In this document: piece by piece, positions 1-64,000 of the stretch
Position numbering within the stretch: position 1 is the first letter of the stretch
How the letters are laid out: each line of letters begins with the position of its first letter
Source: Candidatus Uhrbacteria bacterium
GTDB taxonomy: Bacteria; Patescibacteriota; Patescibacteriia; UBA9934; GWF2-40-263
Direction of reading: 5' to 3'
Length of the DNA: 64,000 nucleotides
Assembly (NCBI GenBank): GCA_016844925.1
Contig: JAERTI010000038.1
Span: 2,936-66,935, forward strand
Notes under the pieces: model-generated
The model's database searches: none
What the model was told of the DNA's origin: nothing
Seen by the model: only the letters and a program-made list of their open reading frames with translations
Made by a program: the position numbers and the translations under genes

Positions 1-264
1 TTTGTGCATGCCCTGGCTACACACGATGGCCACCATGAAGTGGTTCGTGTCCTGGATGTCGGGGTCGAAGAACTCCTCGCCGTCGCAGATTTCGTCGGTG
101 CGTCCGTCGCTGTGGTCGCACCAGTAGATCCGGGGCTTGGCGTCTTGGAAGACCTCATCGAGGGCGTCATCGATGCGCTCGATGTACTCGGTCAGTCCAC
201 AGCGCTCTTCTTCTGGATCGCGGAGTTCTGCGGTCACAAACGCGATCTTGATCGTGCTCATGTC
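1..264 (-). CDS. hypothetical protein, high GC; start codon at 264, 3' end lies beyond the window start
   Basis: Reverse complement of 253-264 is ATGAGCACGATC, and the frame stays open to position 1. Third codon positions are strongly G/C, as expected for coding sequence in high-GC DNA. No recognisable domain. Confidence 0.45.
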
Positions 265-349
265 TGCTCTTTAGCCAGCCTTGCTGACATGCGCTCACTG
301 GTTATAGCCAGCTACTGTCCCTTGTTGGGGATACACGCGGTGTTGATAG

Positions 350-394
350 TAACCCTCACAGCCCACGAGGACCTCGTGAACTCTGAGGGTCAGG
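350..394. repeat. 45-nt imperfect palindrome, AACCCTC...GAGGGTT family, copy A (taaccctcacagcccacgagg a cctcgtg aa ctctgagggtcagg)
   Basis: Nested inverted repeat: ccctcacag/ctctgaggg and cacgagg/cctcgtg. 42 of 45 nt match copy B at 860-904. Confidence 0.8.
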
Positions 395-426
395 TCCGGC
401 GCAAGCGCTGGCCGGACCCAGGGGAG

Positions 427-774
427 CTAGGAGCTGACAACCCTGAGGTTGGGCTCGCCAGAATGGTCACTCATGGGGATGCCGCCGTCTCCGTCGGGAT
501 CCGTGATGGTGATCGTCTCCTTCTTGCTGTGGTAGAACTCGCCATCGAAGGGGAGGGCGTAGGCCTTGATCAGCTCCTTGTGGTCGGGGTTGTTCCCCGA
601 CAGGCGCGTGAACGCAGCCGTGAGGCCGGTCACGATCAGCCCGATGCTCAGGAATTCTCCCAGCAGGCTGTTGACCTGCGTCAGGAGGATCGCTCCGATG
701 ATGGCCATGAGGATCATGGTGGGCTTGATCAAGACGTTGATCTCGACTTCGCTCTCGGTGGTCGTCTCGGTCAT
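427..774 (-). CDS. small membrane protein (about 115 aa, acidic N-terminus plus two hydrophobic helices), hypothetical
   Basis: ORF-track frame 427..792. The ATG at 772-774 (reverse strand) has GGAG 5 nt upstream. Hydrophobic segments PTMILMAIIGAILLTQV and LSIGLIVTGLTAAF. Flanked by repeat copies A and B. Confidence 0.6.
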   Translation of the reverse strand: MTETTTESEVEINVLIKPTMILMAIIGAILLTQVNSLLGEFLSIGLIVTGLTAAFTRLSGNNPDHKELIKAYALPFDGEFYHSKKETITITDPDGDGGIPMSDHSGEPNLRVVSS

Positions 775-859
775 GTTCTCTCCGCCTCTCATTCAGGTAC
801 CGTCCTGAATTACTTGAACTCCCTTGCGGGCGCGAGGAGGATTGGTTGCGGGTTGGTGT

Positions 860-904
860 TAACCCTCACAGCCCACGAGGGACTCGTGGACTCTGAGGGT
901 CAGG
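860..904. repeat. 45-nt imperfect palindrome, AACCCTC...GAGGGTT family, copy B
   Basis: taaccctcacagcccacgagggactcgtggactctgagggtcagg. Direct-repeat partner of 350-394, 510 bp away. Confidence 0.8.
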
Positions 905-982
905 CTGCGCACGTCGTTTACGTTTGCAGCCAGCGTTCGCCAGGGAGGACCCTGGGTACTTGAGGTCTGTCTAGGTGCAGCG

Positions 983-1303
983 TCAACGATGAATCTTGCC
1001 GAGTTCCATGAACGCGAGGTCCATCTCTCCCGGATATTCCGGCCTGGTGACGACGATGCAGACGATCAGGAAGGCAGGGTCCCACGTATATCCGATGGCG
1101 CGGTCGTTCATCGGGTCGATGTTCCAGGAGCAGATATCGATGTCGTTCATCTTGACGGTGAACTGCTTGTTGTCCATCCAGCTGATCTCGAAGGTCTTCC
1201 CGTCGAGAGTCTTCGTCGTCTGCTGGCCCAGCTCGATGCTGAACTCTTCTTCCTCGAAGGAGTCGATGTGTCCATCGATCCGGATGGCGAGCTTGCTGGT
1301 CAT
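983..1303 (-). CDS. hypothetical protein (106 aa), high GC
   Basis: Complete ORF with strong GC3 bias. No recognisable motif. Confidence 0.55.
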   Translation of the reverse strand: MTSKLAIRIDGHIDSFEEEEFSIELGQQTTKTLDGKTFEISWMDNKQFTVKMNDIDICSWNIDPMNDRAIGYTWDPAFLIVCIVVTRPEYPGEMDLAFMELGKIHR

Positions 1304-1380
1304 GGTCGTTCTCTGGTGCCGAGTCTTCCTCGGCGTGCTCTCGCTGTCTTTACGCAGCGACGTCCCAGTGGGACACGAGC

Positions 1381-1417
1381 GGTTGGTGGTAGGTGCTAAC
1401 CCTCACGACCCGTCAGG
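1381..1417. repeat. partial or degenerate copy C of the AACCCTC palindrome family (ggttggtggtaggtgctaaccctcacgacccgtcagg)
   Basis: Shares the ggttggtg..taaccctcac 5' part and the gtcagg 3' end with copies A and B; the central part appears deleted. Confidence 0.5.
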
Positions 1418-1765
1418 CCACCTGTAATGTGTAACGACTGAGATTCTCCGAGGAGAGAGTCATTGAGTCGCCAAGTGTCGGTGTGCTCTGACGGGACATG
1501 AGGGTTGCCCGACGTGTGTCAGGCCGGTTGAAGACAAAGCCAGCGGGGGAGAACGCTGGCCGTGGCCCCAGAATAGATTGTCGAACTGTTTCGACCATCA
1601 CAGGGCAGAAGTGACTTCTGCACTCTGATGGTTACCCGTCGCAGCTTCAGAAGCTTTGACGGGCGGCCGGGCCGACACAGGTTCGGGAAGCATTCCCTAG
1701 CTGTGCCGGTCCGGCCCGTGTACCCCTACACCCATCCCACGGTCCCCAACCGCGGCGTCAGCTGT

Positions 1766-2527
1766 CTAGCTGGCGGCGGCCTCGGGGGCCTGCTCGTCCG
1801 CGTCGGTGGCCACGATGGGCTCCTCGGCGTCCGGGACGGGGGTGGCGGCGGCGTCGGCCTGCGCCTGCGCCTCCTTCTTGGCGGCGCGGTCGGCCTTGTC
1901 CTCGCCCATGGCGGCCTCGAACTGCTCCAGGAACTTCGCGCGGGGCTCGGCCGGGATGGTGTTCTCGGCGAGCCAGCGGAAGAGGCGCAGGTTGCGCCGG
2001 ACCAGCCGGGGCAGGTCCTTCTGGTGCAGCTCGCCCTTGCGGGGGGCGTTGAAGCCCGGGACCATCCAGCTGAGCAGGACCTCGGTCGCCTTGGGGCCCA
2101 GGCGCATGGGGCGGCCGGGGTTGCGGCCGCGCAGGAGCAGGGTGTCGGCGTCCTCCTTGCTGACGTCCTCGGCCCGGGCGTTCTGGCGGTCCTCGCGGTT
2201 GGCGTCCTTGAGCTCCTTGCAGAAGCCCTTGAACTGCTGGTCGCGCACCTTGGGGTTGCGGATGCGCTGGGCCAGCTCGACCTTCTTGGTCATCACGCCC
2301 ACCTCCATCATGCCGATGGCGGTGTGGACGCTGCCGGTCGCGAAGGTGAACAGCTCGCCGTACTGCTCGTCGTTGAGGCCGAACCAGTCCGCGTAGGTCG
2401 AGACGGCGATGCCGAGCTCGTTCTGCGTGGGCGGGAGCGGCCGACGGGTCTGCTGCGGGCGCTTGCCCTTGGGGTTCTTGGGGACGCTGCGGCGGGTCGG
2501 GACGGCGATGCGGTTGTCGGTGGTCAT
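1766..2527 (-). CDS. hypothetical protein (253 aa), basic N-terminus, Ala/Glu/Pro-rich C-terminus
   Basis: Complete ORF with AAGGAG 7 nt upstream of the ATG at 2527 (reverse strand). The long antisense ORFs on the + strand were rejected. Confidence 0.6.
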   Translation of the reverse strand: MTTDNRIAVPTRRSVPKNPKGKRPQQTRRPLPPTQNELGIAVSTYADWFGLNDEQYGELFTFATGSVHTAIGMMEVGVMTKKVELAQRIRNPKVRDQQFKGFCKELKDANREDRQNARAEDVSKEDADTLLLRGRNPGRPMRLGPKATEVLLSWMVPGFNAPRKGELHQKDLPRLVRRNLRLFRWLAENTIPAEPRAKFLEQFEAAMGEDKADRAAKKEAQAQADAAATPVPDAEEPIVATDADEQAPEAAAS

Positions 2528-2769
2528 GGTCAGTCTCCTTCAAGACGTCTTTCTAGATGTTCGTCACACGGACTGGGCTGCGGATGCAGCTCAGGACCTT
2601 CCGTGTCATCTAGATACCTGCGGCTGGCAGGTGAGTGGTGTAGAACATGGGATGAGTCAACTCGCCGACGATAGGCGAGTGTAGGTAGAAGATGTATCCC
2701 TCACGAAGGATCAGCGTGTGATCTTCCGTGAGGGATCCTCGACGCGAGCGGTGCGTCGAGGGCTCCTGA

Positions 2770-2904
2770 TCAGTTGCCGAGGGCGCCGCCGATGACGTCG
2801 ATCGCAGGCATGGCCTGCAGGATCGACGTTCCACCGATGCTGCCCATGAGCAGCGCGGGGCCGCACAGGGCGATGATCAGAAGCAGCTTGAGCCTTTTGC
2901 TCAT
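2770..2904 (-). CDS. small hydrophobic peptide (44 aa: MSKRLKLLLIIALCGPALLMGSIGGTSILQAMPAIDVIGGALGN)
   Basis: Not in the ORF track (<60 aa). Reverse-strand ATG at 2902-2904 with GGAGG 5 nt upstream. Good GC3 bias. Signal-peptide-like N-terminus and a Gly-rich tail. Confidence 0.45.
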   Translation of the reverse strand: MSKRLKLLLIIALCGPALLMGSIGGTSILQAMPAIDVIGGALGN

Positions 2905-3132
2905 GGGTGCCTCCTGGTTGATTCCCTAGAAGGTCACAAGTAGAACTTATGAACTTGTAGGGATGGACGACGCAGTTCTCGCGTTGAGTGTGAACTACGT
3001 CGCCCCGTCCTGGTGCCTTCTCGGCATGGAGGCTCTGCTTCCTCTAGGCTCACCAGTACGTAGGTGACAACGTGCACGTTTTATGAAGCTAGACTTGCTT
3101 CAACCCACTGTCATGGGATCTGGTTGTTGGTC

Positions 3133-4551
3133 CTACCGCAGGGGCAGGCCCAGGCTCCGACGCAGGTCGTTGGCCGTCTCCATCTTGGGGGCCTCCTCCT
3201 GCCGGCGCATCTCCCGCTGCTTCCACGCCAGGTGGTTCTTCTGGCGCTGCTGACCCTGGTGGACCAGGCGGCCGATCTGGCGGAGCGGCACCGTGTGCAG
3301 CAGGTTCTTGGCCTCGGCCTCCCACACGGGGATGGCCTTGTCCTTGAGCTCCTGCACGGTGGTGCGGTGGGTGCCGGCGGCGTCGTGGAGGCTCGTCCAC
3401 TCCAGCTCCGTCTTCTGCCGCTTGCTGTACAGCTCGCGGAAGGTCCGGGCGTCGGCGGCGCTGAGCTGCACCACGAAGCGGGTCGACCGGTGGCCGTCGC
3501 GGATGATGGGGTTGGTGCCGCCGAGGCTGGTCTCCCAGCGCTCGAGCTGCTCCATCATCCGGTCGCGGGTCTCCGTGAAGGAGAAGGACCGCATCCGCTT
3601 GTTGTGGTGACCCTTGATCCGGACGACCTTGTGCAGGTGCCAGACCTCCACGTGCTTGCTGTCCAGGGCCCGCTTGATGTCGGCGAACCCGGGGACGCGA
3701 GCGGAGGTCTCGAGGACCCGCTGACCGCAGCCGCAGCTGCAGATCAGCGCCAGGCCGTGCGGGGTCTCCACGCGGCCGAGCCAGTCGGCGCCGGCGGGGC
3801 GGGTGGCCGTGACAGCGGCCGGGTTGTTGGCGCGATCCGCGCGCCGGCGGCGGGGCGGGATGCCCTTGGTCGGCTTGCGGGCGGCCTCGACCTTGGCCTG
3901 GAGCTCGCCCGCCTCGTCGAAGAGGCGGTCGAAGCCGTAGTCGGCGGGGTTCTCACCCAGCTCGATGACGGCGTCCACGGCGGTCTTGATGACCCCGATG
4001 ACCTCCGGCCCGGACTCGGCGACCTTGGAGGCGCTCAGGCCGTGCACCTTCACCAGCTCGTGGCTGGCGAACGCGAGCACGAGCTCGTGCGCCTCGACGA
4101 CGGACTCGACGGCCTGGGGCGAGCGGCAGGTCTGGCCGTTGACGACGACGTGGAAGTCGCTCGCCTCGTGCCAGCTGTCGTCGTACTCGGGCTCCTCGAA
4201 GTCGGTCTCCAGCTCCACGGGGGCGCTGTCGAACTCGAGCTCGCTGTCCTCGTCGTCGAAGTCGACCCAGTCCTGGTCGTCCTCGTCGCCGGAGTCCATC
4301 TCGCCCTCGCTCGACCAGTCCCGCGCCATCATGGAGGTGATGAAGTCCTCGGTGATGGTCTCGGCGGTGGCGAAGTTCGAGCCGTAGTGGCTCAGCCGCG
4401 CCCGCTCCTGGGCCATGTCGTCCGAGCTCACCAGGCCGAGGTTCTCCAGCGCCATGTCGTCCCAGTCCGGCGAGTTGGCGTCTCCGATGATGGGGAGGCC
4501 GTACTCGTCGAGGTGGAGCTCGCGGGCGCTCTCGGTGCTCAGGTTCAGCAT
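3133..4551 (-). CDS. hypothetical protein (472 aa) with a very acidic N-terminal half and a CSCGCG cysteine cluster
   Basis: Complete ORF. GAGAGGA precedes the ATG at 4551 (reverse strand). DE-rich segment DSGDEDDQDWVDFDDEDSELEFD, then ICSCGCGQRV, then a basic C-terminus. Confidence 0.6.
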   Translation of the reverse strand: MLNLSTESARELHLDEYGLPIIGDANSPDWDDMALENLGLVSSDDMAQERARLSHYGSNFATAETITEDFITSMMARDWSSEGEMDSGDEDDQDWVDFDDEDSELEFDSAPVELETDFEEPEYDDSWHEASDFHVVVNGQTCRSPQAVESVVEAHELVLAFASHELVKVHGLSASKVAESGPEVIGVIKTAVDAVIELGENPADYGFDRLFDEAGELQAKVEAARKPTKGIPPRRRRADRANNPAAVTATRPAGADWLGRVETPHGLALICSCGCGQRVLETSARVPGFADIKRALDSKHVEVWHLHKVVRIKGHHNKRMRSFSFTETRDRMMEQLERWETSLGGTNPIIRDGHRSTRFVVQLSAADARTFRELYSKRQKTELEWTSLHDAAGTHRTTVQELKDKAIPVWEAEAKNLLHTVPLRQIGRLVHQGQQRQKNHLAWKQREMRRQEEAPKMETANDLRRSLGLPLR

Positions 4552-4859
4552 GTGTCAGTCCTCTCGACGTCTCGCGACGTCAGTGCAGTGCGCCCACCCG
4601 CTGGTGAGCAGGGGGTGGGGAAGGTTTCCGCTTGCTCTCGCTTGCGGAAGTCAGGGGGGTAGGGGTTGTGATGTGCTCGTTTCTCGGAAGACGTTGCACA
4701 GTCGCTTGAGAGGTGACTCTCAGTCGGCTGTGCAGCATCTTCGTCCTGCAGAGGGACTCAAGCATGGATGAGTCTCTCTGGTGGACGGACGAGAGCAGCG
4801 GCGTAGCGGCTCTCGTCAAGTTGTGCCCTCGAGGTGTCCATGCTCGAGAGTCCCGTCGC

Positions 4860-5033
4860 CTACCCCAGGAAGGGGATGGCGAGGGCGAGCACGGGGACGC
4901 CGGCGACGATCGCGAGTCCGCCGACGTCGACGCGGAAGGCGGCGGCGCGGGCGATGGTCTCGGTGTCGTCGGTGCTGTAGTTGGGGTTGACGACGCAGCG
5001 GGCGAAGGCGAGGGCGGTGCGGATGGCGTTCAT
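4860..5033 (-). CDS. small hydrophobic protein (57 aa: MNAIRTALAFARCVVNPNYSTDDTETIARAAAFRVDVGGLAIVAGVPVLALAIPFLG)
   Basis: Not in the ORF track (<60 aa). ATG at 5031-5033 (reverse strand) preceded by AGGAG. GC3 bias. Hydrophobic C-terminus. Last gene of the left high-GC block. Confidence 0.45.
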   Translation of the reverse strand: MNAIRTALAFARCVVNPNYSTDDTETIARAAAFRVDVGGLAIVAGVPVLALAIPFLG

Positions 5034-5768
5034 GTCGATCTCCTGGGTGTGGTCTGTCGCGGGTGCGACTCTGGTCGGAGGGTTCAGTTCCGATGCAGGA
5101 ATTCGGAGAAGATGATCTCAGTGACCGGCTAGAGCCAGGTGTGGGATCCAGGTCATCTAGATATGGGTCAAGTAAGCCGGGGCCTAGTTGATCCATTTGA
5201 TGATCTGTACTCTCTCCTCCGTATTTCTGCACCGGAGCATCTCGACAACTTGCTGGAGGTAGGGGTGAGGCAGTGATCTAGCCAAGGCTCGATATGCTTC
5301 GTGATCGCAGGTTGTGTGGATTGAGTCAGTTAGACCGAGTCAATCCGCTTAGCGATCCACGCCAGGCTTCCCTTGTTAGGGTCGAACTGGACGTGTGACT
5401 CTCTCCTCCAACAAGTTGGCGGGATAAAAGAAAACCGGTTGCTATGCGCATCTTCTGTGGAGATACGTACAACAACCGGCTCTAGATCACTTAAGATCTA
5501 GTCCTTCTGCTCGAGCTAGGCTCGATGTACTCTCTCCCCAGAGAATATTTAGTTGTAGTGTTCGAGAAGCTCTCTCTTTCTTCTCAACCTTGTGCATGCA
5601 TACTATCACTTTTTGTCAGATATGTCAAGACTAGATAGGGGCTATGTATCAATATCTTGACTAAATTTAGTAAAATAGAGCTGTCTAGATTCTGTTAACA
5701 TAGGTGAACATTGTGCGGTACTTTTAATCACAGGTGCGATATCGGGAGTCTGATATAATAAAAGAGCT

Positions 5769-6719
5769 ATGAATGCTTTTTCTTCCGTCATGGGCCACGA
5801 CAGGGCCATTACTTTGCTTTCAAAGATGCTCGAGCACGGCACAATCCCACACGCTTTTCTTTTTGTGGGCGCTCGGGGTCTTGGGAGGACTACGGTAGCC
5901 AAGGCATTAATAGGAGAGCTACTAGGACAACAGGTCTCAATGGATCTCCATCCAGACGTGCACACCCTCCAGGTGCTTAGCGACGAGAAAACGGGGAAAC
6001 TCAAAAAGAACATCTCCGTGGAGCAGGTGCGCGAGCTTAACGGGCGCATTGCCATGACATCATTGTCAGGCTCTTGGAAGATTGTTTGGATCGAAGAAGC
6101 AGAGAAGCTCTCTATGGGGGCAGCAAACGCCTTGCTCAAGACGCTTGAGGAACCAAAAGGCCAGACACTCTTTATTCTTCGAGCACCAGAAGTTGATCAG
6201 CTCCCGGCAACCGTTGTGTCTCGTTGTCAAACAGTACGATTCTCAACCGTTGCCCGTCAGGATATTGTTGATGGACTTGTGCGACTGGGATTTGCCCCAT
6301 CGGATGCAAGCCGCGCTGCTGCCAGGAGCATGGGGCGTCCAGGGCTCGCTCTGAGGTACTTAAAGGATACGGCGTATCGCTCGCTGAACGAGACTGGGGT
6401 GGCACAGGCACAGGCCTTTCTTTCTGCGGGCTTGCCAGAGCGTCTTGCACAGGTTCTGGAGATGATCCCCAAGGCAGAGGTCAACAAGATGGGGCGGCTA
6501 AGTGAAGTGGTTGATCAGCTGCAGCTCGTTTGCCGAGATCGACTTCTAGATTCCGTTGGTTGCTCTTCACTTTGTGTGACCGAAGAAACGTCAGGTCTAA
6601 AAGGACTCACACAAGCTGATGTGATTGTTGTATTGGATCGACTCGCACAAGTTCGCTCTGCTATTTCACAAAATATCAATCCTCATTTGGCACTAGAGCA
6701 TGTGGCTCTTAGTGCATAA
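5769..6719 (+). CDS. holB: DNA polymerase III delta-prime subunit
   Basis: AAA+ clamp-loader layout: HAFLFVGARGLGRTT Walker A region, then an ATVVSRCQ sensor motif. Extended -10 TGATATAAT at 5744-5752. Confidence 0.8.
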   Translation: MNAFSSVMGHDRAITLLSKMLEHGTIPHAFLFVGARGLGRTTVAKALIGELLGQQVSMDLHPDVHTLQVLSDEKTGKLKKNISVEQVRELNGRIAMTSLSGSWKIVWIEEAEKLSMGAANALLKTLEEPKGQTLFILRAPEVDQLPATVVSRCQTVRFSTVARQDIVDGLVRLGFAPSDASRAAARSMGRPGLALRYLKDTAYRSLNETGVAQAQAFLSAGLPERLAQVLEMIPKAEVNKMGRLSEVVDQLQLVCRDRLLDSVGCSSLCVTEETSGLKGLTQADVIVVLDRLAQVRSAISQNINPHLALEHVALSA

Positions 6720-6729
6720 ACAACATTTT

Positions 6730-7779
6730 ATGAAACGTCTTTCCATCATTGCTCTTTCCTTGGTCCTGCTGGGTGCGGGATGTCTTGGGGGCTCTAGCGG
6801 CAGCACCGGTACGGATGCTGGTGTATTTAAAAGCATTAACGCTGGTGAAGAGTGGGCGCAGCACGTTATTGTGCCAACCGCACAAGGTATCGGCACACTG
6901 GCCACCACCAACATTTTGCACATGGCCATGGATCCGCAAGATAACAATTTTCTTTACATAGCTACTCGTGGCAACGGAATGCTCTACAGTGAAGATGCAG
7001 GTGCATCTTGGCGACAGGTGAGAGATAAGGAGTTGCAGAGCGGTACGATCTCGCATGTGGCCATTGATAGTAAGGATGTTTGTACGGTGTATGTCGCCAC
7101 GGGCTCTCGTCTATTCAGGACAGATGATTGCATGCGCAGCTTTGATTCTGAGACGTATGTCGATAACCGCGGGGAGACGATTACACGCGTTGCTGTGGAT
7201 TGGTATGATAATGACAACGTCTGGATTGGGATGAGTAACGGAGATGTGCTTAAGAGTGAAGATGCCGGAAACACATGGAGAACAGTGCTTAATACAGGTC
7301 AAACGGTAGTGGCATTCTTGATGTCTAACACAGATTCTCGCCAGGTGATGGTTGCAACAGGACGAAAAGGAATCTGGAAGACAACGGATGCCGGAAGTAA
7401 CTGGTCTTCATTAGAAGAGGGACTTGATGAGTATAACGACGGAGATAATGTGTATTCACTTGTGCAGTCCGCCGATTCCGGAGTGGTCATTGCTGCCACA
7501 GAGTACGGACTACTGCGCTCACGAGATTTTGGAGAGAGCTGGGAGGCCGTTGAGCTTGTGACATCGCCAGGGCAGGTGGAGATTCGAGCTGTTGCTGTGA
7601 ACGAAAGAAATCCAGACCTGATCTACTACGCTGCTAACGCCACCTATTACTATTCTCAAGATGGTGGTTCCACATGGCTGACAGAGCGCTTGGCAACGAC
7701 GCGTACACCAACCGTGCTCTTGGTTGACCCAGAGGACTCAGCGGTGTTATATGTCGCCGTAGCTAATCTAGAAGATTAA
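6730..7779 (+). CDS. BNR/Asp-box repeat lipoprotein (Ycf48/sialidase-like beta-propeller)
   Basis: Lipoprotein signal MKRLSIIALSLVLLGAGC. Repeated SxDxGxTW boxes: SEDAGASW, SEDAGNTW, TTDAGSNW, SRDFGESW, SQDGGSTW. Confidence 0.7.
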   Translation: MKRLSIIALSLVLLGAGCLGGSSGSTGTDAGVFKSINAGEEWAQHVIVPTAQGIGTLATTNILHMAMDPQDNNFLYIATRGNGMLYSEDAGASWRQVRDKELQSGTISHVAIDSKDVCTVYVATGSRLFRTDDCMRSFDSETYVDNRGETITRVAVDWYDNDNVWIGMSNGDVLKSEDAGNTWRTVLNTGQTVVAFLMSNTDSRQVMVATGRKGIWKTTDAGSNWSSLEEGLDEYNDGDNVYSLVQSADSGVVIAATEYGLLRSRDFGESWEAVELVTSPGQVEIRAVAVNERNPDLIYYAANATYYYSQDGGSTWLTERLATTRTPTVLLVDPEDSAVLYVAVANLED

Positions 7780-7801
7780 TCGTGAAAAACTCGCCAATAC
7801 T

Positions 7802-8356
7802 ATGCATCCAATCCTTTCACAGAAACGTCCAGACTATCAGTCAGCTGTTGATCATTTGCACAAGGAGTTAGGGGCTCTTCGCACAGGTCGAGCAACACCG
7901 GCGCTCGTTGAGGATATTCCCGTTAGTGCCTATGACTCCATTATGGAGATTAAGGGTCTGGCTTCGATTCAATCGCAGGATGCTAAGACACTCGTCATTG
8001 ACCCGTGGGACAAGGGGCTTACAAGAAACATTGAGAAGGGGATTCGCGATGCAGGCGTTGGCTTGAGTCCTGTTGTTGATGGGGAGGTGATTCGTATTGT
8101 CATGCCACCAATGACCGAGGAGAATCGCGCGCAGATGGTGAAGAAGATGAAGGAGTTTCTTGAGGAGGCAAAGATTCGTATTCGCGGCGTGCGAGAGGAT
8201 GGGCGTGACCAGGTGAACAAGATGGAAAAAGAGAAGGAGATTAGTGAAGATGAGAAGTACAAGCTGTTTGATGAGTTCGATAAGATGACGAAGGAGTTCA
8301 CCAATGAGGTGGATCAGATTGGAAAAACAAAGGAAGAAGAAATAATGACGGTGTAG
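7802..8356 (+). CDS. frr: ribosome recycling factor
   Basis: 184 aa. The overall sequence fits RRF ([20 protein letters not shown]...). Confidence 0.85.
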
Positions 8357-8357
8357 T

Positions 8358-9734
8358 ATGGCTGAGACAAACGTAACAATGGAAAAAATCGTTGCCCTCG
8401 CAAAACAGCGAGGGTTCGTGTATCCAGGTTCGGCAATTTACGGCGGACTCGCAAACAGTTGGGACTTTGGTCCTCTGGGAGCGCAGATGCGCATGAATAT
8501 TAAGACGGACTGGTGGAAGCGGTTTGTTGAATCTCGACCCGACATGGTTGGGCTTGACGGAGCCATCTTGATGAACCCTCGTGTCTGGGAAGCGTCTGGC
8601 CACGTTGCGGGTTTCAGTGATCCACTCGTCGAGGATGTGAAGACACACAAACGCTACCGCGCCGATCATCTTATTGAAGAAGCGACGGGGGAGTCTGTTG
8701 ATGGTTGGTCTCTCGATCAGATCGCTGGAAAGCTTAAAGAACTAGAGCTCAAGAGTCCTGAGGGGAACGCACTGACCGAGCCCAAGGCGTTTAACTTGAT
8801 GTTTGAGACAGCCATCGGAAAGACAGAGGAGAGCAAAGCGAACGTCTACCTTCGTCCTGAGACGGCACAGGCGATCTTTGTGAACTTTAAGCATGTGCTG
8901 GATTCAACACGAAAGAGGATTCCGTTTGGTATTGCTCAGATCGGAAAAGCGTTTCGTAATGAGATTACGCCAGGAAACTTTATCTTCCGGACGCTCGAGT
9001 TTGAGCAGATGGAGATTGAGTATTTTATTGAAGAAGAGGGTTGGGAGGCGCACATTGAGAAATGGGCTGACGATATGGAGGCTTGGGCTGAGTCTATTGG
9101 TATCGATGGGGATCGATTGCATCGACTAGAAGTTCCAGAGGAGAGCTTGGCTCACTACTCAAAGAGAACCATTGATTTTGAATTCGCATTCCCATTTGGA
9201 ACCAAGGAGTTGTGGGGATTGGCTTATCGAACGGATTTTGATCTCGGGAATCATCAGGAGCACTCGGGTGAGAACCTTCGCTATGTAGATCCAAACGACA
9301 ATACACGAAAGATTGTTCCGCATGTTGTCGAGCCATCCATGGGAGTCGATCGCACGCTTCTGGCTGTTCTGCTCAGTGCGTACGATGAAGAAGAAGTGAA
9401 TGGTGACAAGCGTGTCGTGATGCGTTTTAAGCCGCACATGGCTCCATATCAAATCGCTGTACTCCCACTTTCAAAGAAAGAAGAACTTCAGGCTGGTGCA
9501 CGCCCAGTGTTTGAGGCCCTCGCTCCGCACTGGCGCGTAGACTACGACGAGACACAGTCCATTGGTAAGCGTTACCGACGTCAGGATGAGATTGGAACGC
9601 CGTATTGTGTAACCGTTGATTTTGATTCGCTGGAAGATAAGGCGGTCACCATTCGTGATCGCGATACCATGGAGCAGGTACGTGTACCTATTGCCGAGCT
9701 GGAACGTTGGTTCGCAGAGAAGTTGTCTATTTAA
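8358..9734 (+). CDS. glyQS: glycine--tRNA ligase, alpha2-dimer type
   Basis: 458 aa class II aaRS. The N-terminal [22 protein letters not shown] is typical of homodimeric GlyRS. Start lies 2 nt after the frr stop. Confidence 0.85.
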
Positions 9735-9742
9735 GAAGACAT

Positions 9743-11170
9743 ATGAATAGAATTGAGGGGTCACGAGCTTGTCCTCCCGAAGCACCGAAATCTGAAAAAG
9801 GTCCGTTTATTGAAGTTGAGAAGCCATCGAGAGAGCTTCAGGAAATGGATCGAGAGCTTCGAGAAGTGTTTTCCGATGCCGCGGAGAAAGAGGCACCAGG
9901 GTGGCTGCCTATCCCGGATGCGTTCAAGGTGGCAAAGCCGTTTCTATTTGCGTTGGCGGGAGCTGCTATTGGTGGTTTGGCGGTTGCTGAGAGAATGGGG
10001 CCACAAGAAGCGGGAGGGGCTCCAGAGGTGGCGTTGGAGACAGTAGAGTCGCAGGAAGCTGAGCGCGTGCAGCAATTGCAGGCAGTCTTTGATCGGGCTG
10101 GGGAGAAAATTGAGCGCTCTGATCAATTTGATGGATTATTGTCGCCGGAGGAGAAAGCAAATCTTTCTCAGCGCTTGAAGGATTATCCTATAGAAGGAGT
10201 GCTGGATGAGTTTGCTGCTATGGGAGGTGTTGAGCGAGGGGTGATTTTGGAGAAGGTGGATCTTGATGCGATTTCTTTTTACTCGGATGAAGACACAACG
10301 GCGTTTGTTGATGGGCTTAAAACAAGTGGTGTGACCATCGAGGCGGGGGAAGAAGATGTGGCGCATTCTCATGCAGCTCGTCGTACCGGGATGCAGTTTA
10401 ATGGTGTTATCTATCTAAATCTTTCGAAGATTGATCTTTCTCAACCGGGGGTTTTGGAAGATGTGCTTACCCACGAGGTTGGACATACAGCAACAGAGAC
10501 TTCTCATGATTGGAATTACTCAGAGGAAATGCTTAGCGAGTCATTTATTGAGTTGATGGCTGCGCGAGCAGGGGAGAATGTAGATGGTATTTCTGATGCG
10601 TTTCCTGGCTACCTGGATGGCCCCTCCGTTACAGCAGAGCTTTTGTTAGCTGGAACAGATAAGGACTCTCGTCTATGGCAGGGGATGTTTGAAGGGGCTG
10701 GTGGATTACAGGTAGCGCTTGATGATGTTTATGGGGCGGGTACGTATGATGCGTTTGCTCATTCTGCTGATGGGTACGATCTTTCACCAGCTGAGCAGCG
10801 ACTACTGCTTGTTGATCAAGCGTTACAAATTATGGATTACGATTCAGAAATCATTGCACAGGCCAATGGTAGGATGGCTCACGAGCAGATCGTGCTTCAT
10901 TCCGACGGTGGTCAAGAGGCGTTTTTGCTTCTGTCGGACTATTCCAAATCAGGACATTTCGGCGGGATGGTGCGTCGGCCGGGGGAGAGCGATAAGATGG
11001 TGTTTGTTCCTGCGGCGGTTCCGGAGGAGAAGGGGGTTCATACGTTTGAAGATTATGGTGGCTATGTTCTTGGGAGACTTGGGGCACAGGGGACTCCTGA
11101 GGGGCAAGTGAAGCGGTTTTTTCAAGAGCACGATGAGGACTTGAATACATTTTTTACACCTGAGGCGTAA
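9743..11170 (+). CDS. hypothetical protein with an HExxH zinc-metallopeptidase-like motif (LTHEVGHT)
   Basis: ATG at 9743 after the glyQS stop; the ORF-track start at 9707 overlaps glyQS. Single HEVGH motif; rest of the protein not recognised. Confidence 0.55.
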   Translation: MNRIEGSRACPPEAPKSEKGPFIEVEKPSRELQEMDRELREVFSDAAEKEAPGWLPIPDAFKVAKPFLFALAGAAIGGLAVAERMGPQEAGGAPEVALETVESQEAERVQQLQAVFDRAGEKIERSDQFDGLLSPEEKANLSQRLKDYPIEGVLDEFAAMGGVERGVILEKVDLDAISFYSDEDTTAFVDGLKTSGVTIEAGEEDVAHSHAARRTGMQFNGVIYLNLSKIDLSQPGVLEDVLTHEVGHTATETSHDWNYSEEMLSESFIELMAARAGENVDGISDAFPGYLDGPSVTAELLLAGTDKDSRLWQGMFEGAGGLQVALDDVYGAGTYDAFAHSADGYDLSPAEQRLLLVDQALQIMDYDSEIIAQANGRMAHEQIVLHSDGGQEAFLLLSDYSKSGHFGGMVRRPGESDKMVFVPAAVPEEKGVHTFEDYGGYVLGRLGAQGTPEGQVKRFFQEHDEDLNTFFTPEA

Positions 11171-11185
11171 TGCCAATGTAGTGTT

Positions 11186-12469
11186 ATGAACAAACGATTT
11201 ACTTTAGACAACGGCATGAAGGTGATGATGGTGCCGGTGAGTGGGACGGAGACCGTCTCTGTACTTGTGATGGTTCGTGTTGGGTCACGATACGAGTACG
11301 CAAAGATTAATGGTGCCTCGCACTTTATCGAGCATATGATGTTTAAGGGGACACGACGTCGCCCGACTGCACAGCACATTTCTCGAACGCTCGATGGAAT
11401 CGGTGCGGATTACAACGCGTTCACAGGGAAGAGCTATACCGGTTATTACGTGAAGGTTGATAAGAGTCACTTGGAGCTGGGGATCGACTTGATCGATGAC
11501 ATGTTGTTCTCTTCAAAGATGGATCCTAAGGAGCTCGACCGAGAGCGTGGGGCGATTGTTGAGGAGATTCATATGTACGAGGACAATCCTATGATGCATG
11601 TGAGCGATTTGCTTGAGCAGGAGATGTTTACCGGGTCCTCACTTGGTTGGGAGATCGCGGGAACACCGAAGATTATTAAGGAGATCGATCGGGATGAGAT
11701 GCATGCGTTTTATAAGAAGTACTATCAGCCATCGAACATGCTGCTCGTGGTGGCGGGGAACGTTGATCGACGGGCGCGTGGGTGGATTGAGTCACGGTTC
11801 GGTCGTCGGAAAGATGCCCGTGAGGCACCGGGTGGTTTTGAGACGTTAGAGCTTCCGCTTCCGAACAAGCGACCTCGGGCGCGTGTGCAAACAAAGAAGA
11901 CGCAGCAGATTCAACTCGCCATGGGGTTCCCTGGCTATGGGTATCAAGACCCTCGTAATCCTGCCGTTTCTTTGCTCGCGAATATCCTTGGTGGAACAAT
12001 GTCTTCAAGGCTTTTCACAGAGGTGCGAGAGCGTAAGGGGTTGGCGTACTTTGTGCGAGCCGCCCATTCGAGTTATGAGGACACGGGAGTCTTCATGATC
12101 CGTGCTGGACTCGACAAGACACGGCTTGAGCTCGCCATGAAGACGATTCGCAAAGAGGTGCGCAAGATCAAGCGAGAGAATGTATCGGCCAAGGAATTGA
12201 AGCAGGCGAAAGCGAATGTACGTGGACAGATGGCCATTCGTCTTGAGGATAGTTTCCAGCGGGCGCAGTGGTTTGCCAGCGAGATGATGTTTCAAAGACG
12301 CATACGCACGCCAAAGACGTATCTCAAACGTATTGAAGAAGTTCGCCCGCAGGATATCAAGGCAGCAGCAAACGACATTCTTAATGAGAAGGTCTTGTCT
12401 CTGGCTGCCGTTGGACCATTTAAGGACAGTGGGGCATTATTGAATGCATCGGGGTTTAAGGCGAGATAA
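11186..12469 (+). CDS. M16 family (pitrilysin/insulinase-like) zinc peptidase
   Basis: Inverted zinc motif HxxEH in GASHFIEHMMFKGT. Confidence 0.8.
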   Translation: MNKRFTLDNGMKVMMVPVSGTETVSVLVMVRVGSRYEYAKINGASHFIEHMMFKGTRRRPTAQHISRTLDGIGADYNAFTGKSYTGYYVKVDKSHLELGIDLIDDMLFSSKMDPKELDRERGAIVEEIHMYEDNPMMHVSDLLEQEMFTGSSLGWEIAGTPKIIKEIDRDEMHAFYKKYYQPSNMLLVVAGNVDRRARGWIESRFGRRKDAREAPGGFETLELPLPNKRPRARVQTKKTQQIQLAMGFPGYGYQDPRNPAVSLLANILGGTMSSRLFTEVRERKGLAYFVRAAHSSYEDTGVFMIRAGLDKTRLELAMKTIRKEVRKIKRENVSAKELKQAKANVRGQMAIRLEDSFQRAQWFASEMMFQRRIRTPKTYLKRIEEVRPQDIKAAANDILNEKVLSLAAVGPFKDSGALLNASGFKAR

Positions 12470-12472
12470 TAG

Positions 12473-13261
12473 TTGAGTGATATGAAAACCATCATTGCGA
12501 ACTGGAAAATGAATGTGGGAGTAAGGGAGTCTGTGGCGCTCGCGCGCGGCACGCTTTTAACGCTTCGTGGTCGCAAAGTGAGTCCGGCTTTGGTGATCTG
12601 CCCACCCTTTGTGGCTTTGTCAGAGGTTCGTAAGATTGTCGCGCGTTCCTCGGCCGGTCTTGGTGCCCAGAATATGTTTTGGGAGCAAAGTGGTGCTTAC
12701 ACGGGGGAAACCTCTCCGCGCATGTTGCAGGAGCTGGGAGTTTCTCATGTTATCTTGGGTCACTCAGAGCGACGGGCATTGTTTGGAGAGACAGATGAGA
12801 TGGTGAATAAAAAAGTTCTTCAAGCACTCGAGCAGAAGCTTGTACCAATTATTTGTATCGGTGAGTCGGCAGATCAGCGCCGAGAGGAGCAGACGCAGCA
12901 GGTAGTACGTGATCAACTCATGGCAGCTCTTCAAGGAGTTCGTCTCAAGTCTTCAGATACCATTATGGTGGCTTATGAGCCTCTCTGGGCGATTGGGTCT
13001 GGTGTCGCCGCTACGGTCTCAGATGTGATCGAAACACACCGATTCATTCACCTGCTTCTTGGGCAGGTGTTCGAGCAGGCAGCGCCAGGACAGTTTTCTG
13101 TACTTTATGGGGGGAGCGTAGATGCAGAGAACGCCTATGGCTTTTTACGTGAAGATGAGGTAAATGGTGTGCTTGTGGGAGGGGCAAGTGTAAAGATTAA
13201 TCAGTTCAAGGGGATTGTTCAGGCGGCCGCAGAGGTGCTTGAGGCAAAACAAACAAGCTAA
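12473..13261 (+). CDS. tpiA: triosephosphate isomerase
   Basis: IANWKMN N-terminal motif; 262 aa TIM-barrel length. Confidence 0.85.
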   Translation: MSDMKTIIANWKMNVGVRESVALARGTLLTLRGRKVSPALVICPPFVALSEVRKIVARSSAGLGAQNMFWEQSGAYTGETSPRMLQELGVSHVILGHSERRALFGETDEMVNKKVLQALEQKLVPIICIGESADQRREEQTQQVVRDQLMAALQGVRLKSSDTIMVAYEPLWAIGSGVAATVSDVIETHRFIHLLLGQVFEQAAPGQFSVLYGGSVDAENAYGFLREDEVNGVLVGGASVKINQFKGIVQAAAEVLEAKQTS

Positions 13262-13262
13262 T

Positions 13263-14099
13263 ATGTCATGGATTTTCGGAGTACTTATCGTGGTTGCGAT
13301 CGTTGTGATGGTTGTGGTTGTTATCCGAAAGATCCCGCAACTTCGAGTTATTGACGTGGATTCCATCGCCAAGGAACGGGAACGTAAGATTAAGGAGAAG
13401 ATTATTCTCTCGAAGATTAAGCGATCGGGTGGAGCCAAGCTGGGAGCTGTAGCTAAAACATCTGTTGGGGCAGTGAATACGGTTTCAAAATATGGACGCC
13501 GTGCCGTGCAGCGTCTCTATCATCTTGAGCAGTACTACCAGAAACTTCGTCGCAGCTCGACCGAGGGGATCCATGCCTATGACACGGATCGCATTCGTCA
13601 GCGTATCGAGGAGGCGCAGGAGCTCATTCGTGATGAGGAATTTATTCCTGCGGAAAAGATTTTCATCGACATCATCAGTCACAACCCTAAGAGCGTTGAT
13701 GCCTATGAGGGGTTAGGAAACATGTACATTAAATCTGGTCAGATCGATCAGGCGCGCGAGACATTGTCGTTCGCCCTGCGTCTTTCACCAGAGGATGCAA
13801 GCGTGCGCGTTTCTCTTGCTGAGCTTGAACTCCTGCAAGAAAATCATCAGGCAGCGTTGCCGCATCTCAGAGCAGCCGTACAAAAGCGCAGTAAGAACCC
13901 GAAGTATCTTGATTTTTATATCGATACCGCGCTGAAGGTGGGGTCGCTTAAAGATGCCCGAAAGGGGATTACGGCACTGAAGGAAGTGAACCCAGAAAAT
14001 ACCAAGATTAAAGAGTTTGAGGAGCGATTTACAAAAAAGAAAGAGGCTTACATCCGCAAGACGAGCGCGTCCACAGAAGAGGCTTCACAAGAAGAGTAG
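13263..14099 (+). CDS. membrane-anchored TPR-repeat protein
   Basis: The ATG at 13263 follows the tpiA stop. N-terminal TM helix IFGVLIVVAIVVMVVVVI, then TPR-like helices (AYEGLGNMYIKSGQIDQA...). Confidence 0.6.
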   Translation: MSWIFGVLIVVAIVVMVVVVIRKIPQLRVIDVDSIAKERERKIKEKIILSKIKRSGGAKLGAVAKTSVGAVNTVSKYGRRAVQRLYHLEQYYQKLRRSSTEGIHAYDTDRIRQRIEEAQELIRDEEFIPAEKIFIDIISHNPKSVDAYEGLGNMYIKSGQIDQARETLSFALRLSPEDASVRVSLAELELLQENHQAALPHLRAAVQKRSKNPKYLDFYIDTALKVGSLKDARKGITALKEVNPENTKIKEFEERFTKKKEAYIRKTSASTEEASQEE

Positions 14100-14129
14100 G
14101 CTTTGTTACTATTGCGCCCGTCGCAAGAC

Positions 14130-14205
14130 GCCGTCGTAGCTCAGTTGGTAGAGCGCATCCATGGTAAGGATGAGGTCAGCGGTTCAAGCCCGCTCGACGG
14201 CTCCA
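14130..14205 (+). tRNA. tRNA-Thr (anticodon GGU)
   Basis: Manual fold: acceptor GCCGTCG/CGACGGC, D-arm GCTC..GAGC, anticodon stem CATCC/GGATG with loop ATGGTAA, T-arm AGCGG/CCGCT, 3' CCA encoded. Confidence 0.85.
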
Positions 14206-14238
14206 GAAAACCACCCAGCATTGCTGGGTGGTTTTCTT
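14206..14238 (+). terminator. rho-independent terminator after tRNA-Thr
   Basis: ccacccagcattgctgggtgg hairpin followed by a T-tract. Confidence 0.8.
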
Positions 14239-14283
14239 TATGTGGAAAACACGATTAGAGATGTTTGATACGATGAGATTATT

Positions 14284-15609
14284 ATGTCGAAACATTTGTA
14301 CCCTCACTTTAAGCCTTCTACCGAATGGCTCATCACAATCATGTCGCTGTTCATGATTTTTGGAATCGCCATAGATGGATGGGCTCATAATCATATTGGC
14401 GTTGATCTGCATCCATTCTTCACGCCGTATCACGCAGTCCTTTACGGCTCTTATGGAATAACAGCACTCATTTTTTTCTACGAAGCTTTTAAAAATCACC
14501 AAAAGGGATTCTCGTTCAGGAAGTTGTTGCCAAAGGGGTATGGACTTTCGATGATCGGAATCATTGCGTTTGGCCTTGCTGGTTTTTTCGACATGATCTG
14601 GCATTTATTTTTGGGCGTTGAGATTGTGACGATGGACATCACCTTGAGCCCAGCACATTTGCTGCTTGCTTTTTCCGGGATGGCCATCATGAGTGGGGCT
14701 TGGCGTTCTCTGTGGCATCATCGTGAGTTACCTGTGGGTCTCTGGAATCAGCTCCCTTTTATTTTTTCTTTTGCGTTCACACTCATGCCGCTGCTGTTCA
14801 TGCTTCAGTGGGCGAATCCTTGGGTGTATCCATGGGTGGACGTGACTCAAGAGATTGTCTATCCGTATTTCATTGCCGGAGGGATACTAGACGCTGAGTT
14901 TCTTGGTGTGGCGATGGGGGCAGCAGGCATGCTTATTATTGGAACGCTGCTGACGATTGCCTTCCTGCATTCTCTCAAGAGGTTTATGTTTCCCGTCGGT
15001 GGAATTGCCCTCACGTTAGTGTTCTCTGCTTCCTATCTCATATTCATGAGAGATGGCTATTCGGTCATTCTATATGTGCTCATTGTGGGCCTTGTTCTCG
15101 AGTGGGTATTTGCCATGGTGCGTAAGTTGGGAGCTTCAAAATTACTTTTCGTTCGATTGTTTTCTGTGCTGTTCCCGCTCATTCTTTGGTTGGGTTATTT
15201 TGCGTGGATTAATGTGGTATCGAGTACGACCTGGTCCATGCATGTATTTACTGGAGAGCTCTTTCTCTTAGCGGCAACAGGTTTTCTCTTGGGGCATGTG
15301 ATTATTCCAGATAAGGACGCGGCATCTATTGAGCTACCAAGGGGGGGCACAACAACATCAAGCTTCTTGTTGCTCTGTGGAATTTCAGTTTTTGGTGTGC
15401 TTATGTACCTTCTCCCGACGCAAACATCCTTGCATACGATTCTTCAGCCACAATTTAATCGCGCGGATCTTGTGCAGCCACCTGTGGAGCTCTTGCCAAC
15501 GGTGCGTGAGTTTACTGGAAGAGATGATTTCATTATTTACGGTGAAGAAGAAACTCTGCCAGAGAATCATCATCTTTACGATGTGCTGTCCGATGATCAT
15601 CATGAGTAG
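14284..15609 (+). CDS. polytopic integral membrane protein (about 12 TM), function unknown
   Basis: 441 aa, many hydrophobic helices, backbone GC. Confidence 0.6.
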   Translation: MSKHLYPHFKPSTEWLITIMSLFMIFGIAIDGWAHNHIGVDLHPFFTPYHAVLYGSYGITALIFFYEAFKNHQKGFSFRKLLPKGYGLSMIGIIAFGLAGFFDMIWHLFLGVEIVTMDITLSPAHLLLAFSGMAIMSGAWRSLWHHRELPVGLWNQLPFIFSFAFTLMPLLFMLQWANPWVYPWVDVTQEIVYPYFIAGGILDAEFLGVAMGAAGMLIIGTLLTIAFLHSLKRFMFPVGGIALTLVFSASYLIFMRDGYSVILYVLIVGLVLEWVFAMVRKLGASKLLFVRLFSVLFPLILWLGYFAWINVVSSTTWSMHVFTGELFLLAATGFLLGHVIIPDKDAASIELPRGGTTTSSFLLLCGISVFGVLMYLLPTQTSLHTILQPQFNRADLVQPPVELLPTVREFTGRDDFIIYGEEETLPENHHLYDVLSDDHHE

Positions 15610-15670
15610 ATAAAAGAAAAGCCCCGCCCGAAAGGGTGGGGTTCGTTGTTGACGTGGTCAACGGAGAGGA

Positions 15671-17563
15671 TTACTTCTCGTAGGGGTTGTCGTAGTCGTC
15701 GTCACCGACATCGAAGATGGTCGGGACGTTCATGGTCGCCGAGAGCGACATCACGAACGCGGACGAGTCCGTTCCCTCTGCGGAAGTGATCACGTAGAAG
15801 GGGAACTTCTGCGCCTTCACTTGGGTTTCACCCATGAAGTCGACATCGAAGGTTTTGCCCAGACCAGGGAGTTCTTGGATGTGGGGAACCTTCGAGGCGT
15901 CCAGGCCGATGCTCGAACCTTCCGGCATGGGGAAGTTCTTCAAGGCACCTTCAGCGCGAGCGCTGAGGTTCATCGCCTCACCGTTGGTGACGGGGAGGGC
16001 CCTGATGCCGGTCTCATCCGCGGGGATGGTGTAGGTCACCGTCGGTCCGACGGAGATACCGATGCGAACAGGCTTCTCGAGGCTGTCCGCCAGCTCGGCG
16101 ATTTGCAGGGCGGCCTTGATGGCCATGGAGAGTCGCAGGTTCAGACTCATGCCTCGGCACTTGCCCAAGGCGCTCATCCAGACACACACGCAGCCGTCGC
16201 CGGTGAAGTTGTTGTACTTCCCGCCTTCCTTGAGGACGATCTGGTTGATGCCCGTCATGAAAGGTTGCATGAACTGGCCGACCTTGATGGGGTCGTCCAG
16301 CGTTGCCGACCAAGCGGTGAAGCCGACGATGTCCACGGTCATGGCGACCGTTTCTTCATCCGCCACCAGCGGGTTGTAGCCCGCCTGAACCCTTGCAAAG
16401 AACTCTGGGTCCGGGTGAACGGTCCTGGCGATGGCGCGCAAGATGGCGGCCTCGCGGGCCGTCTTTGCGGCCTGCATGGAGCGTCCCGTTGCCTGGCGTT
16501 CCTTCGTCCAGGTCTGCTCGTAGTCGCCCTTGCCGGTCAGGCGCTTGGCGTTGGGGATCAGTGCGGCGAGACGGTCGCCCAGGGTGCGGTTCCACTTGAC
16601 GGTCAGGACCGTGCGCAGGAACGGGGACTGGGCGTCATCGATCTGGTAGATCTCGCCCGCGTGCACGACGGGGAGCTGTTTGAGCTCGCCTTCCCGCACG
16701 ATCTTGTTGGGCGTGAGGATGTCCTTCTCGATGCGGATGCCGCGGACAGAGCCCGAGGGGGTGTCCGAGTAGTCTCCGTTGCAGGAGCCATCCTCGTCGA
16801 TCTTCAGCCAGACCAGTCGTCCGTAGATCTCACCGTCGATGATGAGCGTCTTGCCGTTCCAGTGAACCTCCTTCTCAGGGGCCCACATCTTCAGCAGGGG
16901 GACGATGGGGAGTTCCACGAGCCGGTACTTGACCGTCCCTTCGTCACGTCCGGGCAGGATGCCGGGCATGGCTTGGTTCATCCCGCGGATCAGGTGCAGG
17001 AGCGCCGGAGCGTCCTGCAGACGGTTGACCACCTTGTTCTGGGGGCCGCCAGGGTTGTAGACGCAGACGAGGCGGACTTCGCACTCGCCGATCCGGTAGG
17101 CGTACCAGGACTTGTTGGTGTTCCACGCGGCAGCACCTTCTTGGAGCTTCTGGTAGAGCACCCAGGGGCTGAGCATGAATCCGAGGAATCCGGCAAGCAG
17201 TCGTTCGATGGCGTCGAAGCCGAAGTTGATGTCCGGCGACGCACGGCCGATGAAGGACAGCTTGGAGACGTGCCCCAGCTGCTCGTCGACGATCTTGCTG
17301 ATGAGCTTGTCGTACTGCTCCAGCGTGATGTGGTCACTGTCATCCAGCATGGACGAGACGCTCTTGCCCTTGAGCTTGTCCGGAAGGTTGTCCCAGATCA
17401 CCTGACTCGAGAGCTGGAGCCTCTTGAGACCAACCATCAGAAGTCGAATGTTCCGTGCTGCGTTGATGGAGAGCCACTGCCTGATGGCCTCCATTTCTGC
17501 AACGTCCGTTCTCTTGTACCCGACAGACGTCAGGGTATCGATGCGCTGAGTGCGATCACCCAT
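15671..17563 (-). CDS. class III nucleotidyl (adenylyl/guanylyl-type) cyclase domain protein with a roughly 420-aa uncharacterised N-terminal region; high GC
   Basis: C-terminal catalytic motifs in canonical order: metal-binding Asp in TVDIVGFT, second Asp in NFTGDGCVCVW, VRIGISVGPTVTYTI, transition-state Asn/Arg in NGEAMNLSARAEG. Start placed at the ATG 17561-17563 (reverse strand) with GGAGG 6 nt upstream; the track's TTG start at 17638 is unlikely. Ends in a bidirectional hairpin region (15613-15668). Confidence 0.75.
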   Translation of the reverse strand: MGDRTQRIDTLTSVGYKRTDVAEMEAIRQWLSINAARNIRLLMVGLKRLQLSSQVIWDNLPDKLKGKSVSSMLDDSDHITLEQYDKLISKIVDEQLGHVSKLSFIGRASPDINFGFDAIERLLAGFLGFMLSPWVLYQKLQEGAAAWNTNKSWYAYRIGECEVRLVCVYNPGGPQNKVVNRLQDAPALLHLIRGMNQAMPGILPGRDEGTVKYRLVELPIVPLLKMWAPEKEVHWNGKTLIIDGEIYGRLVWLKIDEDGSCNGDYSDTPSGSVRGIRIEKDILTPNKIVREGELKQLPVVHAGEIYQIDDAQSPFLRTVLTVKWNRTLGDRLAALIPNAKRLTGKGDYEQTWTKERQATGRSMQAAKTAREAAILRAIARTVHPDPEFFARVQAGYNPLVADEETVAMTVDIVGFTAWSATLDDPIKVGQFMQPFMTGINQIVLKEGGKYNNFTGDGCVCVWMSALGKCRGMSLNLRLSMAIKAALQIAELADSLEKPVRIGISVGPTVTYTIPADETGIRALPVTNGEAMNLSARAEGALKNFPMPEGSSIGLDASKVPHIQELPGLGKTFDVDFMGETQVKAQKFPFYVITSAEGTDSSAFVMSLSATMNVPTIFDVGDDDYDNPYEK

Positions 17564-17609
17564 CCGTTGCCTCCTTTGTAAAGGGCACGCCATTGATTGG
17601 CGATGTGGT

Positions 17610-17638
17610 ACAATAGCCGTAATTACGGGGTTTGTCAA
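17610..17638 (-). promoter_or_regulatory. sigma70-like promoter TTGACA-N17-TATTGT upstream of the cyclase gene
   Basis: Read on the minus strand: TTGACA aaccccgtaattacggc TATTGT. Confidence 0.5.
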
Positions 17639-17649
17639 TCCTTTTTGCT

Positions 17650-19107
17650 ATGACAAGAATTTGGAGGTCTTCACTTGTTCGTTCCGCATATGGGGGCGCT
17701 GTTCAGGGATTTTATTATGGGCTTGCCTTTGTTCAGGCACCAATTTTGCTTGCGTTTGAAAAAGTTCTTCCGGTAGACACGCGAAAAGCGTTGTGGCGGA
17801 ACGTCTCCTACCTGAATTCACAGATGCTTTATGCTCTTTGGGGACTGAAGATTAAGGTGGATGATCGTCGAGATGGAGAGGGGCCATTTGTTTACATGTG
17901 TAACCATCCGTCAGCCTTTGATGGGTTTACCTGTTTTGGGTTGGTTGGTCCCAATGTCACAATGCTTACCGGGCCGAGAAAAATGTTCCCATACCCATTT
18001 AACTTTTGGTTCAAGAAAACAGGAGCCATTGATGTGATGCGCGATTGGTATGACGACGAGCATTTCAAGGATGGAGATTCTACGCCACGGCAGGAGGCCA
18101 TCGAGGAGCTTGTTCGTCGAGCGAAATCTGGAGAGAGTGTGTTCTTGTTTGGTGAGGGGCACATCGAGCGATCAGGTAGGTTGCAATACATTCATACGGG
18201 AGCTGCTCGGGTGGCGATCAAGGCTGGTGTGCCACTGGTGCCCATGTCACTTGTTGGGGAACAGAAGCTCATCTCAAAGCATCAGATGCGACCAGGGAAG
18301 TTAAAGGTTGTTTTTGGGGAGCCTATTCATCCACCAAAGGTCTCGACAGATAAGCAGTTTCGTAAGGCAGTGATTAAGCTTAGGGACCATGCCTGGAAGA
18401 TGATGCGTGAGCAGTTGCCACATCGGTATCAACGAGATTTTTTTAACGAGGGAGTAAGGGAGGATGTGGGAGTCTTTGTCGACATCGATGGAACGATTTA
18501 TAAGGGATATTCAATGAAAGATTTTTTTCGTTGGCTTATCCGCAAGGGACACTTATCAAAAGAGCAGATACGGGCTGTTGAAAAAGCGGTGTTTCTAAAT
18601 GCGACAAATGTTCTTTCTCATGCGGAGATGATGGAAGGCATTGCTAAGAGCTTTGCTGGCTGGAAGCAGCTAGATCTTCAAAGATATGCCAGAGAGTTTT
18701 ATGAGGAGGAGGGATATAAGAAGTACAATCACCATCTCTTAGGGTTCATGAAAGATCATCAAGAGTGCAAACATCGATTGGTGATTATTTCTGAGACGAT
18801 TCAGCCACTAGCTGAATGCTTCAGAGATGTCATTGGGGCAGAGGAGGTGTTTGGATCAAAGATGGAAGTGAGAAACGGGGTCTACACAGGGAAGATTTTG
18901 CGTCTGATGAGAGACAAGGAAAAGCGTTCCTGTGCGCAGGTCTATGCGCAGAATCATGATCTAAACATTCACGACAGCTTTGCTTACGCGGACTCTATGT
19001 CAGACCTTCCGATGTTTAGACTGGTGGGGCATCCTGTGGTTGTTGATCCCCATAACAGTGCATTATCCGCTATAGCCAAGAAGCGTCATTGGGAGATGAT
19101 TCATTAG
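17650..19107 (+). CDS. fusion protein: 1-acyl-sn-glycerol-3-phosphate acyltransferase (PlsC-like) domain plus a HAD-IB phosphatase-like domain
   Basis: HX4D acyltransferase motif in MCNHPSAFDGF. HAD motif I in VFVDIDGTIYKG. Start ambiguous between TTG 17632 and ATG 17650. Confidence 0.7.
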   Translation: MTRIWRSSLVRSAYGGAVQGFYYGLAFVQAPILLAFEKVLPVDTRKALWRNVSYLNSQMLYALWGLKIKVDDRRDGEGPFVYMCNHPSAFDGFTCFGLVGPNVTMLTGPRKMFPYPFNFWFKKTGAIDVMRDWYDDEHFKDGDSTPRQEAIEELVRRAKSGESVFLFGEGHIERSGRLQYIHTGAARVAIKAGVPLVPMSLVGEQKLISKHQMRPGKLKVVFGEPIHPPKVSTDKQFRKAVIKLRDHAWKMMREQLPHRYQRDFFNEGVREDVGVFVDIDGTIYKGYSMKDFFRWLIRKGHLSKEQIRAVEKAVFLNATNVLSHAEMMEGIAKSFAGWKQLDLQRYAREFYEEEGYKKYNHHLLGFMKDHQECKHRLVIISETIQPLAECFRDVIGAEEVFGSKMEVRNGVYTGKILRLMRDKEKRSCAQVYAQNHDLNIHDSFAYADSMSDLPMFRLVGHPVVVDPHNSALSAIAKKRHWEMIH

Positions 19108-19121
19108 TGTGGAGAACCTGG

Positions 19122-19150
19122 TTGACCTTCTGTGATCTATGGGTTAGTAT
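19122..19150 (+). promoter_or_regulatory. promoter TTGACC-N17-TAGTAT for the tRNA-Tyr/tRNA-Thr/rpmG cluster
   Basis: Consensus-like -35 and -10 boxes 15 nt upstream of tRNA-Tyr. Confidence 0.6.
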
Positions 19151-19164
19151 TTTCCCGCCTTTAT

Positions 19165-19249
19165 GGGTCGGTACCGAAGTGGTCAACCGGGGCAGACTGT
19201 AAATCTGCTGGCATCGCCTTCGCAGGTTCGAATCCTGCCCGGCCCACCA
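19165..19249 (+). tRNA. tRNA-Tyr (anticodon GUA), long variable arm
   Basis: Acceptor GGGTCGG/CCGGCCC (one G-U pair), anticodon loop CTGTAAA, T-arm GTTCGAATC, CCA encoded. Confidence 0.85.
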
Positions 19250-19290
19250 CCGAGCTTTGCTCGATGGGATGGATTTATAAGCAAAAATAC

Positions 19291-19366
19291 GCCGCCTTAG
19301 CTCAGTTGGTAGAGCAACGGTTTTGTAAACCGTAGGTCGTCGGTTCGAGCCCGACAGGCGGCTCCA
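19291..19366 (+). tRNA. tRNA-Thr (anticodon UGU)
   Basis: Acceptor GCCGCCT/AGGCGGC, anticodon stem ACGGT/ACCGT with loop TTTGTAA, T-arm GTCGG TTCGAGC CCGAC, CCA encoded. Confidence 0.85.
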
Positions 19367-19415
19367 TTGACACATTCTGGTAGAAACGGTATTGTCCGCG
19401 CCGTAAACGAATACT

Positions 19416-19571
19416 ATGTCTCAAGATAATCTCATCAATTTGGAGTGCACAGAATGCAAGCGTTCTGGGTACCGAAGCCACAAGAACAAGAAGAAGCTCA
19501 AGGATCGTCTTGAGATCAAGAAGTTCTGTAAGTGGTGCAAGACACACGTGCTCCATAAGGAGACCAAATAA
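19416..19571 (+). CDS. rpmG: 50S ribosomal protein L33
   Basis: 51-aa ORF not in the track: [51 protein letters not shown] with the CxxC..CxxC zinc ribbon typical of L33. Sits between the tRNA cluster and tRNA-Trp. Confidence 0.85.
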
Positions 19572-19620
19572 AAAAGCGAGTCATGAAGACTCGCGTGAAA
19601 GCCGACCTGCGTGGTCGGTT
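19572..19620. terminator. back-to-back hairpins serving rpmG (+) and the high-GC 194-aa gene (-)
   Basis: gcgagtcatgaagactcgc precedes TTTTTT on the minus strand. gccgacctgcgtggtcggt is followed by TTTC on the plus strand. Confidence 0.65.
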
Positions 19621-19622
19621 TT

Positions 19623-20207
19623 CTAGTTGCCCCGAATGCGGGCCAGGGCCGTGAGGATGTTCGCCCAGTCGTGCTCGGTGTCACCGTCGGGGTTCTGATC
19701 GATCCACTGCGCAACGATGCGGCCACCGTTGACCAGGGTGATGCCGTTGCGGACGCGGGGACCGCTGTTGAGCTTGATGCCGAGGATGCGGCGCAGGGTC
19801 TCCGAGGGGAGAAACACCGTGCGCTTGCCGGCCAGGCTCTCGATGCCGTGGTGGGTGCAGAGCTCACCGGCGCCGTAGACCGGCGCGCTGATGTAGGCGC
19901 GGTCGGTGTGACCGATCATGAGCAGTGCCGGCGTCTCCAGTTCGCAGGCGCGCTGCAAGAGCTGCTCGACTTCATCGAAGTGCTCCAGCCTCTTGATCGA
20001 GAGGATCAGGACCGGATCCTCGCTCGGCAGGATGCCGATGTGGATCGGCTTGTCCTGCGTGATGAGCCCGTCTCCTTCCGGACGCCAGAACGGCGTCATG
20101 GTGGCATCGGCAGGGAAGTCGCTCAGCAACGTCTGCGTCGACGTGCTGGGGGGCGGCTTCGTGGCCGGGGGCTGCTTGGGCCCGATCTGGGGGGTACGTC
20201 CTTCCAT
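19623..20207 (-). CDS. hypothetical protein (194 aa), high GC, Pro-rich N-terminus
   Basis: ATG at 20205-20207 (reverse strand) with GAGGAG 7 nt upstream; the track's TTG at 20213 is 2 codons longer. Own promoter and terminator. No domain recognised. Confidence 0.55.
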   Translation of the reverse strand: MEGRTPQIGPKQPPATKPPPSTSTQTLLSDFPADATMTPFWRPEGDGLITQDKPIHIGILPSEDPVLILSIKRLEHFDEVEQLLQRACELETPALLMIGHTDRAYISAPVYGAGELCTHHGIESLAGKRTVFLPSETLRRILGIKLNSGPRVRNGITLVNGGRIVAQWIDQNPDGDTEHDWANILTALARIRGN

Positions 20208-20275
20208 CTTCAAACTCCTCGATCTTCTGTAGTGGTTCAGCGTGCTCGCATCATTCAGCGGTTAGCACGAGCGGG

Positions 20276-20304
20276 ATTCTAAGGGTTTTGGGGGTTCGGG
20301 TCAA
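20276..20304 (-). promoter_or_regulatory. promoter TTGACC-N17-TAGAAT for the 194-aa high-GC gene
   Basis: Read on the minus strand: cTTGACC cgaacccccaaaaccct TAGAAT. Confidence 0.5.
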
Positions 20305-20357
20305 GGTGGGGATGTGGATTGGTTAAACGGTGGATCTACGATAAACTATCTTCTGTT

Positions 20358-21536
20358 ATGTCGAATAATCCCGTTGTTATCATTGGAGGAGGATTTGCTG
20401 GTGTGTACACCACAAAAGAGCTACTGAAGCTTGGTATCCCAGTTCTTCTTATTTCAGAAACAAATCACTTCACGTTCACGCCGTTGCTGCATGAGGTTGC
20501 TACAGGCTCGCTCATCAGCCATGACGTGATTTTTGAATACGAAAGTTTTTTCCCACAGGACGGGTTCGAGTTTGTGCGCGGATGGTGTGATGGAATTGAT
20601 CGAGCAAACAAGACGGTTTCTGTGGGTTCGAGAACGATTGCGTACAGCCAGCTCGTGATTGCGACGGGGGCCACGACGAACCCTTGGAAGATTGAGGGGG
20701 TTGAGCATGCGCTTGTTTTGAAAAACGTTGAGGATGCTGTGAAGCTTAAGCGGGCGATCTTGTCTAAGATTCAAGATGGCGATCATCACACGTGTATTTC
20801 CGTTATTGGTGGAGGGCCCACAGGGCTTGAGTTGATTTTCGATATTGCTCAAATGCTTGCTGAGCTCAAGAAGAAAAATAGAGAGATGAGCTACACGGTG
20901 CGGATGATTCATTCTCGTGACACGTTCTGTCAGACGGAGCAGGAGAGTGTTCAGACGTATATTCGTCAGGCACTTGATAAGGCAGGGATTGAAGTTGTTT
21001 GCGGCGCGTACGCACAAGCGATTACCGAGACGCAGGTTGTGACAAGTGTTGGAACGTTTGATTCGAACGTGACCGTGCTTAGTGCGGGTGTGCGTCCGAA
21101 CACGGATATGTTCAAGGGAGACCTTGAGCTTGATGAGCGTGGGCATGTGCTGGTGAATGAGCATCTGCAGACACTTCAGGATCCATCGATTTTTGCGGTG
21201 GGGGATGTGGCGTCGTTTGACGGCACACCTATTCCAAAGCTGGCACAGATCGCTGTGAGGGAAGCGCCAGTGGCGGCTCAAAATATTGCGATCGTACATC
21301 GGGGCGCGGGGGAGCCGATGAAGGTCTATACGCCAAAGACGCTCGGGATACTCTTCTCTCTTGGGTTCGGAGACGGTGTTGGAGTTATCCAGAGTCGTAT
21401 TTTCAAGGGGGTTCTTGCGTGGTATCTTTGGCGCACGGTGTATTTATTTAAAACCCCTGGATTGGGCAATAAACTGCGTGTAGCCTTTAGCTGGACGCTT
21501 GGATTGTTCCAAGGCAGGAATTTAACTGAACTGTAA
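20358..21536 (+). CDS. ndh: type II NADH dehydrogenase / FAD-dependent pyridine nucleotide-disulfide oxidoreductase
   Basis: N-terminal FAD fold VVIIGGGFAG and a second Rossmann motif SVIGGGPTG. Confidence 0.75.
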   Translation: MSNNPVVIIGGGFAGVYTTKELLKLGIPVLLISETNHFTFTPLLHEVATGSLISHDVIFEYESFFPQDGFEFVRGWCDGIDRANKTVSVGSRTIAYSQLVIATGATTNPWKIEGVEHALVLKNVEDAVKLKRAILSKIQDGDHHTCISVIGGGPTGLELIFDIAQMLAELKKKNREMSYTVRMIHSRDTFCQTEQESVQTYIRQALDKAGIEVVCGAYAQAITETQVVTSVGTFDSNVTVLSAGVRPNTDMFKGDLELDERGHVLVNEHLQTLQDPSIFAVGDVASFDGTPIPKLAQIAVREAPVAAQNIAIVHRGAGEPMKVYTPKTLGILFSLGFGDGVGVIQSRIFKGVLAWYLWRTVYLFKTPGLGNKLRVAFSWTLGLFQGRNLTEL

Positions 21537-21541
21537 GACAT

Positions 21542-22315
21542 ATGTTCAAGCACTTGTTTCCCGTACTCTTGTTCCCCCTCATTCTTCTTGGCGCCGGTTG
21601 TGCACCAGAGCCAGTAGTAGAGGTGGAGACTACAGAAGAGGAGGAGGCTGCTGTCCTATTGTTGGACGGAACGTACGACCTAGTCGTGGAGGAGAGTGTT
21701 GTTACCTGGGAGGGATCTAAAGTTGTTGTTGAGACAACGCATAATGGAACCGTTAACGCCGATAGTGGTCGTTTGACTGTTGAGGGAGGTGAAGTTACTG
21801 GAGGGACGGTGACGGTTGATATGGCAACCATCAAGAGTCTCGATTTGGATGAGGCTGGTGGAGCAAAGCTCGATGGTCACTTGAAGTCAGCAGATTTCTT
21901 TGGTGTGGCAACACATCCAGCGGCAACGTTTACCATCACAAGCGTTGATGGAAGCGCTGTCACAGGAACCATGACGATCAAGGGTATTGATCGAGAGGTG
22001 AGCTTCGACGCTGATATTGAAGCTGAGGGAGCAGAGATTGGCCTTGAGGCTACACTCGAGCTTGACCGAACGCTCTGGGATGTCCGTTATGGATCAGATA
22101 CATTCTTCGATGAGCTAGGTGACGCTGTTATTAGCGACACATTCACCATTGGGCTCGACCTTGAGTTCTTGAACCCAGACGCACCAGTTGTCGTTGAAGA
22201 GGCTGGAGACGCTGAGGGTGAAGAGGATGCAGAAGAGGTTGAGGCTGAGGGAGATGCCATGGAAGCCGGAGAAGGTGAAGAGATGGCTGAAGAGGGTACC
22301 GAGCTCGCTGAATAA
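21542..22315 (+). CDS. YceI-like domain lipoprotein with an acidic C-terminal tail
   Basis: Signal plus lipobox LLGAGC. YceI-like segment (KSADFFGVATHPAATFTITSV...). Terminator at 22332-22356. Confidence 0.6.
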   Translation: MFKHLFPVLLFPLILLGAGCAPEPVVEVETTEEEEAAVLLLDGTYDLVVEESVVTWEGSKVVVETTHNGTVNADSGRLTVEGGEVTGGTVTVDMATIKSLDLDEAGGAKLDGHLKSADFFGVATHPAATFTITSVDGSAVTGTMTIKGIDREVSFDADIEAEGAEIGLEATLELDRTLWDVRYGSDTFFDELGDAVISDTFTIGLDLEFLNPDAPVVVEEAGDAEGEEDAEEVEAEGDAMEAGEGEEMAEEGTELAE

Positions 22316-22331
22316 ACTTGAACTGAGACAA

Positions 22332-22356
22332 AACGAGGTCGATTGACCTCGTTTTT
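22332..22356 (+). terminator. rho-independent terminator after the YceI-like gene
   Basis: aaacgaggtcgattgacctcgttttt. Confidence 0.8.
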
Positions 22357-22412
22357 GTTTTCCGATACCCTCTGCCGTTGCCGACAGTTTCGGTGATGAG
22401 AAGGAGAACATC

Positions 22413-24428
22413 GTGAGTTATGCACTGATCACGGGTGGCGGAACGACTGCCCCCGTGGATGTGATTCGCTCCATGGCCAACAGTGCCAAGGGAAGCTTCG
22501 CCATCGAGTTCGCACAGCAGTTTCAGCGTCGCGGTGTTCCTGTGGTGCTGGTGCTTTCCAAGGTGGCCAACGCCTTCAACGGCAGCCGGATCCCCAAGGG
22601 GGTCGAGGTGCTGCTCTACGAGACCTACGACGACTACATCCGCACCATCGCCTGCCTGCTCTCGCGGCGAGGTCAGCCGGCCTATGCGCTCAGCGCGGCG
22701 GCTGTGAGCGACTTCGGGAAGCTCGAGCCGGTGGTGGGCAAGATCAGTTCCGGTGGCAAGCTCACCCTCGAGCTCGATCCGCTCCCCAAGGTACTGGACA
22801 GCTGGCGCCCTCAGATGGGCAAGGCCTGCACGATCGTCGGCTTCAAGCTGATGAGCGCGCAGACATCCACGGTGGCGCAGGTGCTCGCGGCCGCGCGCAA
22901 GCAGAACAAGCGGGCGCGGTTGAACATGACCCTTGCCAACATCAAGGAGGAGATCACCGGTGGGATTCACCCTGTCTGGATGGTCACCCCCGACGGCGGC
23001 ACGGTTCGCATCGACGGCTACGCCGACGAAGTGGCACGGCAGGTGGTGGATCACATCATCCGCATCCACTACACGACGTGGCACCGAAGCGTGCGTCAGG
23101 GCGCTTTCGAAGAAGCGAGAGTGAGTTCGGGGGTGCTGGAGGAGCTTGCTTCGCCGATCATCGAGCTGGCTCAGCGGGTGGGGTTGCTCACGGATGCGTC
23201 CGGGAACATCTCTGTCTGTGACCCTGGGGTCGACGAGACCTTGCTGGTTTCGCCTCGTGGCGTCGACAAGTCGAAGTTGCGTGCCCGGGACATGGTGGTC
23301 GTTCAGCTGGGTGACGCGGGAGATCATGTGGTCCGTTGGTGGGGCAAGCAGGGAACCAAGCCCTCCATCGACACATCGGTGGTGCTGACCCTCAAGGGGC
23401 AGCTCAAGCCGTTCCAGGCCTCTCTGCACTTCCATGATGGCTGGGTTCTCGGCGACATCCCGCGCACGCGCCTGGCGTACCCCTGCGGAACGCTGGAGCA
23501 AGCCGCGGTGATCCGGGAGGCGGCGGCGAGCTTCCCGCGAAGGGCGTACTTCTGTCCCAACAAGCGGGGCCACAGCCTGATGATTGAGCTGCGCGACCAT
23601 GGACACATCCTGTTCGTGCACGAGCTGCGGACGTTGGTTCGTCGGCTTTCTCGCGAGTGGGATGCGGTCCTCAGCGCGTATCGACAGCACCTTGCTGACA
23701 TCGGTCGCGAGGACTTCATGGAGCGCATTCGTGTTCAGCCCATCTGGCTCGTCAACGAGATCATCGGTCTCACGGCAGAACTCGACGGCAACCGCTCCTT
23801 CTACTTGCTGGAGACCGCTCGCGGTAAGGGCCTGGGTGAGCAGCTCATCGAGCTGATCTACAGGCGCGGCCAGCAGGTCGTCGCTCACGACGGCTGCGGT
23901 GTGGCAGACTTCTACCGCCGCCGCGGATTCCGAACGGTCGAGCGCATCGAGGAAGAGGGTCTGACGGTCCTCGAACCGCCGACGCTTCGTCAGGACCTCA
24001 TCGACGCGACGACGGTCACGTTCCACTGCACCACGACGGATCGAGTGCTGCTCATCCAGCGCGGAGAGGGAACGACCTATCCCGAGTGGTGGGCCAACCC
24101 TGGCGGCCGAGATGATGAGGGTGATCGCAACCCTGTCGCCACGGCCGTGCGTGAGGGGCTCGAGGAGATCGGTGTGGACTTCACGGGGCTTCCGGATCCG
24201 GACAGGATCACGGTGCACTACACCGGCTGGGTGAACCCCAAGGCTCCTCAGCAGGAGCGCGGCTACCGGGTCAAGCACCTGGTGGTCCCGGTCGTGATCG
24301 AGTTCGAGCCGCATCCCGACGGCAGTGAGGTCACCGACGCGCAGTGGTCCTCCAAGGACGAGGCGCGCGAACGAAAGATGGGGCCCGCCACGCGCGCGAC
24401 GCTCCGCAAGATCTGGTCGGACTTCTAG
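22413..24428 (+). CDS. four-domain fusion protein: CoaB-like (phosphopantothenate--cysteine ligase-like) / class II aldolase-adducin-like / GNAT-like / NUDIX hydrolase; high GC
   Basis: N-terminus ITGGGTTAPVD...SAKGSFA...DFGKLEPVVGKISSGGKLTLEL follows the CoaB pattern. Middle SGNISVC, LVSPRGV, HFHDGW, RDHGHILF follow the FucA/AraD pattern. Then ARGKGLGEQL (GNAT-like). C-terminal Nudix box GGRDDEGDRNPVATAVREGLEEIGV. GTG start at 22413 with AAGGAG upstream. Confidence 0.7.
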   Translation: MSYALITGGGTTAPVDVIRSMANSAKGSFAIEFAQQFQRRGVPVVLVLSKVANAFNGSRIPKGVEVLLYETYDDYIRTIACLLSRRGQPAYALSAAAVSDFGKLEPVVGKISSGGKLTLELDPLPKVLDSWRPQMGKACTIVGFKLMSAQTSTVAQVLAAARKQNKRARLNMTLANIKEEITGGIHPVWMVTPDGGTVRIDGYADEVARQVVDHIIRIHYTTWHRSVRQGAFEEARVSSGVLEELASPIIELAQRVGLLTDASGNISVCDPGVDETLLVSPRGVDKSKLRARDMVVVQLGDAGDHVVRWWGKQGTKPSIDTSVVLTLKGQLKPFQASLHFHDGWVLGDIPRTRLAYPCGTLEQAAVIREAAASFPRRAYFCPNKRGHSLMIELRDHGHILFVHELRTLVRRLSREWDAVLSAYRQHLADIGREDFMERIRVQPIWLVNEIIGLTAELDGNRSFYLLETARGKGLGEQLIELIYRRGQQVVAHDGCGVADFYRRRGFRTVERIEEEGLTVLEPPTLRQDLIDATTVTFHCTTTDRVLLIQRGEGTTYPEWWANPGGRDDEGDRNPVATAVREGLEEIGVDFTGLPDPDRITVHYTGWVNPKAPQQERGYRVKHLVVPVVIEFEPHPDGSEVTDAQWSSKDEARERKMGPATRATLRKIWSDF

Positions 24429-24436
24429 TCTGGCAC

Positions 24437-24461
24437 CCCCGCCACAAAAGCGGGGTTTTTT
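24437..24461 (+). terminator. rho-independent terminator after the fusion gene
   Basis: ccccgccacaaaagcggggtttttt. Confidence 0.8.
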
Positions 24462-24528
24462 GATTGATGTTGGTTGACATGAGGGTGTTCGTGTATTATG
24501 AAGAGTGAGCATCCAACCTGGAGGGATC

Positions 24529-25350
24529 ATGCACATGCGTTCTTTGCTCTTGCCTTTCTGCCTCTTCGCTCTGGTGAGCTGCACGCCGCCGGACGCCGAG
24601 GATCCGTTCGTGAAGTCGGACGACAGCGACAACACCGGCACCGTCGAAGACTCCGACGACGGAGATGGCGGTGGTGACACGGACGACGACGACAGCGCCG
24701 AGCCGGTCGACGAAGACGGTGACGGGTACAGCCCCGATCTGGACGACCAGGACTGCGACGACAGCGACGACACGATCTACCCGGGCGCGCCCGAGGTCTG
24801 CGGCGATGGCATCGACCAGGACTGCGACGGTTCGGATCTCGAGTGCGAAGAGAAGACCGGTGAGTGGAGCGCCATCGTGTGCGAGATGGAGCACAGCTGG
24901 TTCCGCGACGACGAGATCGAGTGGGAGATCGAGTGGTACGAGGATCGTGGTGGTGACGACCCCCTCGAGGTGGGCGTCGCCTTCAACTACCTCATGGAGG
25001 AAGACCAGCTCATCCAGGCCGACGCCTACACGGTGACCTGGCCCACGCACTACGAGAGCCTCGAGTCCTACCCCGTCTACGACGGCGAGGTCGACTACGA
25101 CGGTCAGCCCCTCAACTTCACCAGCTTCCGCATGGAGTGGAGCGACCGGAGCGAGCCCCAGCCGGGCCTCTACGACTTCTTCGACGCCGCGGGCAACATG
25201 ACCCTCAGCCCCGGAGACGTCGTCTCCTTCGCCATGTGGTCCTGGAGCGACTACGACGGCGAGCCCGTCTACCTCCACTGGACCATCAACGAGTACGGCA
25301 TGGAGGACTACTACGGGACCTGCTACCTGACCTGGTCCACCGAGGAGTAG
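24529..25350 (+). CDS. Asp-rich lipoprotein with a MopE-type (Myxococcus-type) cysteine-rich putative metal-binding motif; high GC
   Basis: Signal plus lipobox MRSLLLPFCLFALVSC. Motif DEDGDGYSPDLDDQDCDDSDDTIYPGAPEVCGDGIDQDCDGSD. GGAGG 4 nt upstream of the ATG at 24529. Confidence 0.65.
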   Translation: MHMRSLLLPFCLFALVSCTPPDAEDPFVKSDDSDNTGTVEDSDDGDGGGDTDDDDSAEPVDEDGDGYSPDLDDQDCDDSDDTIYPGAPEVCGDGIDQDCDGSDLECEEKTGEWSAIVCEMEHSWFRDDEIEWEIEWYEDRGGDDPLEVGVAFNYLMEEDQLIQADAYTVTWPTHYESLESYPVYDGEVDYDGQPLNFTSFRMEWSDRSEPQPGLYDFFDAAGNMTLSPGDVVSFAMWSWSDYDGEPVYLHWTINEYGMEDYYGTCYLTWSTEE

Positions 25351-25364
25351 CCTCACGGCCACGC

Positions 25365-25393
25365 ACTCCCGAGCTCCTTGCTCGGGATTTTTT
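25365..25393 (+). terminator. rho-independent terminator after the lipoprotein gene
   Basis: cccgagctccttgctcggg followed by ATTTTTT. Confidence 0.75.
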
Positions 25394-25425
25394 ATTGCCG
25401 AAAGGTTTGTTATGCTTTGTTCGAT

Positions 25426-26160
25426 ATGTTTGCATTGTTTTCACCATCAGAGGGAAAGTCATCCGGAGGCACGGGCGCGTTTGAGGATGTTAGGGAGAAG
25501 CTTCCTGGTGGATGGGAGATTCGTTCAGGGTTTGCGGAAGTCTATGAGCAGATTCTGCAGGAGGGAAGTGAGGAACAAAAAAAGAAGCTGACTGGCTGGA
25601 TAGATGTGTCTAAGATCGATGCATTGCCGAGCGCTCTGAGGTCAGCACCTGTGCGTATGGCTCTGGAGCGGTACACGGGGGTGGGGTATCAGTATCTCGA
25701 TGTGGCAACACTGTCAGATCCGCAGCGGGTATTTCTCTCTGAGCAAGTACTGATCTTTTCAAACTTGTTGGGACCTGTGAGGGGAGGGGATTTAATTCCT
25801 GAGTACAAAGCAAAGACACTCCCTCTACACTCGGGGGCGGCAATCGCTCGTCATTATCGACAGCACACGTCGAGAATGCTAGATAAAATTATTGATCCTG
25901 ATCCCGTGTTGGATTTAAGAGCAGGGGCCTTTAAGGGATTCTACGAACCGAAGGGCGAGGTGATCGAGTATCGTTTTTTGAAAGAAGGAAAGAGCGTGAA
26001 TCATTGGTCCAAAGCCTATAGGGGGTTAGTGCTCAGAGCCTTCGCGCAGAATAGACCAAGTTCGGTTCAAGAGATGATCGAGCTGGAGATTCCGGGACTT
26101 AATCGCGTTGACGTCCAAGCGGGCGGCAACAAGACGTTGATTACCTGCGAGGCTCAATAA
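25426..26160 (+). CDS. yaaA: peroxide-stress protein YaaA (UPF0246/DUF328)
   Basis: N-terminal MFALFSPSEGK resembles the YaaA start; the YTGVGYQYLD region and the roughly 245-aa length fit. A perfect hairpin gactcttttcaaagagtc lies downstream. Confidence 0.6.
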   Translation: MFALFSPSEGKSSGGTGAFEDVREKLPGGWEIRSGFAEVYEQILQEGSEEQKKKLTGWIDVSKIDALPSALRSAPVRMALERYTGVGYQYLDVATLSDPQRVFLSEQVLIFSNLLGPVRGGDLIPEYKAKTLPLHSGAAIARHYRQHTSRMLDKIIDPDPVLDLRAGAFKGFYEPKGEVIEYRFLKEGKSVNHWSKAYRGLVLRAFAQNRPSSVQEMIELEIPGLNRVDVQAGGNKTLITCEAQ

Positions 26161-26229
26161 CAGCGTCTTTACACAAGACTCTTTTCAAAGAGTCAGGTTC
26201 CTGTATAATGCCCGCGGATAGTCCAATAG

Positions 26230-26304
26230 AGGGGTGTAGTGAAATGGCTATCACTAGGGTCTCCAAAACCCTCATTCAGGGTTCGAATCCCTGCACCCCT
26301 GCCA
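26230..26304 (+). tRNA. tRNA-Trp (anticodon CCA)
   Basis: Acceptor AGGGGTG/CACCCCT, D-stem GTGA/TCAC, anticodon stem AGGGT/ACCCT with loop CTCCAAA, CCA encoded. Extended -10 TGTATAAT at 26203-26210. Confidence 0.85.
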
Positions 26305-26305
26305 G

Positions 26306-26337
26306 CAAAAAATCCGAGCAAGGCTCGGGTTTTTTGT
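26306..26337 (+). terminator. rho-independent terminator after tRNA-Trp
   Basis: tccgagcaaggctcgggtttttt. Confidence 0.8.
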
Positions 26338-26523
26338 TGATTTGGTTGTCTGGCTAGGGATCCGAACCGGAGGGATGGTAAGAAGAGTGCCTAATGTACG
26401 GACGGTCCGTTTATGCATGGACATATAAAATATTGCTAAAGCCGCCTTACCGGCCCGGCCAGTAAATCTAAAACCACCTGACCTCAGTCGGGTGGTAGAT
26501 TAACCCCTGGGTGTATTTTCAAG

Positions 26524-28359
26524 CTAAGTGGCGCCAGCTTTATCTTGCTTGATATACTCAAGCTCTTGATGCAACATCCTTTCAAACTCATTTGCTTTTC
26601 CAAGTTCGCGCATAATCTCCCATATCGGTTCATCTTTGATTCCCTCAACACCTTTTTCTTCTAAACGTCCTGTCTGGCTGAGTGTGTAGATAAGAAACTC
26701 TGTGCTTGAAAGGAGGATATCTGCAGCCTGTTGTACGGCAGTCTCTTGCTCACCATCGCGATTTTCTAGTATTGCGGTAGATGTTTCAGGGTTTAGTGCA
26801 ATTTGATTGATTGTTGTGAAGTATGTGTGGTACCAGACTTTCTCTCGCCATGATTCAGATTCGTCCTGCAGAAGATTTGCAAATCGAAGGACGGCATTTG
26901 CATATTCTTCCACTTCGGATACTTGCCATTCATGTGAGTGGTTAAGCATATCACCTCCTCCCGCAAGGTCCATCAGGACCTGGCCGGCAGCAAAAAATAG
27001 CGCTTCATCTTCGGTGCCTGGGTGCTGTTCTATAAATGTGACAAGCGTGCGTACTTGCGACAAACTTCCTTCAAATGTCTTTAAGGCTTCCAGAACTTGC
27101 TCAGCAGACTGAACGGCATCTTTGCCGAAACGCTCTGTAAGAAATGTGGGGATGTGATGATACTGTTTTGGTTCTAGCGCTATGAGTGATGCGTGTACAA
27201 AGGTGTGTACCTCTGGTCCAAGGAGGGTGCCAAAATGCGTCGCTTTGTCCATTTGGTTCAGGATCCCTTGGATTCGGGTTTCTAGTCCATTTCGGAGTCT
27301 TGTTACATGTCGGTTCAGTTCAGGTGTTGCAAGTGTTCCTTCGAATTGCTTGAATAAATTCAAGAGTTTTCCAACTTCATTTCCGGCAGTGGACATTGTG
27401 GCAATGGACCACATTGGACGTGCGGCATTTCGGTTGCTTAGACTGCTATATACTTCTCCGGTGTATCGGTGTGTTGTTCGGCTTTCAGCAGTTCGGGTAT
27501 GTGCAAGAAGCTCGTCTTTCAAGCCAAAAAGAAGGTCGTCAACAGATGTGGACTCCAGCCAAAACTCATTTGCTGCAATAGTTCCCATGAGCTCATCAGA
27601 TCCGGTGTCGTCACCTTCGGCTTCTTTAAGTCTCTCCCTTGTCGATTCCGCTAAGATCATCTGGATTCGTGTGGTGGAATAGGTGTAATCAGCTCCTCGC
27701 AAATAGGATCCATCCGTAATGGTATGAACCAGTTCGTGTTCTCGTGTGCGCATGGTTTCATACTCGTCTCTTCGAAGGATGATGTTCACTGGTGATCTGT
27801 AAATATGCCGTCCAAGTGCTCGTAGTCTTCCGTTAGCGAACAGGGCTAATGGTTTGTCTGCAATGATATCTACCGAATAGGCACCAAATCGTAACTCTGC
27901 TGTTGGGTCATCTGGACCTACATAGCGCTCAAGCAGTTTGCGTTGGAGTTCTGGGCTTCTTCGAATATTTTCAACATCATGCGCTCGATGTTGAAGATTT
28001 TCTAAAACTTGCAGAACCTGCCCCATGAGCAATACACCCTTGTCATTCTCAAGAGTTCTTATTTCATTTAATAAATCAAGTTTTTTCAATGAGGATCCTT
28101 TCTTTCCAAGTTCTATGAGCTCTTGTTTTAGTTCTTGTAGCTGATCGTGTCTCTCAAGAGTCTCATCATCAACCTTCTGAAAGAAGGTGATTGTCCGTTG
28201 CTCAAGATCATTTAATGTGTCTTCTAGTGATACATTTTCTACAACCTCATACAGGCCCTCAAATGCCGCGGCACAGAGCTCGATGTTACGGACAGCCTCT
28301 CTTTTCAGCTTGTCTCTTTGCTCTAGGCGTGCTGATCGCCGTTCTGAGAATCGGATCAT
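26524..28359 (-). CDS. hypothetical protein (611 aa) with an HExxH motif (REHELVHT)
   Basis: Backbone GC. Single HELVH motif; otherwise unrecognised. A minus-strand hairpin at about 26478-26500 (ccacctgacctcagtcgggtgg) lies past the stop. Confidence 0.55.
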   Translation of the reverse strand: MIRFSERRSARLEQRDKLKREAVRNIELCAAAFEGLYEVVENVSLEDTLNDLEQRTITFFQKVDDETLERHDQLQELKQELIELGKKGSSLKKLDLLNEIRTLENDKGVLLMGQVLQVLENLQHRAHDVENIRRSPELQRKLLERYVGPDDPTAELRFGAYSVDIIADKPLALFANGRLRALGRHIYRSPVNIILRRDEYETMRTREHELVHTITDGSYLRGADYTYSTTRIQMILAESTRERLKEAEGDDTGSDELMGTIAANEFWLESTSVDDLLFGLKDELLAHTRTAESRTTHRYTGEVYSSLSNRNAARPMWSIATMSTAGNEVGKLLNLFKQFEGTLATPELNRHVTRLRNGLETRIQGILNQMDKATHFGTLLGPEVHTFVHASLIALEPKQYHHIPTFLTERFGKDAVQSAEQVLEALKTFEGSLSQVRTLVTFIEQHPGTEDEALFFAAGQVLMDLAGGGDMLNHSHEWQVSEVEEYANAVLRFANLLQDESESWREKVWYHTYFTTINQIALNPETSTAILENRDGEQETAVQQAADILLSSTEFLIYTLSQTGRLEEKGVEGIKDEPIWEIMRELGKANEFERMLHQELEYIKQDKAGAT

Positions 28360-28804
28360 ATCATGGAGGTTATTTGTTTAGGTTAGGGTATCGTATTTTG
28401 TTGCACGTGTCAGTGTATGGGAGAAAAGTTAAGGTGACCTCTGGGGACGTTGTTTATTCTGGAAGTTGCTTATAATGCAATTGAAAATGTTTTTTTGAAA
28501 CCTGCAAATCTTGGGTTGTAAATCTCAAGAGCTGTTTCACCATTAAGATCTATAAGGGCAACGGTCTCGTTATAGATGGTTTGTCTGATGTTGAATTTGA
28601 GGGGTCGACAATGAGGAGTGTATTTATATCAAAGCACGACGCTCAGTAGCAACATGGTCAGAAGTACGAGTAAAGATTCAAGGACGATCAGTTGGAAAAA
28701 AGAGTTTTCTGATGCTGCATTTGCTTTGGGTGGGTGGAAGTTGGAGTAATCATGGCATTTCAACACATATTAAGGTTCGAACGTCCAACGCTAGCCCCTG
28801 CCAA

Positions 28805-28836
28805 AAACCCCCGAGCTGTATCTCGGGGGTTTTTGT
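28805..28836 (+). terminator. orphan rho-independent terminator with no obvious upstream + strand gene
   Basis: cccccgagctgtatctcgggggtttttg. Confidence 0.7.
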
Positions 28837-28851
28837 TATTGGAGACAGATA

Positions 28852-28880
28852 TTGACAAACGCAACTCATTTGCGTTAGTT
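28852..28880 (+). promoter_or_regulatory. promoter TTGACA-N18-TAGTTT carrying the perfect palindromic operator AACGCAA-N5-TTGCGTT (28858-28876)
   Basis: The inverted repeat fills the spacer and overlaps the -10 box. It lies about 95 nt upstream of the His-rich COG0523 gene. Confidence 0.55.
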
Positions 28881-28972
28881 TATGAATCGCGGTGCTGGAT
28901 TTTCTCATACCTGCAGAGCGAGAGGATTTTGCAGGTGTGGGAAGAGCTCACGCCGGATACAGGGAGGCAACG

Positions 28973-30526
28973 TTGACTCAAGTCATTCTTCTACTCGGAG
29001 CTGCTGGGTGTGGCAAGACCACGCTCATCGGCAGCATCGTTCGCAACTTCGGAGGCGATCGATCGATCGCGGTCGTCTTCAACGACGACGGGGATCCCGA
29101 GGCCACCGATCTGCCCGACGATCTCGGGCGGTTCGCCGACATCACGTCCATGACAGCAGGGTGCTTCGGATGCACCGATTCGACGGCCTTCCTGGAGTGC
29201 ATTCAGGCTCTCCAGGAGCAGGTGCCGGCACTCGACGTCATTCTGGTGGAGCCCGTGGGTTTCACCGATGCACAAGAGATGCTCGACACGCTGGCCGAGA
29301 TCCATGTGATCCCGACGGTGGTCGCACTGGTGGATGCGGCGCATCACGCACACAACCTGAAGCTGGGTACGACCGAAGGTCACGTTTTGGCCGCCGACTG
29401 CACGCTGGTCACCAAGATCGACGCTGCGGACACGAGCATGAACGTGGTCTCCTGGTCCCAGGAGCGCTGTTCGGATGTCCGGGTCTTCCGGGCTGACGAC
29501 GTCTTCGACCCGGCGACCATCAGGTTGCCAGCGCATGCGCATCATCACGACTGCGGCCACGATCACGTGCACGGCGAATCGTGCGATCACCACCATCATC
29601 ATGACGATGGTCATCATGACCATCACCACAGCCACGGACATTCCCACGGACATGTCTGCACCTTCCATGCGCGACTCGCGTCGGAGGTGAATGTCGACAC
29701 GGTCAGGGGAGTGCTCGAAGATCACCCACTGGTGCTCCGAGCCAAGGGGCTCGCTTCCAGCGGACGCTTCAGCATGGTCCAGGGGAGCTGGGACATCTCG
29801 GAGGATAGTCCGGGAGTCAGCTTCATTACCTTCTACACCGCGCCCGGCGACAGTGTCGCTGGTGAGGCGTGCCTCGAGGCCTTGCGACCGCACTACGCGG
29901 TTGGGTCCGGAGGATTGAAGGGGACGATGGCCGCCATGCGCGGAGATACCGACGTGGAGGTGGTCGAGTACCAGCTCGATGTCTGTCGCCGCAAGCCGCT
30001 GACCTTCTCCGCAGGGCATCCGGTGCCCAGTCCGGAGTGGCTCGAGGTGCTGATCCTGCTGCGACATCGGCCGGGAGTCCCTGAAGACCTGAAGCTCGCG
30101 TGTGAGGAGGTGTATGTCAATCACTGCCTCGCGTGCGCGCGTTGGTACATGGACAATCCTGGTCGCGATGGTGAACCTGTTGCCACGGCGCGCATCCACG
30201 ACATCGCCGTCGGTCTGGGGTGGTTCGTGAACAAGAACGCTGAGAGTCTGCGTCCGGAGGTGGTTCGGGAAGCCGAGCGCATCCCGGTTGCCGGCTGGCT
30301 GCGAACCTCCCTCCTGGCCCGTACGCGGATCAGTCCCAACCGGGACAAGGAGCTGGTCATCGCAGAGGACGTCGCTGTCAGTGCCGCCTGGGCACTGCGC
30401 GTCGGTCAGACTCCCCAGGACCTCAAGAGCGCCTGGGATCACAACCGGCGTCTGGCTGAGGCCTCTGGCGACGCCACGGCTGTCGAGGCCTGGGTCGCAT
30501 CCTGGGAGACGGTCGCCTCCGCGTGA
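28973..30526 (+). CDS. divergent COG0523/G3E-family P-loop GTPase (CobW/ZigA-like metallochaperone) with a His-rich tract and a long C-terminal extension; high GC
   Basis: Walker A GAAGCGKTT at residues 9-17. The family's usual CxCC becomes GCFGC. His-rich stretch HAHHHDCGHDHVHGESCDHHHHHDDGHHDHHHSHGHSHGH. TTG start at 28973 with GGAGG 5 nt upstream; the in-frame ATG at 28892 lies in low-GC sequence with no RBS. Confidence 0.7.
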   Translation: MTQVILLLGAAGCGKTTLIGSIVRNFGGDRSIAVVFNDDGDPEATDLPDDLGRFADITSMTAGCFGCTDSTAFLECIQALQEQVPALDVILVEPVGFTDAQEMLDTLAEIHVIPTVVALVDAAHHAHNLKLGTTEGHVLAADCTLVTKIDAADTSMNVVSWSQERCSDVRVFRADDVFDPATIRLPAHAHHHDCGHDHVHGESCDHHHHHDDGHHDHHHSHGHSHGHVCTFHARLASEVNVDTVRGVLEDHPLVLRAKGLASSGRFSMVQGSWDISEDSPGVSFITFYTAPGDSVAGEACLEALRPHYAVGSGGLKGTMAAMRGDTDVEVVEYQLDVCRRKPLTFSAGHPVPSPEWLEVLILLRHRPGVPEDLKLACEEVYVNHCLACARWYMDNPGRDGEPVATARIHDIAVGLGWFVNKNAESLRPEVVREAERIPVAGWLRTSLLARTRISPNRDKELVIAEDVAVSAAWALRVGQTPQDLKSAWDHNRRLAEASGDATAVEAWVASWETVASA

Positions 30527-30615
30527 ACGCACTCGCGTTCTACAACCTTCTGTCCGGCCACCTGCTTTGCGACGGCAGAGTGGGTGGCCGAGACACTTTT
30601 TAAAACATTCGTCTT

Positions 30616-31575
30616 ATGAAAATTGCATTCGTTGGAAAGGGTGGTTCTGGTAAAAGCACCATGTCATCTCTTTTCATCAACTACCTACAAAAAAATGGCC
30701 GTTCGGTTATTGCTGTAGATGCCGATATTAACGTGCATCTTCCGACGCTTTTGGGATGCCAGATTGAATCTTGTAACGCCCTATCGCTACCAGCGAATAG
30801 CCTGAAGATAAAAGCGTATCTCAAGGGATCAAATCCACGCATTAAACAAGCTGCTTCTATTGTAAAGTCTACGCCTCCTGGCGAAGGTTCCTGTTTTTTA
30901 ACGCACCAAGCTGACAATCCGATTCTGTCTTCATTTTCATCACCGATTGGCAACGCTGGTTTTCTGCTCCACGTGGGGACCTACGACAAGGATGGGATTG
31001 GCGAAAGTTGTTACCACACAAACTTAGCAATCTTTGAGTCGCTTCTTTCCCATACACTTCTCAAAGATGATGAGTGGCTTGTAGCTGACATGGTTGCGGG
31101 TACCGATGCGTTTGCCGGAACACTGCACGCGCAATTCGATGCGATCGTTCTTGTTGTTGAGCCAACACCGGAGGGGGTGAGTGTCTTCAAGCAGTATATA
31201 GAATTAGCAGAGGTGGCAGGTGTTCAAGAGTATATTTATGCCCTCGGGAATAAGGTGGATGATGATGAGGACATTTCTTATTTGAAAGAGCACATTGGGG
31301 ACAAGCTTATTGGTTCTCTTAACCGCCAGGTTTATCTCAAGCGATCACGACAGTCAGGTGAGGCGATTGATATCGAGAAGATTGATGGGATTGAGGAGGT
31401 GTTTGATTTGATTGCAGAAGTCACACGAAGGAATAAAGAAACAGAGACACATCGAATTGCTATTTTGCATGAATTGCATCGCAAGCACGCCCAGGCTGAC
31501 TACATCGTGGCACGCCACGGTGACCTGACAGAACAAATCGATCCAGATTTTTCCTTGCATGATGTGAAGGTATGA
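30616..31575 (+). CDS. MinD/ParA-superfamily P-loop ATPase, CooC-like (metal-centre maturation ATPase family)
   Basis: Deviant Walker A MKIAFVGKGGSGKST. Stop overlaps the next start (ATGA). Confidence 0.65.
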   Translation: MKIAFVGKGGSGKSTMSSLFINYLQKNGRSVIAVDADINVHLPTLLGCQIESCNALSLPANSLKIKAYLKGSNPRIKQAASIVKSTPPGEGSCFLTHQADNPILSSFSSPIGNAGFLLHVGTYDKDGIGESCYHTNLAIFESLLSHTLLKDDEWLVADMVAGTDAFAGTLHAQFDAIVLVVEPTPEGVSVFKQYIELAEVAGVQEYIYALGNKVDDDEDISYLKEHIGDKLIGSLNRQVYLKRSRQSGEAIDIEKIDGIEEVFDLIAEVTRRNKETETHRIAILHELHRKHAQADYIVARHGDLTEQIDPDFSLHDVKV

Positions 31576-32969
31576 GTTTCAAGCTGACGCCTCGTATTCA
31601 TGAGGAGGTTGCAAACTTCTTGAGTGATAAGAAGCGTCTCTTTGAATTGACTCAGCAGCACGGATCACCTCTCAACATGCTGTTTCCCGCTCTCATGCTT
31701 CGAAACATTTCAGGGTTTCAATCGGTGCTGAAGAACAATCTTGATCGTAGTCAGATGTACTACGCACACAAGCCAAACAAATCTGCCGAGCTTCTTCATC
31801 CCATCAAAGAAGCGGGTGTGGGTGTTGATGTTGCTTCTTTAAGTGAGCTGAAGAATGCGCTGGAGGTTGGTCTCGCGCCTGAAGCTATTGAGGCAACAGG
31901 ACCCAAAAATGATCAGTTCATTCAACGAGGGGTAGAGGTTGGCATTACCTTCAATGTTGATAGTCACACGGAACTCAAGCTGGTTCTTGAGGAAAGTGCA
32001 CGCCAACGAAAGCAAACACGTGTGTATCTACGGCTAAATGGTTTTTCAGCGAAGCACACACAGGTTCGTTGGGGGGAATCTCGGTTTGGGATTCTAGTGA
32101 AGGATGTACACGCATCATTGCGATTGCTTGTAGATCACAAGGAATCGCTTAAGCTAGTCGGTTTCTCTTTTCATGTAAACGCGGGTGGTAAAAAAGAACG
32201 ATTGATTGCTATTGAAAATGCTATTGAGTGTACTCTCGAAGCTCGCAAGTTAGGTCTCAATCCTCAGTTTATGAATATTGGAGGAGGATTTCCTATTACG
32301 TATCTTGCCGATCAGGAGCAGTGGCATGACTACATATCAGCTCTCAAGCAGTCGGTGCTGGGTCGAGGTCAACGTCTCTCGTGGAATGACTCAGGGCTTG
32401 GATTTAAGAATCGTGGTGGGGCCCTTGAGGGCGGTCCAAATTTCGGAGAATTCTACCGTGAGCTTGTGAAAGAACATGAGTTAGAAGATTTGCTGAACGC
32501 GCATCTGCCTACTTACAAACAGCCCGTCAAAACGATTCTTAATGAGATGCTTATTGGGCTCGCTATAGAACCAGGGCGCGCGCTTCTTGATCAGGTGGGT
32601 GTGACGATGACTCAAGTCCTAGACGTGAAAGAAACGTCTTCGGGAGATCAGGTTGTTATTGTGGACATGAATCGCTCCAATATTAATGCGATTGACATGG
32701 AGTTCATGTGCGATCCTGTGCTCATCACTCAGAGCGAAAAATGCGATGAGCCCTTCTCGGGATTCATTGCGGGAAACCTTTGTCTTCACAGTGATTTGAT
32801 CTACCGACACAAAACATTCTTTTCACGGAAACCCTCACGGGGAGAGGTGTTCGTGTTTATCAATACCGGTGCGTACAACATGAATTTCGTTGAAAGTGCC
32901 ACACTTGGCCAACCCATTGCTGAAACAGTCATCATAAAAGACGGTGTCGTATGCTCTACAGAACGATAA
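31572..32969 (+). CDS. PLP-dependent decarboxylase, Orn/DAP/Arg decarboxylase family (alanine-racemase-like fold III)
   Basis: PLP-Lys motif YYAHKPNK plus the GGGF motif in NIGGGFPITY. Confidence 0.7.
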   Translation: MSFKLTPRIHEEVANFLSDKKRLFELTQQHGSPLNMLFPALMLRNISGFQSVLKNNLDRSQMYYAHKPNKSAELLHPIKEAGVGVDVASLSELKNALEVGLAPEAIEATGPKNDQFIQRGVEVGITFNVDSHTELKLVLEESARQRKQTRVYLRLNGFSAKHTQVRWGESRFGILVKDVHASLRLLVDHKESLKLVGFSFHVNAGGKKERLIAIENAIECTLEARKLGLNPQFMNIGGGFPITYLADQEQWHDYISALKQSVLGRGQRLSWNDSGLGFKNRGGALEGGPNFGEFYRELVKEHELEDLLNAHLPTYKQPVKTILNEMLIGLAIEPGRALLDQVGVTMTQVLDVKETSSGDQVVIVDMNRSNINAIDMEFMCDPVLITQSEKCDEPFSGFIAGNLCLHSDLIYRHKTFFSRKPSRGEVFVFINTGAYNMNFVESATLGQPIAETVIIKDGVVCSTER

Positions 32970-34255
32970 CGGATCTCATCGGAAATACACCGCTTCTTGA
33001 AATTGATTCTGCTGTCCACGGTATTGATAACGTGAATCTCTTTGCAAAACTTGAATATTATAATCCCTTTGGATCTGTGAAGGATCGGGTTGTTTGGGGG
33101 ATTCTGAAGGATGATATCCAAACGATTAAACAAAATGATCAAAAGATTGTTGAGATGTCCAGTGGGAACACTGCCAAAGCACTGCAGGGCATTGCTTCTG
33201 CTCATGGGATTGCGTTTAAAACGATCACGAATCGGATCAAGGTGCCTGAGGTCAAAGATATTTTGAACATCATGGGAACAGAGATTCAGGAGCTTCCTGG
33301 AAAGAGTGATTGTCATGACCCTAATGACCCAAATGATCCTCTTGTGTATGTTCATGAAGAAATTCGCAAGCATCCGGGTAAGGTCTACTTTACGTCACAG
33401 TACAGCAATAAAAAGAACATAGATGCCCACTACAGGACAACCGGTGAAGAGCTACTGAACGACGTTGATCGTATCGATTTCTTTTTTGGTGGGGTTGGTA
33501 CATCAGGTTCGACACGCGGTACAGCAATGCGTATCCAGAAACGCGATACAGAACTGAAGACCGTTGGCGTTGTCGCTTCAAAGGGGGGATATATTCCAGG
33601 TATTCGCAACCGCGATGAGGTGCTTGAAGTTGGGTTATTTGACCCTTCGTTCTATACGGAGATATTGGAAGTGAAACCGGAAGAGGCTGTTCATGGTGAA
33701 ATTGAACTTATTCAACGATCTGGGGTGATGTGTGGCCCGACAAGCGGTGCTACCTATGAAGCTGTCAAAGCTTACTTTCAGAAGCACCCAGCGAAAAAAC
33801 CTGTGAACGTTGTCTTCATCGTGTGTGATCGTATGGAATGGTATGCGAGTTACATCGCGAAATATCGACCAGATCTTTTGGGGCTAGACAAGCCTGTTTG
33901 TGCTGCTGAAAAACTTACGGAATATGATATTCTTGATGTAGAAGAGTTGTCCCCACAAGAGGCAAAAAAGAAGTTGACCGAAGGGGCGCTTCTTATCGAT
34001 AGCAGAAGCCATGTATCCTTTAAATCGATTCACGTTGAGGGGTCTCTAAATATTCCAGAAGAAACACTGTTTGAGTGGCTTGAAAACGACGTAAAATTCT
34101 GCCCAGATAAGCCGATCATTTTTGTGTGTCCGTTCGGAAGAAGGAGCAAGCGAGCCGCGGCGATGATGAAGAGAACGGGATACGAAGCTTATTCATTGAG
34201 GGGAGGTATTCTTGCTTGGCAAGATGAGGGGCTTCCTATACACAACCATCTTTGA
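32951..34255 (+). CDS. cysteine synthase/CBS-family PLP enzyme fused to a C-terminal rhodanese domain
   Basis: PLP-Lys motif FGSVKDRV. C-terminal rhodanese active-site loop FVCPFGRRSKRAA. Overlaps the upstream gene by 19 nt. Confidence 0.7.
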   Translation: MLYRTITDLIGNTPLLEIDSAVHGIDNVNLFAKLEYYNPFGSVKDRVVWGILKDDIQTIKQNDQKIVEMSSGNTAKALQGIASAHGIAFKTITNRIKVPEVKDILNIMGTEIQELPGKSDCHDPNDPNDPLVYVHEEIRKHPGKVYFTSQYSNKKNIDAHYRTTGEELLNDVDRIDFFFGGVGTSGSTRGTAMRIQKRDTELKTVGVVASKGGYIPGIRNRDEVLEVGLFDPSFYTEILEVKPEEAVHGEIELIQRSGVMCGPTSGATYEAVKAYFQKHPAKKPVNVVFIVCDRMEWYASYIAKYRPDLLGLDKPVCAAEKLTEYDILDVEELSPQEAKKKLTEGALLIDSRSHVSFKSIHVEGSLNIPEETLFEWLENDVKFCPDKPIIFVCPFGRRSKRAAAMMKRTGYEAYSLRGGILAWQDEGLPIHNHL

Positions 34256-34426
34256 GAGTATGTGCATGGTCTGCGGTGATCCTGTTCAGATACAACAAGA
34301 GGTAACGATTGTCGCAAACATGATGCAGGTGTTTGGGTCAATCCCGATCATTGCTATTTTGTCATGGCAAGCCAAGAATTTACTTCAGGCAATCAAAGAA
34401 TTTAAAGCTGGTGTGAGCAAACGATT

Positions 34427-34846
34427 ATGCAGAAAGAAGAAATAGCAAAACTGCTTAGGCAAGAGGGGATGCGTGCAACAAAAAATCGTATTCAAGTGCT
34501 TCTGTTTGTCGAGCAACAAAAGCATCCGGTTGGCATTGAGGTGCTTAGAAAAACGTTTCCCAGCATTAATGAAGTCACCTTGTACCGCATGGCATCTGAT
34601 TTTGTTGAAAAAGGTATTTGGAACGCGTGCGATTTAGGTCATGGCCACATTGATTATGAATCAGCTAATCGACCACATCACCATCATGCCGTTTGTGAAA
34701 CATGCGGAACAATTGAGGAGGTTTACGGTTGCCAAGATGAATGCCAACTCACAAAGGCGTTTCAGCGTAATGCAAAGAAGTTTCAAATATTACATACGCC
34801 AAACGCAGCTATTTTCGGTACCTGCACTGATTGTGCCAAAGTTTGA
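34427..34846 (+). CDS. Fur-family metalloregulator (Fur/Zur/PerR)
   Basis: 139 aa. Winged-helix N-terminus, then HGHIDYE, RPHHHHAVCETCG and CTDC metal-site motifs. Confidence 0.75.
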   Translation: MQKEEIAKLLRQEGMRATKNRIQVLLFVEQQKHPVGIEVLRKTFPSINEVTLYRMASDFVEKGIWNACDLGHGHIDYESANRPHHHHAVCETCGTIEEVYGCQDECQLTKAFQRNAKKFQILHTPNAAIFGTCTDCAKV

Positions 34847-35037
34847 TGGGTTGTGTTGAGATACAACCCAGTTTCAACCTACCTCTACAAGTTATTCCCA
34901 GAACACCATCGGTGAAAGCCGGCGGTTTTTTGTATTTATACAGTATGCCTTGCTAACAACCCTAGAGGCTGTTAGGGTACTTGTCCTCGTTAAGCAAACG
35001 TCCTTTTTGGCGTGCTGACTAGGTAGAGGAGGAATAC

Positions 35038-35925
35038 TTGAAGCTTCAATTCGTCCTGGGGGCTCATGACCCTGAAATGGATTGTATTGAATCGATTCTC
35101 CAGAGTTTGTCCGTCCCGTGTGTGTACGCCATGAGAGGTGCTCGACGAGTGCTCCCTCACCAGGCGTACCAGGTTGATGGGCTCTCAAAGCCGCTCCCCA
35201 GCGACCGTCCGACCTGCTGGGTAGAGTGCCTTCCGGAGACGAGTGAGTCAGCGCTCCTTCCAGGCGTCACGGCATATGCCGACCATCACGGCGAGCATCC
35301 CTGCGCCAGTGCGCCACCGGAACGTTTCTTTGAAGCGAGCAGTCTCGGGCAGGTCATTGGGATCCTGCGGGACACGTCTGCCATCGGTGAGGACTGGGGC
35401 ATCACTGAAGCACTGTTGTTCGAGGCGGCAAATGATCACTGCAAGTGGTCTGCCGCTTCAGGTGAGTGTCCGGGCGTTGACCCTGAGCGATTCATCGTTT
35501 GGGTGACAGGCCGGTACGCTGAATTCAACAATTGGGACCCCGTTGAATTTGCCGAGGATGTGGCGCGGGCCACGAACTTGATTGAAAAGGCTCCAAGGGT
35601 CCCATGGCTCCCTGGAGATATTGCCGACTTGTCTGCGGTTCCGCTCCCGGAACAACCGTGTGAGAGCGGTCCCTACATCCAGGGGCTCCACTACGCGACG
35701 CACATTGCGTGCATGAAGGCACGTAGGGCCTGCGTCGTCACGGCGATGCGCAAGGCGGATGGGTGTTCGGGCCTGCAGCTCAATGGCACAGGAGCGGAAA
35801 CGCCTGCTGGCAAGAGGCCCGTCGAAGTGTTCCTGAAGTATTGGGAGAAACGAGGCTTCGCGGCTCCCGATCTCTATGGAAACTCTGACCGCGGATACGC
35901 GGGGGTGTGGTTTACCTGCACTTAG
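35038..35925 (+). CDS. putative metal-dependent hydrolase (DHH-phosphoesterase-like or LmbE/PIG-L-like motifs); high GC
   Basis: FVLGAHDPEMDC near the N-terminus and YADHHGEHP about 85 aa later. No DHHA1 GGGH motif. TTG start with GGAGG upstream. Confidence 0.45.
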   Translation: MKLQFVLGAHDPEMDCIESILQSLSVPCVYAMRGARRVLPHQAYQVDGLSKPLPSDRPTCWVECLPETSESALLPGVTAYADHHGEHPCASAPPERFFEASSLGQVIGILRDTSAIGEDWGITEALLFEAANDHCKWSAASGECPGVDPERFIVWVTGRYAEFNNWDPVEFAEDVARATNLIEKAPRVPWLPGDIADLSAVPLPEQPCESGPYIQGLHYATHIACMKARRACVVTAMRKADGCSGLQLNGTGAETPAGKRPVEVFLKYWEKRGFAAPDLYGNSDRGYAGVWFTCT

Positions 35926-36057
35926 CCCCACGCAAGAGGTTACGTAACCTCTTTTTTTATTTTCTTAGATCAAGTTATTTAGAGTTGCGTATATTTTGTC
36001 TGGGTTTATACTGTCAGTATTAAGCTGATTCATTAATGTAAGTAACCAGCAAAATAT

Positions 36058-36453
36058 ATGAACAGATTCGGATTATTCAGGAGAGGTCCTGAGGCACCCT
36101 CACACGAAACTCCGCCAACTCAACCTAAGGTAGAGTCGGAAACTCCTCCAGAAGTGGAGAAAACCGCTGCGGAAAAGAATAAGGAGATTATGATTGACGC
36201 CATTGCAGAAAATTTTTGGAATTTGGGCATGACACAGGGGATGGGGGGATCTGTTGAAGAAAGAAAAGCTGCGGCAAGAAGCATGGCCGAAGAAGCTCTT
36301 GGAATGGTGCCGAGCAAGTACGAGACGTTACCGACACAAGAGTTGAACCAGAACAAAAGTTTCTTGGTAGCCGAGGCTGTTCGGCTTTATCAAGAATCAA
36401 AAGAGGGTGATGGAGATGTTGGGGCGGAAGAGGAGGCGTTGGCGGCTAAGTAA
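36058..36453 (+). CDS. hypothetical protein (131 aa)
   Basis: Backbone GC; complete ORF; no motif recognised. Confidence 0.5.
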   Translation: MNRFGLFRRGPEAPSHETPPTQPKVESETPPEVEKTAAEKNKEIMIDAIAENFWNLGMTQGMGGSVEERKAAARSMAEEALGMVPSKYETLPTQELNQNKSFLVAEAVRLYQESKEGDGDVGAEEEALAAK

Positions 36454-36628
36454 TGCTTGTTTATTGAGCGTTCTTGGCTCAGGGTCAAGGGTTTAATGAA
36501 TGGATTCAAGACGCCTGTCACAGTTGTGGCGGGCGCTATTTATTTTGAATCGATTTCACTGCCCCTTGTAACAAGTTACCTTCTTTTGGTTAGTATCTTT
36601 ATACTGTTATTAATGAGATCTATTCTTT

Positions 36629-36907
36629 ATGGATAAACTTATGAAAAAGAACTTACTTTTCCTATTTTTGGGACTCCTTATGATCTTTGCTGTTGTGGCC
36701 TTGATCAGTGCAGGTGGCTCACAAGAGGCTGTGGTGGAGACTGAAGAAACAACTACCAGTACTTCAACTGACACCGTCACACCTGCTTCAACGATTCAAC
36801 AAAAAGATTTTTCATCAGACGGGCCTGGTGGAGAACTGTCAGATGTAGATCAACTAGAGATTCAATGGGGGCTTCCTGGAGATGTGCCGGTCCCAGGCAC
36901 GTATTAA
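36629..36907 (+). CDS. small secreted Thr/Ser-rich protein (92 aa)
   Basis: Signal peptide MKKNLLFLFLGLLMIFAVVALISAGG. Promoter TTGTAA-N17-TTAGTAT upstream. Terminator at about 36908-36950. Confidence 0.55.
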   Translation: MDKLMKKNLLFLFLGLLMIFAVVALISAGGSQEAVVETEETTTSTSTDTVTPASTIQQKDFSSDGPGGELSDVDQLEIQWGLPGDVPVPGTY

Positions 36908-37204
36908 AAAATCACTAAACCACAGTATGTAGAGCTGTGGTTTTATGTTTGCTGTACAAGTTTTTAGTGGCGGAATACGTTGACAAAAGCGTTAAAAAAT
37001 GGTAGTCTCCTTTCCTGGCTTACAATCTGGAACCCACTCTTTCTTCCGTGGAGGAGTGGATACCGATGGGTACTAGAATCCCCAAAAAGCATTCAGAAAC
37101 ACGCATTAGCGGTTCTCCCTCTGTGAGGGATTTAGGACAATTAGTGCGTGTTTTTGGTCACGGAGACCATTGAATGCGATCAAGCCTTCAGTCCAAGAGA
37201 CAAC

Positions 37205-37765
37205 ATGAAGCGTTTTCTGATCCCCATGACCCTTATCCTTACCTCCTGCTTCGAGGGGGGTGCGAGTTTCCCCCTGGGGAAGAGTGGCTACTGCATGGGT
37301 GTTGGTCTGGGAACGGGAGAGGGGAAGCTCGAGTGGCTCGACATCGAGCTCAACGAGTGCATCCCGGAGGGATACTACGGCTGCGACCAGATCGACGTGA
37401 ACTACGATGGGGCCTTCGGTGGAGCGAGTTGCCAGGGGGCGTACGACTTCCCGGATTCCTACACCATGAGCTTCGTCACGTCTCGAGAGGTGACCCTCGC
37501 TGTGGTCTCGTGGGAGACGGACATGATGGACAGTTCTTTCAACGAGATCCTGTACCCTGTCTGGGTGGGTGATTCGAACTACGAGTTCGTCATGCACTTC
37601 CCGAACCCTGGGTACGGATCCGACGGTGACCAGATCGACTACAGCATCGACGTCTACATCGGCAACACGCTGATCGCTGACCCGGTGGTCAGCGCGACGC
37701 TCGACGGCGTCCCCGAAGACGTCGACTACGACGCACGAGACCGCGAGTACAGCTCGAGGTGGTAA
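37205..37765 (+). CDS. lipoprotein, hypothetical; high GC
   Basis: ATG at 37205 gives the lipobox MKRFLIPMTLILTSC. About 170-nt leader containing a 35-codon uORF. Confidence 0.55.
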   Translation: MKRFLIPMTLILTSCFEGGASFPLGKSGYCMGVGLGTGEGKLEWLDIELNECIPEGYYGCDQIDVNYDGAFGGASCQGAYDFPDSYTMSFVTSREVTLAVVSWETDMMDSSFNEILYPVWVGDSNYEFVMHFPNPGYGSDGDQIDYSIDVYIGNTLIADPVVSATLDGVPEDVDYDARDREYSSRW

Positions 37766-37887
37766 ACAAAGACAGGGTCACTACGACCCACACGGCCGTC
37801 ATCTGCCCTCGCGCAGCTGACGGTTTTGTCTTTATCGAACTTGGTCGTTTTTTTGCAAGAATCTTTGAGGACTACTCGTTGAGGGAT

Positions 37888-38832
37888 TTAACCTTGAATG
37901 GCAAAAAGTATAAGGGAGACATAGTAGGCCCCATAGAGACCTGCGCAGATAAGCGCTTCACGTTTAGATAATTTTGCGCGTGAATAGAGCATTGTCAAAA
38001 TAACGAGTGAGGCAATAAAGAGATAGGGAAAATCAAACATGAGCAACCGCTTTTCAACAACAAAGGTGGAGATGGTTGTGGCAACACCTGTGGTCAGGAG
38101 AATATCTATAATGTTGCTTCCAATCAGGCCAGAGACGGCCATCTCTGCGCTCTTTCGTCGAAAGGCTGAGAGTGTTGTGGCGAGCTCGGGGAGACTTGTT
38201 CCCATTCCCACGAGAAGCGCTCCAATGATTGAGGTAGAGACGCCGAGCTGGATGCTGATCTCAAGAGCGGTTGAGATCGTGAGTGAGGATGCCCAGATGA
38301 GCAGGATAAATCCACCTATGATGGAGACGATCGACCATCCGATATTGACGTGTGTGGCCGTGCGAACTTTTTTTACAAAGCCTTCTTCGCGAACCAGGAG
38401 TAAGAGGTAGAGCCCATAAAGAATGATCATGACGAGGCCTTCTGGACGAGAAAGTGTTCCGTTGAGTGCAAATAAAAATAACAGGAGGATAGAGGTGCAC
38501 ATGACGATCCCGTCGCGGAGAAGAAGTTTTTTTCGAATGACCGTCACACCGAGAAAACCGGCGACTCCCATCATGAGTCCCATTTGACTCATGACCGTTC
38601 CCAATGTTTCCCCAAGGACAAGACCTGAGGTTTCCACGCCTTGCAGGCGCTGGATGGCCGCATTGATTCCCACAACAAATTCTGGAAGGTCAGTTCCAAA
38701 AGCCAAGATGGTTAATCCAAAAAAGACACGGGAAATTTTAAAACGATCGGAAAGCTCGATGGAGGCACGGATGGCGAGCTCGGCACCAATCCAGAGTCCA
38801 AGGATTCCGAGCGCAAGATAGAAGAACGGCAT
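37888..38832 (-). CDS. Ca2+/cation antiporter (CaCA/YrbG family)
   Basis: Two alpha-repeat halves with GTDLPEF and GTSLPELAT motifs; 10 TM helices. Confidence 0.75.
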   Translation of the reverse strand: MPFFYLALGILGLWIGAELAIRASIELSDRFKISRVFFGLTILAFGTDLPEFVVGINAAIQRLQGVETSGLVLGETLGTVMSQMGLMMGVAGFLGVTVIRKKLLLRDGIVMCTSILLLFLFALNGTLSRPEGLVMIILYGLYLLLLVREEGFVKKVRTATHVNIGWSIVSIIGGFILLIWASSLTISTALEISIQLGVSTSIIGALLVGMGTSLPELATTLSAFRRKSAEMAVSGLIGSNIIDILLTTGVATTISTFVVEKRLLMFDFPYLFIASLVILTMLYSRAKLSKREALICAGLYGAYYVSLILFAIQG

Positions 38833-38953
38833 AGGGTCTTTTGGAAGTAAGGCTGTTTTTATTATACAAGCTTTCGGAGCTCTTGTTTTGAAATGAACGA
38901 CTGGAGAGGTTCATGTTATGATGTTTCTGAACTAAGACAATCTATTTTGATCT

Positions 38954-39412
38954 ATGCATATTCCAGAACAGTTTCTCGGCTACGATGAAAAGACGCTCAT
39001 TCTTGTTTGTGACAAAAAAATCGCAAAGTTCTACACGGCGTTCGATCGAGAGTTTCAGTCTCTTGAGCAATTGGAGAATGACCGATTGTCTCTGGATGAT
39101 ACTGAGCGGTACACGGCGGCTATTGCCGAGGGTAAGCTCACAAAAGGTCAGGATGAGTCGTTGAAAGATCGTGAAGGGCAGACATTCTATAAGCATTTGG
39201 CACAGGTGCTCTTCACAAAGAAGCAAGAAGGACTCTTTGATACGTTGATACTCGTCGTGCCTCAAGACGATAAGAATAATCTTGTTGGTGCCCTGCATTC
39301 TGAGGTGGAGAAAACACTCGACCGCGTGATTGGCAAGCAGCTCACAAAAGTTTCAGAAGATCAGCTCGTAGAGAAGATTGACGCAGAGCGTCGGTCAGTG
39401 GCCAATAGCTAG
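38954..39412 (+). CDS. hypothetical protein (152 aa)
   Basis: Complete ORF. Terminator hairpin at 39429-39461. Confidence 0.5.
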   Translation: MHIPEQFLGYDEKTLILVCDKKIAKFYTAFDREFQSLEQLENDRLSLDDTERYTAAIAEGKLTKGQDESLKDREGQTFYKHLAQVLFTKKQEGLFDTLILVVPQDDKNNLVGALHSEVEKTLDRVIGKQLTKVSEDQLVEKIDAERRSVANS

Positions 39413-39428
39413 ATGTAAACACCTGCTG

Positions 39429-39461
39429 AAAAAACCAATGGAATTAATCCATTGGTTTTTT
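39429..39461. terminator. terminator hairpin aaaaaccaatggaattaatccattggttttttc
   Basis: Perfect stem ccaatgg/ccattgg with an A-run before and a T-run after. Near-duplicate of 42037-42070. Confidence 0.75.
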
Positions 39462-39537
39462 CTTTTTCATGAGATAAGTTGAGCTCGATGTCACAAAATG
39501 AGGTCTAGGTGCATAGTACTTGTGTAGGCCTATTTCT

Positions 39538-40044
39538 ATGAATGAACAAGAAAAGAAAAACCTGTTTTTACGGGAATACTCTAATCTATTTGATTACGTC
39601 TATCGTTACGTTTGTTATCGCGTTCCTCAGAGAGAGGAGGCTGAGGATTTGGTCTCTGAGACGTTCTTGCAAGCGTATCACCGGTTATGGGATTTCGATC
39701 CCTCTCGGGGACAGTTGCGTCAGTGGTTGACGGGAATAGCGAAAAATAAACTGCTCATGCATTGGCGCCGGCGTGTGGTGAGTGTGGATTTGGATGCGGT
39801 TGCAGAGATTCCGGATGGGCAGGAGGGGGAAACGTTGGCACTGCTGGATCATAAGTTAATCGTCGAGAAGCTCTTGGATCATGTGTCTGACGATATGAGC
39901 GCACTCTTAGCATTTCGTTATGTCGATGGGTTGTCCTGCGAAGAGATTGCGGAGATTCTCGGGAAGGAGGCGGCGGCTGTGAGGAAGAGTTTCTCTCGGC
40001 TGCATAAAAAACTTCAGAAGGTTTACGAAGAACACTATGCTTAA
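39538..40044 (+). CDS. ECF-subfamily sigma-70 factor
   Basis: Region 2 (ETFLQAYHRLWDFDP) and region 4 (LSCEEIAEILGKEAAAVRKSFSR). Confidence 0.75.
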   Translation: MNEQEKKNLFLREYSNLFDYVYRYVCYRVPQREEAEDLVSETFLQAYHRLWDFDPSRGQLRQWLTGIAKNKLLMHWRRRVVSVDLDAVAEIPDGQEGETLALLDHKLIVEKLLDHVSDDMSALLAFRYVDGLSCEEIAEILGKEAAAVRKSFSRLHKKLQKVYEEHYA

Positions 40045-42031
40045 GAAAACTTTTACTGAGCGTTACGAGCGTGACCTCAAGTCGATTACCGTGAATGAAA
40101 ACTTGAAGCAGCAGATTGCTTCACAGCTTCAAGTTGAACAAGATGTTCCTGTAAAACAGAAAGCACCTTTACTTACATTAATGCGACCGCTCTTAGGGGT
40201 CGCTGCTACGGCTCTGGTGATTGTGTTGGTTGTTGGGATAGATGCAGAGCAGAACGTAAGCGTACTACCATCTTATGGTGAGCAGGTGGATGATTGGATG
40301 AGTAGAGAAACGGCGGAGTCTGGCGGGGGTAGTGGTCGGGCACTGAGTAATTCTTCTGGATTGGGTTCAGGTCTTAGCTCCATGGGAGGATTCCTCGATT
40401 CATTTTCTGCCACAACTTCATTAGGCTCTGGTTCGGCGCTTTCCAATGAGGCGATCGTCGAGTCTGACTCCATTGGGTTCTCCGTTGGCGGATCAAAGGA
40501 TGTCGATAGTTTCCGTACGAACATTGAGAACGGCTATCTCCCACTGATCGATTCGATTACTTATGAGGGGCTGTTCTATGAATACTTCTTTGAGACAGGT
40601 GCTGCAAAGGAATGCGATGAGTTGTTCTGTCCGTCGTATGCGCAGGCTGTCTCACGAGACCCTCTTTCAGGTGAGGAGGAGTATTACCTCGCGGTCGGTC
40701 TGAACTCCGGTATGAAAGAATCTGATTTTGAGCGGAAGAAGTTAAACTTGGTAATCGTGATGGATATTTCAGGGTCCATGAGTTCGCCGTTCGATCAGTA
40801 TTATTACGACGCTCACGGAAACTACATTGAGGCCGAAGGATACACGTCAGACTCAAAAATGCAGGTGGCGAATGAATCCGTCGTGGGACTCCTTGATCAC
40901 CTCAATGCAGATGATCGTTTGGGAGTCGTGCTGTTTAATAATGGGGCGCATGTAGCAAAGACTGTTCGTTACATCGGTGAAACAGACATGGAGGCACTTC
41001 AGGGGCACATTCTGGACATCAGTCCGGACGGTGGGACAGATATGTCAGAGGGGATGGAAGCGGCGAGTGATTTACTTGCTGAGTTTGAAGGTGTCGATGC
41101 TGATGAGTACGAGAACAGAATTATCTTCATCACCGATGCTATGCCAAACAGTGGTGAAACCTCAAAGGGTGGACTCTTCGATATGGTGGAAGATAATGCC
41201 GACGATGGAATCTATACAACCTTCATTGGAGTGGGGGTAGATTTTCAGGCTGAGCTTGTCGAATCTATGACAAAGGTGCGAGGAGCGAACTATTATTCTG
41301 TGCATTCCTCGAGTGAGTTTAACGAGCGTATGGACGAGGGGTTTGAATACATGGTCACGCCACTTGTGTTCGACTTAGAACTTACGCTTGAGGCAGAAGG
41401 GTATGACATTGAGAACGTCTACGGCTCTCCTGAGGCGGATAAATCTACCGGAGAGATTCTCTATGTGAACACGTTGTTCCCCTCAAAGACGGAAGGGGGA
41501 GAGACACGTGGAGGATTGGTCCTCTTGAAGCTTACGAAGACATCCGAGAATGGAGAGATAAGGCTAAGCGCGAAGTACGAGGATCGTACTGGTGATACAT
41601 TTTCTCACTCGTCGGAGATTGAGTTTGAAGATGTGGAAGCTGGGTCCTATGACAACATGGGCATCCGCAAGGGGATTCTGCTCTCACGGTATGTCGACCT
41701 CATCAAAAATTGGATCATCGATGAGCGCGGAGCTGTGGTGTATGGTGGGGAGGTGGAAGTGAGTCTCGATGATGAGGTGGGTATTATTGCGCCAGATGAT
41801 ATTCCTACGGGGAGCCAGTGGGAACAGACGTCGGTTCCACTCTCTGTCTCAGGGGGCTATCAGGAGATATTTGAACTGTTCTCCGAGTATCTACAATGGG
41901 AGATTGAGGAGATTGGCGATGAGGAGCTCGAGCAGGAGCTTGAATTGCTAGATCTTCTTTTGGACGATGTTGAATATGATGAGGTTGAAGACGGGGTATC
42001 AGGCAACTTCTTTGATGACTGGGATTTTTAG
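40037..42031 (+). CDS. membrane-anchored anti-sigma-like protein with a vWA domain
   Basis: Overlaps the ECF sigma gene by 8 nt. Single TM helix LLGVAATALVIVLVVGI. vWA MIDAS start LNLVIVMDISGSMSS. Confidence 0.65.
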   Translation: MLKKTFTERYERDLKSITVNENLKQQIASQLQVEQDVPVKQKAPLLTLMRPLLGVAATALVIVLVVGIDAEQNVSVLPSYGEQVDDWMSRETAESGGGSGRALSNSSGLGSGLSSMGGFLDSFSATTSLGSGSALSNEAIVESDSIGFSVGGSKDVDSFRTNIENGYLPLIDSITYEGLFYEYFFETGAAKECDELFCPSYAQAVSRDPLSGEEEYYLAVGLNSGMKESDFERKKLNLVIVMDISGSMSSPFDQYYYDAHGNYIEAEGYTSDSKMQVANESVVGLLDHLNADDRLGVVLFNNGAHVAKTVRYIGETDMEALQGHILDISPDGGTDMSEGMEAASDLLAEFEGVDADEYENRIIFITDAMPNSGETSKGGLFDMVEDNADDGIYTTFIGVGVDFQAELVESMTKVRGANYYSVHSSSEFNERMDEGFEYMVTPLVFDLELTLEAEGYDIENVYGSPEADKSTGEILYVNTLFPSKTEGGETRGGLVLLKLTKTSENGEIRLSAKYEDRTGDTFSHSSEIEFEDVEAGSYDNMGIRKGILLSRYVDLIKNWIIDERGAVVYGGEVEVSLDDEVGIIAPDDIPTGSQWEQTSVPLSVSGGYQEIFELFSEYLQWEIEEIGDEELEQELELLDLLLDDVEYDEVEDGVSGNFFDDWDF

Positions 42032-42036
42032 CCCAT

Positions 42037-42070
42037 CAAAAAACCAATGGCATTGCCCATTGGTTTTTTG
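42037..42070. terminator. bidirectional terminator caaaaaaccaatggcattgcccattggttttttg
   Basis: Same ccaatgg/ccattgg stem as 39429-39461. Lies between the anti-sigma gene (+) and the deacetylase-like gene (-). Confidence 0.75.
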
Positions 42071-42076
42071 TTTATT

Positions 42077-43243
42077 CTATTGTGGACATTCTCCCACACG
42101 CTCACACATGTAGTCAGAAACGGTCATGCCAACAAGGAAATCTCGGCTTGCTAACTCCTGAAAGAATGCGTCGAATGCATCAGAGTTTTCTTCGTTCGTG
42201 TCATAGTCCTTGGGGTGGAATACAACATTGATGACACTTGTTGGATCAATGGTTTCTGGATCCAGGGCATCAATGACTTGGAGGATATGTGTCGAGACAG
42301 TCTCGGTGCAGCTGCCAGTTTGTGCCCCAATCCACGTGTGGCCGATAGAGGTAATACCTTGGCCTCGGAGAATGCGTGGAGTGTTTGGGAGCGAGACGGT
42401 GGACCATGTTGGTCGACCACTTGGGCAGTGATTGTTGGGGTCATGAAGCTCTTCGCTGTTGGGGTTGTTGCCATCGTCTCCTGTTTGGTAAATCCATTCT
42501 GGTTGACGATCAACGATGAGGTCTGTTCCTTCAACGGTTCTCGCTATGTGCCCCCATGCATCTTGCCAGTCATTAATAATCTCCATGTACTCATCCATTG
42601 ATTGTGTTTCAAGGTCTGAGTAGATCGAGTGACCGTGTGCTGCTTCTGGGTCGTCGCTGTACCCGTCCCAGTCATTGTGTGTGAAGCCGTGTCGGTGAAT
42701 GGCGAGTTCATGACCGCCGTCGATCATGGATTGAGTGATGGCTATCCCTCTTTCTGATTCAGCAAGGCGCGTGATCCAGTGGATCTGATGCTGAAACGTT
42801 CCTTTGAGGCCAGCATCATCCAGTGCGGCGATCATGCGTTCTAAGCTATCGAGGGAATCTTCCCATTCTTCTTCTGTGACACATCGGGCGCTGGTGTCGT
42901 CACAGACACGAGAAGATGATGATTCCATGTGTATTGAGAGCAAGACAGGGATACCTTCGTTGCTCGTTTTTTCCTCGAGGGTCGGTTCTTCTTCATCAGG
43001 TGGTTCATCGGGTTCAGTTTGTGGTGTGCTCTCTTTTTCTGGTGGCTGGTCAGTGTTTGTTACGACATCTTCGGTAGTTGGTTGGTTTTGACTTGAGACA
43101 TAGAGCCAACCCAATCCTCCGATGATGAGCACGAGGACGACGACGATACCTACGAGTAGTCGCGTGAGATGTTTCTCTTGCTCTGCCTCATTGTCATTAT
43201 TAAGATTCGATGTTTCTTGTGTGGGTGCGTCAGATTCGTTCAT
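42077..43243 (-). CDS. membrane-anchored protein, polysaccharide-deacetylase-like (tentative)
   Basis: N-terminal TM helix, acidic linker, then GGHELAIHRHGFTH-type histidine motifs. Confidence 0.4.
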   Translation of the reverse strand: MNESDAPTQETSNLNNDNEAEQEKHLTRLLVGIVVVLVLIIGGLGWLYVSSQNQPTTEDVVTNTDQPPEKESTPQTEPDEPPDEEEPTLEEKTSNEGIPVLLSIHMESSSSRVCDDTSARCVTEEEWEDSLDSLERMIAALDDAGLKGTFQHQIHWITRLAESERGIAITQSMIDGGHELAIHRHGFTHNDWDGYSDDPEAAHGHSIYSDLETQSMDEYMEIINDWQDAWGHIARTVEGTDLIVDRQPEWIYQTGDDGNNPNSEELHDPNNHCPSGRPTWSTVSLPNTPRILRGQGITSIGHTWIGAQTGSCTETVSTHILQVIDALDPETIDPTSVINVVFHPKDYDTNEENSDAFDAFFQELASRDFLVGMTVSDYMCERVGECPQ

Positions 43244-43346
43244 AGATGTTGTAACAATAAGTGTATGTTCGTGTTCATATACATCAGTATAGCAAGAAAG
43301 TTACATGCTATACTTCGATTAACTTTTTCTTTTTCAAAATGATTCT

Positions 43347-44933
43347 ATGTTGCGCAAGTCCGTTTTTACTCTCTTGGTCATGGCCATAGGTGTGATCAGT
43401 TCCTTTGGTCTCGTTCGCGCCTACGACGCGGAGCTCGCAGAGCGTCTTCATGGCTACATTCTTCTTCAGGTCGAAGAGCATGGTGAGGCCTGGTTTATTC
43501 GCTCATCAGACTCATTGCGCTACTACATGGAAGACGGAGATGCAGCGTACACGATGATGCGATACTTCAGTCTTGGAATTACTGATGAGGATTTGGAGAG
43601 TATTCCATCTGTTGAGGACACATCTGAAATGCTCTCAGCTGAGTCTGTGTGTGATTCAAATGATCTTGCGAGCCGGCTGGCCGGAGAGATTTTGTTGCAA
43701 GTCGAGCAAAACGGTGAGGCTTGGTATGTCTATCCTGGCACGTGTCGCATGATTTACATGGCAGACGGAGATGAGGCTTACACCATCATGCGTTACCTCG
43801 GGTTGGGTATTACAAATGGAGACCTTGAGCTTATTGAAGAGGGGGTCTTGGCGGTCAATGAATACAAAGATTATTCTATTTCTATTTATCCTGATTATTC
43901 AGAGCTCGAGACAGAAGATGGTTACAAGCCGTTCATTCCTTATGGCAATGGTCGCGGAGTACAAGTAACTTCATCGGCGATTGTGACCTTGCAGACCATG
44001 GAGGCGGGGCAAGTATCGGCCATTCAACACGGGCTCGAGGAAGAGGAGGTAACACAGGAGTCCGTTACTGTGGCCGACGGGTCAGGTATGGCGTTTTCAG
44101 CAGCGTCACTTTCCGAGGTGAATGACACACTTCTTGCCGTCTGGCTCTCTCCATCGGGGATCACCACGGGGTTTTCTGTAGATGGGGGAATGCAGTGGGG
44201 TGATGAGGAAGTTCTTACTGAGCGTCCAACAGGCCCATCGGTACCAAGCTCATGTCTTTGGCAGGATGATGAGGGAGAGCTTCGTGGCATGGTGGCCTGG
44301 GTTGATCCTCCAACAAGTGAGGATGGAGGCCCACTGTATGTCGCAGAGTACGAAGGAGGTGCTTGGGGAGATGCTGTGCAGGTGGGGGAAAGTGAGCTGA
44401 TCTCAAGTCCATCACTTGCCTGTTTTTCAGATCACCAGTCTATGGTGTTTCGTCAGGATGGTGACAGTGGCTTACATGTTCACTTCACGCAGCGTCGTGA
44501 CGGTGAGTGGGAAGACCCCGAAGAGATTTTGCTCGGAGCCGATCCACACATGGCAGAGTGTGGTGATGATATTTGGGTGGGGTATCACTGGAACGGTGCA
44601 CGCCGCGGTCACTCCAGTGATGGGGGAGATACGTGGACCTACGAGACCGTCGACAATTCAGGAAAATTTGGATCCATTGCTTGTGAAGGAAATATTGTAG
44701 CCTATCAGTGGGGAGATTACGCTTCGCGGGAGGCGGCAAATACAAAAGACAGTACACAGCGAACGGTCGGCGTTGAGTTGAGTTTCGATGGTGGGGAGAG
44801 CTGGGAGAGTTGGGAACCTGCCGAAGGTGAGATGGAGCAGAGTATTGCTTCTGTGGATGTGTATGACTCAGAGGTGATTATTTTCTGGCGTTCTCCAGAC
44901 AGCATTCGTATAAAACGTTATTCCGGTAATTAG
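43347..44933 (+). CDS. secreted protein with two about 60-aa N-terminal repeats and C-terminal BNR/Asp-box repeats
   Basis: Signal peptide. Internal repeat (ELAERLHGYILLQVEEHGEAWFI.. and LASRLAGEILLQVEQNGEAWYV..). Asp-boxes such as SFDGGESW. Confidence 0.6.
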   Translation: MLRKSVFTLLVMAIGVISSFGLVRAYDAELAERLHGYILLQVEEHGEAWFIRSSDSLRYYMEDGDAAYTMMRYFSLGITDEDLESIPSVEDTSEMLSAESVCDSNDLASRLAGEILLQVEQNGEAWYVYPGTCRMIYMADGDEAYTIMRYLGLGITNGDLELIEEGVLAVNEYKDYSISIYPDYSELETEDGYKPFIPYGNGRGVQVTSSAIVTLQTMEAGQVSAIQHGLEEEEVTQESVTVADGSGMAFSAASLSEVNDTLLAVWLSPSGITTGFSVDGGMQWGDEEVLTERPTGPSVPSSCLWQDDEGELRGMVAWVDPPTSEDGGPLYVAEYEGGAWGDAVQVGESELISSPSLACFSDHQSMVFRQDGDSGLHVHFTQRRDGEWEDPEEILLGADPHMAECGDDIWVGYHWNGARRGHSSDGGDTWTYETVDNSGKFGSIACEGNIVAYQWGDYASREAANTKDSTQRTVGVELSFDGGESWESWEPAEGEMEQSIASVDVYDSEVIIFWRSPDSIRIKRYSGN

Positions 44934-44939
44934 AATCAT

Positions 44940-46187
44940 GTGACATCCCAAACAAAACATCTTATCGCCATCGTTGTTTTACTGATCGTGGCAATTGCTC
45001 TGGGTGCGGCGTACTACTTTAGATCTGCAGAGGGGCTGCAATACACCATCCCGCTTTTTGAAGAAGAGGTGGATTTGCTGGAACCCGATGTCGAAGATGA
45101 CCTCTCGCAAGAGCCCGTCGTCGAGGAAGAGCGCGCTCCTTCGATCTATCCATCCTATTCATTCATTGCTACACCAGACACGACGCGTCCCGGCGTGCCC
45201 TTTGGCAATGGGACAGGGGTGCAGATTGTTGACGATGCGATTGTGACAGTTCATTCAGAAAATAGAGCGCTCTACGTTACACGTCACCAGCTGATTGATG
45301 ATGAGGTTGTTGCTCAGAGCACTGAACTTTCCTATGAAGGATCGTGGTCAACCCCTGGAGCGCTTTCAGAATCTGATGAGTCCCTGGTGTTTCTCTATCT
45401 GACGGATAAGGGAATGTATACGCGTATGTCTGATGATGGGGGTTTGAGCTGGAATGAGCCAGTTCGTGTCGGAGAGAATCCGGTGGGCCCAGCAACACCA
45501 TCTGCGTGTCTGTGGCATGAAGATGGTGAACTCCGTTCGCTCATCGCTTGGGTTGCCCCTCCGCAATCTGGCGATGGTGGACCCGTGTATGTTGGTGAGT
45601 GGGATGGTGAGGGTTGGGAGGTTGTCGAAGTAGGTGACTTCTCTTATGCCTCAAGCCCGTCGCTTGATTGCGACGAGGGGCAGCAGTCAATAGTGTTGCG
45701 TGTGGCCGCTGAGGCGGGATCAACTTCTGAGATCGATCTCTACTTTGCCCGGCGAGATGCTGCAGGGAATTGGCCAGAGCCAGAATATGTCTTTGCTGGA
45801 GCAGATCCACATCTGGCTGTGTGCGATGAGCAATACTGGATCGGCTATCACCACAGGGGATACAGCTACGCTTCTTCACAGGATGCAGGCGAGAGTTGGG
45901 AGAAGACTTCTATTAGCACAACATCAAAGTTCGGTTCTATTTCATGTGATGGAGATGTCGTTGTGACGAGTTGGGGGCTGTGGCCGACACTGCGCCAGGC
46001 GAACGAGCGAGATCCTGATACAAGACAGCTGAGTGCACAAGTGAGTTTTGATAACGGTGAGACCTGGCAGAGCTGGGCACCAGTGGGAGAGGAGACGGGG
46101 CACGGTACGGCATCTTCGGATGTGGTTGAGGGGGCGATCGTTCTTTTTTGGAGATCACCAGAGGGCGTGCACGTGGCGACGTACTAG
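44940..46187 (+). CDS. secreted BNR/Asp-box repeat protein, paralog of the upstream gene
   Basis: Shares PSACLWHEDGELRSLIAWVAPPQSGDGGPVYV with the PSSCLWQDDGELRGMVAWVDPPTSEDGGPLYV of the upstream protein. Asp-boxes SDDGGLSW and SFDNGETW. Confidence 0.6.
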   Translation: MTSQTKHLIAIVVLLIVAIALGAAYYFRSAEGLQYTIPLFEEEVDLLEPDVEDDLSQEPVVEEERAPSIYPSYSFIATPDTTRPGVPFGNGTGVQIVDDAIVTVHSENRALYVTRHQLIDDEVVAQSTELSYEGSWSTPGALSESDESLVFLYLTDKGMYTRMSDDGGLSWNEPVRVGENPVGPATPSACLWHEDGELRSLIAWVAPPQSGDGGPVYVGEWDGEGWEVVEVGDFSYASSPSLDCDEGQQSIVLRVAAEAGSTSEIDLYFARRDAAGNWPEPEYVFAGADPHLAVCDEQYWIGYHHRGYSYASSQDAGESWEKTSISTTSKFGSISCDGDVVVTSWGLWPTLRQANERDPDTRQLSAQVSFDNGETWQSWAPVGEETGHGTASSDVVEGAIVLFWRSPEGVHVATY

Positions 46188-46194
46188 CGCGAGA

Positions 46195-46229
46195 AATGAA
46201 AAAGCATCAGATTAATCTGATGCTTTTTG
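46195..46229 (+). terminator. rho-independent terminator after the BNR paralogs
   Basis: aaaaagcatcagattaatctgatgcttttt. Confidence 0.8.
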
Positions 46230-46231
46230 TA

Positions 46232-46260
46232 TTGACAGGGCGACGATTCACGGGTATATA
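46232..46260 (+). promoter_or_regulatory. consensus sigma70 promoter TTGACA-N17-TATATA driving the HIT gene, followed by a leader hairpin (46265-46290)
   Basis: TTGACA gggcgacgattcacggg TATATA, then gatgtctccctaagtcggttcttagggggg, then TAGGAGCAAAC ATG. Confidence 0.65.
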
Positions 46261-46325
46261 GATGTCTCCCTAAGTCGGTTCTTAGGGGGGCTGGTTCAAA
46301 TGGGAATGGTCCCATAGGAGCAAAC

Positions 46326-46757
46326 ATGAGCGCGTCTCGACGGAAAATCTTCCTCGACATCCTCGCTGGCGAGAGTCGGTGTGTGAAGGTCTATGAGGAC
46401 GAGTACTGTCTCGCGATTCTCAACATCTTCCCGCACAAGCCTGGGCACGTCCTGGTTCTGCCCAAGCGGACCGACGCGACCAACGTGTTGGAGATGAATG
46501 TGGGTCTCTTTGCCCGCCTCATGCAGGTGGCGCAGTACATCACCCCGCACGTCATCAAGGCGATGGGGGCGGACGCAGCGAAGATCGACATGAGCACCGG
46601 TCCGGCAGCAGGTCTGCTCATCGACTACCCGCACGTGCACATCATCTGCTACAAGCAGGGGCAGTACACCCCGCGCCCTTCCTCGGACCCCGGCTGGCGA
46701 GTCCTGGAGGAAGACGGCGAGAAGATCCGAGCCGCCATCTCTGGCGCTCTGGACTGA
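46326..46757 (+). CDS. HIT-family (Hint-branch) protein with a degenerate histidine triad (HVHII instead of HxHxH); high GC
   Basis: IFLDILAGESRCVKVYEDEYCLAILNIFPHKPGHVLVLPKR matches the HIT N-terminal pattern. The triad region reads DYPHVHIICYK. Terminator at 46760-46787. Confidence 0.65.
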   Translation: MSASRRKIFLDILAGESRCVKVYEDEYCLAILNIFPHKPGHVLVLPKRTDATNVLEMNVGLFARLMQVAQYITPHVIKAMGADAAKIDMSTGPAAGLLIDYPHVHIICYKQGQYTPRPSSDPGWRVLEEDGEKIRAAISGALD

Positions 46758-46817
46758 GTCACGCACCCGATACGCGGGTGCTTTTTGATTGTAGAAAAAA
46801 TCCTAGCCACGTGTTGG

Positions 46818-47273
46818 CTAGGTGGTCCTCACAACGGTGATGGGTGAGGGGTCGAGGGTGTCCAGCTCCAAAGGGTGGGGCCCTTCCGTGAAGATCACGG
46901 ACAATCCCTTCTTCTCTCTCGAACTAACGAGGGAGAAGAGATCGCCGTTGCTGAGAAAGTGCTTCTGTCCTTTTGCCAGGCGCGAACCCTTGCGCCAGAC
47001 GCCGTTTTTGGACAGGTCGGCGATGACCCACATGTTTAAGGCAGCTGGCCTAATCACCATGTGGAGCCTGCTGAGTTTTCCCATGAGTTCCGGGTGGGAC
47101 CAGGGCTCACGAGCGAACTGGAGATGGGCACGATGCATTCCGTCGTGCATGTTCGGGGCCGGGTAGTGATCCCTGCCCACTGATACACCACTGTCCGGCA
47201 GGTCGTTTTCCAGGAACGCTTGTCCCTTCCAACACCATACGAGTTTAGGCACCACGAGTCCTTTCGTCAGCAA
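46818..47273 (-). CDS. FHA-domain protein (C-terminal FHA-like), intermediate GC
   Basis: VSVGRDHYPAPNMHDGMHRAHLQF...VIADLSKNGVWRKGSRL...NGDLFSL follows the FHA core pattern. The stop codon sits inside the hairpin cctagccacgtgttggctagg, which is followed by T6 on the minus strand. Confidence 0.5.
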   Translation of the reverse strand: MLTKGLVVPKLVWCWKGQAFLENDLPDSGVSVGRDHYPAPNMHDGMHRAHLQFAREPWSHPELMGKLSRLHMVIRPAALNMWVIADLSKNGVWRKGSRLAKGQKHFLSNGDLFSLVSSREKKGLSVIFTEGPHPLELDTLDPSPITVVRTT

Positions 47274-47427
47274 GCGGATAGCCTAAGTGAGTTTTATCAC
47301 AGAAGGTTTGTGGGAGCCAACGGGTATGCATATCAGGCTCAAAAAAGTTTTCAAAATGAAGACCCCGTACCAGACAGGCAGGGGGCCTTCATCTGATGCG
47401 GGGTTCGTTACCGCGTACGGTGATGCG

Positions 47428-47820
47428 TCAGTCGGTGAAGGGCCAGGTGGGCACCTCGTCGAGCTTCGCCAGCTGAGCGTCGATCTCGACCAGCGCCTGG
47501 TTGAACGCGCGCTGGTGCTCGTACTCCCTGATCAAGCCCGGGATGATTCCGCAGAGCATGTGCAGGAGGCTGGTGAGGTTGAAGCCGGCGATCCAGTTTC
47601 GGATCCACTCCATCTTGGTCGTGGACTGGGTCAGGGTGAGCGTCTTGGGTCCACCGTCTTCTTCGCTGGTGTCCGGTCGGAGGATGAAGCTGAGCTCCGT
47701 GATCTCCCAACCCATGATCTGATGCGCCTCATCGTGATCTGTGGCGATGTGGTGCGTGAGCTTCAGAATGAGGCGCAGTTCGCCCACATCCTCGCTGATC
47801 TCGTGCAGTTCCTGTCGCAT
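47428..47820 (-). CDS. hypothetical protein (130 aa); high GC
   Basis: ATG at 47818-47820 (reverse strand) with AGGAG 5 nt upstream. The 5'UTR is near-identical to that of the HIT gene. Confidence 0.5.
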   Translation of the reverse strand: MRQELHEISEDVGELRLILKLTHHIATDHDEAHQIMGWEITELSFILRPDTSEEDGGPKTLTLTQSTTKMEWIRNWIAGFNLTSLLHMLCGIIPGLIREYEHQRAFNQALVEIDAQLAKLDEVPTWPFTD

Positions 47821-47865
47821 GTGTGCTCCTAGTTGGCCATGCATGTTTCGAAAAAGAAACATCTA

Positions 47866-47894
47866 TATATACCAGAAAATAAGCTTTTTGTCAA
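47866..47894 (-). promoter_or_regulatory. consensus promoter TTGACA-N17-TATATA for the 130-aa gene, followed by the leader hairpin atgtttctttttcgaaacat
   Basis: Minus strand: TTGACA aaaagcttattttctgg TATATA gatgtttc...TAGGAGCACAC ATG. Confidence 0.6.
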
Positions 47895-47960
47895 TCCAAA
47901 GAGGCTAAAATAAAAGAAAAAACGGATCACAATGATCCGTGGCGTGTGTTCGTGGATGAA

Positions 47961-48929
47961 CTAGAGCAGGCCTTCTTGCCGGTACCAGTCAATGGCTCTG
48001 GTGAGCCAGGCTTGGGTTGGTTCCGGGTGCCAGTCCAGTTCCTCGCGGGTTCGTTCGCAGAGGAAGTCTGCGTTGTCGCGGAGCATGGCTTGAACCTTTT
48101 CCGTGCCCATGGGGGTGGCCTTGCGTCCTGTCCGGTGACAGGTCCAGGTGATGACCTTTGCGAGGGAGAGAGCGAGCCAGCCTGGCAGGATGCGAGCGCG
48201 CTTGATGCGGGTTCCAAGCGCGAGCTCCAGCTGGAGGTACAGCTCCTCGGTTGTGTAGCTGTCTGCCGTGAGGGTGTAGATGCCGCGATGGGTCCCACGT
48301 TCACCGGCGGCGATGATGCCGCGCACGCAGTCGTCGATCGAGAGCAGGTAGAACGTGCTCTGGACGAATGCGGGGAGTGAGCCCTTGGCCATGGCCAGCA
48401 TGATCTTGGCGGAGCCTCCGAGGCGACGGCCCTGTACGGATGCCGGGCGCACGATGACGACCTCGGGTCCTTCGGGCCCCAGGTTTTGAACCACCGTCTC
48501 TGCGCAGAGCTTGGTGTGACCGTAGGCAGATCCTCGGAAGTCGGATGCGCCTGTGACACTCTTCTGCGAGATGGCCGTGACGCTGCTGATGTAGACGAGC
48601 CGCTTCACCTCTGCGCGCCGCATGGCTTCGCAAACGATCTGGGTTCCAAGCCCGTTCACCTTCCACATCTCCCCGACCTCTTGAGGGGGGAGATCCCATC
48701 CGTTGATGCCGGCCAGGTGGTAGACCACTTGGCAGCCTCGCATCATCTTGGTGAGCTGTCCGGTGTTGAACAGGTCTCCGTGCACGGCTTGGGCGCCTGC
48801 AGCCTCGACGGTTGCGGCGGCATCTTCTGAGCGGACGAGGGCGATCACGTCGTGGTGTTCACTCAGGGCGCGGATCAGCGATTCGCCGATGAATCCGCTT
48901 CCTCCGGTGATGAATACTCGTGAGTTCAC
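47961..48929 (-). CDS. NAD-dependent epimerase/dehydratase (extended SDR family); high GC
   Basis: FITGGSGFIG Rossmann motif right after a GTG start at 48927-48929 with AAGGAGGAACC upstream. YxxxK-like SAYGHTK. Terminator acggatcacaatgatccgt at 47922-47940. Confidence 0.7.
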   Translation of the reverse strand: MNSRVFITGGSGFIGESLIRALSEHHDVIALVRSEDAAATVEAAGAQAVHGDLFNTGQLTKMMRGCQVVYHLAGINGWDLPPQEVGEMWKVNGLGTQIVCEAMRRAEVKRLVYISSVTAISQKSVTGASDFRGSAYGHTKLCAETVVQNLGPEGPEVVIVRPASVQGRRLGGSAKIMLAMAKGSLPAFVQSTFYLLSIDDCVRGIIAAGERGTHRGIYTLTADSYTTEELYLQLELALGTRIKRARILPGWLALSLAKVITWTCHRTGRKATPMGTEKVQAMLRDNADFLCERTREELDWHPEPTQAWLTRAIDWYRQEGLL

Positions 48930-49054
48930 GGTTCCTCCTTCATGCGTGTGCATGCGCCGTATCTGTACCATATGTTACGGCCCTGTCAATGGATTTGTCG
49001 TATCATGCGAAGTTTTCCTCTTGAGATTTCGCCATTTTCTGGCATAGTAGGGCC

Positions 49055-50311
49055 ATGAGTGAAGATGTGTACGACATAATTGTCATAGGGGGTGGACCCT
49101 CTGGCATGATGGCTGCGGGTCGGGCTGGTGAGCTCGGTGCCCGCGTTTTGCTTTTAGAGAAGAATGATCGTCTGGGGAAGAAGTTGAGTATTACGGGGGG
49201 ACGTCGATGTAACATCACCAATGCTGAGTACGACAACCGTTTGTTCCTCGATAGCTTTCCCGAGTCAAAACAGTTTTTGTTCTCACCGTTCTCTCAGTTT
49301 AATGTCGAGAGTACGTTCGAGTTTTTTGAAGAGCGTGGACTGCCGCTCGTTGTCGAAGAGCGTAAGCGCGCCTTCCCTAAGTCGCAGAAGGCGGAGGATG
49401 TGTGTACGACTCTCAAAGAATATGTCGAAGAGAGTGGAAATGTCACGGTGAAGCTGTCTGTGACCGTGGAGTCGTTTGTTCTCGTCGATAAGGAACTCAA
49501 GGGAGTGCGTACATCTGCAGGAGAGTTTCTCGGTTCAAAGATTGTGGTCGCAACCGGTGGGCTCGCTGCGCCTGAGACAGGGTCGACGGGGGAGGGGCTT
49601 TCCATGCTCGCACAGATTGGTCACAAGGTAGACGATCCAGATCCGAACCTGGCACCACTGCGCACATCGTCTAAGTGGGTGCATCAGCTCTCTGGTGTCA
49701 CTGTCGACGATATGACGCTCCGGTTTATGCAAAATGGTAAGACGGCGCACAAGGCGCGTGGGCGATTGTTGTTTACCCACTTTGGCATCTCAGGTCCGCT
49801 CGTGATCAATTCAGCGCATAAAGTAAAAACGTTGCTCAAGCAGGGGGCACTCACCGCATCGGTCGATTTGTTTCCAGATCACGACCTTGGAAGCTTGGAT
49901 ACATTTTTTATCGAGCTGTTTGAGCAGCAGAAAAAGAAGACTCTTAAAAATGTTCTCAAGGAGGTTCTCCAGAAGAAACTTAGTGAGAGTGTTCTGAACA
50001 GGCAGGATTTACGTATTGGCGATCTTCCTGTGCACGAGATTTCACGGGACCAGCGCAAACTCCTTGTGCGTACACTCAAAGACTTAAACTTTCCCATCAC
50101 GGGCACTATGGGGTTTGAGTGGTCGATTGTGGCTGATGGGGGCGTTGAACCTAAGGAGGTGGATTTTCGCTCTATGACCTCTCGATTGTTTCCGAACCTG
50201 TATCTCATTGGTGACACGCTGAACATTAATCGACCCTCAGGAGGGTTCTCGCTCCAGCTTTGTTGGACCACTGGTTGGGTGGCGGGAACGCATGCCGCAC
50301 AGGCAGACTAG
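49055..50311 (+). CDS. HI0933/YhiN-like FAD-dependent oxidoreductase (aminoacetone-oxidase family)
   Basis: YDIIVIGGGPSGMMAAGRA FAD motif and a KLSITGGRRCNITN segment. Confidence 0.7.
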   Translation: MSEDVYDIIVIGGGPSGMMAAGRAGELGARVLLLEKNDRLGKKLSITGGRRCNITNAEYDNRLFLDSFPESKQFLFSPFSQFNVESTFEFFEERGLPLVVEERKRAFPKSQKAEDVCTTLKEYVEESGNVTVKLSVTVESFVLVDKELKGVRTSAGEFLGSKIVVATGGLAAPETGSTGEGLSMLAQIGHKVDDPDPNLAPLRTSSKWVHQLSGVTVDDMTLRFMQNGKTAHKARGRLLFTHFGISGPLVINSAHKVKTLLKQGALTASVDLFPDHDLGSLDTFFIELFEQQKKKTLKNVLKEVLQKKLSESVLNRQDLRIGDLPVHEISRDQRKLLVRTLKDLNFPITGTMGFEWSIVADGGVEPKEVDFRSMTSRLFPNLYLIGDTLNINRPSGGFSLQLCWTTGWVAGTHAAQAD

Positions 50312-50316
50312 ATGCT

Positions 50317-52116
50317 ATGCCACATCCACTTCTTGAAGGGCGACAGCTCAGAAAAAAATATGGACTGCAGACCGTGCTCGACGGCCTGTCATTTCTTGTA
50401 ACAGAAAAACAGAAAGTGGCACTCATTGGTCGCAACGGAGCAGGGAAGTCGACATTGTTGAAATTGATTACTGGCGCAGAGCAGCCTGATGGCGGAGAAG
50501 TATTTTTCTACCCGCAGACACGCCTCGGGGTGGTGAAGCAGCATGAGGAGCTTCCTGATGAGGGGACGGTCTTGGAGTATCTCGAGGCAGGGAGCGGGAA
50601 GCAGGAGTGGGAAGTGAAAAAGCAGGCAGCGCAGTTTGGGTTGCAGCAGGGTCATTTAGCGCAGGTACCAGCGAGTCTCTCTGGTGGATATCAGATGCGT
50701 GTGAAGCTGGTGGCGATGTTGCTTGAAGACCCGAATCTTTTGCTGCTCGATGAGCCGGTCAACTATCTGGACCTGCAGACATTGATTCTTCTTGAGCGGT
50801 TCCTGCAGTCTTATAAGGGAAGCTTTATTATCGCCGCGCACGACCGGACGTTTTTGCAGAATACGTGTACACACACGTTTGAGATCGAGCGAGCTGGTCT
50901 GACGAGCTATAAGGGGTCGGTGCAAGAGTATTTGGAATTCAAAGAGCAGCAGCGTGAGTATGAACTGAGTGCGAATAAAAAACTGGCGAAGGAAATTGCG
51001 CACCAGCAGAAATTCGTCGATCGGTTTCGCTATAAGGCATCGTTGGCTACACGTGCACAGAGCAAGATTAAGCACATCACCAAGCTGCGCAACAAGATTA
51101 CAGCGATCGATGCGGCGCTCGCGACCGTCTCGATGACGATCCCGTCACCACGCGTCGTTGCGGGTACGGCGATACGGGTCGAGGGATTAACGATTGGGTA
51201 CGGCGACCTGGTGATTGCGGATGGCATTGATTTTGAAATTCAGCGCGGTGACAAGATTGTGATTGCCGGAGAGAACGGCCGAGGAAAGTCGACACTTCTT
51301 AAGACCCTCGCAGGTCGTATCGAATCTTTGAGTGGGAGTTATAAATGGTGGCATCGTGCAGACATTGGGTATTACGATCAAAAGACCGAGGCGACGCTCA
51401 AACCATCGGAGACCGTGCTCCAGCACCTCACGCGCTTGGCACCGGCTGATGCTTCGGGGGAGCGGATTCTCATGATGGCAGGGAACTTCTTGTTCAAGGG
51501 AGATGATCTCGACAAGTCCACGAGTGTGCTTTCGGGAGGAGAGCGCGCACGGCTGTGTCTTGCGGGAGTGCTTCTGCACGAGCATAACGTCTTGCTACTA
51601 GATGAGCCGACCAACCACTTGGACGTCGAGACAACAGAAGCACTGGCGTTGGCTCTGAGCAAGTACGAGGGGACCGTGATTTTTGTCTCTCACGCTCGGA
51701 CGTTTGTGAATACGCTCGCGGAAAAGATTTTTGAAGTGCGCAACGGAACCGTGAGGAGATACATGGGGACGTATGAGGAGTACGTCGAAGACCTTGCCGC
51801 GCTTACAAGTGCATCGACAAAAGAGGAGGCCCAGGTGGAGCAGGGGGCTAAGGAGATGAATGCCGCCCAACGCGCCGAGTATCAGACACGGGTGAAAGAA
51901 CACCAGCGTTCACAAGAGAGGATTGATAAGAAGATGAAAAAACTTGATGGGGAGAAGAGTGAGATCCTGGCGTACTTCTTTGAGAACCCAACGGACTACG
52001 CGCCCGTGAAGGCCCAGCGTTTGAGTGAACTTGATCAGCAGATTGAAGCGTTGGAGCTGGCTTGGGTGGAGGATCAGGAGTCCATCGATGAGTTACGAAT
52101 AAAATTGAATCATTAG
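50317..52116 (+). CDS. ABC-F family ATPase (tandem ABC domains, no TM domain)
   Basis: Two Walker A motifs (GRNGAGKST, GENGRGKST) and two LSGG signatures separated by a linker. Confidence 0.8.
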   Translation: MPHPLLEGRQLRKKYGLQTVLDGLSFLVTEKQKVALIGRNGAGKSTLLKLITGAEQPDGGEVFFYPQTRLGVVKQHEELPDEGTVLEYLEAGSGKQEWEVKKQAAQFGLQQGHLAQVPASLSGGYQMRVKLVAMLLEDPNLLLLDEPVNYLDLQTLILLERFLQSYKGSFIIAAHDRTFLQNTCTHTFEIERAGLTSYKGSVQEYLEFKEQQREYELSANKKLAKEIAHQQKFVDRFRYKASLATRAQSKIKHITKLRNKITAIDAALATVSMTIPSPRVVAGTAIRVEGLTIGYGDLVIADGIDFEIQRGDKIVIAGENGRGKSTLLKTLAGRIESLSGSYKWWHRADIGYYDQKTEATLKPSETVLQHLTRLAPADASGERILMMAGNFLFKGDDLDKSTSVLSGGERARLCLAGVLLHEHNVLLLDEPTNHLDVETTEALALALSKYEGTVIFVSHARTFVNTLAEKIFEVRNGTVRRYMGTYEEYVEDLAALTSASTKEEAQVEQGAKEMNAAQRAEYQTRVKEHQRSQERIDKKMKKLDGEKSEILAYFFENPTDYAPVKAQRLSELDQQIEALELAWVEDQESIDELRIKLNH

Positions 52117-52118
52117 AT

Positions 52119-53069
52119 ATGGCAGAGAAAAAAATACCCGTGACGTTAATCACCGGTTTCTTGGGAGCGGGGAAGACAACCTTGTTGAATAATTTACTTA
52201 CACAGCTCCATGACGAAAAAGTCGCGGTGATTGTGAATGAGTTTGGGGAGGTGGGGATTGATGACAAGTTGATCCTACGTACCGATGAGGAGATTATTGA
52301 GATGAACAACGGAGCCATTTGTTGCGCGGTACGGACGGACACAGTGAAGGTGCTCTTGAAGCTGACTGAGCGCAAGGATCTTTCGTTTGATCGTGTCATT
52401 ATCGAAACAACAGGTTTGGCAAATCCGATTCCTATTGCGCGCGCATTCCTCGATAAGCCTGCACTGGCAGAGCGCTACGAGATCGATGCCATTGTCACGA
52501 TGGTGGATGCCTCGCAGATCGCGCAGCAACTCAAGACGACTCCTGAGGCGAAGATGCAGATTGCTTCTGCGGATATTGTCTTGCTGAACAAGATTGATCT
52601 AACGGATGAGAGAACGGTTGCGATCGCGAAGCACGACATTAAGCGCATCAATCCACTTGCGACGATTCATCAGACAACGAAGTCGGACCTTACCCTAGAG
52701 ACACTACTGGAGGCGCAGCGCGACCAGACGTTTGTGCGTGAGTATACAACTGATGGAGAAGAGCATGGGCACGACAGTGACGTAACGAGTTTTGTGCTTA
52801 CCGCAGAGCAGCCTCTCGATTTAGAAAAAGTCGGTCGATGGATTGGGGAGTATGTCTTGCTTAACAGCGAGAACCTGCTGCGCTATAAGGGGTTGTTGAG
52901 CATCAAGGGGATGGACGAGCGGTTCGTGTTCCAGGGGGTGCATGAACATTTTGAGAACCGAAAGGATCGACCCTGGGGGGATGATCTGCGACTGAGTCAG
53001 GTGGTGATTATTGGAAAGGGTCTGGATCAAGCAGCCTTTGAAGAATCATTTGCACAGCTGATTTCTTGA
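52119..53069 (+). CDS. COG0523/G3E GTPase (CobW/YeiR/ZigA-like) with the canonical CxCC motif
   Basis: GFLGAGKTT Walker A, GAICCAVRTD (GCxCC) and a CobW_C-like C-terminus. Backbone GC. Confidence 0.75.
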   Translation: MAEKKIPVTLITGFLGAGKTTLLNNLLTQLHDEKVAVIVNEFGEVGIDDKLILRTDEEIIEMNNGAICCAVRTDTVKVLLKLTERKDLSFDRVIIETTGLANPIPIARAFLDKPALAERYEIDAIVTMVDASQIAQQLKTTPEAKMQIASADIVLLNKIDLTDERTVAIAKHDIKRINPLATIHQTTKSDLTLETLLEAQRDQTFVREYTTDGEEHGHDSDVTSFVLTAEQPLDLEKVGRWIGEYVLLNSENLLRYKGLLSIKGMDERFVFQGVHEHFENRKDRPWGDDLRLSQVVIIGKGLDQAAFEESFAQLIS

Positions 53070-53167
53070 CGAGGAAACTGCCGTCTGATTGCGGCGGTTT
53101 TGTTATACTGGGCTCTAAAGCATAAGAAACTCGATTCCATTTTGGGTCGTAACTAGCGTGAGATTAC

Positions 53168-54172
53168 ATGTCGACACTTTTAGAAAAAGCCGTGAAGAAC
53201 CTCGGGGATACCGTTACGCACGCGATTGAATTTACCTCTGATGCGCGAGCCGTGGTGGTGTATGACGATGATTCGGTTCTGTCGAAGACGCTCACGCAGG
53301 CGTACGGACAGGTTCTTCCAGAACAGACGTTTTTGTTGTTTAGGGATCTTGGAGCGGAAGACATCATGAAACAGATCGAAGCCCTCTCACCAGGGGATCT
53401 TGTTATTCTTGTGCAGTCCACAAACTTCCGTCTGAACGAGTTCCGGATTCGTATTGAGTTGTTTAAACGAGGGCTCAAGACTATCGAACACGCGCATCTC
53501 GACAGGTTTGATGAGGATCAGCTCGAGCGCTACATCGATACGCTTGCGTACGATCCTGACTACTATCGTCCACTCGGCCACGCACTCAAGAAGCGCGTCG
53601 ATGCGTGCAAAAAGATTACCGTGACATGTCCAGGGACGACGCTTGTTTACGACAGTCCTTTTGAAGAAGCACGTCTCAACATCGGCGACTACTCGCAGAT
53701 GAAAAACGTCGGTGGGACGTTTCCTATCGGGGAAGTGTTCTCCGAGCCGGCAGATCTCTCTCAGGTCAACGGTGAGGTTCGCATCTTTGCGTATCCAGGA
53801 AAGGATCATATTCTCCGCGAGTGTGAACCGTTCACAGCGCTGATTAAAGATGGAATCCTTTCGGCACCAGATGGCCCTGAGGGGTTCAAGGAGATGCTTG
53901 AGATGATCGAAGAAAAATCACCCGTGCATGTTCGTGAATTTGGTCTCGGACTGAATCCTGCGATCGGCAAGGGGAGAATCATTAACGATGTGACGGCGTT
54001 TGAGCGCATGAGAGGCCTTCATCTTTCACTTGGGTCAAAGCATTCCATTTATAAAAAGCCAGGACTCCCTCGTAAGGCAGCTGGATATCATATTGATGTC
54101 TTTCTTGATCTCGAGCAGATCAAGATTGATGACGAGGTAGTATTTGAGAACGATCGGTATACGGTGTCGTAG
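53168..54172 (+). CDS. hypothetical protein, possibly an M29-type aminopeptidase relative (tentative)
   Basis: EFGLGLNP and HIDVF motifs recall thermophilic metalloprotease relatives. Weak. Confidence 0.35.
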   Translation: MSTLLEKAVKNLGDTVTHAIEFTSDARAVVVYDDDSVLSKTLTQAYGQVLPEQTFLLFRDLGAEDIMKQIEALSPGDLVILVQSTNFRLNEFRIRIELFKRGLKTIEHAHLDRFDEDQLERYIDTLAYDPDYYRPLGHALKKRVDACKKITVTCPGTTLVYDSPFEEARLNIGDYSQMKNVGGTFPIGEVFSEPADLSQVNGEVRIFAYPGKDHILRECEPFTALIKDGILSAPDGPEGFKEMLEMIEEKSPVHVREFGLGLNPAIGKGRIINDVTAFERMRGLHLSLGSKHSIYKKPGLPRKAAGYHIDVFLDLEQIKIDDEVVFENDRYTVS

Positions 54173-54175
54173 TGT

Positions 54176-55471
54176 ATGAAAAAGAAGTTGAAGCTTACAA
54201 AAGAGTTCAAGGCTGCCTTCAAGGCGATGAACGAGACGGATGACGATATTTTTCTGACAGGACGTGCTGGAACAGGGAAGTCCACGCTCCTGAAATACTT
54301 TCGTAAGAACACAAAAAAGAAACACGTGGTATTGGCACCAACGGGTGTAGCAGCGTTGAATGTGAAAGGCCAAACGATTCATTCGTTTTTTGGATTTCAT
54401 CCAGCCATCACTCCCGCTAGGGTGCGGAAGGCCGATCCGGATTCCCTAGCGATCTTCAAGGCGATCGAGACGATTGTGATTGATGAGATCTCCATGGTGC
54501 GGGCGGACCTGCTTGATTGTGTTGATCGTGCGCTGCGACTCAATCGTGAGCGACCCAAGGAGCCGTTTGGTGGGGTGCAGATGATTTTCATCGGTGACCT
54601 CTATCAGTTGCCGCCAGTGGTAACACGTGACGATGCACATCGATTCCAGACGGAGTACACGTCTCCGTATTTTTTCTCCGCTGATGCCATGCGTGGCACC
54701 CCGATCAAGATTATTGAGTTGCAGAAGGTGCATCGTCAAAAGGAGCAGTCGTTTGTCGACCTGCTTGAGAAGCTGCGTACAGGAGCTCTAGATGCGGACG
54801 ATGTCGAGGCGTGGAATCAGCGTCACGATCCGTACTTTGATCCTCGTGAGGAGTCAGATGTGATTCATCTGACAACCACCAACAAGATGGCAAAGCAACG
54901 AAATGATTATGAAATGAAGTGTCTTGAGGGGAAGGAGTGGAAGCTTCAGGCGCGAACGGAAGGTCATCTGCCAGATCGTCGCATGCCATCGGAGCCGACG
55001 ATTATTCTCAAAGAGGGGGCCAGGGTCATGTTCACTATGAATGATCCGGCAAAGCGCTGGGTCAACGGAAGTCTTGGAACGGTTGTCCGTATTAAAAAGA
55101 TTGGGCTATCAAAATTTCCCGATGTCACCGTGGAGCTTGAGGACGGGAAAGAGGTTGAGGTGAAGCCACACAAATGGGAGCTCTTTGAATATGGATCGGA
55201 TGGGGGAGACATCGAGGAAGAGATTACGGGATCATACACACAGTATCCGATTGCTCTGGCATGGGCGGTAACGATTCATAAGGGACAGGGGAAGACCTTT
55301 AAGCGTGTTCTCGTTGATGTAGGGTGGGGAGCATTCGCTCATGGTCAGATGTACGTAGCCCTGAGTCGTTGCACGACGTTTAAAGGATTAGTCTTGCTCA
55401 AACCGTTTCGGGTGAAGGATGTGATCCTGGATCAGGCGGTTGTTGATTTTATGAACATGGCCTCTATATGA
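54176..55471 (+). CDS. PIF1/RecD-like superfamily-1 DNA helicase
   Basis: Walker A GRAGTGKST, DEISMV (Walker B) and C-terminal VTIHKGQGKTFKRV. Confidence 0.75.
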   Translation: MKKKLKLTKEFKAAFKAMNETDDDIFLTGRAGTGKSTLLKYFRKNTKKKHVVLAPTGVAALNVKGQTIHSFFGFHPAITPARVRKADPDSLAIFKAIETIVIDEISMVRADLLDCVDRALRLNRERPKEPFGGVQMIFIGDLYQLPPVVTRDDAHRFQTEYTSPYFFSADAMRGTPIKIIELQKVHRQKEQSFVDLLEKLRTGALDADDVEAWNQRHDPYFDPREESDVIHLTTTNKMAKQRNDYEMKCLEGKEWKLQARTEGHLPDRRMPSEPTIILKEGARVMFTMNDPAKRWVNGSLGTVVRIKKIGLSKFPDVTVELEDGKEVEVKPHKWELFEYGSDGGDIEEEITGSYTQYPIALAWAVTIHKGQGKTFKRVLVDVGWGAFAHGQMYVALSRCTTFKGLVLLKPFRVKDVILDQAVVDFMNMASI

Positions 55472-56016
55472 AGAAGGTTGAGCTCTATAGACACTCGATA
55501 AAACTAGGGCATGGTGATTGTGATCTGAGTCCGGAGGGGATTGAGAAGGCCATGGCCATGGGCAGAGAACTCCTCCGGGGGAAGGGCTATACGCACCTCT
55601 ATGTAAGTCCGCTCATTCGAACAACGGAAACGATTAATGCGTTTGCGCTCGGAGCTGGTGATTTTCCTGATGTGACCCTCCAGGAGTTCCCACCCCATGT
55701 GACTGTCTCAACCAGTCAGGAGGCTATGCGTCTTTGGACGGGGGTCTGTCATCGAGCGGAAGCTCATGGAACCGACATGCTTCAAGCTGTCCTTGAACAA
55801 GAGGCTGAGGTGGGTCAGGTGGTGGCAGCCGAGGCGGCCAAGGCATTTGTCTTGTGGCTTAAAGATTTGCCCGAGGAGGCACATGCGCTCGTCGTGGGGC
55901 ACAGTCCATTTCTTGAGTTGATGATTTACGGGCTGTTCAACAAACAGTTAACACAGTTTCAGCCCTGTGATGGTGCTTGCATCACGTTTAATGACGGGGT
56001 GTTGTCCCTTGAGTAA
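55468..56016 (+). CDS. histidine phosphatase (phosphoglycerate-mutase family)
   Basis: RHS..G catalytic His motif at the N-terminus and SPLIRTTETI. Confidence 0.65.
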   Translation: MKKVELYRHSIKLGHGDCDLSPEGIEKAMAMGRELLRGKGYTHLYVSPLIRTTETINAFALGAGDFPDVTLQEFPPHVTVSTSQEAMRLWTGVCHRAEAHGTDMLQAVLEQEAEVGQVVAAEAAKAFVLWLKDLPEEAHALVVGHSPFLELMIYGLFNKQLTQFQPCDGACITFNDGVLSLE

Positions 56017-56045
56017 ACAAAACCAAAACCACCGGTCAGGCCGGT
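56016..56045. terminator. bidirectional terminator between the phosphatase gene and typA
   Basis: aaaaccaccggtcaggccggtggtttttt. Confidence 0.75.
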
Positions 56046-56058
56046 GGTTTTTTGATGG

Positions 56059-57873
56059 CTATTTCTTTGGGTTGTTGCGCTTGCGTTCGCTCTCGGTCAA
56101 AAACTTCTTTCGGATGCGGACGTTCTGCGGGGTGATCTCTGCGTACTCATCGTCCTCGATGTATTCGAGGGCGCGCTCGAGGGTCATCTCAAGCGGTGGG
56201 GTGAGGTTGATGGCAGCATCGGCTCCACTGGAGCGCATGTTGGTGAGCTGCTTTCCCTTTGTTGGGTTCACAACCAGAGATCCCTTTGAGCTGGTTCCGA
56301 TCACCATGCCCTCATAGACATCTACGGCAGCACCGATGAACAAGGTTCCTCGTGTCTGCAGGTTGTCGAGTGAGTAGGCGCTGGTCTTTCCCTGGAATCC
56401 AGAGATCATCGAGCCGTTTGCACGTCGCTCAATGGCTCCCTTGAAGGGGCCGTATTCAGCAAAGATGTGAGAGAGTGTTCCTTCTCCTCGAGTGGCGGTG
56501 ACGAATTCCATGCGGAAGCCGAGCAGGCCACGTGTTGGGATGAGGTACTCAAGTCGGGTTGAACCGTTTTCGCTGTTCATGCCCAGCATCTCACCTTTAC
56601 GGACACCGAGTTTTTCGATCACGACTCCGGCGAGTTCGTCTGGGACGTCGATGACAACGTTCTCATACGGTTCCAAGACCTTTCCATTTTCTTCTTTCAA
56701 AATAACCTGTGGCTGACTCACTTGGAGTTCGTACCCCTCACGGCGCATGGTTTCGATCAATACGGAAAGGTGCATTTCTCCACGTCCGTGCACTTTGAAC
56801 GCGTCAGAGTTTTCTGAGAACTCCACGTGCAGTCCAACGTTGGTCTGTAGCTCTCGCTCAAGGCGCTCACGAATCTGTCGTGACGTTACGAGTGATCCTT
56901 CCTTTCCGGCGAACGGAGAGTTGTTCACCAGGAAGTCCATGGTCAGGGTTGGGGGATCAATGTGAATGGATGGGAGTGCCTCTGCGTCCGGATCCTCAGC
57001 AACCGTCTCTCCTACATCGATGTTTGGAATACCGGCGATGGACACAATATCTCCAGCGACAGCCTCGTTCACCTCGACTTTCTTTAGGCCCTCCGTAGAG
57101 AGGATTTTTGTAATCTTGTGTTTCTCACGACCGCCGTTTTGAGTAATGACCGTCACAGGCATGCCGACCTTTACCGTTCCTTCGTACACACGACCCAAGG
57201 CCATGCGTCCAACGAAATCATCGTAGGCAAGGTTCACGGGCTGCAGGCGCATCTTCTCATCTGGCTTGCTATCAGCGGGTGGAACGGTCTCGAGGATCAG
57301 GTCGAATAGTGGCTGTAAGTCTGTACTCTCGTCGCCAAGTTCTTTCATGGCGATACCGTCTCGAGCGTTTGTGTAGATGTGTTTGAAATCGAGTTGCTCA
57401 TCTGTGGCACCAAGCTCTGAGAAAAGATCGAACGTCATATCGAGTACAGCATCCGGACGAGCGGACGGCTTGTCGATTTTGTTGATGACCAAAATAGGCT
57501 TGAGCCCGAGCTCGAGCGACTTGCGCAGCACAAACTTTGTCTGTGGCATGGGTCCCTCGTAAGCATCGACGAGCAGAAGCACACTGTCGACCATTCGTAG
57601 GACGCGCTCAACTTCTGAACCGAAGTCGGCGTGACCTGGAGTGTCGACAATGTTCACCTTTACATCGTCCAGACGAATAGAAGTCGTCTTGGCGTAAATG
57701 GTGATGCCGCGCTCTTTCTCTTGGTCGTTGCTGTCCATCACACGCTCCTCAACGATTTCGCGTTCAGTAAACGTACCAGACTGTTTGAGCATGGCATCAA
57801 CGAGCGTTGTCTTTCCGTGATCAACGTGAGCAATAATGGCGATGTTTCGAAAATTCACAATGGTGTTATTCAT
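56059..57873 (-). CDS. typA: translational GTPase TypA/BipA
   Basis: IAIIAHVDHGKTTLVD G1 motif, DTPGHADF. The roughly 600-aa length and C-terminal region match BipA. Confidence 0.85.
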   Translation of the reverse strand: MNNTIVNFRNIAIIAHVDHGKTTLVDAMLKQSGTFTEREIVEERVMDSNDQEKERGITIYAKTTSIRLDDVKVNIVDTPGHADFGSEVERVLRMVDSVLLLVDAYEGPMPQTKFVLRKSLELGLKPILVINKIDKPSARPDAVLDMTFDLFSELGATDEQLDFKHIYTNARDGIAMKELGDESTDLQPLFDLILETVPPADSKPDEKMRLQPVNLAYDDFVGRMALGRVYEGTVKVGMPVTVITQNGGREKHKITKILSTEGLKKVEVNEAVAGDIVSIAGIPNIDVGETVAEDPDAEALPSIHIDPPTLTMDFLVNNSPFAGKEGSLVTSRQIRERLERELQTNVGLHVEFSENSDAFKVHGRGEMHLSVLIETMRREGYELQVSQPQVILKEENGKVLEPYENVVIDVPDELAGVVIEKLGVRKGEMLGMNSENGSTRLEYLIPTRGLLGFRMEFVTATRGEGTLSHIFAEYGPFKGAIERRANGSMISGFQGKTSAYSLDNLQTRGTLFIGAAVDVYEGMVIGTSSKGSLVVNPTKGKQLTNMRSSGADAAINLTPPLEMTLERALEYIEDDEYAEITPQNVRIRKKFLTESERKRNNPKK

Positions 57874-58018
57874 GAGTCAGAACGCGCGGAGTATAGGCTT
57901 TGAGGGGCGTTTTGTCAATCATTGAACAGACGATTTCTCTCTTTGAATTTTATTGTGTGGCAACAGGGGAGCGTTGTTTTCAGAGAGATGATATCCTTAG
58001 TGATAGAAAAACACTCCT

Positions 58019-58975
58019 ATGAAATACATTTTCCTGCTCCTTACGATTTTTCCGCTTCCTGCACTGGCGCACGTTGAATACGTCCTCGATGACGACACGT
58101 TTACAGATCACGCGGGTTCTGATGTGCCTTTTTTACTCGAGGCCGTAACGGATGTTGGTGCATGGGCACTCATCTTGCTCTCGTTGTTGGCAGGGGCTCT
58201 TGTGTATGTTTTAGCGAGTCGTTCAAAGATCGTTCAGGAGGAGCATGAGCATATTAATGAGTGTCGTAAGCACTACGAAGATTATTTCCCTTGGATGGCT
58301 CGTCTTGCCATCGGAATTTCGCTCATTGGTGCGGGGTCTTCTGGGGCGTTTATTTCACCTGCGTTTGAGGCGGTTTCATGGGTTGGAGATCTCCAGATAC
58401 TCTTAGGGTTCATGGTGCTTGTTGGATTTTTGTTGAGTCCAGTGATGTTAGCAGTAGCGTTTTTGTATCTGCTCGCACTTGTCCTCGATCCTTATGCGAT
58501 AGGGAACTTGGACCTCTTGGCACTGGTAGTCATGTTCATGATGTACGGCAGCACTCGTCCAGGTGCCGATGATCTTCTGGAGATTCCTTTTGTTTCTCCG
58601 CTAAAGAAGTTTAAAGCGTATGCTCCGTTTGTCTTACGTGTGGGGATTGGCGTCGCGATGATCTACCTCGCGCTTTGGGAGAAGTTGCTTAATCCTCATA
58701 CGGCCGAACTCGTCGTTCAGAATTATGAGCTCACATCCGTTGTTCCCGTGAGTGCTGCTGCCTGGGTGTTTTGGGCGGGATTCGTTGAGCTGTTTATTGG
58801 AGTCTGTCTGCTGTTAGGGGTTCGCGTGCGAACCATGAGTCTTATTGCCTTTTTGGTGCTTAGTCTTTCGTTCTTCTATTTTGGTGAAGAAGTGTATTCA
58901 CACATTACGCTCTTCACCGTGCTGTCGATCTTGTTTGTTGTGGGTCCTGAAAAGTGGAAGCCTTCGATTAAGTAA
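58019..58975 (+). CDS. membrane protein with a signal peptide and a DoxX-like region (tentative)
   Basis: Signal peptide, several TM helices. Terminator aactatcagtttgcgctgatagtt at 58986-59012. Confidence 0.45.
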   Translation: MKYIFLLLTIFPLPALAHVEYVLDDDTFTDHAGSDVPFLLEAVTDVGAWALILLSLLAGALVYVLASRSKIVQEEHEHINECRKHYEDYFPWMARLAIGISLIGAGSSGAFISPAFEAVSWVGDLQILLGFMVLVGFLLSPVMLAVAFLYLLALVLDPYAIGNLDLLALVVMFMMYGSTRPGADDLLEIPFVSPLKKFKAYAPFVLRVGIGVAMIYLALWEKLLNPHTAELVVQNYELTSVVPVSAAAWVFWAGFVELFIGVCLLLGVRVRTMSLIAFLVLSLSFFYFGEEVYSHITLFTVLSILFVVGPEKWKPSIK

Positions 58976-59019
58976 TGGATTAAAAAACTATCAGTTTGCG
59001 CTGATAGTTTTTTCGTTGA

Positions 59020-59499
59020 CTAGTTTTCTGTTCGCTTGAGATCTTCTAATTGCATGAGGATCGGTCCATCACTTCCTCCTCCTTCGAGTTTAAAGACTTC
59101 TTTAAAACGTTTCTGGTCTCCGGCTTGGCTGTGTGGTCGAACGCGCAGGGTTCCGTCTGAGTGTGTGATGAAATAGACTTCTTGAATTCCCTCTATCCAG
59201 GTGTTCAGGGTTCCACGGGTTCCGCTATCTATCCGATCGAAAAAGTCATTCCATTCTTTTTCTACAACGCGACCTTGTTCATATTGCGAGCTTCCTGGTC
59301 GGCCCAACATGCTTGTTGAGGCAGCGGCAAGAACCGCTTTCATTTCTTCAAGATCTCGTGAGGCCAGAGCATTTGCCACAAGGTCTCGTGCTCCTTTTTC
59401 TTTGATGATCTCACGAAGTTCTCCTACGTGGGCCATGATTTCTCTTTGTCTTTCCAGGCGCGCTGCCTCCTCAGCTCCTGGGTCAAGTGTGTCTCGCAT
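59020..59499 (-). CDS. hypothetical protein (about 159 aa)
   Basis: Start moved to the ATG at 59497-59499 (reverse strand). The track's TTG at 59553 would put the HAD gene's terminator hairpin (59546-59566) inside the coding region. Confidence 0.45.
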   Translation of the reverse strand: MRDTLDPGAEEAARLERQREIMAHVGELREIIKEKGARDLVANALASRDLEEMKAVLAAASTSMLGRPGSSQYEQGRVVEKEWNDFFDRIDSGTRGTLNTWIEGIQEVYFITHSDGTLRVRPHSQAGDQKRFKEVFKLEGGGSDGPILMQLEDLKRTEN

Positions 59500-59577
59500 A
59501 ATGTGGATTAATGAATTTGATTCAAGTGTAGCAGCAAATAAAAAATGCTCCAACGAGGTGTTGGAGCGTGCTCACGT

Positions 59578-60225
59578 TCAGAGCAGTTGAGGGAGGATGT
59601 CCGGGAGCTCGGTGAGGCTCCGGATGTGGAACTGGGCATCGTGGCTGCGCTGGAACTCTTCGCTGCGCAGGATCTGGATGCGATGGACGTTGGGGTGGGC
59701 GAGTGCTTCGCGGTGCTCCACCGGGTTGTCATCGATCAGCACAACGGTCGCGCTACGGCCGAGCTTCTTGGTGATGAGCCGTGCCTTGCGGCCAGACTGG
59801 CTCGTCACCATGATGGGCCCCATCTTGTCGGTGGGGAACGGCACCGAGCCGAACTTCCTCGACTGGAAGGTTCCCTCACCAAAGGTGGCCACACAGACAC
59901 ACTCCACGATCTCGCTGCGCGCGAACAGGTTCATGCTCGTGGCAACGTCCTCGTAGAGCGCGTGTCCGTCGGAGATCCACTGGTAGAAGATCTGGATGGC
60001 CGCATGCAGAGGCTCGAGTGCCTCGCTCGGCGGTTCCAGTTCCCACAGGTGGAGTTCGGGCGAGTAGACCTTGCCCGCAGTGGACCAGAGTCGGGCACCA
60101 GCTTCGCGGATCAACTCGGCGTCGGTGCCGAGGATCTTGCTCCAGGTTTCGCACATGGCGTTCCAGCCTTCGAAGACATTCACGAGGGTGAAGTCCAGGT
60201 CAAAGGCCAAGGTAAGTCTGCTCAT
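59578..60225 (-). CDS. HAD-superfamily hydrolase; high GC
   Basis: Motif I LAFDLDFTLV (DxDxT). Terminator gctccaacgaggtgttggagc plus T6 on the minus strand. Confidence 0.7.
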   Translation of the reverse strand: MSRLTLAFDLDFTLVNVFEGWNAMCETWSKILGTDAELIREAGARLWSTAGKVYSPELHLWELEPPSEALEPLHAAIQIFYQWISDGHALYEDVATSMNLFARSEIVECVCVATFGEGTFQSRKFGSVPFPTDKMGPIMVTSQSGRKARLITKKLGRSATVVLIDDNPVEHREALAHPNVHRIQILRSEEFQRSHDAQFHIRSLTELPDILPQLL

Positions 60226-60325
60226 TCGCTCATCTCCTTCGTGGGGAGTCTAGGAGAAGTTGTGGGTGAGGTCAATGCGTCATGGGCCTAGTGTTGGGGT
60301 TTAGAAATAGGTACCATGCAGACAT

Positions 60326-61135
60326 ATGGCGATTAGTAGAATGCGTAGCACACTTGGAAAAACAACGCTTGGTGCGTTGGGGGTTGTTTGGTTGGGAGTT
60401 CAACCTCCTGAGGCAAAACCACTCACGCTTGAGGGGGAGGAGCAGATGGCACAGGTTTTGAATGAACTTGATGATTTAACGAGTGTCGCTAGAGAGGCTC
60501 TCGACATGATGGACGAGGGGGTGTTTGAGCGCGCCCAAGGATCGTTTGGTTCTAAGGAACAAGTTGGGAGGTTGCTCAAGAATACACCTGGGGCGTTTAA
60601 GAATATGCTTAAGGCCGGTTCGGTAAGAACAATGGATGCCTCATATATGGCTGGGAAAACACGTAGCGCTCTAGCATCCGGAGTGCTCACACCTTGGGAG
60701 AGTGATGATGTGGTGGTGATCCCTTGGGATGAAGAAAAGAAAAAGATTATTGTGCAGGGCGGAGATTCTCTTCCAGCCGTGCTTGCCCATGAGTACACAC
60801 ATTTTATCGTTGGCCCGCATTCGTTCTCCTATCTTGTCGACGTCCATGAAGATACAGAACGAACGTCCGCAGAGTGGACTGCTCTAGCTCGTGAGCATGG
60901 AGATGTTCCATACCTTGTCGGTGACTTGCTTTGGTTGTTGGATGAATGGAGCGAGAATCGTCGTGATAACGAGGGAGATCTGACCTATCTAGATATGGCA
61001 GAGGTTTTTGGAATTGATCATGAGGAGGCCGAAGTGCTTGCCGAGCGGATCCAGGAATTGTCTCGCGAGCGCGATCAGGAGCGCCTTGCTGAGGTGCGAC
61101 GGAGTGAGGGGGCATCGAGACTATCAAGAAAATAA
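60326..61135 (+). CDS. hypothetical protein with an HExxH motif (LAHEYTHF)
   Basis: Backbone GC. Third protein in the window with an LxHExxH(T/F) motif. Confidence 0.5.
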   Translation: MAISRMRSTLGKTTLGALGVVWLGVQPPEAKPLTLEGEEQMAQVLNELDDLTSVAREALDMMDEGVFERAQGSFGSKEQVGRLLKNTPGAFKNMLKAGSVRTMDASYMAGKTRSALASGVLTPWESDDVVVIPWDEEKKKIIVQGGDSLPAVLAHEYTHFIVGPHSFSYLVDVHEDTERTSAEWTALAREHGDVPYLVGDLLWLLDEWSENRRDNEGDLTYLDMAEVFGIDHEEAEVLAERIQELSRERDQERLAEVRRSEGASRLSRK

Positions 61136-61140
61136 AAAGA

Positions 61141-61160
61141 CCCACCAGGGAGTTGGTGGG
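61141..61160. terminator. hairpin cccaccagggagttggtggg between convergent genes; terminator for the minus-strand nrtR-like gene
   Basis: Preceded by AAAAA on the plus strand, which is a T-run on the minus strand. Related to the hairpin at 61849-61869. Confidence 0.7.
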
Positions 61161-61775
61161 TTAGAAGATCGTGCGATAGATGGTTGCGGGCCTCGTCGGT
61201 GTCGGGCGCTTTTCTTTGGTGTCCCACACCAAACCCTTGCGCTGCATGCGCAGGACGCGCTTGCGGAAGTTGGAGTGGTCCAGCGAAACATCCAGGATGC
61301 TCTCATAGACGCGTCGGAGTTCTGTGGCGGTAAAACCGTCACGACTCACGAAGCGGAAAGCTGTCACGCCCCGGCCGTGGGCCAGGTCTTCCTTGAGGAA
61401 GTCAAGGGCTTTTCTCAGTGCCTCGTTTCCCTTGTGGTCCTTGGTTGGCATCCTTGAGACATCTTTCCAGCAGAGGAATCGAAACTCGTGCTGGACGGAG
61501 TAGGGCTCTCCGATCATCAGTGGGTAGATGGTCATTCGGCCGGAGTTGTCAGCGGCCACAGACACGTGTCCTGAGAAGCGGAGGCGACCCTCCAGGCTCA
61601 GGTGGTTGTTGTGTTGGAGCATGGGCTCCAGGGGGCCTTCTGTCCAGTGGTGCTCCGGCCACCGTACGGGTTCGTCGGGAGGGTCGTTCAGCAGCACTCG
61701 CAGGGAAGGTTCCTTACCGTTCAGTCGAACATTGGCAACAGCGAGGCAGATGGTCTTGATCAAGACTTGCGCCAT
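61161..61775 (-). CDS. nrtR: NrtR-family Nudix-related transcriptional regulator (degenerate Nudix N-domain plus C-terminal winged helix); high GC
   Basis: C-terminal FTATELRRVYESILDVSLDHSNFRKRVLRMQRKGLV...RPATIYR matches the conserved NrtR wHTH signature. Own promoter TTGACA-N17-TAGGTT at 61812-61840 (minus strand). Confidence 0.7.
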   Translation of the reverse strand: MAQVLIKTICLAVANVRLNGKEPSLRVLLNDPPDEPVRWPEHHWTEGPLEPMLQHNNHLSLEGRLRFSGHVSVAADNSGRMTIYPLMIGEPYSVQHEFRFLCWKDVSRMPTKDHKGNEALRKALDFLKEDLAHGRGVTAFRFVSRDGFTATELRRVYESILDVSLDHSNFRKRVLRMQRKGLVWDTKEKRPTPTRPATIYRTIF

Positions 61776-61848
61776 GGCAGTCCCTTTCTCTCCGCGGTAG
61801 GCGAAGATTTGAACCTACTGTGTGTAGTTGATTATGTCAATAAAAAAT

Positions 61849-61869
61849 CCCACCGTGGCGTTTGGTGGG
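61849..61869 (-). terminator. hairpin cccaccgtggcgtttggtggg immediately after the stop of the 61870 gene
   Basis: Followed by a T-run on the minus strand. Same family as 61141-61160. Confidence 0.7.
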
Positions 61870-62394
61870 TTACTTGGTGGTCTTGAGTGAATCGTAGCCT
61901 GACTCCACGACCTCAAACAGGCTGATGCAGGTTTCGCGCGCCTGTTCCTCTGAGAGGTCGACGATGGACACGCTGGCACGGAGAAGGTCCATGGCGTCCT
62001 TGATCTTGTGCTTGCGTGCAGCACGTTCAGGGCCGGGCTTCATCTTCGCCGCGGACATGCTGGAGATGTGCAGCGACAGCGTGTAGTCCGTCTCGAGGCT
62101 GGCACGGCGAGTTGGGTCCAACAGGTCTTCGGTGCACCCTTGAATGAACGCGTCCTTGGATTCTTGCGCCCATTGCGACATGGCTGTCGCGAGTGACCGG
62201 ACATCTTGTCTGATCTGTTCTCGCGAGTAGCGAGCTTCCGCTTGCTCTTGTCTGTACCACTCGATCTCTTCTCCGAGCTCAGCGGTGGTGTCGCTGCTGC
62301 GCGCTGATTGGAACTTCAGCACGCTGGCTTTTCGACGGATGTCCTGCAGCTCATGCCAGCTCAGTAGCGCCGTGATGAGGATGATCACGATCAT
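61870..62394 (-). CDS. single-pass membrane protein (174 aa) with coiled-coil-like segments; high GC
   Basis: MIVIILITALLSWHEL N-terminal TM helix. The start at 62394 avoids overlap with the upstream gene. Confidence 0.5.
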   Translation of the reverse strand: MIVIILITALLSWHELQDIRRKASVLKFQSARSSDTTAELGEEIEWYRQEQAEARYSREQIRQDVRSLATAMSQWAQESKDAFIQGCTEDLLDPTRRASLETDYTLSLHISSMSAAKMKPGPERAARKHKIKDAMDLLRASVSIVDLSEEQARETCISLFEVVESGYDSLKTTK

Positions 62395-62428
62395 CGTCGA
62401 CAGGCGCCAGTACGGCAGCCTTTGGTGC

Positions 62429-62812
62429 CTAGCGGACACTGGACTCGTCCAGCAAGATGGGCTCGATAGCCAGGCAGACGCGGAGTCGGTCTGCCCCCTT
62501 GGGGTTCTCCAGCTGAGCGAAGTGCTGTGTCTCGACGATGGCGTTGTCGAGTTCGATGACCAGCTGGGGGGTGCCGTGCTGGTAGATCTGGTCCGTGAGA
62601 TCCTCGAGGTACTCCAGGTGCATCTGCGCGCCGTTGTCCGGGTCTTCGAAGAAGATCTGGCCACAGCGATGGAGGAACATCTTGGCGTTCTCGGACGCTG
62701 GGATGATCACCTTGTCTGCAGGTGGCGACGCAGCGTGTTGCGGGGAGTGTGATTCCAGCAGGAGGAACAAGCACAGGGGCAGCAGGTAAAGGAACGAGGG
62801 GAAGGGGCGCAT
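62429..62812 (-). CDS. small secreted protein (127 aa); high GC
   Basis: Signal peptide MRPFPSFLYLLPLCLFLLL. GAGAAAGG before the ATG at 62812 (reverse strand). Confidence 0.55.
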   Translation of the reverse strand: MRPFPSFLYLLPLCLFLLLESHSPQHAASPPADKVIIPASENAKMFLHRCGQIFFEDPDNGAQMHLEYLEDLTDQIYQHGTPQLVIELDNAIVETQHFAQLENPKGADRLRVCLAIEPILLDESSVR

Positions 62813-62891
62813 GGCGACCTTTCTCTGCGCGGTGAATTCGGCAGATGATGAGGGTGCCAGTCAGCGAGTCTTTTGTCAATGGAAATAGAAG

Positions 62892-62936
62892 AACCCTCGC
62901 GACACAGGGACGAGAGAGTCCTTCTGTGCGAGGGTT
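62892..62936. repeat. hairpin aaccctcgc-N27-gcgagggtt, related to the AACCCTC...GAGGGTT palindromes at 350/860; likely terminator of the 141-aa gene
   Basis: 9-bp perfect stem. Lies between the stop of 62947..63372 and the TTGACA box of the next gene. Confidence 0.6.
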
Positions 62937-62946
62937 TCGCGTGTGC

Positions 62947-63372
62947 CTAGGCTCGGACGAGTCCGAGCTGGATCATCTCACCGAGGCTGATGCCCCGGCG
63001 GCGGGTGTGCGCGGTGTGCGCGTCCCACTTTCCGGTCACCCAGAGGGTGCCCAGCCGCACGTACTCGGGGACGTAGACGCCCTCGGGCTTGAACGTGGTG
63101 TGCTTGGCCGGGATCTGGTACATCGGCCCCTTCCAGCTGCGGTAGTCATTGACGTACACCGTGTAGCCGGCGGCGTGCAGGCCAGCCATGAAGCTGATCA
63201 CGCAGCAGTGGCGCGGGAGAACCACGCCGGTGCCCATGAAGTACTCCAGCTGCGGGTCGATCCGCACCTTGGGCTTGCCGTACCGGTTCACCATGATGGT
63301 GCGCTCGCTCCACGGGCGTCCGCCGCGGATGATGGTGACGTCCTTGCGGTTGGTCTTGTTGGTCTTGCTCAT
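62947..63372 (-). CDS. hypothetical basic protein (141 aa); high GC
   Basis: AAGAGG before the ATG at 63372 (reverse strand). About 100-nt high-GC 5'UTR. No domain recognised. Confidence 0.5.
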   Translation of the reverse strand: MSKTNKTNRKDVTIIRGGRPWSERTIMVNRYGKPKVRIDPQLEYFMGTGVVLPRHCCVISFMAGLHAAGYTVYVNDYRSWKGPMYQIPAKHTTFKPEGVYVPEYVRLGTLWVTGKWDAHTAHTRRRGISLGEMIQLGLVRA

Positions 63373-63678
63373 GTTCTCAACCTCTTGCGAGGGGGCGGCA
63401 CTTGCGCGCTGCCCATGTTGGGTGTGTGGCCCGGAGGCCGCGGAGCGACTTGGGTGAGGCCGCGTTCCATGAGGTCATCAGCAGTAGATAAGATGACGCT
63501 CAACCCACATGTGAGAAACTCTGTCTATGCAGACGTTTCCTTCTGAATCATTGCCGTTGCAAATTGCTTGTGTGCATATATTGCAGGCAATGTCAGCTGA
63601 CGAGGATAGCGGAAAAACAGGCTTTTGTCAACCGTCTGTGTCTGTTAAACTGGGCGGGAGATTCATAAAAATGATCGT

Positions 63679-64000
63679 ATGTTTGAACTACCAGAACTTC
63701 CATTTGAAAAAGATGCCTTGGGTGACTGGACGAGTGCTGAGACACTTGAGTATCACCACGGGAAACATCACGCTGGCTACGTAAAGAAATTGAACGGGGC
63801 TGTGCTTGGAAACGAGTTTGAGGGGCAGGAGCTTCTTGAGGTAATTGCTGGCTCTCGTGATCGAAATCAAAAAGTGTTCAACTTGGCAGCACAGCATTAC
63901 AACCACAGCTTTTTCTGGAATGGGCTGACGGGGGAGACAGGTGCTCTTGAGGGCGCACTTGCCGAAGCGATTGATCGCGATTTCGGATCATTGGACGAGT
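63679..64000 (+). CDS. sod: Fe/Mn superoxide dismutase (N-terminal part; continues past the window)
   Basis: MFELPELPFEKDALGDWTSAETLEYHHGKHHAGYV matches the Fe/Mn-SOD N-terminal domain, including metal-ligand His. Confidence 0.8.
   Translation, partial: MFELPELPFEKDALGDWTSAETLEYHHGKHHAGYVKKLNGAVLGNEFEGQELLEVIAGSRDRNQKVFNLAAQHYNHSFFWNGLTGETGALEGALAEAIDRDFGSLDE

Follow-up and report, generated by a model that had tools for sequence, protein, structure and literature searches.

A candidate Fur-family operator and a divergent COG0523-like GTPase with a helical C-terminal domain in a Parcubacteria-group bacterium

We propose, with moderate confidence, that the locus described here is a Fur-family-repressed, metal-starvation-inducible unit of a Parcubacteria-group (CPR) bacterium, that it encodes a three-module metallochaperone GTPase extended by a helical domain, and that zinc is the metal most likely to be involved. 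Features of the window (the whole 64-kb stretch of DNA that was analysed) are collected in Table 1, together with boxes in related loci, which are designated by L numbers.

Table 1. Features of the window and box positions in related loci
Feature	Position	Strand	Basis or remark
Intrinsic terminator: A5, stem CCCCCGAG/CTCGGGGG, T5	28803-28834	+	Read from sequence
-35 hexamer TTGACA	28852-28857	+	Read from sequence
Operator palindrome AACGCAACTCATTTGCGTT (AACGCAA-CTCAT-TTGCGTT)	28858-28876	.	Candidate Fur-family repressor site
-10 hexamer TAGTTT	28876-28881	+	Weak, 3/6 consensus, TAnnnT retained
5'-leader RNA hairpin	28886-28958	+	Conserved core 28901-28945, 17 bp
Shine-Dalgarno GGGAGG	28962-28967	+
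Start TTG	28973-28975	+	N-termini of homologues (MTQ/MAR) align with MTQV
G3E/COG0523-type G-domain	28973-29530	+	Pfam cobW PF02492, 75.5 bits (cut-off 20.7), residues 4-164
P-loop GAAGCGKTT	28997-29023	+
NDDG motif	29081-29092	+
GCFGC motif	29159-29173	+
VEPVGF motif	29246-29263	+
TKID motif	29411-29422	+
His/Cys-rich linker, 41 aa	29531-29653	+	Residues 187-227, CGHxHxHGxxC
CobW_C-like alpha/beta domain	29654-29896	+	Predicted beta-alpha-beta4-alpha
RAKG motif	29738-29749	+
All-alpha domain, 209 aa, ten helices, family-specific	29897-30523	+	Predicted structure
3' palindrome GAACGC-ACTC-GCGTTC	30525-30540	+
3' 20-bp hairpin, then T5	30551-30595, 30597-30601	+	Region 30525-30601
CbiA/MinD-like ATPase	30616-31575	+	Pfam, NCBIfam
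LysA-like PLP decarboxylase	31572-32969	+	Pfam, NCBIfam
CysK/SbnA-like PALP enzyme fused to rhodanese domain	32951-34255	+	Pfam, NCBIfam
Fur-family gene, 139 aa, HHHHxxCxxC ... CxxC	34427-34846	+	PF01475, 52 bits
YjiA-like COG0523 paralog, 316 aa	52119-53069	+	cobW + CobW_C, AICC, RYKG
Box in L001	628		16/18 match
Box in L001	2359		17/18 match
Box in L002	317		5' of CxCC ZigA-like COG0523 gene
Box AACGCAACTCATTTGCATC in L015	1022 and 1062

The GTPase and its modules

The GTPase comprises 517 amino acids (TTG 28973 to 30526, + strand). TTG 28973 appears to be the best-supported start, and the GTG at 28892 of the long ORF and the database start at GTG 28937 (P0001) are less so. The latter codon with the SD-like loop upstream of it, considered both as the true start and as a leader peptide, was rejected on finding that its frame is not kept in L007, L009 and L011. 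An antisense ORF (28991-30532) was likewise rejected: it results from the high GC, and both the Pfam match and the homologues belong to the sense strand.

A sequence-only reading had assigned the protein to a divergent COG0523-like group with a G3E Walker A motif, and homology bears this out. In addition to the cobW match, YjiA ranks first in the PDB both by sequence (2e-8) and by fold (6e-9), with an alignment that spans both domains (362 columns), and Foldseek returned YjiA, HypB, UreG and MeaB all at probability 1.0; no NCBIfam model reached its cut-off for the window GTPase (best 48 bits versus 180). The G-domain motifs, among them the P-loop, are invariant in the family (nine close relatives and diverse members). 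GCFGC stands where COG0523 has GCxCC, confirming the metal motif originally read as CFGC rather than CxCC. It is present in 9/9 close relatives, whereas sampled diverse members have CF[G/T/S]C with a third position that is never Cys, and C-F-x-C is invariant in 31 aligned diverse members. The window GTPase lacks the CxCC that has been termed family-defining and invariant in COG0523 (PMC13001444) and that, together with RxKG, forms the functional cores of these proteins (PMC13001444, PMC11672702). Its metal affinity and selectivity may differ from that of zinc chaperones because CxCC is missing.

The G-domain is followed by the tract previously described as 40 residues of His/Asp, which proved to be a 41-residue linker with 21 His (51%), 6 Asp and 2 Cys. 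It is predicted to be disordered (pLDDT <50, residues 186-226), and its length agrees with the flexible linker of ~20-40 residues that separates the G-domain and C-terminal domain (CTD) of COG0523 proteins. Cys-containing His-rich linkers recur through the wider family, and His-rich stretches are also found in some HypB proteins.

The remainder of the protein had been taken for one C-terminal extension of about 290 aa, but it resolves into a CobW_C-like domain bearing RAKG and a separate helical domain of 209 aa. RAKG (residues 256-259) lies inside a predicted strand (254-262) and conforms to the RxKG of COG0523; K258 is invariant, and R256 and G259 are invariant in the nine close relatives and at least 90% conserved in the wider family. 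Pfam CobW_C (PF07683) gave no match to the window GTPase at E <= 0.01, compared with 71.6 bits for the paralog at 52119. RxKG in ZigA and MigC is an in-cis arginine finger, and HypB and UreG, which are without a CobW_C-type CTD, act as G-domain dimers (PMC13001444). The window GTPase has the G3E fold in common with HypB and UreG and differs from them by its RxKG-bearing CTD. With COG0523 proteins (E. coli YjiA, A. baumannii ZigA/MigC, B. subtilis ZagA/YciC and eukaryotic ZNG1) it has in common the G3E P-loop G-domain, the variable His-rich linker and the RxKG CTD, and its gene carries a Fur-family-type box as at the Zur-regulated yciC/zigA genes (PMC6103462); the family differs from COG0523 in having CF[G/T/S]C for CxCC, NDDG for ENEFGE, a CTD missed by Pfam CobW_C and, behind that CTD, the extra helical domain.

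The helical domain was modelled with a pLDDT of 89.3 and a pTM of 0.84. It has no match in Pfam, and no PDB fold matched it better than E 0.05, hits being confined to designed helical repeats and 14-3-3 proteins. Among 1.84 billion representatives searched with a profile, 51 matched, most of them proteins of 500-560 aa with the domain at the C-terminus, and no match was found in plasmids or phages. The domain is probably not itself a metal site because it contains no invariant Cys or His. The GTPase family is very rare, with about 50 clusters among 1.8 billion representatives. Neither the family alignment nor, later, back-translated GHPVPxPEWxEL retrieved anything from the species representatives of GTDB or from JGI metagenome contigs (four scans, all empty); the first two scans were probably swamped by P-loop matches, and a word-indexed profile search with 31 diverse members recovered only the same 9 proteins.

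The second COG0523 copy in the window had been described as a canonical CxCC paralog. Its membership in COG0523 is upheld by the cobW and CobW_C matches, but its metal motif is NGAICCAV (AxCC), and the same AICC is present in a 75%-identical orthologue in L001. No box was found 5' of this paralog.

The Fur-family regulator, box geometry and associated genes

The presence of a Fur-family regulator about 4 kb downstream was confirmed, the PF01475 ORF lying 3.9 kb from the GTPase gene, and its suspected link to the unit extends to related loci. Counting the window, 9/12 independent loci have a Fur-family gene either as an immediate neighbour or within the same string (those named are the window, L001, L005, L007, L009, L010, L011 and L013), and boxes precede operons that include the Fur-family gene. 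We infer that the product of this gene is the repressor that acts at the box. The Fur-family fold (PF01475) is combined with a structural Cys4 site, as expected of a Zur protein, and its CxxC...CxxC is invariant in an alignment of six Fur orthologues from related loci. The best NCBIfam match is PerR (47.7 bits, cut-off 180), with no model passing, and in a PDB profile search the structures of Fur, PerR, Zur (2o03, 3mwm) and Nur were about equally similar to it, with E-values that differ by no more than a few orders of magnitude. Nickel-specific ligands in Nur are His70, His72 and His126 (PMC2691836). Alignment to 3eyy places Ala at Nur His70 and Asp at His72 in the window protein, which therefore is without these two nickel ligands, and at position 81 it has Glu, the residue of Fur, instead of His.

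The operator core reads ACGCAA-N5-TTGCGT (6-5-6) or, alternatively, AACGCAAcT-C-AtTTGCGTT (9-1-9, one mismatch). The initial impression that it does not resemble known Zur or Fur boxes was not supported: the 6-5-6 spacing and GCAA/TTGC half-sites are those of the Nur box, whose consensus in Streptomyces coelicolor is tTGCaa-N5-ttGCAA (6-5-6; PMC2691836), and the 9-1-9 reading is of the Zur type, Zur boxes being 7-1-7 or 9-1-9 palindromes that overlap -35/-10 (PMC6103462). The window has aCGCAA-N5-TTGCGt, and almost perfect matches to the Nur box occur in L005 (ATGCAA-TATTA-TTGCAA), L006, L010 (TTGCAA-GAGAC-TTGCAA) and L013. Sites of the form xTGCAA-N5-TTGCAx lie in the Fur/NAS promoters of L005, L006, L007, L010, L011 and L013 (NAS, nicotianamine-synthase-like gene), and the divergent Fur/NAS promoters of L005, L007, L009, L010 and L011 carry tandem boxes. 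The central bases, too, are kept at several sites (AAT-N-ATT), as in n-1-n Fur boxes and unlike the Nur box. Half-sites here are GCAA/TTGC rather than the published AT-rich ones of Zur boxes (PMC6103462). The L015 box is nearly base for base that of the window, although the GTPases of the two loci share only 22% identity. In related loci the box precedes COG0523 (ZigA-like and long GTPase), NAS-like and Fur genes, in place of the sodF or nik genes of the Nur regulon; no box-bearing transporter or ribosomal-paralog gene was seen in the loci examined, and L016 has a NAS-GTPase module with neither a Fur gene nor a box.

On this sequence evidence, zinc-type regulation is a reasonable guess. In its favor, the box is also located 5' of CxCC ZigA-like COG0523 genes in L002 and L015, and a palindromic box over the core promoter of COG0523 and metallophore-type genes is what would be expected of Zur, since Zur regulons typically include COG0523 genes and metallophore clusters (PMC6103462). 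The present loci and Zur regulons have in common a palindromic operator over the core promoter, COG0523 paralogs, a chelator-type biosynthetic cluster and a regulator within the regulated string. Against zinc, the half-sites and 6-5-6 spacing match the Nur box rather than published Zur boxes, and the regulator differs from Zur in matching no curated Zur model. The same architecture could instead respond to nickel or cobalt, with a Nur-like sensor, a His-rich GTPase that handles Ni/Co as HypB, UreG and CobW do, and the CbiA/CooC-like ATPase as a second metal-insertion NTPase. The match of box geometry and half-sites to the Nur consensus (exact in L010, close in L005, L006 and L013) would fit such a system, as would the two-Cys site in place of CxCC, the 51% His content of the linker and the adjacent CbiA-family P-loop ATPase, which is weakly similar to NifH/CfbC/ApbC-type proteins. 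Nicotianamine-type opine metallophores, moreover, carry Ni and Co too. We nevertheless judge a nickel or cobalt response unlikely, given the substituted Nur ligands and Glu81, the presence of the same box at CxCC ZigA-like genes, which are typical zinc-regulon members, and the fact that none of the loci shows an enzyme or transporter for nickel or cobalt.

The associated genes bear on the client of the GTPase. NAS, a small conserved protein of 140-195 aa and the long GTPase are contiguous in L005, L006, L007, L009, L011, L013 and L016, and in L010 NAS adjoins the GTPase with no small protein between them; the NAS-linked GTPases are 28-55% identical to the window's. A tblastn search of the window found neither a NAS-like gene nor the small partner protein. 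The window and L001 have a decarboxylase and an SbnA/CysK-like enzyme in place of the NAS partners, and their downstream gene order is identical (73-87% identity). These associations could mean that the GTPase is an accessory of a small-molecule pathway (NAS-like, here the PLP-enzyme pair), in which GTP is used to load or strip a chelator's metal or to activate a biosynthetic enzyme and the helical domain docks on either that enzyme or the small partner. Adjacency of NAS and long GTPase in eight loci, the decarboxylase and SbnA/CysK-like partners in the window and L001, the lack of invariant Cys/His in the helical domain and its near confinement to the GTPase architecture are all consistent with such a role. 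We consider it doubtful, however: adjacency alone equally fits a shared regulon, L015 has only a ZigA-like COG0523 gene beside the long GTPase gene, no linked chelator exporter or importer was found in any locus, and we know of no precedent for a COG0523 protein that acts on a small-molecule ligand.

Promoter, operator and transcript structures

The promoter TTGACA-N18-TAGTTT of the sequence-only reading is present at 28852-28881, although a consensus promoter scan made no call there, and the palindrome said to lie across its spacer and -10 box occupies the entire spacer and only the first base of the -10 hexamer. Upstream, the hairpin at 28803-28834 looks like a bidirectional terminator that would insulate the promoter against transcription from upstream genes, and an equivalent hairpin with a T-run lies 5' of the homologous promoters in L001. 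A simple terminator scan did not list the 28803-28834 hairpin.

The exact box occurs once in the window; its closest other match carries two mismatches and lies in coding DNA, and with no second good box in the 64 kb no local regulon can be read. Perfect 7-N5-7 inverted repeats number 20 in the window compared with 3.95 in shuffles, many of them terminators, so that a palindrome with perfect 7-bp arms is not as such beyond chance. The case for an operator rests on position and conservation rather than on the palindrome alone. The -35/box/-10 arrangement recurs in L001 (twice), L002, L006, L013 and L015. TTGACA abuts the box also in L001 (twice) and L006, with TTGACT in L013, and the -10 counterparts are TAGTTT and TAGTCT in L001, TAATAA in L006 and TAATTT in L013. 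This conservation of box and promoter geometry supports the repressor-operator interpretation. That the palindrome is a chance repeat or the site of another regulator, with the promoter constitutive or absent, is highly improbable: such repeats are indeed common, the -10 is weak, the scan missed the promoter and the operator is read from sequence, but the box keeps the same -35/-10 register in independent metagenomic loci 5' of three metal-related gene types, co-occurs with Fur genes in most loci, and cannot act as an RNA hairpin because it is upstream of the likely transcription start.

The leader hairpin folds at -41 kcal/mol (z -3.6), leaving the real SD free, and its loop, GAGCGAGAGGAUUU, contains an SD-like GAGG/GGAGG. 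When aligned with six loci, 95.8% of cells were paired and six pairs had changed on both sides; 0/500 shuffles were as good. A model of the hairpin (R1) gave one match per locus, directly 5' of the long GTPase. The leader has no match in Rfam 15, only tRNAs reaching the gathering score in the window, and at E <= 10 there were only sub-threshold local matches, nearly all on the upstream terminator. Gram-positive bacteria have 5' stem-loop/SD-like mRNA stabilisers, e.g., STAB-SD of cryIIIA. In common with these are a stable hairpin at or near the 5' end, an SD-like sequence unused for initiation and a free RBS; here, however, the SD-like sequence is in the loop, the element is operon-internal in most loci and belongs to no Rfam family, and a stabilising function would be by analogy.

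The structure 3' of the GTPase gene (-46.7 kcal/mol, z -6.0) probably acts as a terminator that leaks or as a stabiliser of the mRNA 3' end. Because of this strong hairpin and its T-run, it is uncertain whether the genes that follow are co-transcribed, and at the same position L001 has a terminator and a second box-bearing promoter. The idea of an island set in a backbone was too simple: in almost all of the related loci examined the GTPase gene is richer in GC than the genes around it, with a GC3 enrichment specific to it, and its protein, about 75% identical to that of L001, has diverged as much as those of its neighbours (73-87%). Recent horizontal insertion was rejected on these grounds as a sufficient cause of the high GC.

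Proposed mechanism and significance

The Fur-family-repressed, zinc-type unit that we favor would operate as follows. With ample metal, the Fur-family protein would sit on the palindrome as a dimer and, as the palindrome fills the -35/-10 spacer, would exclude RNA polymerase; when metal is scarce, the apo-repressor would depart and the unit would be transcribed. Read-through of the 3' hairpin would probably extend into the CbiA-like, decarboxylase, PALP-rhodanese and Fur genes, making the repressor autoregulated. The leader hairpin is most likely a 5' stabiliser or processing barrier that does not occlude the real ribosome-binding site. In the protein, CFGC may form a two-thiolate metal site in the G-domain, the His/Cys-rich linker may buffer metal, RAKG would serve as the arginine finger that sets off GTP hydrolysis in cis, and the helical domain is probably a docking surface for the client. 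The most likely job of such a GTPase would be metal allocation under limitation, tied to a small-molecule chelator pathway, because the family is tied to NAS-like genes and to other COG0523 paralogs.

A broader proposal, which we offer tentatively and with low confidence, is that these proteins are an undescribed G3E/COG0523 branch of Parcubacteria-related and other metagenome-derived uncultivated bacteria, in which CFxC replaces CxCC, a new helical domain has been added and GTP may drive metal transfer between an intracellular chelator (nicotianamine-type or PLP-enzyme-derived) and proteins instead of between two proteins; its own leader RNA and the gene-specific GC3 enrichment may together point to selection acting on the mRNA itself. 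Among metallochaperones the COG0523 GTPases are the least understood, and the models now in use take CxCC to be invariant. By keeping the arginine-finger CTD and two of three thiolates and adding a docking-type domain, the family would provide a natural test of the role of CxCC in metal selectivity and GTPase gating. Linkage to NAS-like genes is rare among COG0523 and gives a directly testable client hypothesis. A Nur-type 6-5-6 box paired with a regulator that lacks the nickel site of Nur is relevant to the link between operator geometry and metal specificity in the Fur family, and the conserved box may serve as a handle for reconstructing metal regulons in CPR bacteria, where regulation is essentially unexplored.

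The palindromic box and its recurrence

The palindrome AACGCAACTCATTTGCGTT upstream of the long GTPase gene is matched once in the window, and the runner-up, with two mismatches, falls in coding DNA. Its arms can be extended to a 9-1-9 arrangement with one mismatch, and its core may alternatively be written ACGCAA-N5-TTGCGT. The surrounding promoter was missed by a consensus scan of the window, and its -10 element is weak. The sequence-only reading had described a perfect palindromic operator. The sequence is indeed present at the promoter, but a 7-N5-7 repeat is unremarkable by itself: the window contains 20 perfect ones, compared with about four in shuffled sequence, and many of these are terminators.

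Relatives of the long GTPase are scarce, with only nine found in a collection of 5.8 billion proteins. The contigs encoding these nine and three more distant members provided 11 further independent metagenomic loci, 12 including the window. Promoter-associated boxes found in these loci are listed in the table. Counting the spacer, 17 of 19 positions agree between the window site and the second box of L015, and the box in L010 reads TTGCAA-GAGAC-TTGCAA. Because the box recurs in promoters of related loci, the repressor-operator reading holds on comparative grounds, and on the same sequence comparisons the box is best described as a conserved regulon motif.

Features of the window and of related loci (L-numbers); (-) marks the reverse strand
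Feature	Locus	Position	Details
Intrinsic terminator	window	28803-28834	upstream of promoter; clean hairpin and T-run, from sequence
-35 element	window	28852-28857	TTGACA, from sequence
Palindrome (box)	window	28858-28876	occupies spacer and first -10 base
-10 element	window	28876-28881	TAGTTT, 18-nt spacer to -35, from sequence
Leader hairpin	window	28886-28958	between promoter and RBS; predicted by folding, -41 kcal/mol, z -3.6
209-aa domain	window	29897-30523	C-terminal to CTD
COG0523 paralog	window	52119-53069	orthologue L001 6768-7721
High-GC3 genes (examples)	window	15671-17638(-), 22413-24428, 24505-25350, 28973-30526, 37148-37765, 46818-47273(-), 47961-48971(-), 61161-61775(-)	
Box, GTPase promoter	L001/L002		closest loci, GTPase ~75% identical to window's; TTGACA-AATGCGAATGATTTGCGTT-AGTCTT upstream of GTPase
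Box, second unit	L001/L002		TATTGACAAACGCAAGTAATTTGCGTTAGTTTATG, precedes CbiA-like operon
Box, third	L001/L002		AACGCGAATGATTTGCATT, precedes CxCC ZigA-like COG0523 gene
Boxes	L015		AACGCAACTCGTTTGCATT and AACGCAACTCATTTGCATC, precede ZigA-like gene, itself upstream of long GTPase; GTPase 22% identical
Boxes	L006, L013		TTGAC[A/T]-(A)ATGCAA-N5-TTGC[A/G]A-TAAT.., precede NAS or Fur-NAS operons
Boxes	L005, L007, L009, L010, L011		one or two such boxes, divergent Fur/NAS promoter
140-195-aa protein	L005, L007, L012, L013, L016	9460-9939, 3251-3838, 29-448, 3592-4014, 7454-7933	one position per locus, in order
MerC-family gene	L007, L008	5428-5784, 2415-2771	overlaps 3' end of long GTPase gene

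Candidate regulator and metal

A Fur-family gene is adjacent to the long GTPase gene or lies in the same gene string in 9 of the 12 loci, including the window, and boxes precede operons that contain it. This linkage makes the product of the window Fur gene (34427-34846) the obvious candidate for the repressor that would bind the box. The published Nur box is a 6-5-6 motif, tTGCaa-N5-ttGCAA (PMC2691836), and the sites described here agree with it in geometry and half-site. An inner AAT-N-ATT is also conserved in several sites, which can therefore be read in the 9-1-9 format used for Zur boxes (PMC6103462). The earlier impression that the operator resembles no Zur or Fur box is thus not borne out.

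No NCBIfam model matched the regulator at cut-off, and a profile built from six regulator orthologues gave comparable scores to structures of Fur, PerR, Zur, and Nur. Unlike Nur, the window regulator lacks the nickel-specific His70 and His72, which are replaced by Ala and Asp; at position 81 it has the Glu found in Fur. Zinc is the favored metal because the regulon comprises CxCC ZigA-like and other COG0523 genes together with chelator-type biosynthesis (PMC6103462), with nickel or cobalt still to be reckoned with.

The leader RNA and the long GTPase

In the predicted leader fold, the genuine Shine-Dalgarno sequence and start codon are unpaired. The hairpin core, 17 bp closed by the loop AGnGGAGGAUU, aligns with sequence immediately preceding the long GTPase gene in L005, L006, L007, L009, L011, and L012. 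Within this alignment 95.8% of cells are paired and six pairs are changed on both sides, a result reached by 0 of 500 shuffles, and a covariance model gave one match per locus with an approximately twofold higher score on the sense strand. Conserved G-U pairs argue that the element is RNA rather than DNA. L001, L013, and L016 carry other strong hairpins in the leader position, and no Rfam match was found for the window hairpin. By analogy, the hairpin would most likely function as a 5' stabilizer or processing barrier.

The GTPase reading frame is real, as Pfam cobW aligns to residues 4-164 with 75.5 bits, supporting the initial assignment to a divergent COG0523-type GTPase; its best PDB match, both by sequence and by fold, is E. 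coli YjiA. The TTG at 28973, which follows GGGAGG, is the best-supported start because of this Shine-Dalgarno sequence and because homologue N-termini align there. The GTG at 28937 used in the database version (P0001, 529 aa) is less well supported, since several relatives do not keep its frame; it falls within the 3' arm of the hairpin.

Conserved features were drawn from the close family and 31 diverse members. The P-loop and the Walker B glycine are invariant, ND[D/E]G replaces NEFGE, and C-F-x-C replaces CxCC, its third position being Gly, Thr, or Ser but never Cys. Close relatives share VEPxGF and have [T/S]K at the G4 position (TKID in the window protein). A His/Cys-rich linker is present throughout the family, with 41 residues and 21 His in the window protein, as is a conserved R-x-K-G (R256 and G259 at least 90% in the wider family). 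In the AlphaFold model (pLDDT 75.6) the linker is disordered, and after the G-domain comes a beta-alpha-beta4-alpha domain, one strand of which carries RAKG; the YjiA alignment spans both the G-domain and this CobW_C-like C-terminal domain (CTD). COG0523 proteins are defined as a family by CxCC, an invariant Zn site of high affinity, and have an in-cis arginine finger in RxKG (PMC13001444); the long GTPase family retains RxKG but departs from CxCC. The paralog is YjiA-like, and no box was found at its gene. It had been called a canonical CxCC protein; its motif is instead AICC (NGAICCAV), with the first Cys an Ala in both it and its orthologue, and both COG0523-type proteins of the window thus deviate from CxCC.

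The C-terminal extension of about 290 residues noted from sequence is not a single unit but consists of the CTD with RAKG and, beyond it, a separate 209-aa domain. Modeled alone, this domain is predicted with confidence (pLDDT 89.3, pTM 0.84) to form a bundle or solenoid of ten helices. Pfam has nothing matching it, no fold in the PDB matches it at better than E 0.05, and plasmids and phages yielded no relatives. Of 1.84 billion representatives, its profile matched only 51, most of them proteins of 500-560 aa in which the domain is C-terminal behind a GTPase of the same type. Because the domain lacks invariant Cys or His residues, a docking role would be more likely than a metal site.

Gene neighborhood and lineage history

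In eight loci a nicotianamine-synthase-like (NAS) gene lies upstream of the long GTPase, in the order NAS, usually a short CxCC cobW (301 aa), a 140-195-aa protein (except in L010), and long GTPase. The 140-195-aa protein is conserved, with the motif ADEMTFxxPxIWxxYKxLAYxGTxxEIxTW...HCxxxGxICxKRxAFL...EWxxHEF and no precomputed Pfam hit on record. Neither it nor a NAS-like gene is present in the window. There, as in L001, the partners are a CbiA/MinD-like ATPase, a LysA-like PLP decarboxylase, and a rhodanese fusion of a CysK/SbnA-like enzyme, and the Fur gene comes next. All proteins of this operon (30616-34255) score under the cut-offs of the nearest NCBIfam equivalogs; its product is possibly a chelator or thiol compound. 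What recurs across the loci is a chelator-type pathway (small-molecule amine/carboxylate) together with NTPase metallochaperones under one Fur-family box. Between the PALP-rhodanese and Fur genes, a small ORF read by eye (34261-34426) encodes about 60 residues (MCMVCGDPVQ...) with a hydrophobic stretch. The cluster-flanking ORFs 26524-28359(-) (611 aa) and 35038-35925 (295 aa) have neither Pfam nor NCBIfam matches. The MerC-family membrane protein of L007 and L008 is possibly a linked metal transporter; the GC3 of its gene is 0.72, high like that of the long GTPase gene.

The long GTPase gene has a GC content of 0.63 and GC3 of 0.75, compared with about 0.45 for its neighbors. The gene does not represent a recent island, and simple recent transfer would not account for its composition. 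The GTPase is as diverged from L001 (~75% identity) as the flanking proteins (73-87%), and the GC3 contrast recurs in nearly every related locus examined (0.81 versus 0.44 in L006, 0.82 versus 0.65 in L013), being absent from L010. The window is itself a gene-by-gene GC mosaic in which most genes have GC3 of 0.45-0.58 and scattered single genes reach 0.72-0.90, several of the latter being genuine genes with Pfam domains. The most extreme, 24505-25350 (GC3 0.90), encodes a probable lipoprotein bearing a putative MopE-type motif for Cu binding (PF11617), and 22413-24428 (GC3 0.82) encodes an unusual 671-aa four-domain fusion of DFP (CoaBC-type), class II aldolase, GNAT, and NUDIX.

The source of the window is a Parcubacteria-group (CPR) bacterium, and its BipA shares a 90%-identity cluster with a protein attributed to a MAG of that group. 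The window promoter is identical to the L001 CbiA-operon promoter at 33 of 35 positions. In L001 the region 3' of the GTPase gene (2271-2410) contains a terminator and the second promoter with a box, which serves the CbiA-like operon; at the equivalent place (30525-30615) the window has only a palindrome resembling a remnant, GAACGC-ACTC-GCGTTC, followed by a 20-bp hairpin and T5. The promoter identity and the differing 3' regions suggest that promoter and gene order were reshuffled between the two lineages, through loss of a promoter or a move of the GTPase gene.

Comparison among the loci supports the regulatory mechanism well; we infer which metal and which client are involved and what the extra domain does. 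As read from sequence, the feature is most likely a metal-limitation unit under Fur-family control, and its product is a new and very rare form of COG0523 metallochaperone.

Follow-up and report, generated by a model that had tools for sequence, protein, structure and literature searches.

Promoter and ribosome-binding strings shared by unrelated GC-rich genes of an uncultured Patescibacteria bacterium are probably, in the main, ordinary expression signals of the lineage

Introduction

Why should unrelated GC-rich genes in one bacterial chromosome be preceded by similar expression signals? The question is raised by the 64,000-nt stretch of DNA analysed here (the window), which is part of the chromosome of an uncultured Patescibacteria (CPR) bacterium. 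The original prediction held that a HIT-family gene and a gene for a 130-aa protein on the opposite strand share near-identical promoter, leader and ribosome-binding site (RBS) modules. The finding in that form is mostly ordinary, a promoter and RBS consensus rediscovered. On sequence comparison, it is about 70% probable that the shared strings are mainly the normal promoter and Shine-Dalgarno (SD) signals of this CPR lineage, standing before self-contained GC-rich accessory genes.

Results and discussion

The window and its relatives

The loci closest to the window come from CPR MAGs (Parcubacteria and 'Uhrbacteria'). A sister species (locus L010) is 88-93% (~92%) identical to the window at the nucleotide level and was found in at least nine environmental assemblies, in which the epimerase, 130-aa and HIT genes follow the same order as in the window. 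The window consists of long co-directional operons of ~50% GC (the backbone) interspersed with single GC-rich genes (island genes), which have a GC3 of ~0.83 with the excess mainly in C-ending codons. Exact-protein look-ups with the HIT protein and the 130-aa protein of the window, and with P0002, returned no match, two metagenome_contigs scans with a 141-aa protein (alone and as an alignment) returned no relatives, and an Rfam search of the non-coding stretch 5200-5768 found no match.

Expression signals of the HIT and 130-aa genes

The features of the HIT unit (forward strand) and of the 130-aa unit (reverse strand) are as follows.

46199-46228, forward: intrinsic terminator hairpin of a BNR/Asp-box backbone gene (44940-46187), from sequence, its T-run adjoining the HIT promoter
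46232-46237, forward: putative HIT promoter -35 hexamer TTGACA, by consensus
46253-46265, forward: GGTATATAGATGT, block common to the HIT and 130-aa promoters, holding a -10-like TATATA and a YAGATG motif
46264-46321, forward: HIT 5' leader with two hairpins (46264-46291 and 46294-46321), MFE -30.8 kcal/mol, z = -4.98
46315-46325, forward: predicted HIT RBS block TAGGAGCAAAC (SD GGAG)
46326-46757, forward: HIT-family gene, 143 aa, GC3 0.82, ATG at 46326 (Pfam PF01230, E = 2e-17)
46763-46786, forward: HIT intrinsic terminator, kept in L010
47364-47378, reverse: weak terminator-like hairpin 3' of the 130-aa gene, its flank kept in L010
47428-47820, reverse: 130-aa gene, GC3 0.85, ATG at 47820
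47821-47831, reverse: predicted 130-aa RBS block TAGGAGCACAC, identical in L010
47843-47862, reverse: weak 130-aa leader hairpin ATGTTTC-TTTTTC-GAAACAT, z = -0.5
47859-47873, reverse: GGTATATATAGATGT, block common to the 130-aa and HIT promoters, including TATATA 17 nt from the -35 hexamer
47889-47894, reverse: putative 130-aa promoter -35 hexamer TTGACA, by consensus

The strings claimed for the two genes are present exactly where predicted. The blocks at the -10 region and the RBS do stand out, but spacers and leaders are unrelated, and 'near-identical modules' overstates the likeness. The two -10 blocks match over 11 nt exactly, or over 13 nt with a 2-nt indel, as the 130-aa block has an extra TA; 11 nt is also the length of the longest exact strings in common among the window promoters. 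The 15-nt spacers match at 5/15 positions, and the distance to the start codon is 65 nt (HIT) and 45 nt (130-aa) from the end of the -10 hexamer, or 94 and 74 nt from the -35 hexamer to the ATG. Both leaders contain a hairpin, as had been proposed, though of unrelated sequence. For the 46-nt leader of the 130-aa gene the MFE is -7.5 kcal/mol, and the centroid structure, the hairpin only, is at -6.3. In the HIT leader the outer helix of hairpin 2 touches the SD site, and hairpin 1 is kept in L010 with, by eye, a T-A to C-G double change. An Rfam scan of 46150-49100, leaders included, found no relevant match (riboswitch, T-box and similar) at E <= 1, and the sole Rfam signal at the 46199-46228 terminator was a terminator-like partial CsrC match.

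When the 120 nt upstream of the genes were compared pairwise by local alignment, the HIT/130-aa pair scored 18 and ranked third or fourth of 1378 pairs, high but inside the range of the null maximum (16-23). Block by block the resemblance is sharper. The RBS strings are identical at 10/11 positions and in register, as predicted, and the last 20 nt (15/20 identical) make this the top pair; column-preserving shuffles among the island genes gave P = 0.03 for the RBS block and 0.02 for the last 20 nt. The -10 region scored 12, compared with 9 for the next pair (P = 0.04). The HIT and 130-aa signals resemble each other more closely than expected from consensus, at column-shuffle P ~0.02-0.04 per block, and consensus alone does not explain the RBS identity (P ~0.02-0.03).

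That identity is missing in the sister species, where the HIT ortholog carries GAAGGATGATC in place of TAGGAGCAAAC. The L010 130-aa promoter has GGTATAAACAGATGT at the position of GGTATATATAGATGT, and the two L010 promoters are alike over the -35 hexamer, the spacer (10/15) and GGTAnAnACAGATGT. Everything beyond consensus hexamers and SD could be coincidence, a reading with which the null-range alignment over the whole region, the unrelated spacers and leaders, the missing RBS identity in L010 and single-block P values no lower than 0.02-0.04 all agree. It is nevertheless improbable, as the pair ranks top in two independent blocks, the L010 pair is likewise similar over its own promoter elements, and the motif also reaches the adjacent epimerase promoter.

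A promoter consensus of the lineage

A total of 32 TTGACA-N17-TA sites in eight genomes, chosen on those bases alone, yield the consensus TTGACA-AAA-(G/C)-T-run-GG-TAnnnT. The last -10 base is T in 29/32 sites and G stands 2 nt before the -10 hexamer in 22/32; A occupies each of the first three spacer positions in 20-24 of the 32 sites, and positions 9-13 are T-rich. The 130-aa spacer, AAAAAGCTTATTTTCTG, is a close fit. These spacer features agree with general ones (an A/T tract beside the -35 hexamer, a G-rich stretch beside the -10 hexamer) described for sigma-70/sigma-A promoters of bacteria including one CPR species (PMC12641261), with which the consensus shares TTGACA, the 17-nt spacer, TAnnnT, the A-tract after the -35 hexamer and the G(G) before the -10 hexamer; the T-run of the preceding terminator occupies the place of an A/T-rich UP-like region. 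It differs from them in that the -35 hexamer is unusually invariant and the -10 hexamer is weak, only TA...T being conserved. In addition, the -10 hexamers of the HIT, 130-aa and epimerase promoters have A as their last base and are accompanied by YAGAT(G).

Within the window, 13/18 TTGACA sites lie in intergenic DNA, which makes up 14.7% of the sequence (P = 6e-8), and the intergenic sites examined are directed at a gene start, a tRNA or non-coding sequence with no other assignment. Promoters of this architecture stand before tRNA-Tyr (19122) and BipA (57918), the BipA promoter being kept in L010 and in a further relative (locus L001), and the features also occur before backbone-type genes in relatives. 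Orthologous promoters keep the -35 hexamer, the -10 region and the SD site. Their spacers diverge freely while the hexamers stay, which argues for functional constraint and not copy-and-paste.

Nearly every GC-rich insert was said to have TTGACA or TTGACC with 17-nt spacing. This holds for 12/17 island genes and for 2/23 starts of backbone transcription units (Fisher P = 1e-4); why canonical -35 boxes are far rarer before the backbone units is not explained by the consensus. The further claim that island promoters are better than those of the backbone comes down to a small difference in median score (8.5 vs 7.6, P = 0.08) with a PWM of the E. coli type.

Exact matches to the sigma-70 -35 hexamer TTGACA stand at 46232, 47894 (reverse strand) and 48989 (reverse strand). 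At 17-nt spacing the putative -10 hexamer is TATATA for both the HIT gene (46255-46260) and the 130-aa gene, and the two are among the three exceptions to a final T in the 32 sites. As TATATA ends in A, the true -10 register of these promoters, or their sigma factor, is uncertain; a promoter scan of the window missed both sites because it demands T at the last -10 position.

Shine-Dalgarno sites and gene classes

The original prediction also paired two other genes by a shared RBS string.

17564-17638, reverse: expression region of the 'cyclase' gene, with TTGACA (17633-17638), 17 nt, TATTGT, SD AAAGGAGGCAACGG (17577-17564) and ATG at 17563
28852-28972, forward: expression region of the COG0523 gene, with TTGACA (28852-28857), a -10-like TAGTTT 18 nt downstream, SD AGGGAGGCAACG (28961-28972) and TTG at 28973

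The COG0523 gene encodes a cobW domain (Pfam), and no Pfam match at E <= 1e-3 backs the 'cyclase' label. The strings are present, with a 1-nt difference in register, but do not go beyond chance: what is shared is the SD core plus 4-5 nt, by estimate roughly the chance expectation for 136 SD-bearing pairs.

Possession of an SD site separates the two gene classes. The GC-rich genes carry SD sites, whereas backbone genes lack them: the anti-SD duplex has a median of -8.4 kcal/mol in the island class (17 genes) and of -2.0 kcal/mol in the backbone class (36 genes; P = 4e-7), a contrast that is inflated because island gene starts were picked partly by RBS. It persists at P = 0.001 when the best alternative start of every gene is used, and the split recurs with independent gene calls in L010 and in another relative (locus L019). 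The HIT and 130-aa genes have GGAG at -9 to -6, with a duplex of -6.5 kcal/mol with ACCUCCUUA; the 16S rRNA 3' end lies outside the window, and neither the window nor the related loci include an rRNA gene. Leaderless transcription was considered for the SD-less backbone genes and rejected, as no clear TAnnnT peak occurs 5-9 nt before their starts.

The idea of the high-GC genes as self-contained expression units, each with its own promoter, leader, SD site and terminator, is supported. A GC-rich gene would form an autonomous transcription unit behind the intrinsic terminator of its neighbour, in which a housekeeping-sigma (sigma-70 type) promoter is followed by a leader of 30-70 nt, which in some units forms a stable 5' hairpin, and then by the SD site, the CDS and the unit's own terminator. 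The promoter consensus would be most visible before island genes because these need their own signals, while backbone genes are mostly operon-internal and SD-less. Since the GC-rich units carry such signals, the predicted strings are probably mostly the lineage promoter and SD consensus.

Mixed initiation within one genome has precedents. Most genes of Bacteroidota are SD-less and a few keep an SD site, and other phyla have initiation that is leaderless or takes place in AT-rich, unstructured sequence. Here too most native genes are SD-less with AT-rich upstream regions, and the SD sites of the minority are strong and lie 6-10 nt before the start. Unlike in those mixed-initiation genomes (Bacteroidota), the SD minority is a compositional class, namely C3-rich, monocistronic and accessory; no description of this for CPR was found in the literature searched.

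The epimerase promoter and the YAGAT motif

The gene next to the 130-aa unit bears on the resemblance that consensus leaves over.

47922-47940, reverse: epimerase intrinsic terminator
47961-48929, reverse: NAD-dependent epimerase/dehydratase gene, 322 aa, GC3 0.76 (Pfam PF01370, E = 1e-28)
48930-48989, reverse: putative epimerase expression region, by consensus
48984-48989, reverse: epimerase -35 hexamer TTGACA
48961-48969, reverse: epimerase GGTACAGAT
48930-48941, reverse: epimerase SD GAAGGAGGAACC

The epimerase gene is divergent from an HI0933-like gene in three species, and its orthologs are 95% (L010) and 60% (L019) identical. Its promoter shares ATTGACAGGGC with that of the HIT gene, and the -10 hexamer could be TACAGA (16-nt spacing) or ACAGAT (17-nt spacing). 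The orthologous promoters read TTGACA-N15-CTACAGATGC in L010 and TTGACG-N17-AAAGAT in L019. In the window and in L010 alike, TTGAC-N15-19-TA..YAGAT occurs at the epimerase, 130-aa and HIT promoters only.

On top of the consensus, the trio has in common TAYAnA and then YAGAT(G) around the -10 hexamer and start site. From the sequences, their conservation and the statistics we infer both that the promoters and RBSs are active sites and a reason for the extra motif, which would be either a common origin of the trio's promoters inside a single island or a determinant, regulatory or sigma-specific, that the genes share. Under the latter, the three genes would form a small regulon, with TAYAnA-YAGAT(G) recognised by an alternative sigma factor or serving as an operator that overlaps the start site. 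The motif is restricted to three adjacent promoters and kept in L010 despite diverged spacers, the L019 epimerase has AAAGAT at the same distance from its -35 hexamer, and the trio promoters break the rule of a final T in the -10 hexamer in the same way. This reading is tentative and rather improbable. A sigma contact would be expected at a fixed distance, whereas that from the -35 hexamer to YAGAT varies (17, 20 and 22 nt in the window; 17, 22 and 22 nt in L010); with a length of only 5-6 nt, chance origin of the motif at three sites (by estimate ~0.1, corrected for motif choice) is not negligible; no regulator was identified; and the L019 epimerase gene lacks adjoining 130-aa and HIT genes.

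Gain, loss and exchange of GC-rich units

Comparison with the sister species places one GC-rich unit between the HIT and 130-aa units.

46787-47346, reverse: FHA-domain gene cassette, present in the window and absent from the sister species (indel relative to L010)

The cassette comprises ~90 nt of 5' non-coding sequence, an SD-like GAAAGGAC, a CDS (46818-47255, GC3 0.73) with an FHA domain assigned by Pfam (E = 1e-6), and its own terminator (46802-46822); by eye, its non-coding ends have a backbone-like GC content. Relative to L010 it is a clean indel between two terminators; at least one GC-rich unit has been gained or lost singly.

The GC-rich genes may be mobile expression cassettes of one gene each, exchanged between related CPR genomes and inserted, deleted or swapped by recombination at the short conserved junction 'terminator T-run + ATTGACA' or within promoter, leader or RBS; the common expression parts would in that case stem from a genuine cassette system. 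The FHA indel is in keeping with this, and so is the HIT locus, where homology with the sister species begins inside the promoter, at 46256; the -35 hexamer and spacer are non-homologous to those of L010, and 4.2 kb of other genes lie upstream in the window. In L001 a 178-aa gene lies between direct repeats of 29-33 nt (terminator, T-run and ATTGAC; 16689-16717 and 17337-17365). This gene and a 204-aa NrtR-like gene of the window encode unrelated proteins behind a homologous terminator, -35 hexamer, leader and RBS, so that the predicted reuse of expression parts before unrelated cargo is borne out by one orthologous promoter, leader and RBS in two genomes. Several further GC-rich units also differ between the window and L010, and HGT mostly among Patescibacteria is on record (PMC12455944). 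Even so, such exchange is rather unlikely. Each phenomenon has a single example, no integrase, transposase or attC-like repeat was found among the ORFs scanned, the window contains no repeat family covering promoters and no long repeats, and other indel junctions lack repeats of this kind. The picture would be no different after ordinary recombination, illegitimate or homologous, between genes, and the epimerase, HAD-like and 141-aa units are stably syntenic across species.

Several origins from outside the lineage were also considered. The HIT and 130-aa promoters, which face each other across 1.66 kb, were considered as the terminal inverted repeats of one element. This was rejected, as the match is limited to the hexamers and 11-13 nt, the sister species has no FHA gene inside and a target-site duplication is lacking. 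No multi-copy repeat with terminal inverted repeats and target-site duplication, the mark of a promoter-carrying mobile element, covers the promoters. Recent HGT from a sequenced high-GC donor was rejected, as the best homologs outside the genus are 41% identical for the HIT protein and, after the one 60% relative, at most 33% for the epimerase. The 130-aa gene is genus-restricted, its relatives forming a single 95%-identical cluster; its protein has no Pfam or PHROG match, and its AlphaFold model (pLDDT 47.6) was too poor for a fold search. Neither a viral_contigs scan with a 472-aa protein of GC3 0.98 nor a PHROGs scan of 10 island ORFans gave a match, leaving a phage origin unsupported.

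The reuse of parts had been taken to point to engineered cassettes or a promoter-carrying mobile module. This is not supported, as the genes and promoters recur in natural assemblies of the sister species and in more distant MAGs. A synthetic construct or assembly chimera is exceedingly improbable. The units do look superficially modular (strong -35 hexamer, 17-nt spacer, 5' hairpin, SD site, terminator, codon-biased CDSs), but the mosaic has GC-rich syntenic orthologs in independent assemblies and in MAGs of different projects, and these orthologs diverge normally, including compensatory changes in the leader hairpin. Megablast of 40000-52000 showed no likeness to plasmid or vector records (72,556 plasmid records) and gave no match in phage collections.

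Comparison with known systems

Genes and islands acquired by HGT in Patescibacteria are likewise accessory genes of atypical composition that vary among close relatives, mostly without identifiable non-CPR donors (PMC12455944). The units described here differ from those islands in that each consists of one gene with a full set of native-style signals; some units are syntenic and stay GC3-rich across species down to 60% protein identity.

Integron cassettes are normally promoterless and arrayed, and the Correia elements of Neisseria are promoter-bearing repeats. The present units resemble both as single-gene units in intergenic DNA, bounded in one relative by short direct repeats. They differ in that no integrase domain was found among the ORFs scanned and no attC, terminal inverted repeat or multi-copy repeat family was seen and, unlike integron arrays, the units are scattered on both strands with a promoter each.

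Conclusions

The probable reading of the shared strings as lineage signals provides a promoter consensus, backed by comparison of genomes, for a clade of uncultured Patescibacteria without mapped promoters, which may aid annotation and heterologous expression. The compositional islands would be native-style expression units and not raw foreign DNA. A bolder proposal, which we regard as doubtful, is that this CPR lineage keeps two expression 'dialects'. An SD-less operon backbone of ~50% GC would stand against C3-rich, SD-led units with a leader, strong promoter and own terminator, which circulate among related genomes as ready-to-express cassettes whose cargo is swapped, behind resident expression signals, at the terminator/-35 junction or the leader/RBS. 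Their GC3 excess would last for long periods without amelioration, as in the orthologs of the epimerase, HAD-like and 141-aa genes. The question raised is why SD sites and canonical -35 boxes should be found only on C3-rich accessory genes. If the split is genome-wide, it would bear on how accessory genes are expressed and exchanged in reduced symbionts.

The window and its relatives

The backbone of the window, with a GC content of ~48-52%, carries housekeeping genes that are largely organised as long operons on the plus strand, among them holB, frr, a class II aaRS gene, tpiA, a gene for an ABC-F protein, cobW, BipA and four tRNAs. It is broken by ~10 short segments of 58-67% GC, containing ~17 genes (island genes), which mostly stand alone and lie predominantly on the minus strand. 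In a protein-guided search across species, each represented by one genome, the HI0933-like gene (49055-50311) had its closest relatives in Patescibacteria/CPR MAGs, with 81% amino-acid identity in a Parcubacteria bin and 76% in 'Candidatus Uhrbacteria' bins. For the 130-aa protein there is a single homolog cluster; its contigs come from a sister species (L010-L018, drawn from nine or more assemblies) whose nucleotide sequence is 88-93% identical to the window. The divergent HI0933/epimerase pair is also present in a further relative, L019, where the epimerase is 60% identical. Three contigs (L005, L007 and L008) labelled 'uncultured Gammaproteobacteria' share synteny and the promoter consensus with the CPR loci, with HI0933 67-69% identical, and their label looks doubtful.

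Upstream signals of the HIT and 130-aa genes

The original prediction, that unrelated high-GC genes share near-identical promoter, 5'UTR and RBS modules, was confirmed in part. All of the strings quoted for it were found in place, and the signals of its leading pair, a HIT-family gene (46326-46757, plus strand) and the gene for the 130-aa protein (47428-47820, minus strand), are as follows.

Expression signals of the HIT and 130-aa genes, with leader lengths taken from where the -10 hexamer ends
46232-46326, plus strand, HIT gene: TTGACA at 46232; 15 nt; GGTATATAGATGT at 46253-46265; 65-nt leader; TAGGAGCAAAC; ATG at 46326
47894-47820, minus strand, 130-aa gene: TTGACA at 47894; 15 nt; GGTATATATAGATGT; 45-nt leader; TAGGAGCACAC; ATG at 47820

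The likeness holds for the RBS and -10 blocks. As judged by column-preserving shuffles among the island genes, the RBS identity (10 of 11 positions in register) has P = 0.03 and that of the last 20 nt (15/20) P = 0.02, and the -10 regions score 12, the runner-up pair reaching 9 (P = 0.04). However, the spacers are unrelated (5/15 identical), as are the leaders, that of HIT including two strong hairpins (-30.8 kcal/mol, z = -5) and that of the 130-aa gene a single weak AU-rich hairpin; Rfam gave no family match for leaders. Pairwise local alignment of the whole upstream regions scored 18, which is unremarkable against null maxima of 16-23, though the pair ranked first in the window when blocks were compared separately. 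The longest exact strings common to upstream regions in the window are 11-13 nt.

The RBS string attributed to a second pair, the 'cyclase' (15671-17563) and COG0523 (cobW) genes, exists as GGAGG and CAACG with a 1-nt register shift, but by our rough estimate it is at about chance level among the 136 SD-bearing pairs. The 'cyclase' gene had no Pfam match at E <= 1e-3, and its putative label derives from motif resemblance alone.

A promoter consensus of the lineage

TTGACA is intergenic at 13 of its 18 sites in the window, where intergenic DNA makes up 14.7% (P = 6e-8), and the sites are oriented toward downstream starts. A like architecture precedes tRNA-Tyr (TTGACC-17-TAGTAT at 19122) and BipA (TTGACA-17-TATACT at 57918), the latter being kept in L010 and in another relative, L001. 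Collection of all TTGACA-N17-TA sites from eight family genomes gave 32. Their last -10 base, not a selection criterion, was T in 29, and their spacers showed AAA following the -35 (20-24/32), a patch of G/C, a run of T and, 2 nt 5' of the -10, a G (22/32). Such spacer features are broadly conserved across bacteria (PMC12641261). In relatives, consensus promoters also stand before ordinary backbone-type genes with short leaders. The 130-aa promoter is nearly textbook consensus, and by hand count matches an unrelated promoter of the distant genome L005 at 26 of 29 positions. Orthologous promoters retain the -35, -10 region and SD while their spacers diverge, as phylogenetic footprints. The TTGACA-N17 promoter is probably the lineage's own.

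By hand counts, a canonical TTGAC[AC]-N17 box stands before 12 of the 17 island genes but before only 2 of 23 backbone transcription-unit starts (Fisher P = 1e-4); to that extent the proposed occurrence of TTGACA or TTGACC with 17-nt spacing in nearly every high-GC insert holds.

A minus-strand consensus promoter (TTGACA at 5628, 17 nt, TAGTAT) is directed into 570 nt of sequence interrupted by stop codons in every frame (5200-5768), which may be an unannotated RNA gene; an Rfam search of it gave no match at E <= 1. Two more consensus promoters have no evident gene nearby. One (TTGACA-17-TATTGT, 19367-19620) lies immediately 3' of tRNA-Thr, facing the 3' end of a 194-aa gene, and the other (TTGACA-17-TAGTCT, 36980-37204) lies ~200 nt 5' of the start of a 186-aa gene, so that its product would be a small RNA or a transcript with a long leader.

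Composition and ribosome-binding sites of the island genes

Island and backbone genes differ little in GC1 (0.62 vs 0.59) and GC2 (0.43 vs 0.38) but strongly in GC3 (0.83 vs 0.50). With C3 at 0.49 vs 0.20 and G3 nearly constant, the GC excess is almost wholly synonymous and C-biased. Island genes have clear SD sites and backbone genes lack them: the median anti-SD duplex energy is -8.4 kcal/mol for island genes (n = 17) and -2.0 for backbone genes (n = 36; P = 4e-7), and duplexes of -5 kcal/mol or below occur in 82% and 8%, respectively, as compared with 18% of random positions. The contrast persists (P = 0.001) when the strongest of each gene's possible starts is taken, and the split is reproduced in L010 and L019 with independent gene calls and in the L001 orthologs. 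The base before the start codon is usually C or G in the 17 GC-rich genes and usually T in the 36 backbone genes, the latter having AT-rich upstream regions without SD. GC3 is raised above their own backbone in the HAD-like, 127-aa and 141-aa orthologs of L001 and the epimerase ortholog of L019, so the island bias must be old, or else maintained. Beyond the lineage, island genes have either distant homologs or none, and thus no recent donor can be identified.

The first island (1-5200) includes minus-strand genes of GC3 0.98-1.00 at 1766-2527 and 3133-4551, several small minus-strand ORFs, a direct repeat of 53 nt that contains palindromes (342-394 and 852-904, 89%), a recurring TATCTAGATGAC motif (from 2606 and 5171) and its own common RBS string, GA(A)GGA(G)ACTGAC(A)C-ATG; no Pfam, PHROG or viral-contig relatives were found for it. 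The 10-mer ACGGTGT(A/C)GT occurs exactly three times in the window (8348-8357, 32941-32950 and 54161-54170; ~0.24 expected by estimate), each copy 0-5 nt 5' of the start codon of a backbone gene within an operon. As GGUG is able to base-pair with CACC of the anti-SD, the 10-mer may serve as a signal for coupling or initiation.

An extra motif in the three-gene island

In the window and L010, TTGAC followed by 15-19 nt, TA, up to 6 nt and YAGAT is found only at the promoters of HIT, the 130-aa gene and the adjoining epimerase gene (47961-48929, minus strand). In L010, the promoters of HIT and the 130-aa gene resemble each other in the -35, spacer (10/15) and GGTAnAnACAGATGT, but the HIT RBS is GAAGGATGATC there, as against TAGGAGCAAAC in the window. 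The -35 and spacer of HIT in the window are non-homologous to those of L010 because 4.2 kb of other genes lie upstream in the window. The L019 epimerase promoter retains AAAGAT at an equal distance from the -35. A -10 at 17 nt ending in A is present at three family sites, two of them HIT and 130-aa. There is thus a real extra relationship inside the island, due either to descent of the promoters from a common ancestor or to a regulatory determinant that they share.

Turnover of GC-rich units

Segments 42031-46255, 26305-35818 and 36586-37878 of the window are missing from L010 at the corresponding places, and a 388-aa gene of L010 (15310-16791), GC-rich and preceded by a strong SD, is missing from the window. 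At the left junction, which follows the VWA terminator, the sequence is TATTGTGGACA, similar to TATTGACA of the right junction. Relative to L010, an FHA unit (46787-47346), which brings its own 5' non-coding stretch and terminator, is inserted in the window between two terminators, and further GC-rich units differ. At an orthologous site (window 61776-61900, L001 17275-17400), terminator, T-run, -35, leader and RBS are homologous between the two genomes, but the proteins encoded behind them are unrelated, namely a 204-aa NrtR-like wHTH protein in the window and a 178-aa lipoprotein-like protein in L001. The L001 gene is bounded by direct repeats of 29-33 nt (16689-16717 and 17337-17365, 93% identical) consisting of terminator hairpin, T-run and ATTGAC.

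The terminators at 39429-39468 and 42038-42077 have a common stem, AAAAAACCAATGG...CCATTGGTTTTTT (73% over 40 nt).

The instances of turnover, each a single example, keep alive cassette exchange, a reading near to the original prediction that we consider improbable. Of the original interpretation, the aspect of self-contained cassettes is supported, and that of engineered or mobile promoter parts is not. With CPR relatives and a sister species in environmental assemblies, the window is natural and not a construct; a search with 40000-52000 gave no match among plasmid and phage records, no repeat family in it covers promoters, and no integrase or transposase domain was found among the ORFs scanned.

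Proposed expression of the GC-rich genes

From the sequence features, conservation and statistics of the upstream signals, we infer promoter activity, start sites and ribosome use. Each GC-rich gene would be insulated by its neighbour's terminator and transcribed by the housekeeping sigma factor from a consensus-like promoter; the transcript may be stabilised by a 5' hairpin, and an SD site would drive its translation. The strings common to genes would be these expression signals, and the extra motif of the trio would mark common origin or co-regulation.

Sigma-70 promoters, SD sites and HGT-like islands are of already known kinds, the last being documented in Patescibacteria (PMC12455944). 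There is modest novelty in the lineage-specific promoter consensus and in the SD/C3 split, both of which merit a genome-wide survey.

What the first reader, a model, noticed from the sequence alone, without database searches (positions are those of the whole stretch)
61161..63470. High-GC four-gene minus-strand block: NrtR-family regulator with three small unknown proteins
The NrtR-like protein has the highly conserved C-terminal ADP-ribose-responsive wHTH signature, but its N-terminal Nudix-like half lacks an obvious Nudix box. NrtR normally sits beside NAD salvage genes. Here its partners are a 141-aa basic protein, a 127-aa secreted protein and a 174-aa single-pass membrane protein of unknown function, each with separate promoter and terminator signals. 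An ADPR/NAD-sensing regulator attached to unknown small envelope proteins is unusual.
Basis: partly seen in the sequence, partly recalled or inferred. Interest (0 to 1): 0.55.

Follow-up and report, generated by a model that had tools for sequence, protein, structure and literature searches.

The report
Divergent NrtR-like regulator in variable gene cluster
A real but fairly ordinary find: a divergent NrtR-family transcription factor with a catalytically dead Nudix-like sensor domain lies among fast-evolving orphan genes of a Parcubacteria (CPR) genome, and a related genome keeps those neighbours without the regulator, so nothing ties it to them or to NAD/ADP-ribose sensing.

Summary
Four minus-strand, GC3-rich ORFs (GC3 0.73-0.94, against about 0.5-0.6 for neighbouring housekeeping genes) are real genes: pN/pS is 0.26-0.52 against relatives that are 92-93% identical in DNA, while the overlapping alternative frames give 1.0 or more.

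The 204-aa protein matches Pfam NrtR_WHD (52 bits, cut-off 27). Its model (pLDDT 88) superposes over its full length on So-NrtR and Bt-AraR (TM about 0.7). It has no Nudix box, which is usual for this family.

- There are three transcription units, not four. sp127 and the membrane protein overlap, and the latter is probably 189 aa from a GTG start.
- A Parcubacteria relative (TypA 90% aa) keeps sod|b141|sp|tm|HAD|typA and has no nrtR.
- Other members of this short, Nudix-box-less subfamily sit in unrelated contexts, including rpiB-rpe in an Uhrbacteria genome.
- No 21-bp GT-N7-AC operator lies in any promoter of the block, and no NAD gene is in the 64 kb.

Best reading: a self-contained, ligand-responsive wHTH regulator with unknown effector and targets, gained or lost as a single-gene unit in a hypervariable accessory cluster.

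The more striking side observations are a conserved structured leader before b141 and gene-precise high-GC3 mosaicism across the window.

The parts
61161..61775 (-). nrtR-like gene, 204 aa: degenerate Nudix-fold N-domain (about residues 1-140) plus NrtR-type winged HTH (147-201)
   Evidence: Pfam NrtR_WHD 52.1 bits. AF2 pLDDT 87.8. Foldseek matches 3gz6 (So-NrtR) and 5bs6 (AraR) with TM 0.68-0.70. pN/pS 0.27 overall, 0.35 for the N-domain and 0.21 for the wHTH.
61812..61840 (-). putative nrtR promoter: TTGACA, 17 nt, TAGGTT
   Evidence: Read from the sequence. It falls below the scanner's -10 threshold. Other junctions of this cluster and of L096 have the same layout.
61130..61161 (-). intrinsic terminator after nrtR (CCCACCAACTCCCTGGTGGG plus a T-run)
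   Evidence: It is a near-duplicate of the terminator after the tm gene (family D1).
61842..61869 (-). intrinsic terminator after the tm gene (CCCACCAAACGCCACGGTGGG plus a T-run)
   Evidence: (D1).
61870..62439 (-). single-pass membrane / coiled-coil protein, probably 189 aa from GTG 62439 (174 aa if from ATG 62394)
   Evidence: Relatives are called at 189 aa, overlapping the sp gene. The GTG start adds a basic N-terminus before the hydrophobic helix. pN/pS 0.5. Its C-terminus is 25-27% identical to the L096 178-aa protein.
62429..62812 (-). 127-aa protein with an N-terminal signal-peptide-like segment, co-transcribed with the tm gene
   Evidence: pN/pS 0.26. 31% identical to the L096 147-aa protein.
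62851..62879 (-). putative promoter of the sp127-tm operon (TTGACA, 17 nt, CACCCT)
   Evidence: Read from the sequence. Homologous to the L096 b150-to-147 junction, TTGACT-17-CATCCT.
62883..62936 (-). long hairpin plus T-rich tail: terminator after b141
   Evidence: Read from the sequence. Conserved in L090 and L096.
62947..63372 (-). b141: 141-aa basic orphan protein, the best-conserved gene of the cluster
   Evidence: GC3 0.94. pN/pS 0.30. 73% identical to a Parcubacteria hypothetical protein, P0084. No family or PDB match. AF2 failed with pLDDT 37.
63373..63610 (-). conserved, structured 5' leader of b141 (about 225-240 nt)
   Evidence: 83% identical to L096, more than the flanking CDSs. 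MFE -90 kcal/mol, z = -4.3. 5 compensatory pairs. No Rfam family.
63603..63631 (-). b141 promoter-like site (TTGACA, 17 nt, TATCCT), back-to-back with the sod promoter region
   Evidence: Conserved in L096.
59578..60225 (-). u215: HAD-like hydrolase. In relatives it is the gene immediately after nrtR, and it belongs to the conserved cluster.
   Evidence: Motifs DLDFTL / ATFG / K / IDDN read from the sequence. 42% identical ortholog in L096 retains all of them. GC3 0.83, pN/pS 0.27. No Pfam hit.
60277..61130 (+). strain-specific single-gene insertion (u269, contains HExxH) that separates nrtR from u215
   Evidence: Absent from L090-L095. The junction lies between the terminator T-run and the u215 -35 element.

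Best explanation
The 204-aa gene encodes a self-contained transcription factor of the NrtR/AraR structural family. It has a catalytically dead, strongly diverged Nudix-fold domain, which would serve for dimerisation and possibly ligand sensing, fused to an NrtR-type winged helix-turn-helix.

By analogy with So-NrtR and Bt-AraR it most likely binds an inverted-repeat operator as a dimer and is released when a small molecule binds. That mechanism is inferred, not shown.

It belongs to a short (200-210 aa) subfamily that carries only the wHTH Pfam signature and is found in CPR bacteria and in some high-GC bacteria. The effector is unknown and need not be ADP-ribose. A pentose or ribose-phosphate metabolite is as plausible, because the Uhrbacteria member sits divergently next to rpiB-rpe.

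In this genome, a Parcubacteria-group (Patescibacteria) bacterium, nrtR is a monocistronic unit inside a hypervariable accessory cluster between sod and typA. The cluster is built from GC3-rich orphan genes joined by repeated terminator-promoter junctions.

The core of the cluster (b141 with its structured leader, the secreted protein, the membrane protein and the HAD-like hydrolase) exists without nrtR in a related species. The adjacency to the three small proteins is therefore an accident of single-gene gain or loss, not a conserved regulon.
For: - Family and fold. All 26 aligned relatives carry NrtR_WHD and only 9 carry Pfam NUDIX.
- Subfamily features: length, a 3-residue insertion in the wHTH, and conservation confined to the wHTH.
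- The genes are real and under purifying selection.
- Own promoter-like site and terminator.
- Host identity: TypA is 72-77% identical to Uhrbacteria-like MAGs. L096, from a 'Parcubacteria group bacterium', has TypA 90% identical plus synteny.
- L096 has sod|b150|147|178|225(HAD)|typA with no nrtR and only 97 nt between the 178-aa and 225-aa genes.
- Single-gene indels between close strains: u269 and the His-phosphatase gene.
- Unrelated contexts of other subfamily members: rpiB-rpe; AhpC / TM-protein / EF-G; an unknown 160-aa gene.
- No small-protein homologues in those loci.
- No NAD genes in the window.
- No canonical operator in the promoters.
Against: - The order b141 - sp127 - tm - nrtR - u215, all on one strand, is kept in six independent assemblies of the lineage. 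These are only 7-8% diverged, so this is weak evidence.
- A 15-nt 5'-UTR element, ACCGCGSAGAGAAAG, occurs in the whole 64 kb only upstream of nrtR and of sp127. It could be a shared control site.
- In a high-GC lineage the NrtR-like gene is always preceded by a non-homologous single-pass membrane protein of about 180 aa, which parallels tm189-nrtR.
- Gain in this lineage and loss in L096 cannot be told apart with two lineages.
- DNA binding, dimerisation and ligand response are inferred from homology only.
- The AF2 model used an alignment containing canonical NrtRs, which may bias the N-domain towards a Nudix fold.
Confidence: 0.6

Rival explanations
1. The NrtR-like protein is the dedicated local regulator of the flanking envelope and HAD genes. 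It would sense a metabolite, possibly host-derived ADPR or a ribose derivative, and switch the secreted/membrane pair and neighbouring units on or off. This is essentially the first reader's idea.
For: - Same strand and tight spacing, with the order conserved in L090-L095.
- The 15-mer shared between the nrtR and sp127 5'-UTRs is unique in the window, against 0.01 expected.
- A recurrent 'single-pass TM protein then NrtR-like' pair in another lineage.
- NrtR regulators are commonly auto-regulated and encoded next to their targets (PMC2330246, PMC6800001).
Against: - L096 keeps the cluster, and even an ACCGCGCA...GGAGAAAG UTR element upstream of its HAD gene, without nrtR.
- No palindromic operator is shared among the four promoter regions, and none has a GT-N7-AC core.
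- The TM proteins of the two lineages are not homologous (hhalign probability 0.1).
- The shared UTR element is better explained by common descent of duplicated terminator-promoter modules.
Confidence: 0.2
2. It is a canonical NAD-homeostasis NrtR: an ADPR-responsive repressor whose targets (nadD/E, pncB, prs, nadV, niaP and similar) lie elsewhere in the genome, outside this window.
For: - Family membership.
- Weak match to the NCBIfam ADPR-responsive repressor model over the wHTH only.
- A multidomain protein with a Nudix domain lies 37 kb away.
Against: - NCBIfam equivalog score is 30 bits against a cut-off of 400.
- There are no conserved N-domain residues across the subfamily.
- None of the subfamily contexts examined contains an NAD gene.
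- No GT-N7-AC palindrome lies in a promoter anywhere in the 64 kb. The 5 hits are in CDSs, a tRNA or a terminator.
Confidence: 0.12
3. The block is non-functional: spurious ORFs in GC-rich foreign DNA, or decaying remnants of a transfer.
For: - The neighbours are orphans, and the long overlapping ORFs on both strands are typical of GC-rich DNA.
- Constraint is relaxed compared with housekeeping genes: pN/pS 0.26-0.52 against 0.03 for TypA.
Against: - The annotated frames show substitutions biased to third positions and pN/pS below 0.55, while the alternative frames give 1.0 or more.
- The ORFs are intact in six assemblies, and three of them in a species-level relative.
- The GC3 signature is frame-specific.
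Confidence: 0.03

Closest known systems
Shewanella oneidensis NrtR (PDB 3GZ5/3GZ6), ADP-ribose-responsive repressor of NAD genes
   Same: Two-domain layout of a Nudix fold plus a C-terminal winged HTH. Foldseek TM 0.70 over 221 columns. Match to the Pfam NrtR_WHD model. The Nudix signature is impaired, as in most NrtRs (PMC2330246).
   Different: Only 17% identity. About 35 residues shorter. No Pfam NUDIX match. A 3-residue insertion after the recognition helix. No NAD-gene neighbourhood. No GT-N7-AC operator found. The effector is unknown.
Bacteroides thetaiotaomicron AraR (PDB 5BS6/5DEQ), L-arabinose-responsive NrtR-family repressor
   Same: It is the best sequence match in the PDB (residues 102-178) and the top Foldseek hit (E 5.8e-10). 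It shows that the family senses ligands other than ADPR and controls non-NAD genes (PMC4666351). An Uhrbacteria member of the present subfamily sits next to the pentose-phosphate genes rpiB-rpe.
   Different: No sugar-utilisation genes are nearby in this window. The match to the AraR_C Pfam model is below its cut-off (22.9 against 23.8 bits). Conservation of the arabinose-binding residues was not assessed.
Agrobacterium NadQ (PDB 7Q91-7Q94), Nudix-related NAD regulator
   Same: A Nudix-like domain plus a related wHTH. Foldseek E about 1e-7 to 1e-8.
   Different: NadQ is much larger (about 290-336 aa), with TM only 0.4-0.57. It has a different domain arrangement and binds ATP or NAD.

Membership tests
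NrtR family (Nudix-related transcriptional regulators) | C-terminal NrtR-type winged helix-turn-helix DNA-binding domain | tested here: met
   Pfam PF21906: 52.1 bits against a cut-off of 27, residues 147-201. All 26 aligned relatives carry it.
NrtR family (Nudix-related transcriptional regulators) | N-terminal Nudix-hydrolase-like fold | tested here: met
   No Pfam NUDIX hit. However, the AF2 model (pLDDT 87.8) aligns over its full length to NrtR and AraR and, for the N-domain, to Nudix hydrolases. phmmer aligns residues 9-201 to two relatives: P0051, whose aligned sequence keeps a near-intact Nudix motif, and the subfamily member P0007. This is prediction-level evidence only, and the alignment used for the model contained canonical members.
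NrtR family (Nudix-related transcriptional regulators) | Nudix signature GX5EX7REUXEEXGU (not required: it is impaired in most NrtRs and in AraR) | tested here: not met
   The aligned region reads WPEHHWTEGPLEPMLQHNNHLSLEG, with no REUXEE. An impaired signature is normal for the family (PMC2330246, PMC4666351).
NrtR family (Nudix-related transcriptional regulators) | 21-bp palindromic operator with a GT-N7-AC core upstream of its own or target genes | tested here: inconclusive
   None in any promoter of the block. The only such palindrome in the block region (window 58900-63700) lies inside the nrtR CDS (61214-61234), and the count of 21-bp palindromes there (4) is close to the roughly 2 I estimated by hand for random sequence. 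Window-wide hits are in CDSs, a tRNA or a terminator. Operator motifs vary between lineages, so absence of the consensus is not decisive.
NrtR family (Nudix-related transcriptional regulators) | Genomic association with NAD synthesis/salvage, PRPP or pentose genes | tested here: not met
   No such gene in the 64-kb window or next to the other subfamily members examined. The one exception is rpiB-rpe beside the Uhrbacteria member.
NrtR family (Nudix-related transcriptional regulators) | DNA binding relieved by ADP-ribose | not testable with these tools
   This needs EMSA or ligand-binding assays. There is no conserved N-domain pocket across the subfamily.
NCBIfam NF050029, ADPR-responsive repressor (equivalog) | Whole-protein score above the curated cut-off | tested here: not met
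   30 bits against a cut-off of 400. Only the wHTH aligns.
HAD-superfamily hydrolase (for the neighbour u215) | Motifs I-IV: DxDxT, S/T, K, DD | tested here: inconclusive
   DLDFTL, ATFG, a conserved K/R and IDDN are present and are kept in the 42%-identical L096 ortholog. No Pfam or PDB sequence match, and no structure was predicted.

The most novel reading that the evidence does not exclude
The sod-typA cluster is a Parcubacteria-specific host-interaction or envelope module: b141 behind a new class of structured cis-regulatory leader, a fast-evolving secreted/membrane pair, and a HAD phosphatase. In one lineage the cluster recruited an NrtR-like sensor of a nucleotide- or ribose-derived, possibly host-supplied, metabolite to control it. 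The gene-precise GC3 mosaic and the repeated terminator-promoter junctions would then reflect a cassette-like mechanism for inserting promoterless foreign ORFs into resident expression modules.
Probability: 0.1. Interest if true: 0.65.

Novelty: new variant of a known kind. Interest (0 to 1): 0.33.

Why it matters
Taken as described, this adds a divergent, short branch to the NrtR/AraR family: no Nudix box, recognisable only by its wHTH, and present in CPR bacteria. It also shows that the family name cannot be read as 'NAD/ADPR sensor'. Transcription factors are scarce in the small genomes of CPR bacteria, so any ligand-responsive regulator there is a potential handle on what these symbionts sense.

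The surroundings may matter more than the regulator. Single-gene indels at terminator-promoter junctions, ORF-precise high-GC3 genes, and a leader RNA better conserved than housekeeping coding sequence all point to how a reduced genome acquires and wires in foreign genes.

Tried and rejected
- Word-index homologue searches for NrtR-like and for b141 returned only near-identical proteins plus one 73% relative. The exhaustive HMMER search gave 65 hits and defined the subfamily.
- The search for related loci with the subfamily alignment failed because it had no conserved stretch.
- Scans with the single NrtR protein found nothing in genome contigs or metagenome contigs.
- The b141 alignment found nothing in metagenome or viral contigs.
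- tblastn of NrtR-like against phages found nothing. Against plasmids it found only two distant NUDIX-domain proteins in Catenovulum.
- Pfam, NCBIfam, PHROGs, PADLOC and PDB-sequence searches of the three small proteins, u215, u177 and u269 gave nothing significant.
- AF2 of b141 with four sequences gave pLDDT 37, so no fold search was run on it.
- The afdb50 fold library was unavailable.
- Operator search: no shared palindrome and no GT-N7-AC site in the promoters.
- A 33-codon upstream ORF ending in ATGA at the b141 start was considered. Reading the two leader sequences by eye, its frame is not kept in L096, and the conserved segment contains the AAGAGG ribosome-binding site.
- Homology between tm189 and the TM protein that precedes NrtR-like genes in the high-GC lineage was rejected (hhalign probability 0.1).
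- Integron attC-like junctions were considered, but I saw no R'/R'' core sites. The junction hairpins look like ordinary intrinsic terminators.
- Rfam scan of 58900-64000 gave no match below E = 1.
Full report
**What is there**

The region 61161-63470 holds four minus-strand ORFs:
- a 204-aa NrtR-like protein (61161-61775);
- a membrane/coiled-coil protein (61870-62394 from ATG, or to 62439 from GTG);
- a 127-aa protein with a signal-peptide-like N-terminus (62429-62812);
- a 141-aa basic protein, here called b141 (62947-63372).

The block is GC-rich: 0.59-0.65 against a baseline of about 0.50. The excess sits at third codon positions in exactly these frames: GC3 is 0.73, 0.74, 0.84 and 0.94, against 0.39-0.60 for TypA, PIF1, DoxX and u177.

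Six independent metagenome assemblies carry the same locus at 92-93.5% DNA identity. Against one of them the four ORFs give pN/pS of 0.27, 0.52, 0.26 and 0.30, with substitutions biased to third positions. Every overlapping alternative ORF gives 1.0-2.7. These are real genes under moderate constraint, not chance ORFs in GC-rich DNA.

**The regulator**

The C-terminus matches Pfam NrtR_WHD at 52.1 bits (cut-off 27, residues 147-201). There is no NUDIX hit. The NCBIfam equivalog for the ADPR-responsive repressor scores only 30 bits against a cut-off of 400.

An exhaustive HMMER search found 65 relatives. In the alignment they split into two groups:
- canonical Nudix-bearing NrtRs;
- a group of 200-210-aa proteins, including this one, with a 3-residue insertion after the recognition helix, only the wHTH Pfam signature, and conservation almost confined to the wHTH.

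All 26 aligned proteins have NrtR_WHD and only 9 have Pfam NUDIX.

AlphaFold with that alignment gave pLDDT 87.8. Foldseek placed the whole chain on Bt-AraR and So-NrtR (TM 0.68-0.70), then on NadQ, and placed the N-domain on Nudix hydrolases. The protein is therefore a Nudix fold plus a wHTH, without a Nudix box.

That is the normal state in this family, and known effectors already include both ADPR and L-arabinose (PMC2330246, PMC4666351). Both domains are under purifying selection.

**Transcription units**

- nrtR has a TTGACA-17-TAGGTT site upstream and a strong terminator downstream.
- b141 has a scanner-detected promoter (63631-63603), a long leader, and a hairpin with a T-rich tail after its stop.
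- sp127 and the membrane gene have nothing between them. With the GTG start used by gene callers in the relatives (189 aa) they overlap by 11 nt. That start also supplies a basic N-terminus ahead of the hydrophobic helix.

So there are three units, not four.

**Host and context**

TypA next door is closest to Uhrbacteria-like and other Patescibacteria MAGs. A contig labelled 'Parcubacteria group bacterium' (L096) has TypA 90% identical and is syntenic. The window holds housekeeping genes (holB, frr, tRNA synthetase, tpiA, typA, ABC-F) and no NAD synthesis or salvage gene.

In the close relatives the order is sod | b141 | sp127 | tm189 | nrtR | u215 | u159 | doxX | typA. u215 carries HAD motifs (DLDFTL, ATFG, K, IDDN) that are conserved in its L096 ortholog.

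In the window itself, an 854-bp single-gene insertion (u269, contains HExxH) lies exactly between the nrtR terminator T-run and the u215 -35 element.

**The key comparison**

L096 has sod | b150 (73% identical to b141) | 147 aa (31% to sp127) | 178 aa (25-27% to the tm189 C-terminus) | 225 aa (42% to u215) | typA. It has no nrtR, and only 97 nt separate the 178-aa and 225-aa genes.

The three small proteins and the HAD-like gene therefore form a cluster that exists without the regulator. nrtR is flanked by near-duplicate terminator modules (D1), which fits either insertion with duplication or deletion by recombination. Two lineages cannot decide which happened.

Other members of the subfamily sit in unrelated settings:
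- divergent to rpiB-rpe, with transketolase nearby, in an Uhrbacteria MAG;
- after a conserved single-pass membrane protein and before EF-G in a high-GC lineage;
- next to unrelated 160-aa genes.

None of those loci encodes a homologue of b141, sp127 or tm189. The membrane proteins of the two lineages are not homologous.

**Operator search**

The family's usual site is a 21-bp palindrome with a GT-N7-AC core (PMC2330246). None lies in any promoter of the block. The only such palindrome in the block region is inside the nrtR coding sequence, and the number of 21-bp palindromes there (4) is close to the roughly 2 I estimated for random sequence. Window-wide hits fall in CDSs, a tRNA or a terminator.

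The 5'-UTRs of nrtR, sp127 and u215 each contain a different small hairpin.

A 15-mer, ACCGCGSAGAGAAAG, occurs only upstream of nrtR and sp127 in the 64 kb. A similar element precedes the HAD gene in the nrtR-less L096. The junction modules of the two genomes are weakly but detectably homologous: 0.61-0.66 identity against 0.53 ± 0.025 for shuffles. I read this as common descent of duplicated terminator-promoter modules, not as an NrtR operator.

**Conclusion**

The idea of an ADPR/NAD sensor wired to small envelope proteins is not supported.

The most likely picture is a standalone, ligand-responsive wHTH regulator with unknown effector and unknown targets, gained or lost as a single-gene unit in a hypervariable accessory cluster of a Parcubacteria genome. 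DNA binding, dimerisation and ligand response are inferred from homology.

A local-regulator role remains possible, at about 0.2. The arguments for it are the conserved order in close strains, the shared UTR element, and the parallel 'TM protein then NrtR-like' pair elsewhere.

**Side observations that may deserve more attention than the finding**

- The roughly 230-nt leader of b141 is 83% identical between the window and L096. That exceeds the b141 (78%), typA (80%) and sod (76%) coding sequences.
- The leader folds far better than shuffles (z = -4.3) and shows five compensatory pairs.
- Throughout the 64 kb, about a dozen single genes have GC3 of 0.72-0.98, with GC dropping to host level at most of their boundaries. 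The L096 orthologues of the cluster genes keep elevated GC3.
- Together with the single-gene indels at terminator-promoter junctions, this suggests ORF-level insertion of foreign genes into resident expression modules.

Noticed in passing
window 63373-63610 (-): The long 5' leader of b141 is more conserved between the window and the Parcubacteria relative L096 (83%) than the flanking coding sequences (76-80%). It is predicted to be highly structured (MFE -90 kcal/mol, z = -4.3) with 5 compensatory pairs, and a small hairpin covers the AAGAGG ribosome-binding site. It has no Rfam match and no other copy in 745 kb of held loci. It is a candidate new cis-regulatory RNA, possibly an autoregulatory target of the basic b141 protein.
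   Followed up: partly
window 60277-61130: An 854-bp single-gene insertion on the opposite strand (u269, 269 aa, signal-like N-terminus, HEYTH metalloprotease-like motif, host-like GC3 0.47). It is present only in this strain and sits precisely between the nrtR terminator T-run and the -35 element of u215.
   Followed up: partly
window 55462-56024: The histidine-phosphatase gene (55468-56016) between PIF1 and TypA is absent from the 92%-identical relatives and from L096. This is another gene-sized indel.
   Followed up: partly
window 59578-60225 (-): u215 is a GC3-rich (0.83) HAD-like hydrolase with motifs DLDFTL, ATFG, K and IDDN. It has a 42%-identical ortholog in L096 and no Pfam or PDB sequence hit.
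   Followed up: partly
window-wide, e.g. 3133-4551, 15671-17638, 19623-20213, 22413-24428, 24505-25350, 28892-30526, 37148-37765, 47961-48971: About a dozen individual genes have GC3 of 0.72-0.98 in a genome whose housekeeping genes have GC3 of about 0.5. GC falls back to 0.44-0.51 within 100 nt of most ORF ends. Most have no Pfam match; the others carry MopE metal-binding or FHA domains. L096 orthologues of the cluster genes keep elevated GC3, so the mosaic is old and gene-precise.
   Followed up: partly
window 61784-61798 and 62819-62833 (-); junctions 61812-61869 and 61130-61161; L096 11057-11164 and 11702-11798: The gene junctions of the cluster are built from a repeated module: hairpin, T-run, ATTGAC (-35), 17 nt, a TAnnnT-like -10, a 5'-UTR hairpin, then GAGAAAGG. 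The terminators on either side of nrtR are near-duplicates, as are those on either side of the 178-aa gene in L096. The 15-mer ACCGCGSAGAGAAAG occurs only before nrtR and sp127 in the 64 kb.
   Followed up: partly
window 22413-24428 (+): A GC3-rich 671-aa multidomain protein: DFP (CoaB-like), class II aldolase, GNAT and NUDIX domains. This is an unusual fusion and the only Nudix-domain protein seen in the window. No link to nrtR was tested.
   Followed up: no
L084 7335-8636, L087 7340-8636, L100 3634-5000: In a high-GC (0.66-0.71) lineage, the NrtR-like subfamily gene is always preceded on the same strand by a conserved single-pass membrane protein of 178-186 aa (34-36% identity between L100 and the other two genomes). 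This mirrors tm189-nrtR in architecture but not in sequence.
   Followed up: partly
L083 7399-8693: The Uhrbacteria member of the subfamily (P0024) is transcribed divergently from rpiB and ribulose-phosphate 3-epimerase, with transketolase genes nearby. This fits the pentose / ribose-5-phosphate branch of NrtR-family regulation proposed in PMC2330246.
   Followed up: no
window 61214-61234: A perfect 8-bp inverted repeat with a 3-nt spacer (TTTGGTGT GGG ACACCAAA) that fits GT-N7-AC lies inside the nrtR coding sequence, in the codons for the wing (GLVWDTKE). The number of 21-bp palindromes in the region (4) is close to my hand estimate of about 2 for random sequence, and the relative P0001 reads GLVWETTE at these residues.
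   Followed up: partly
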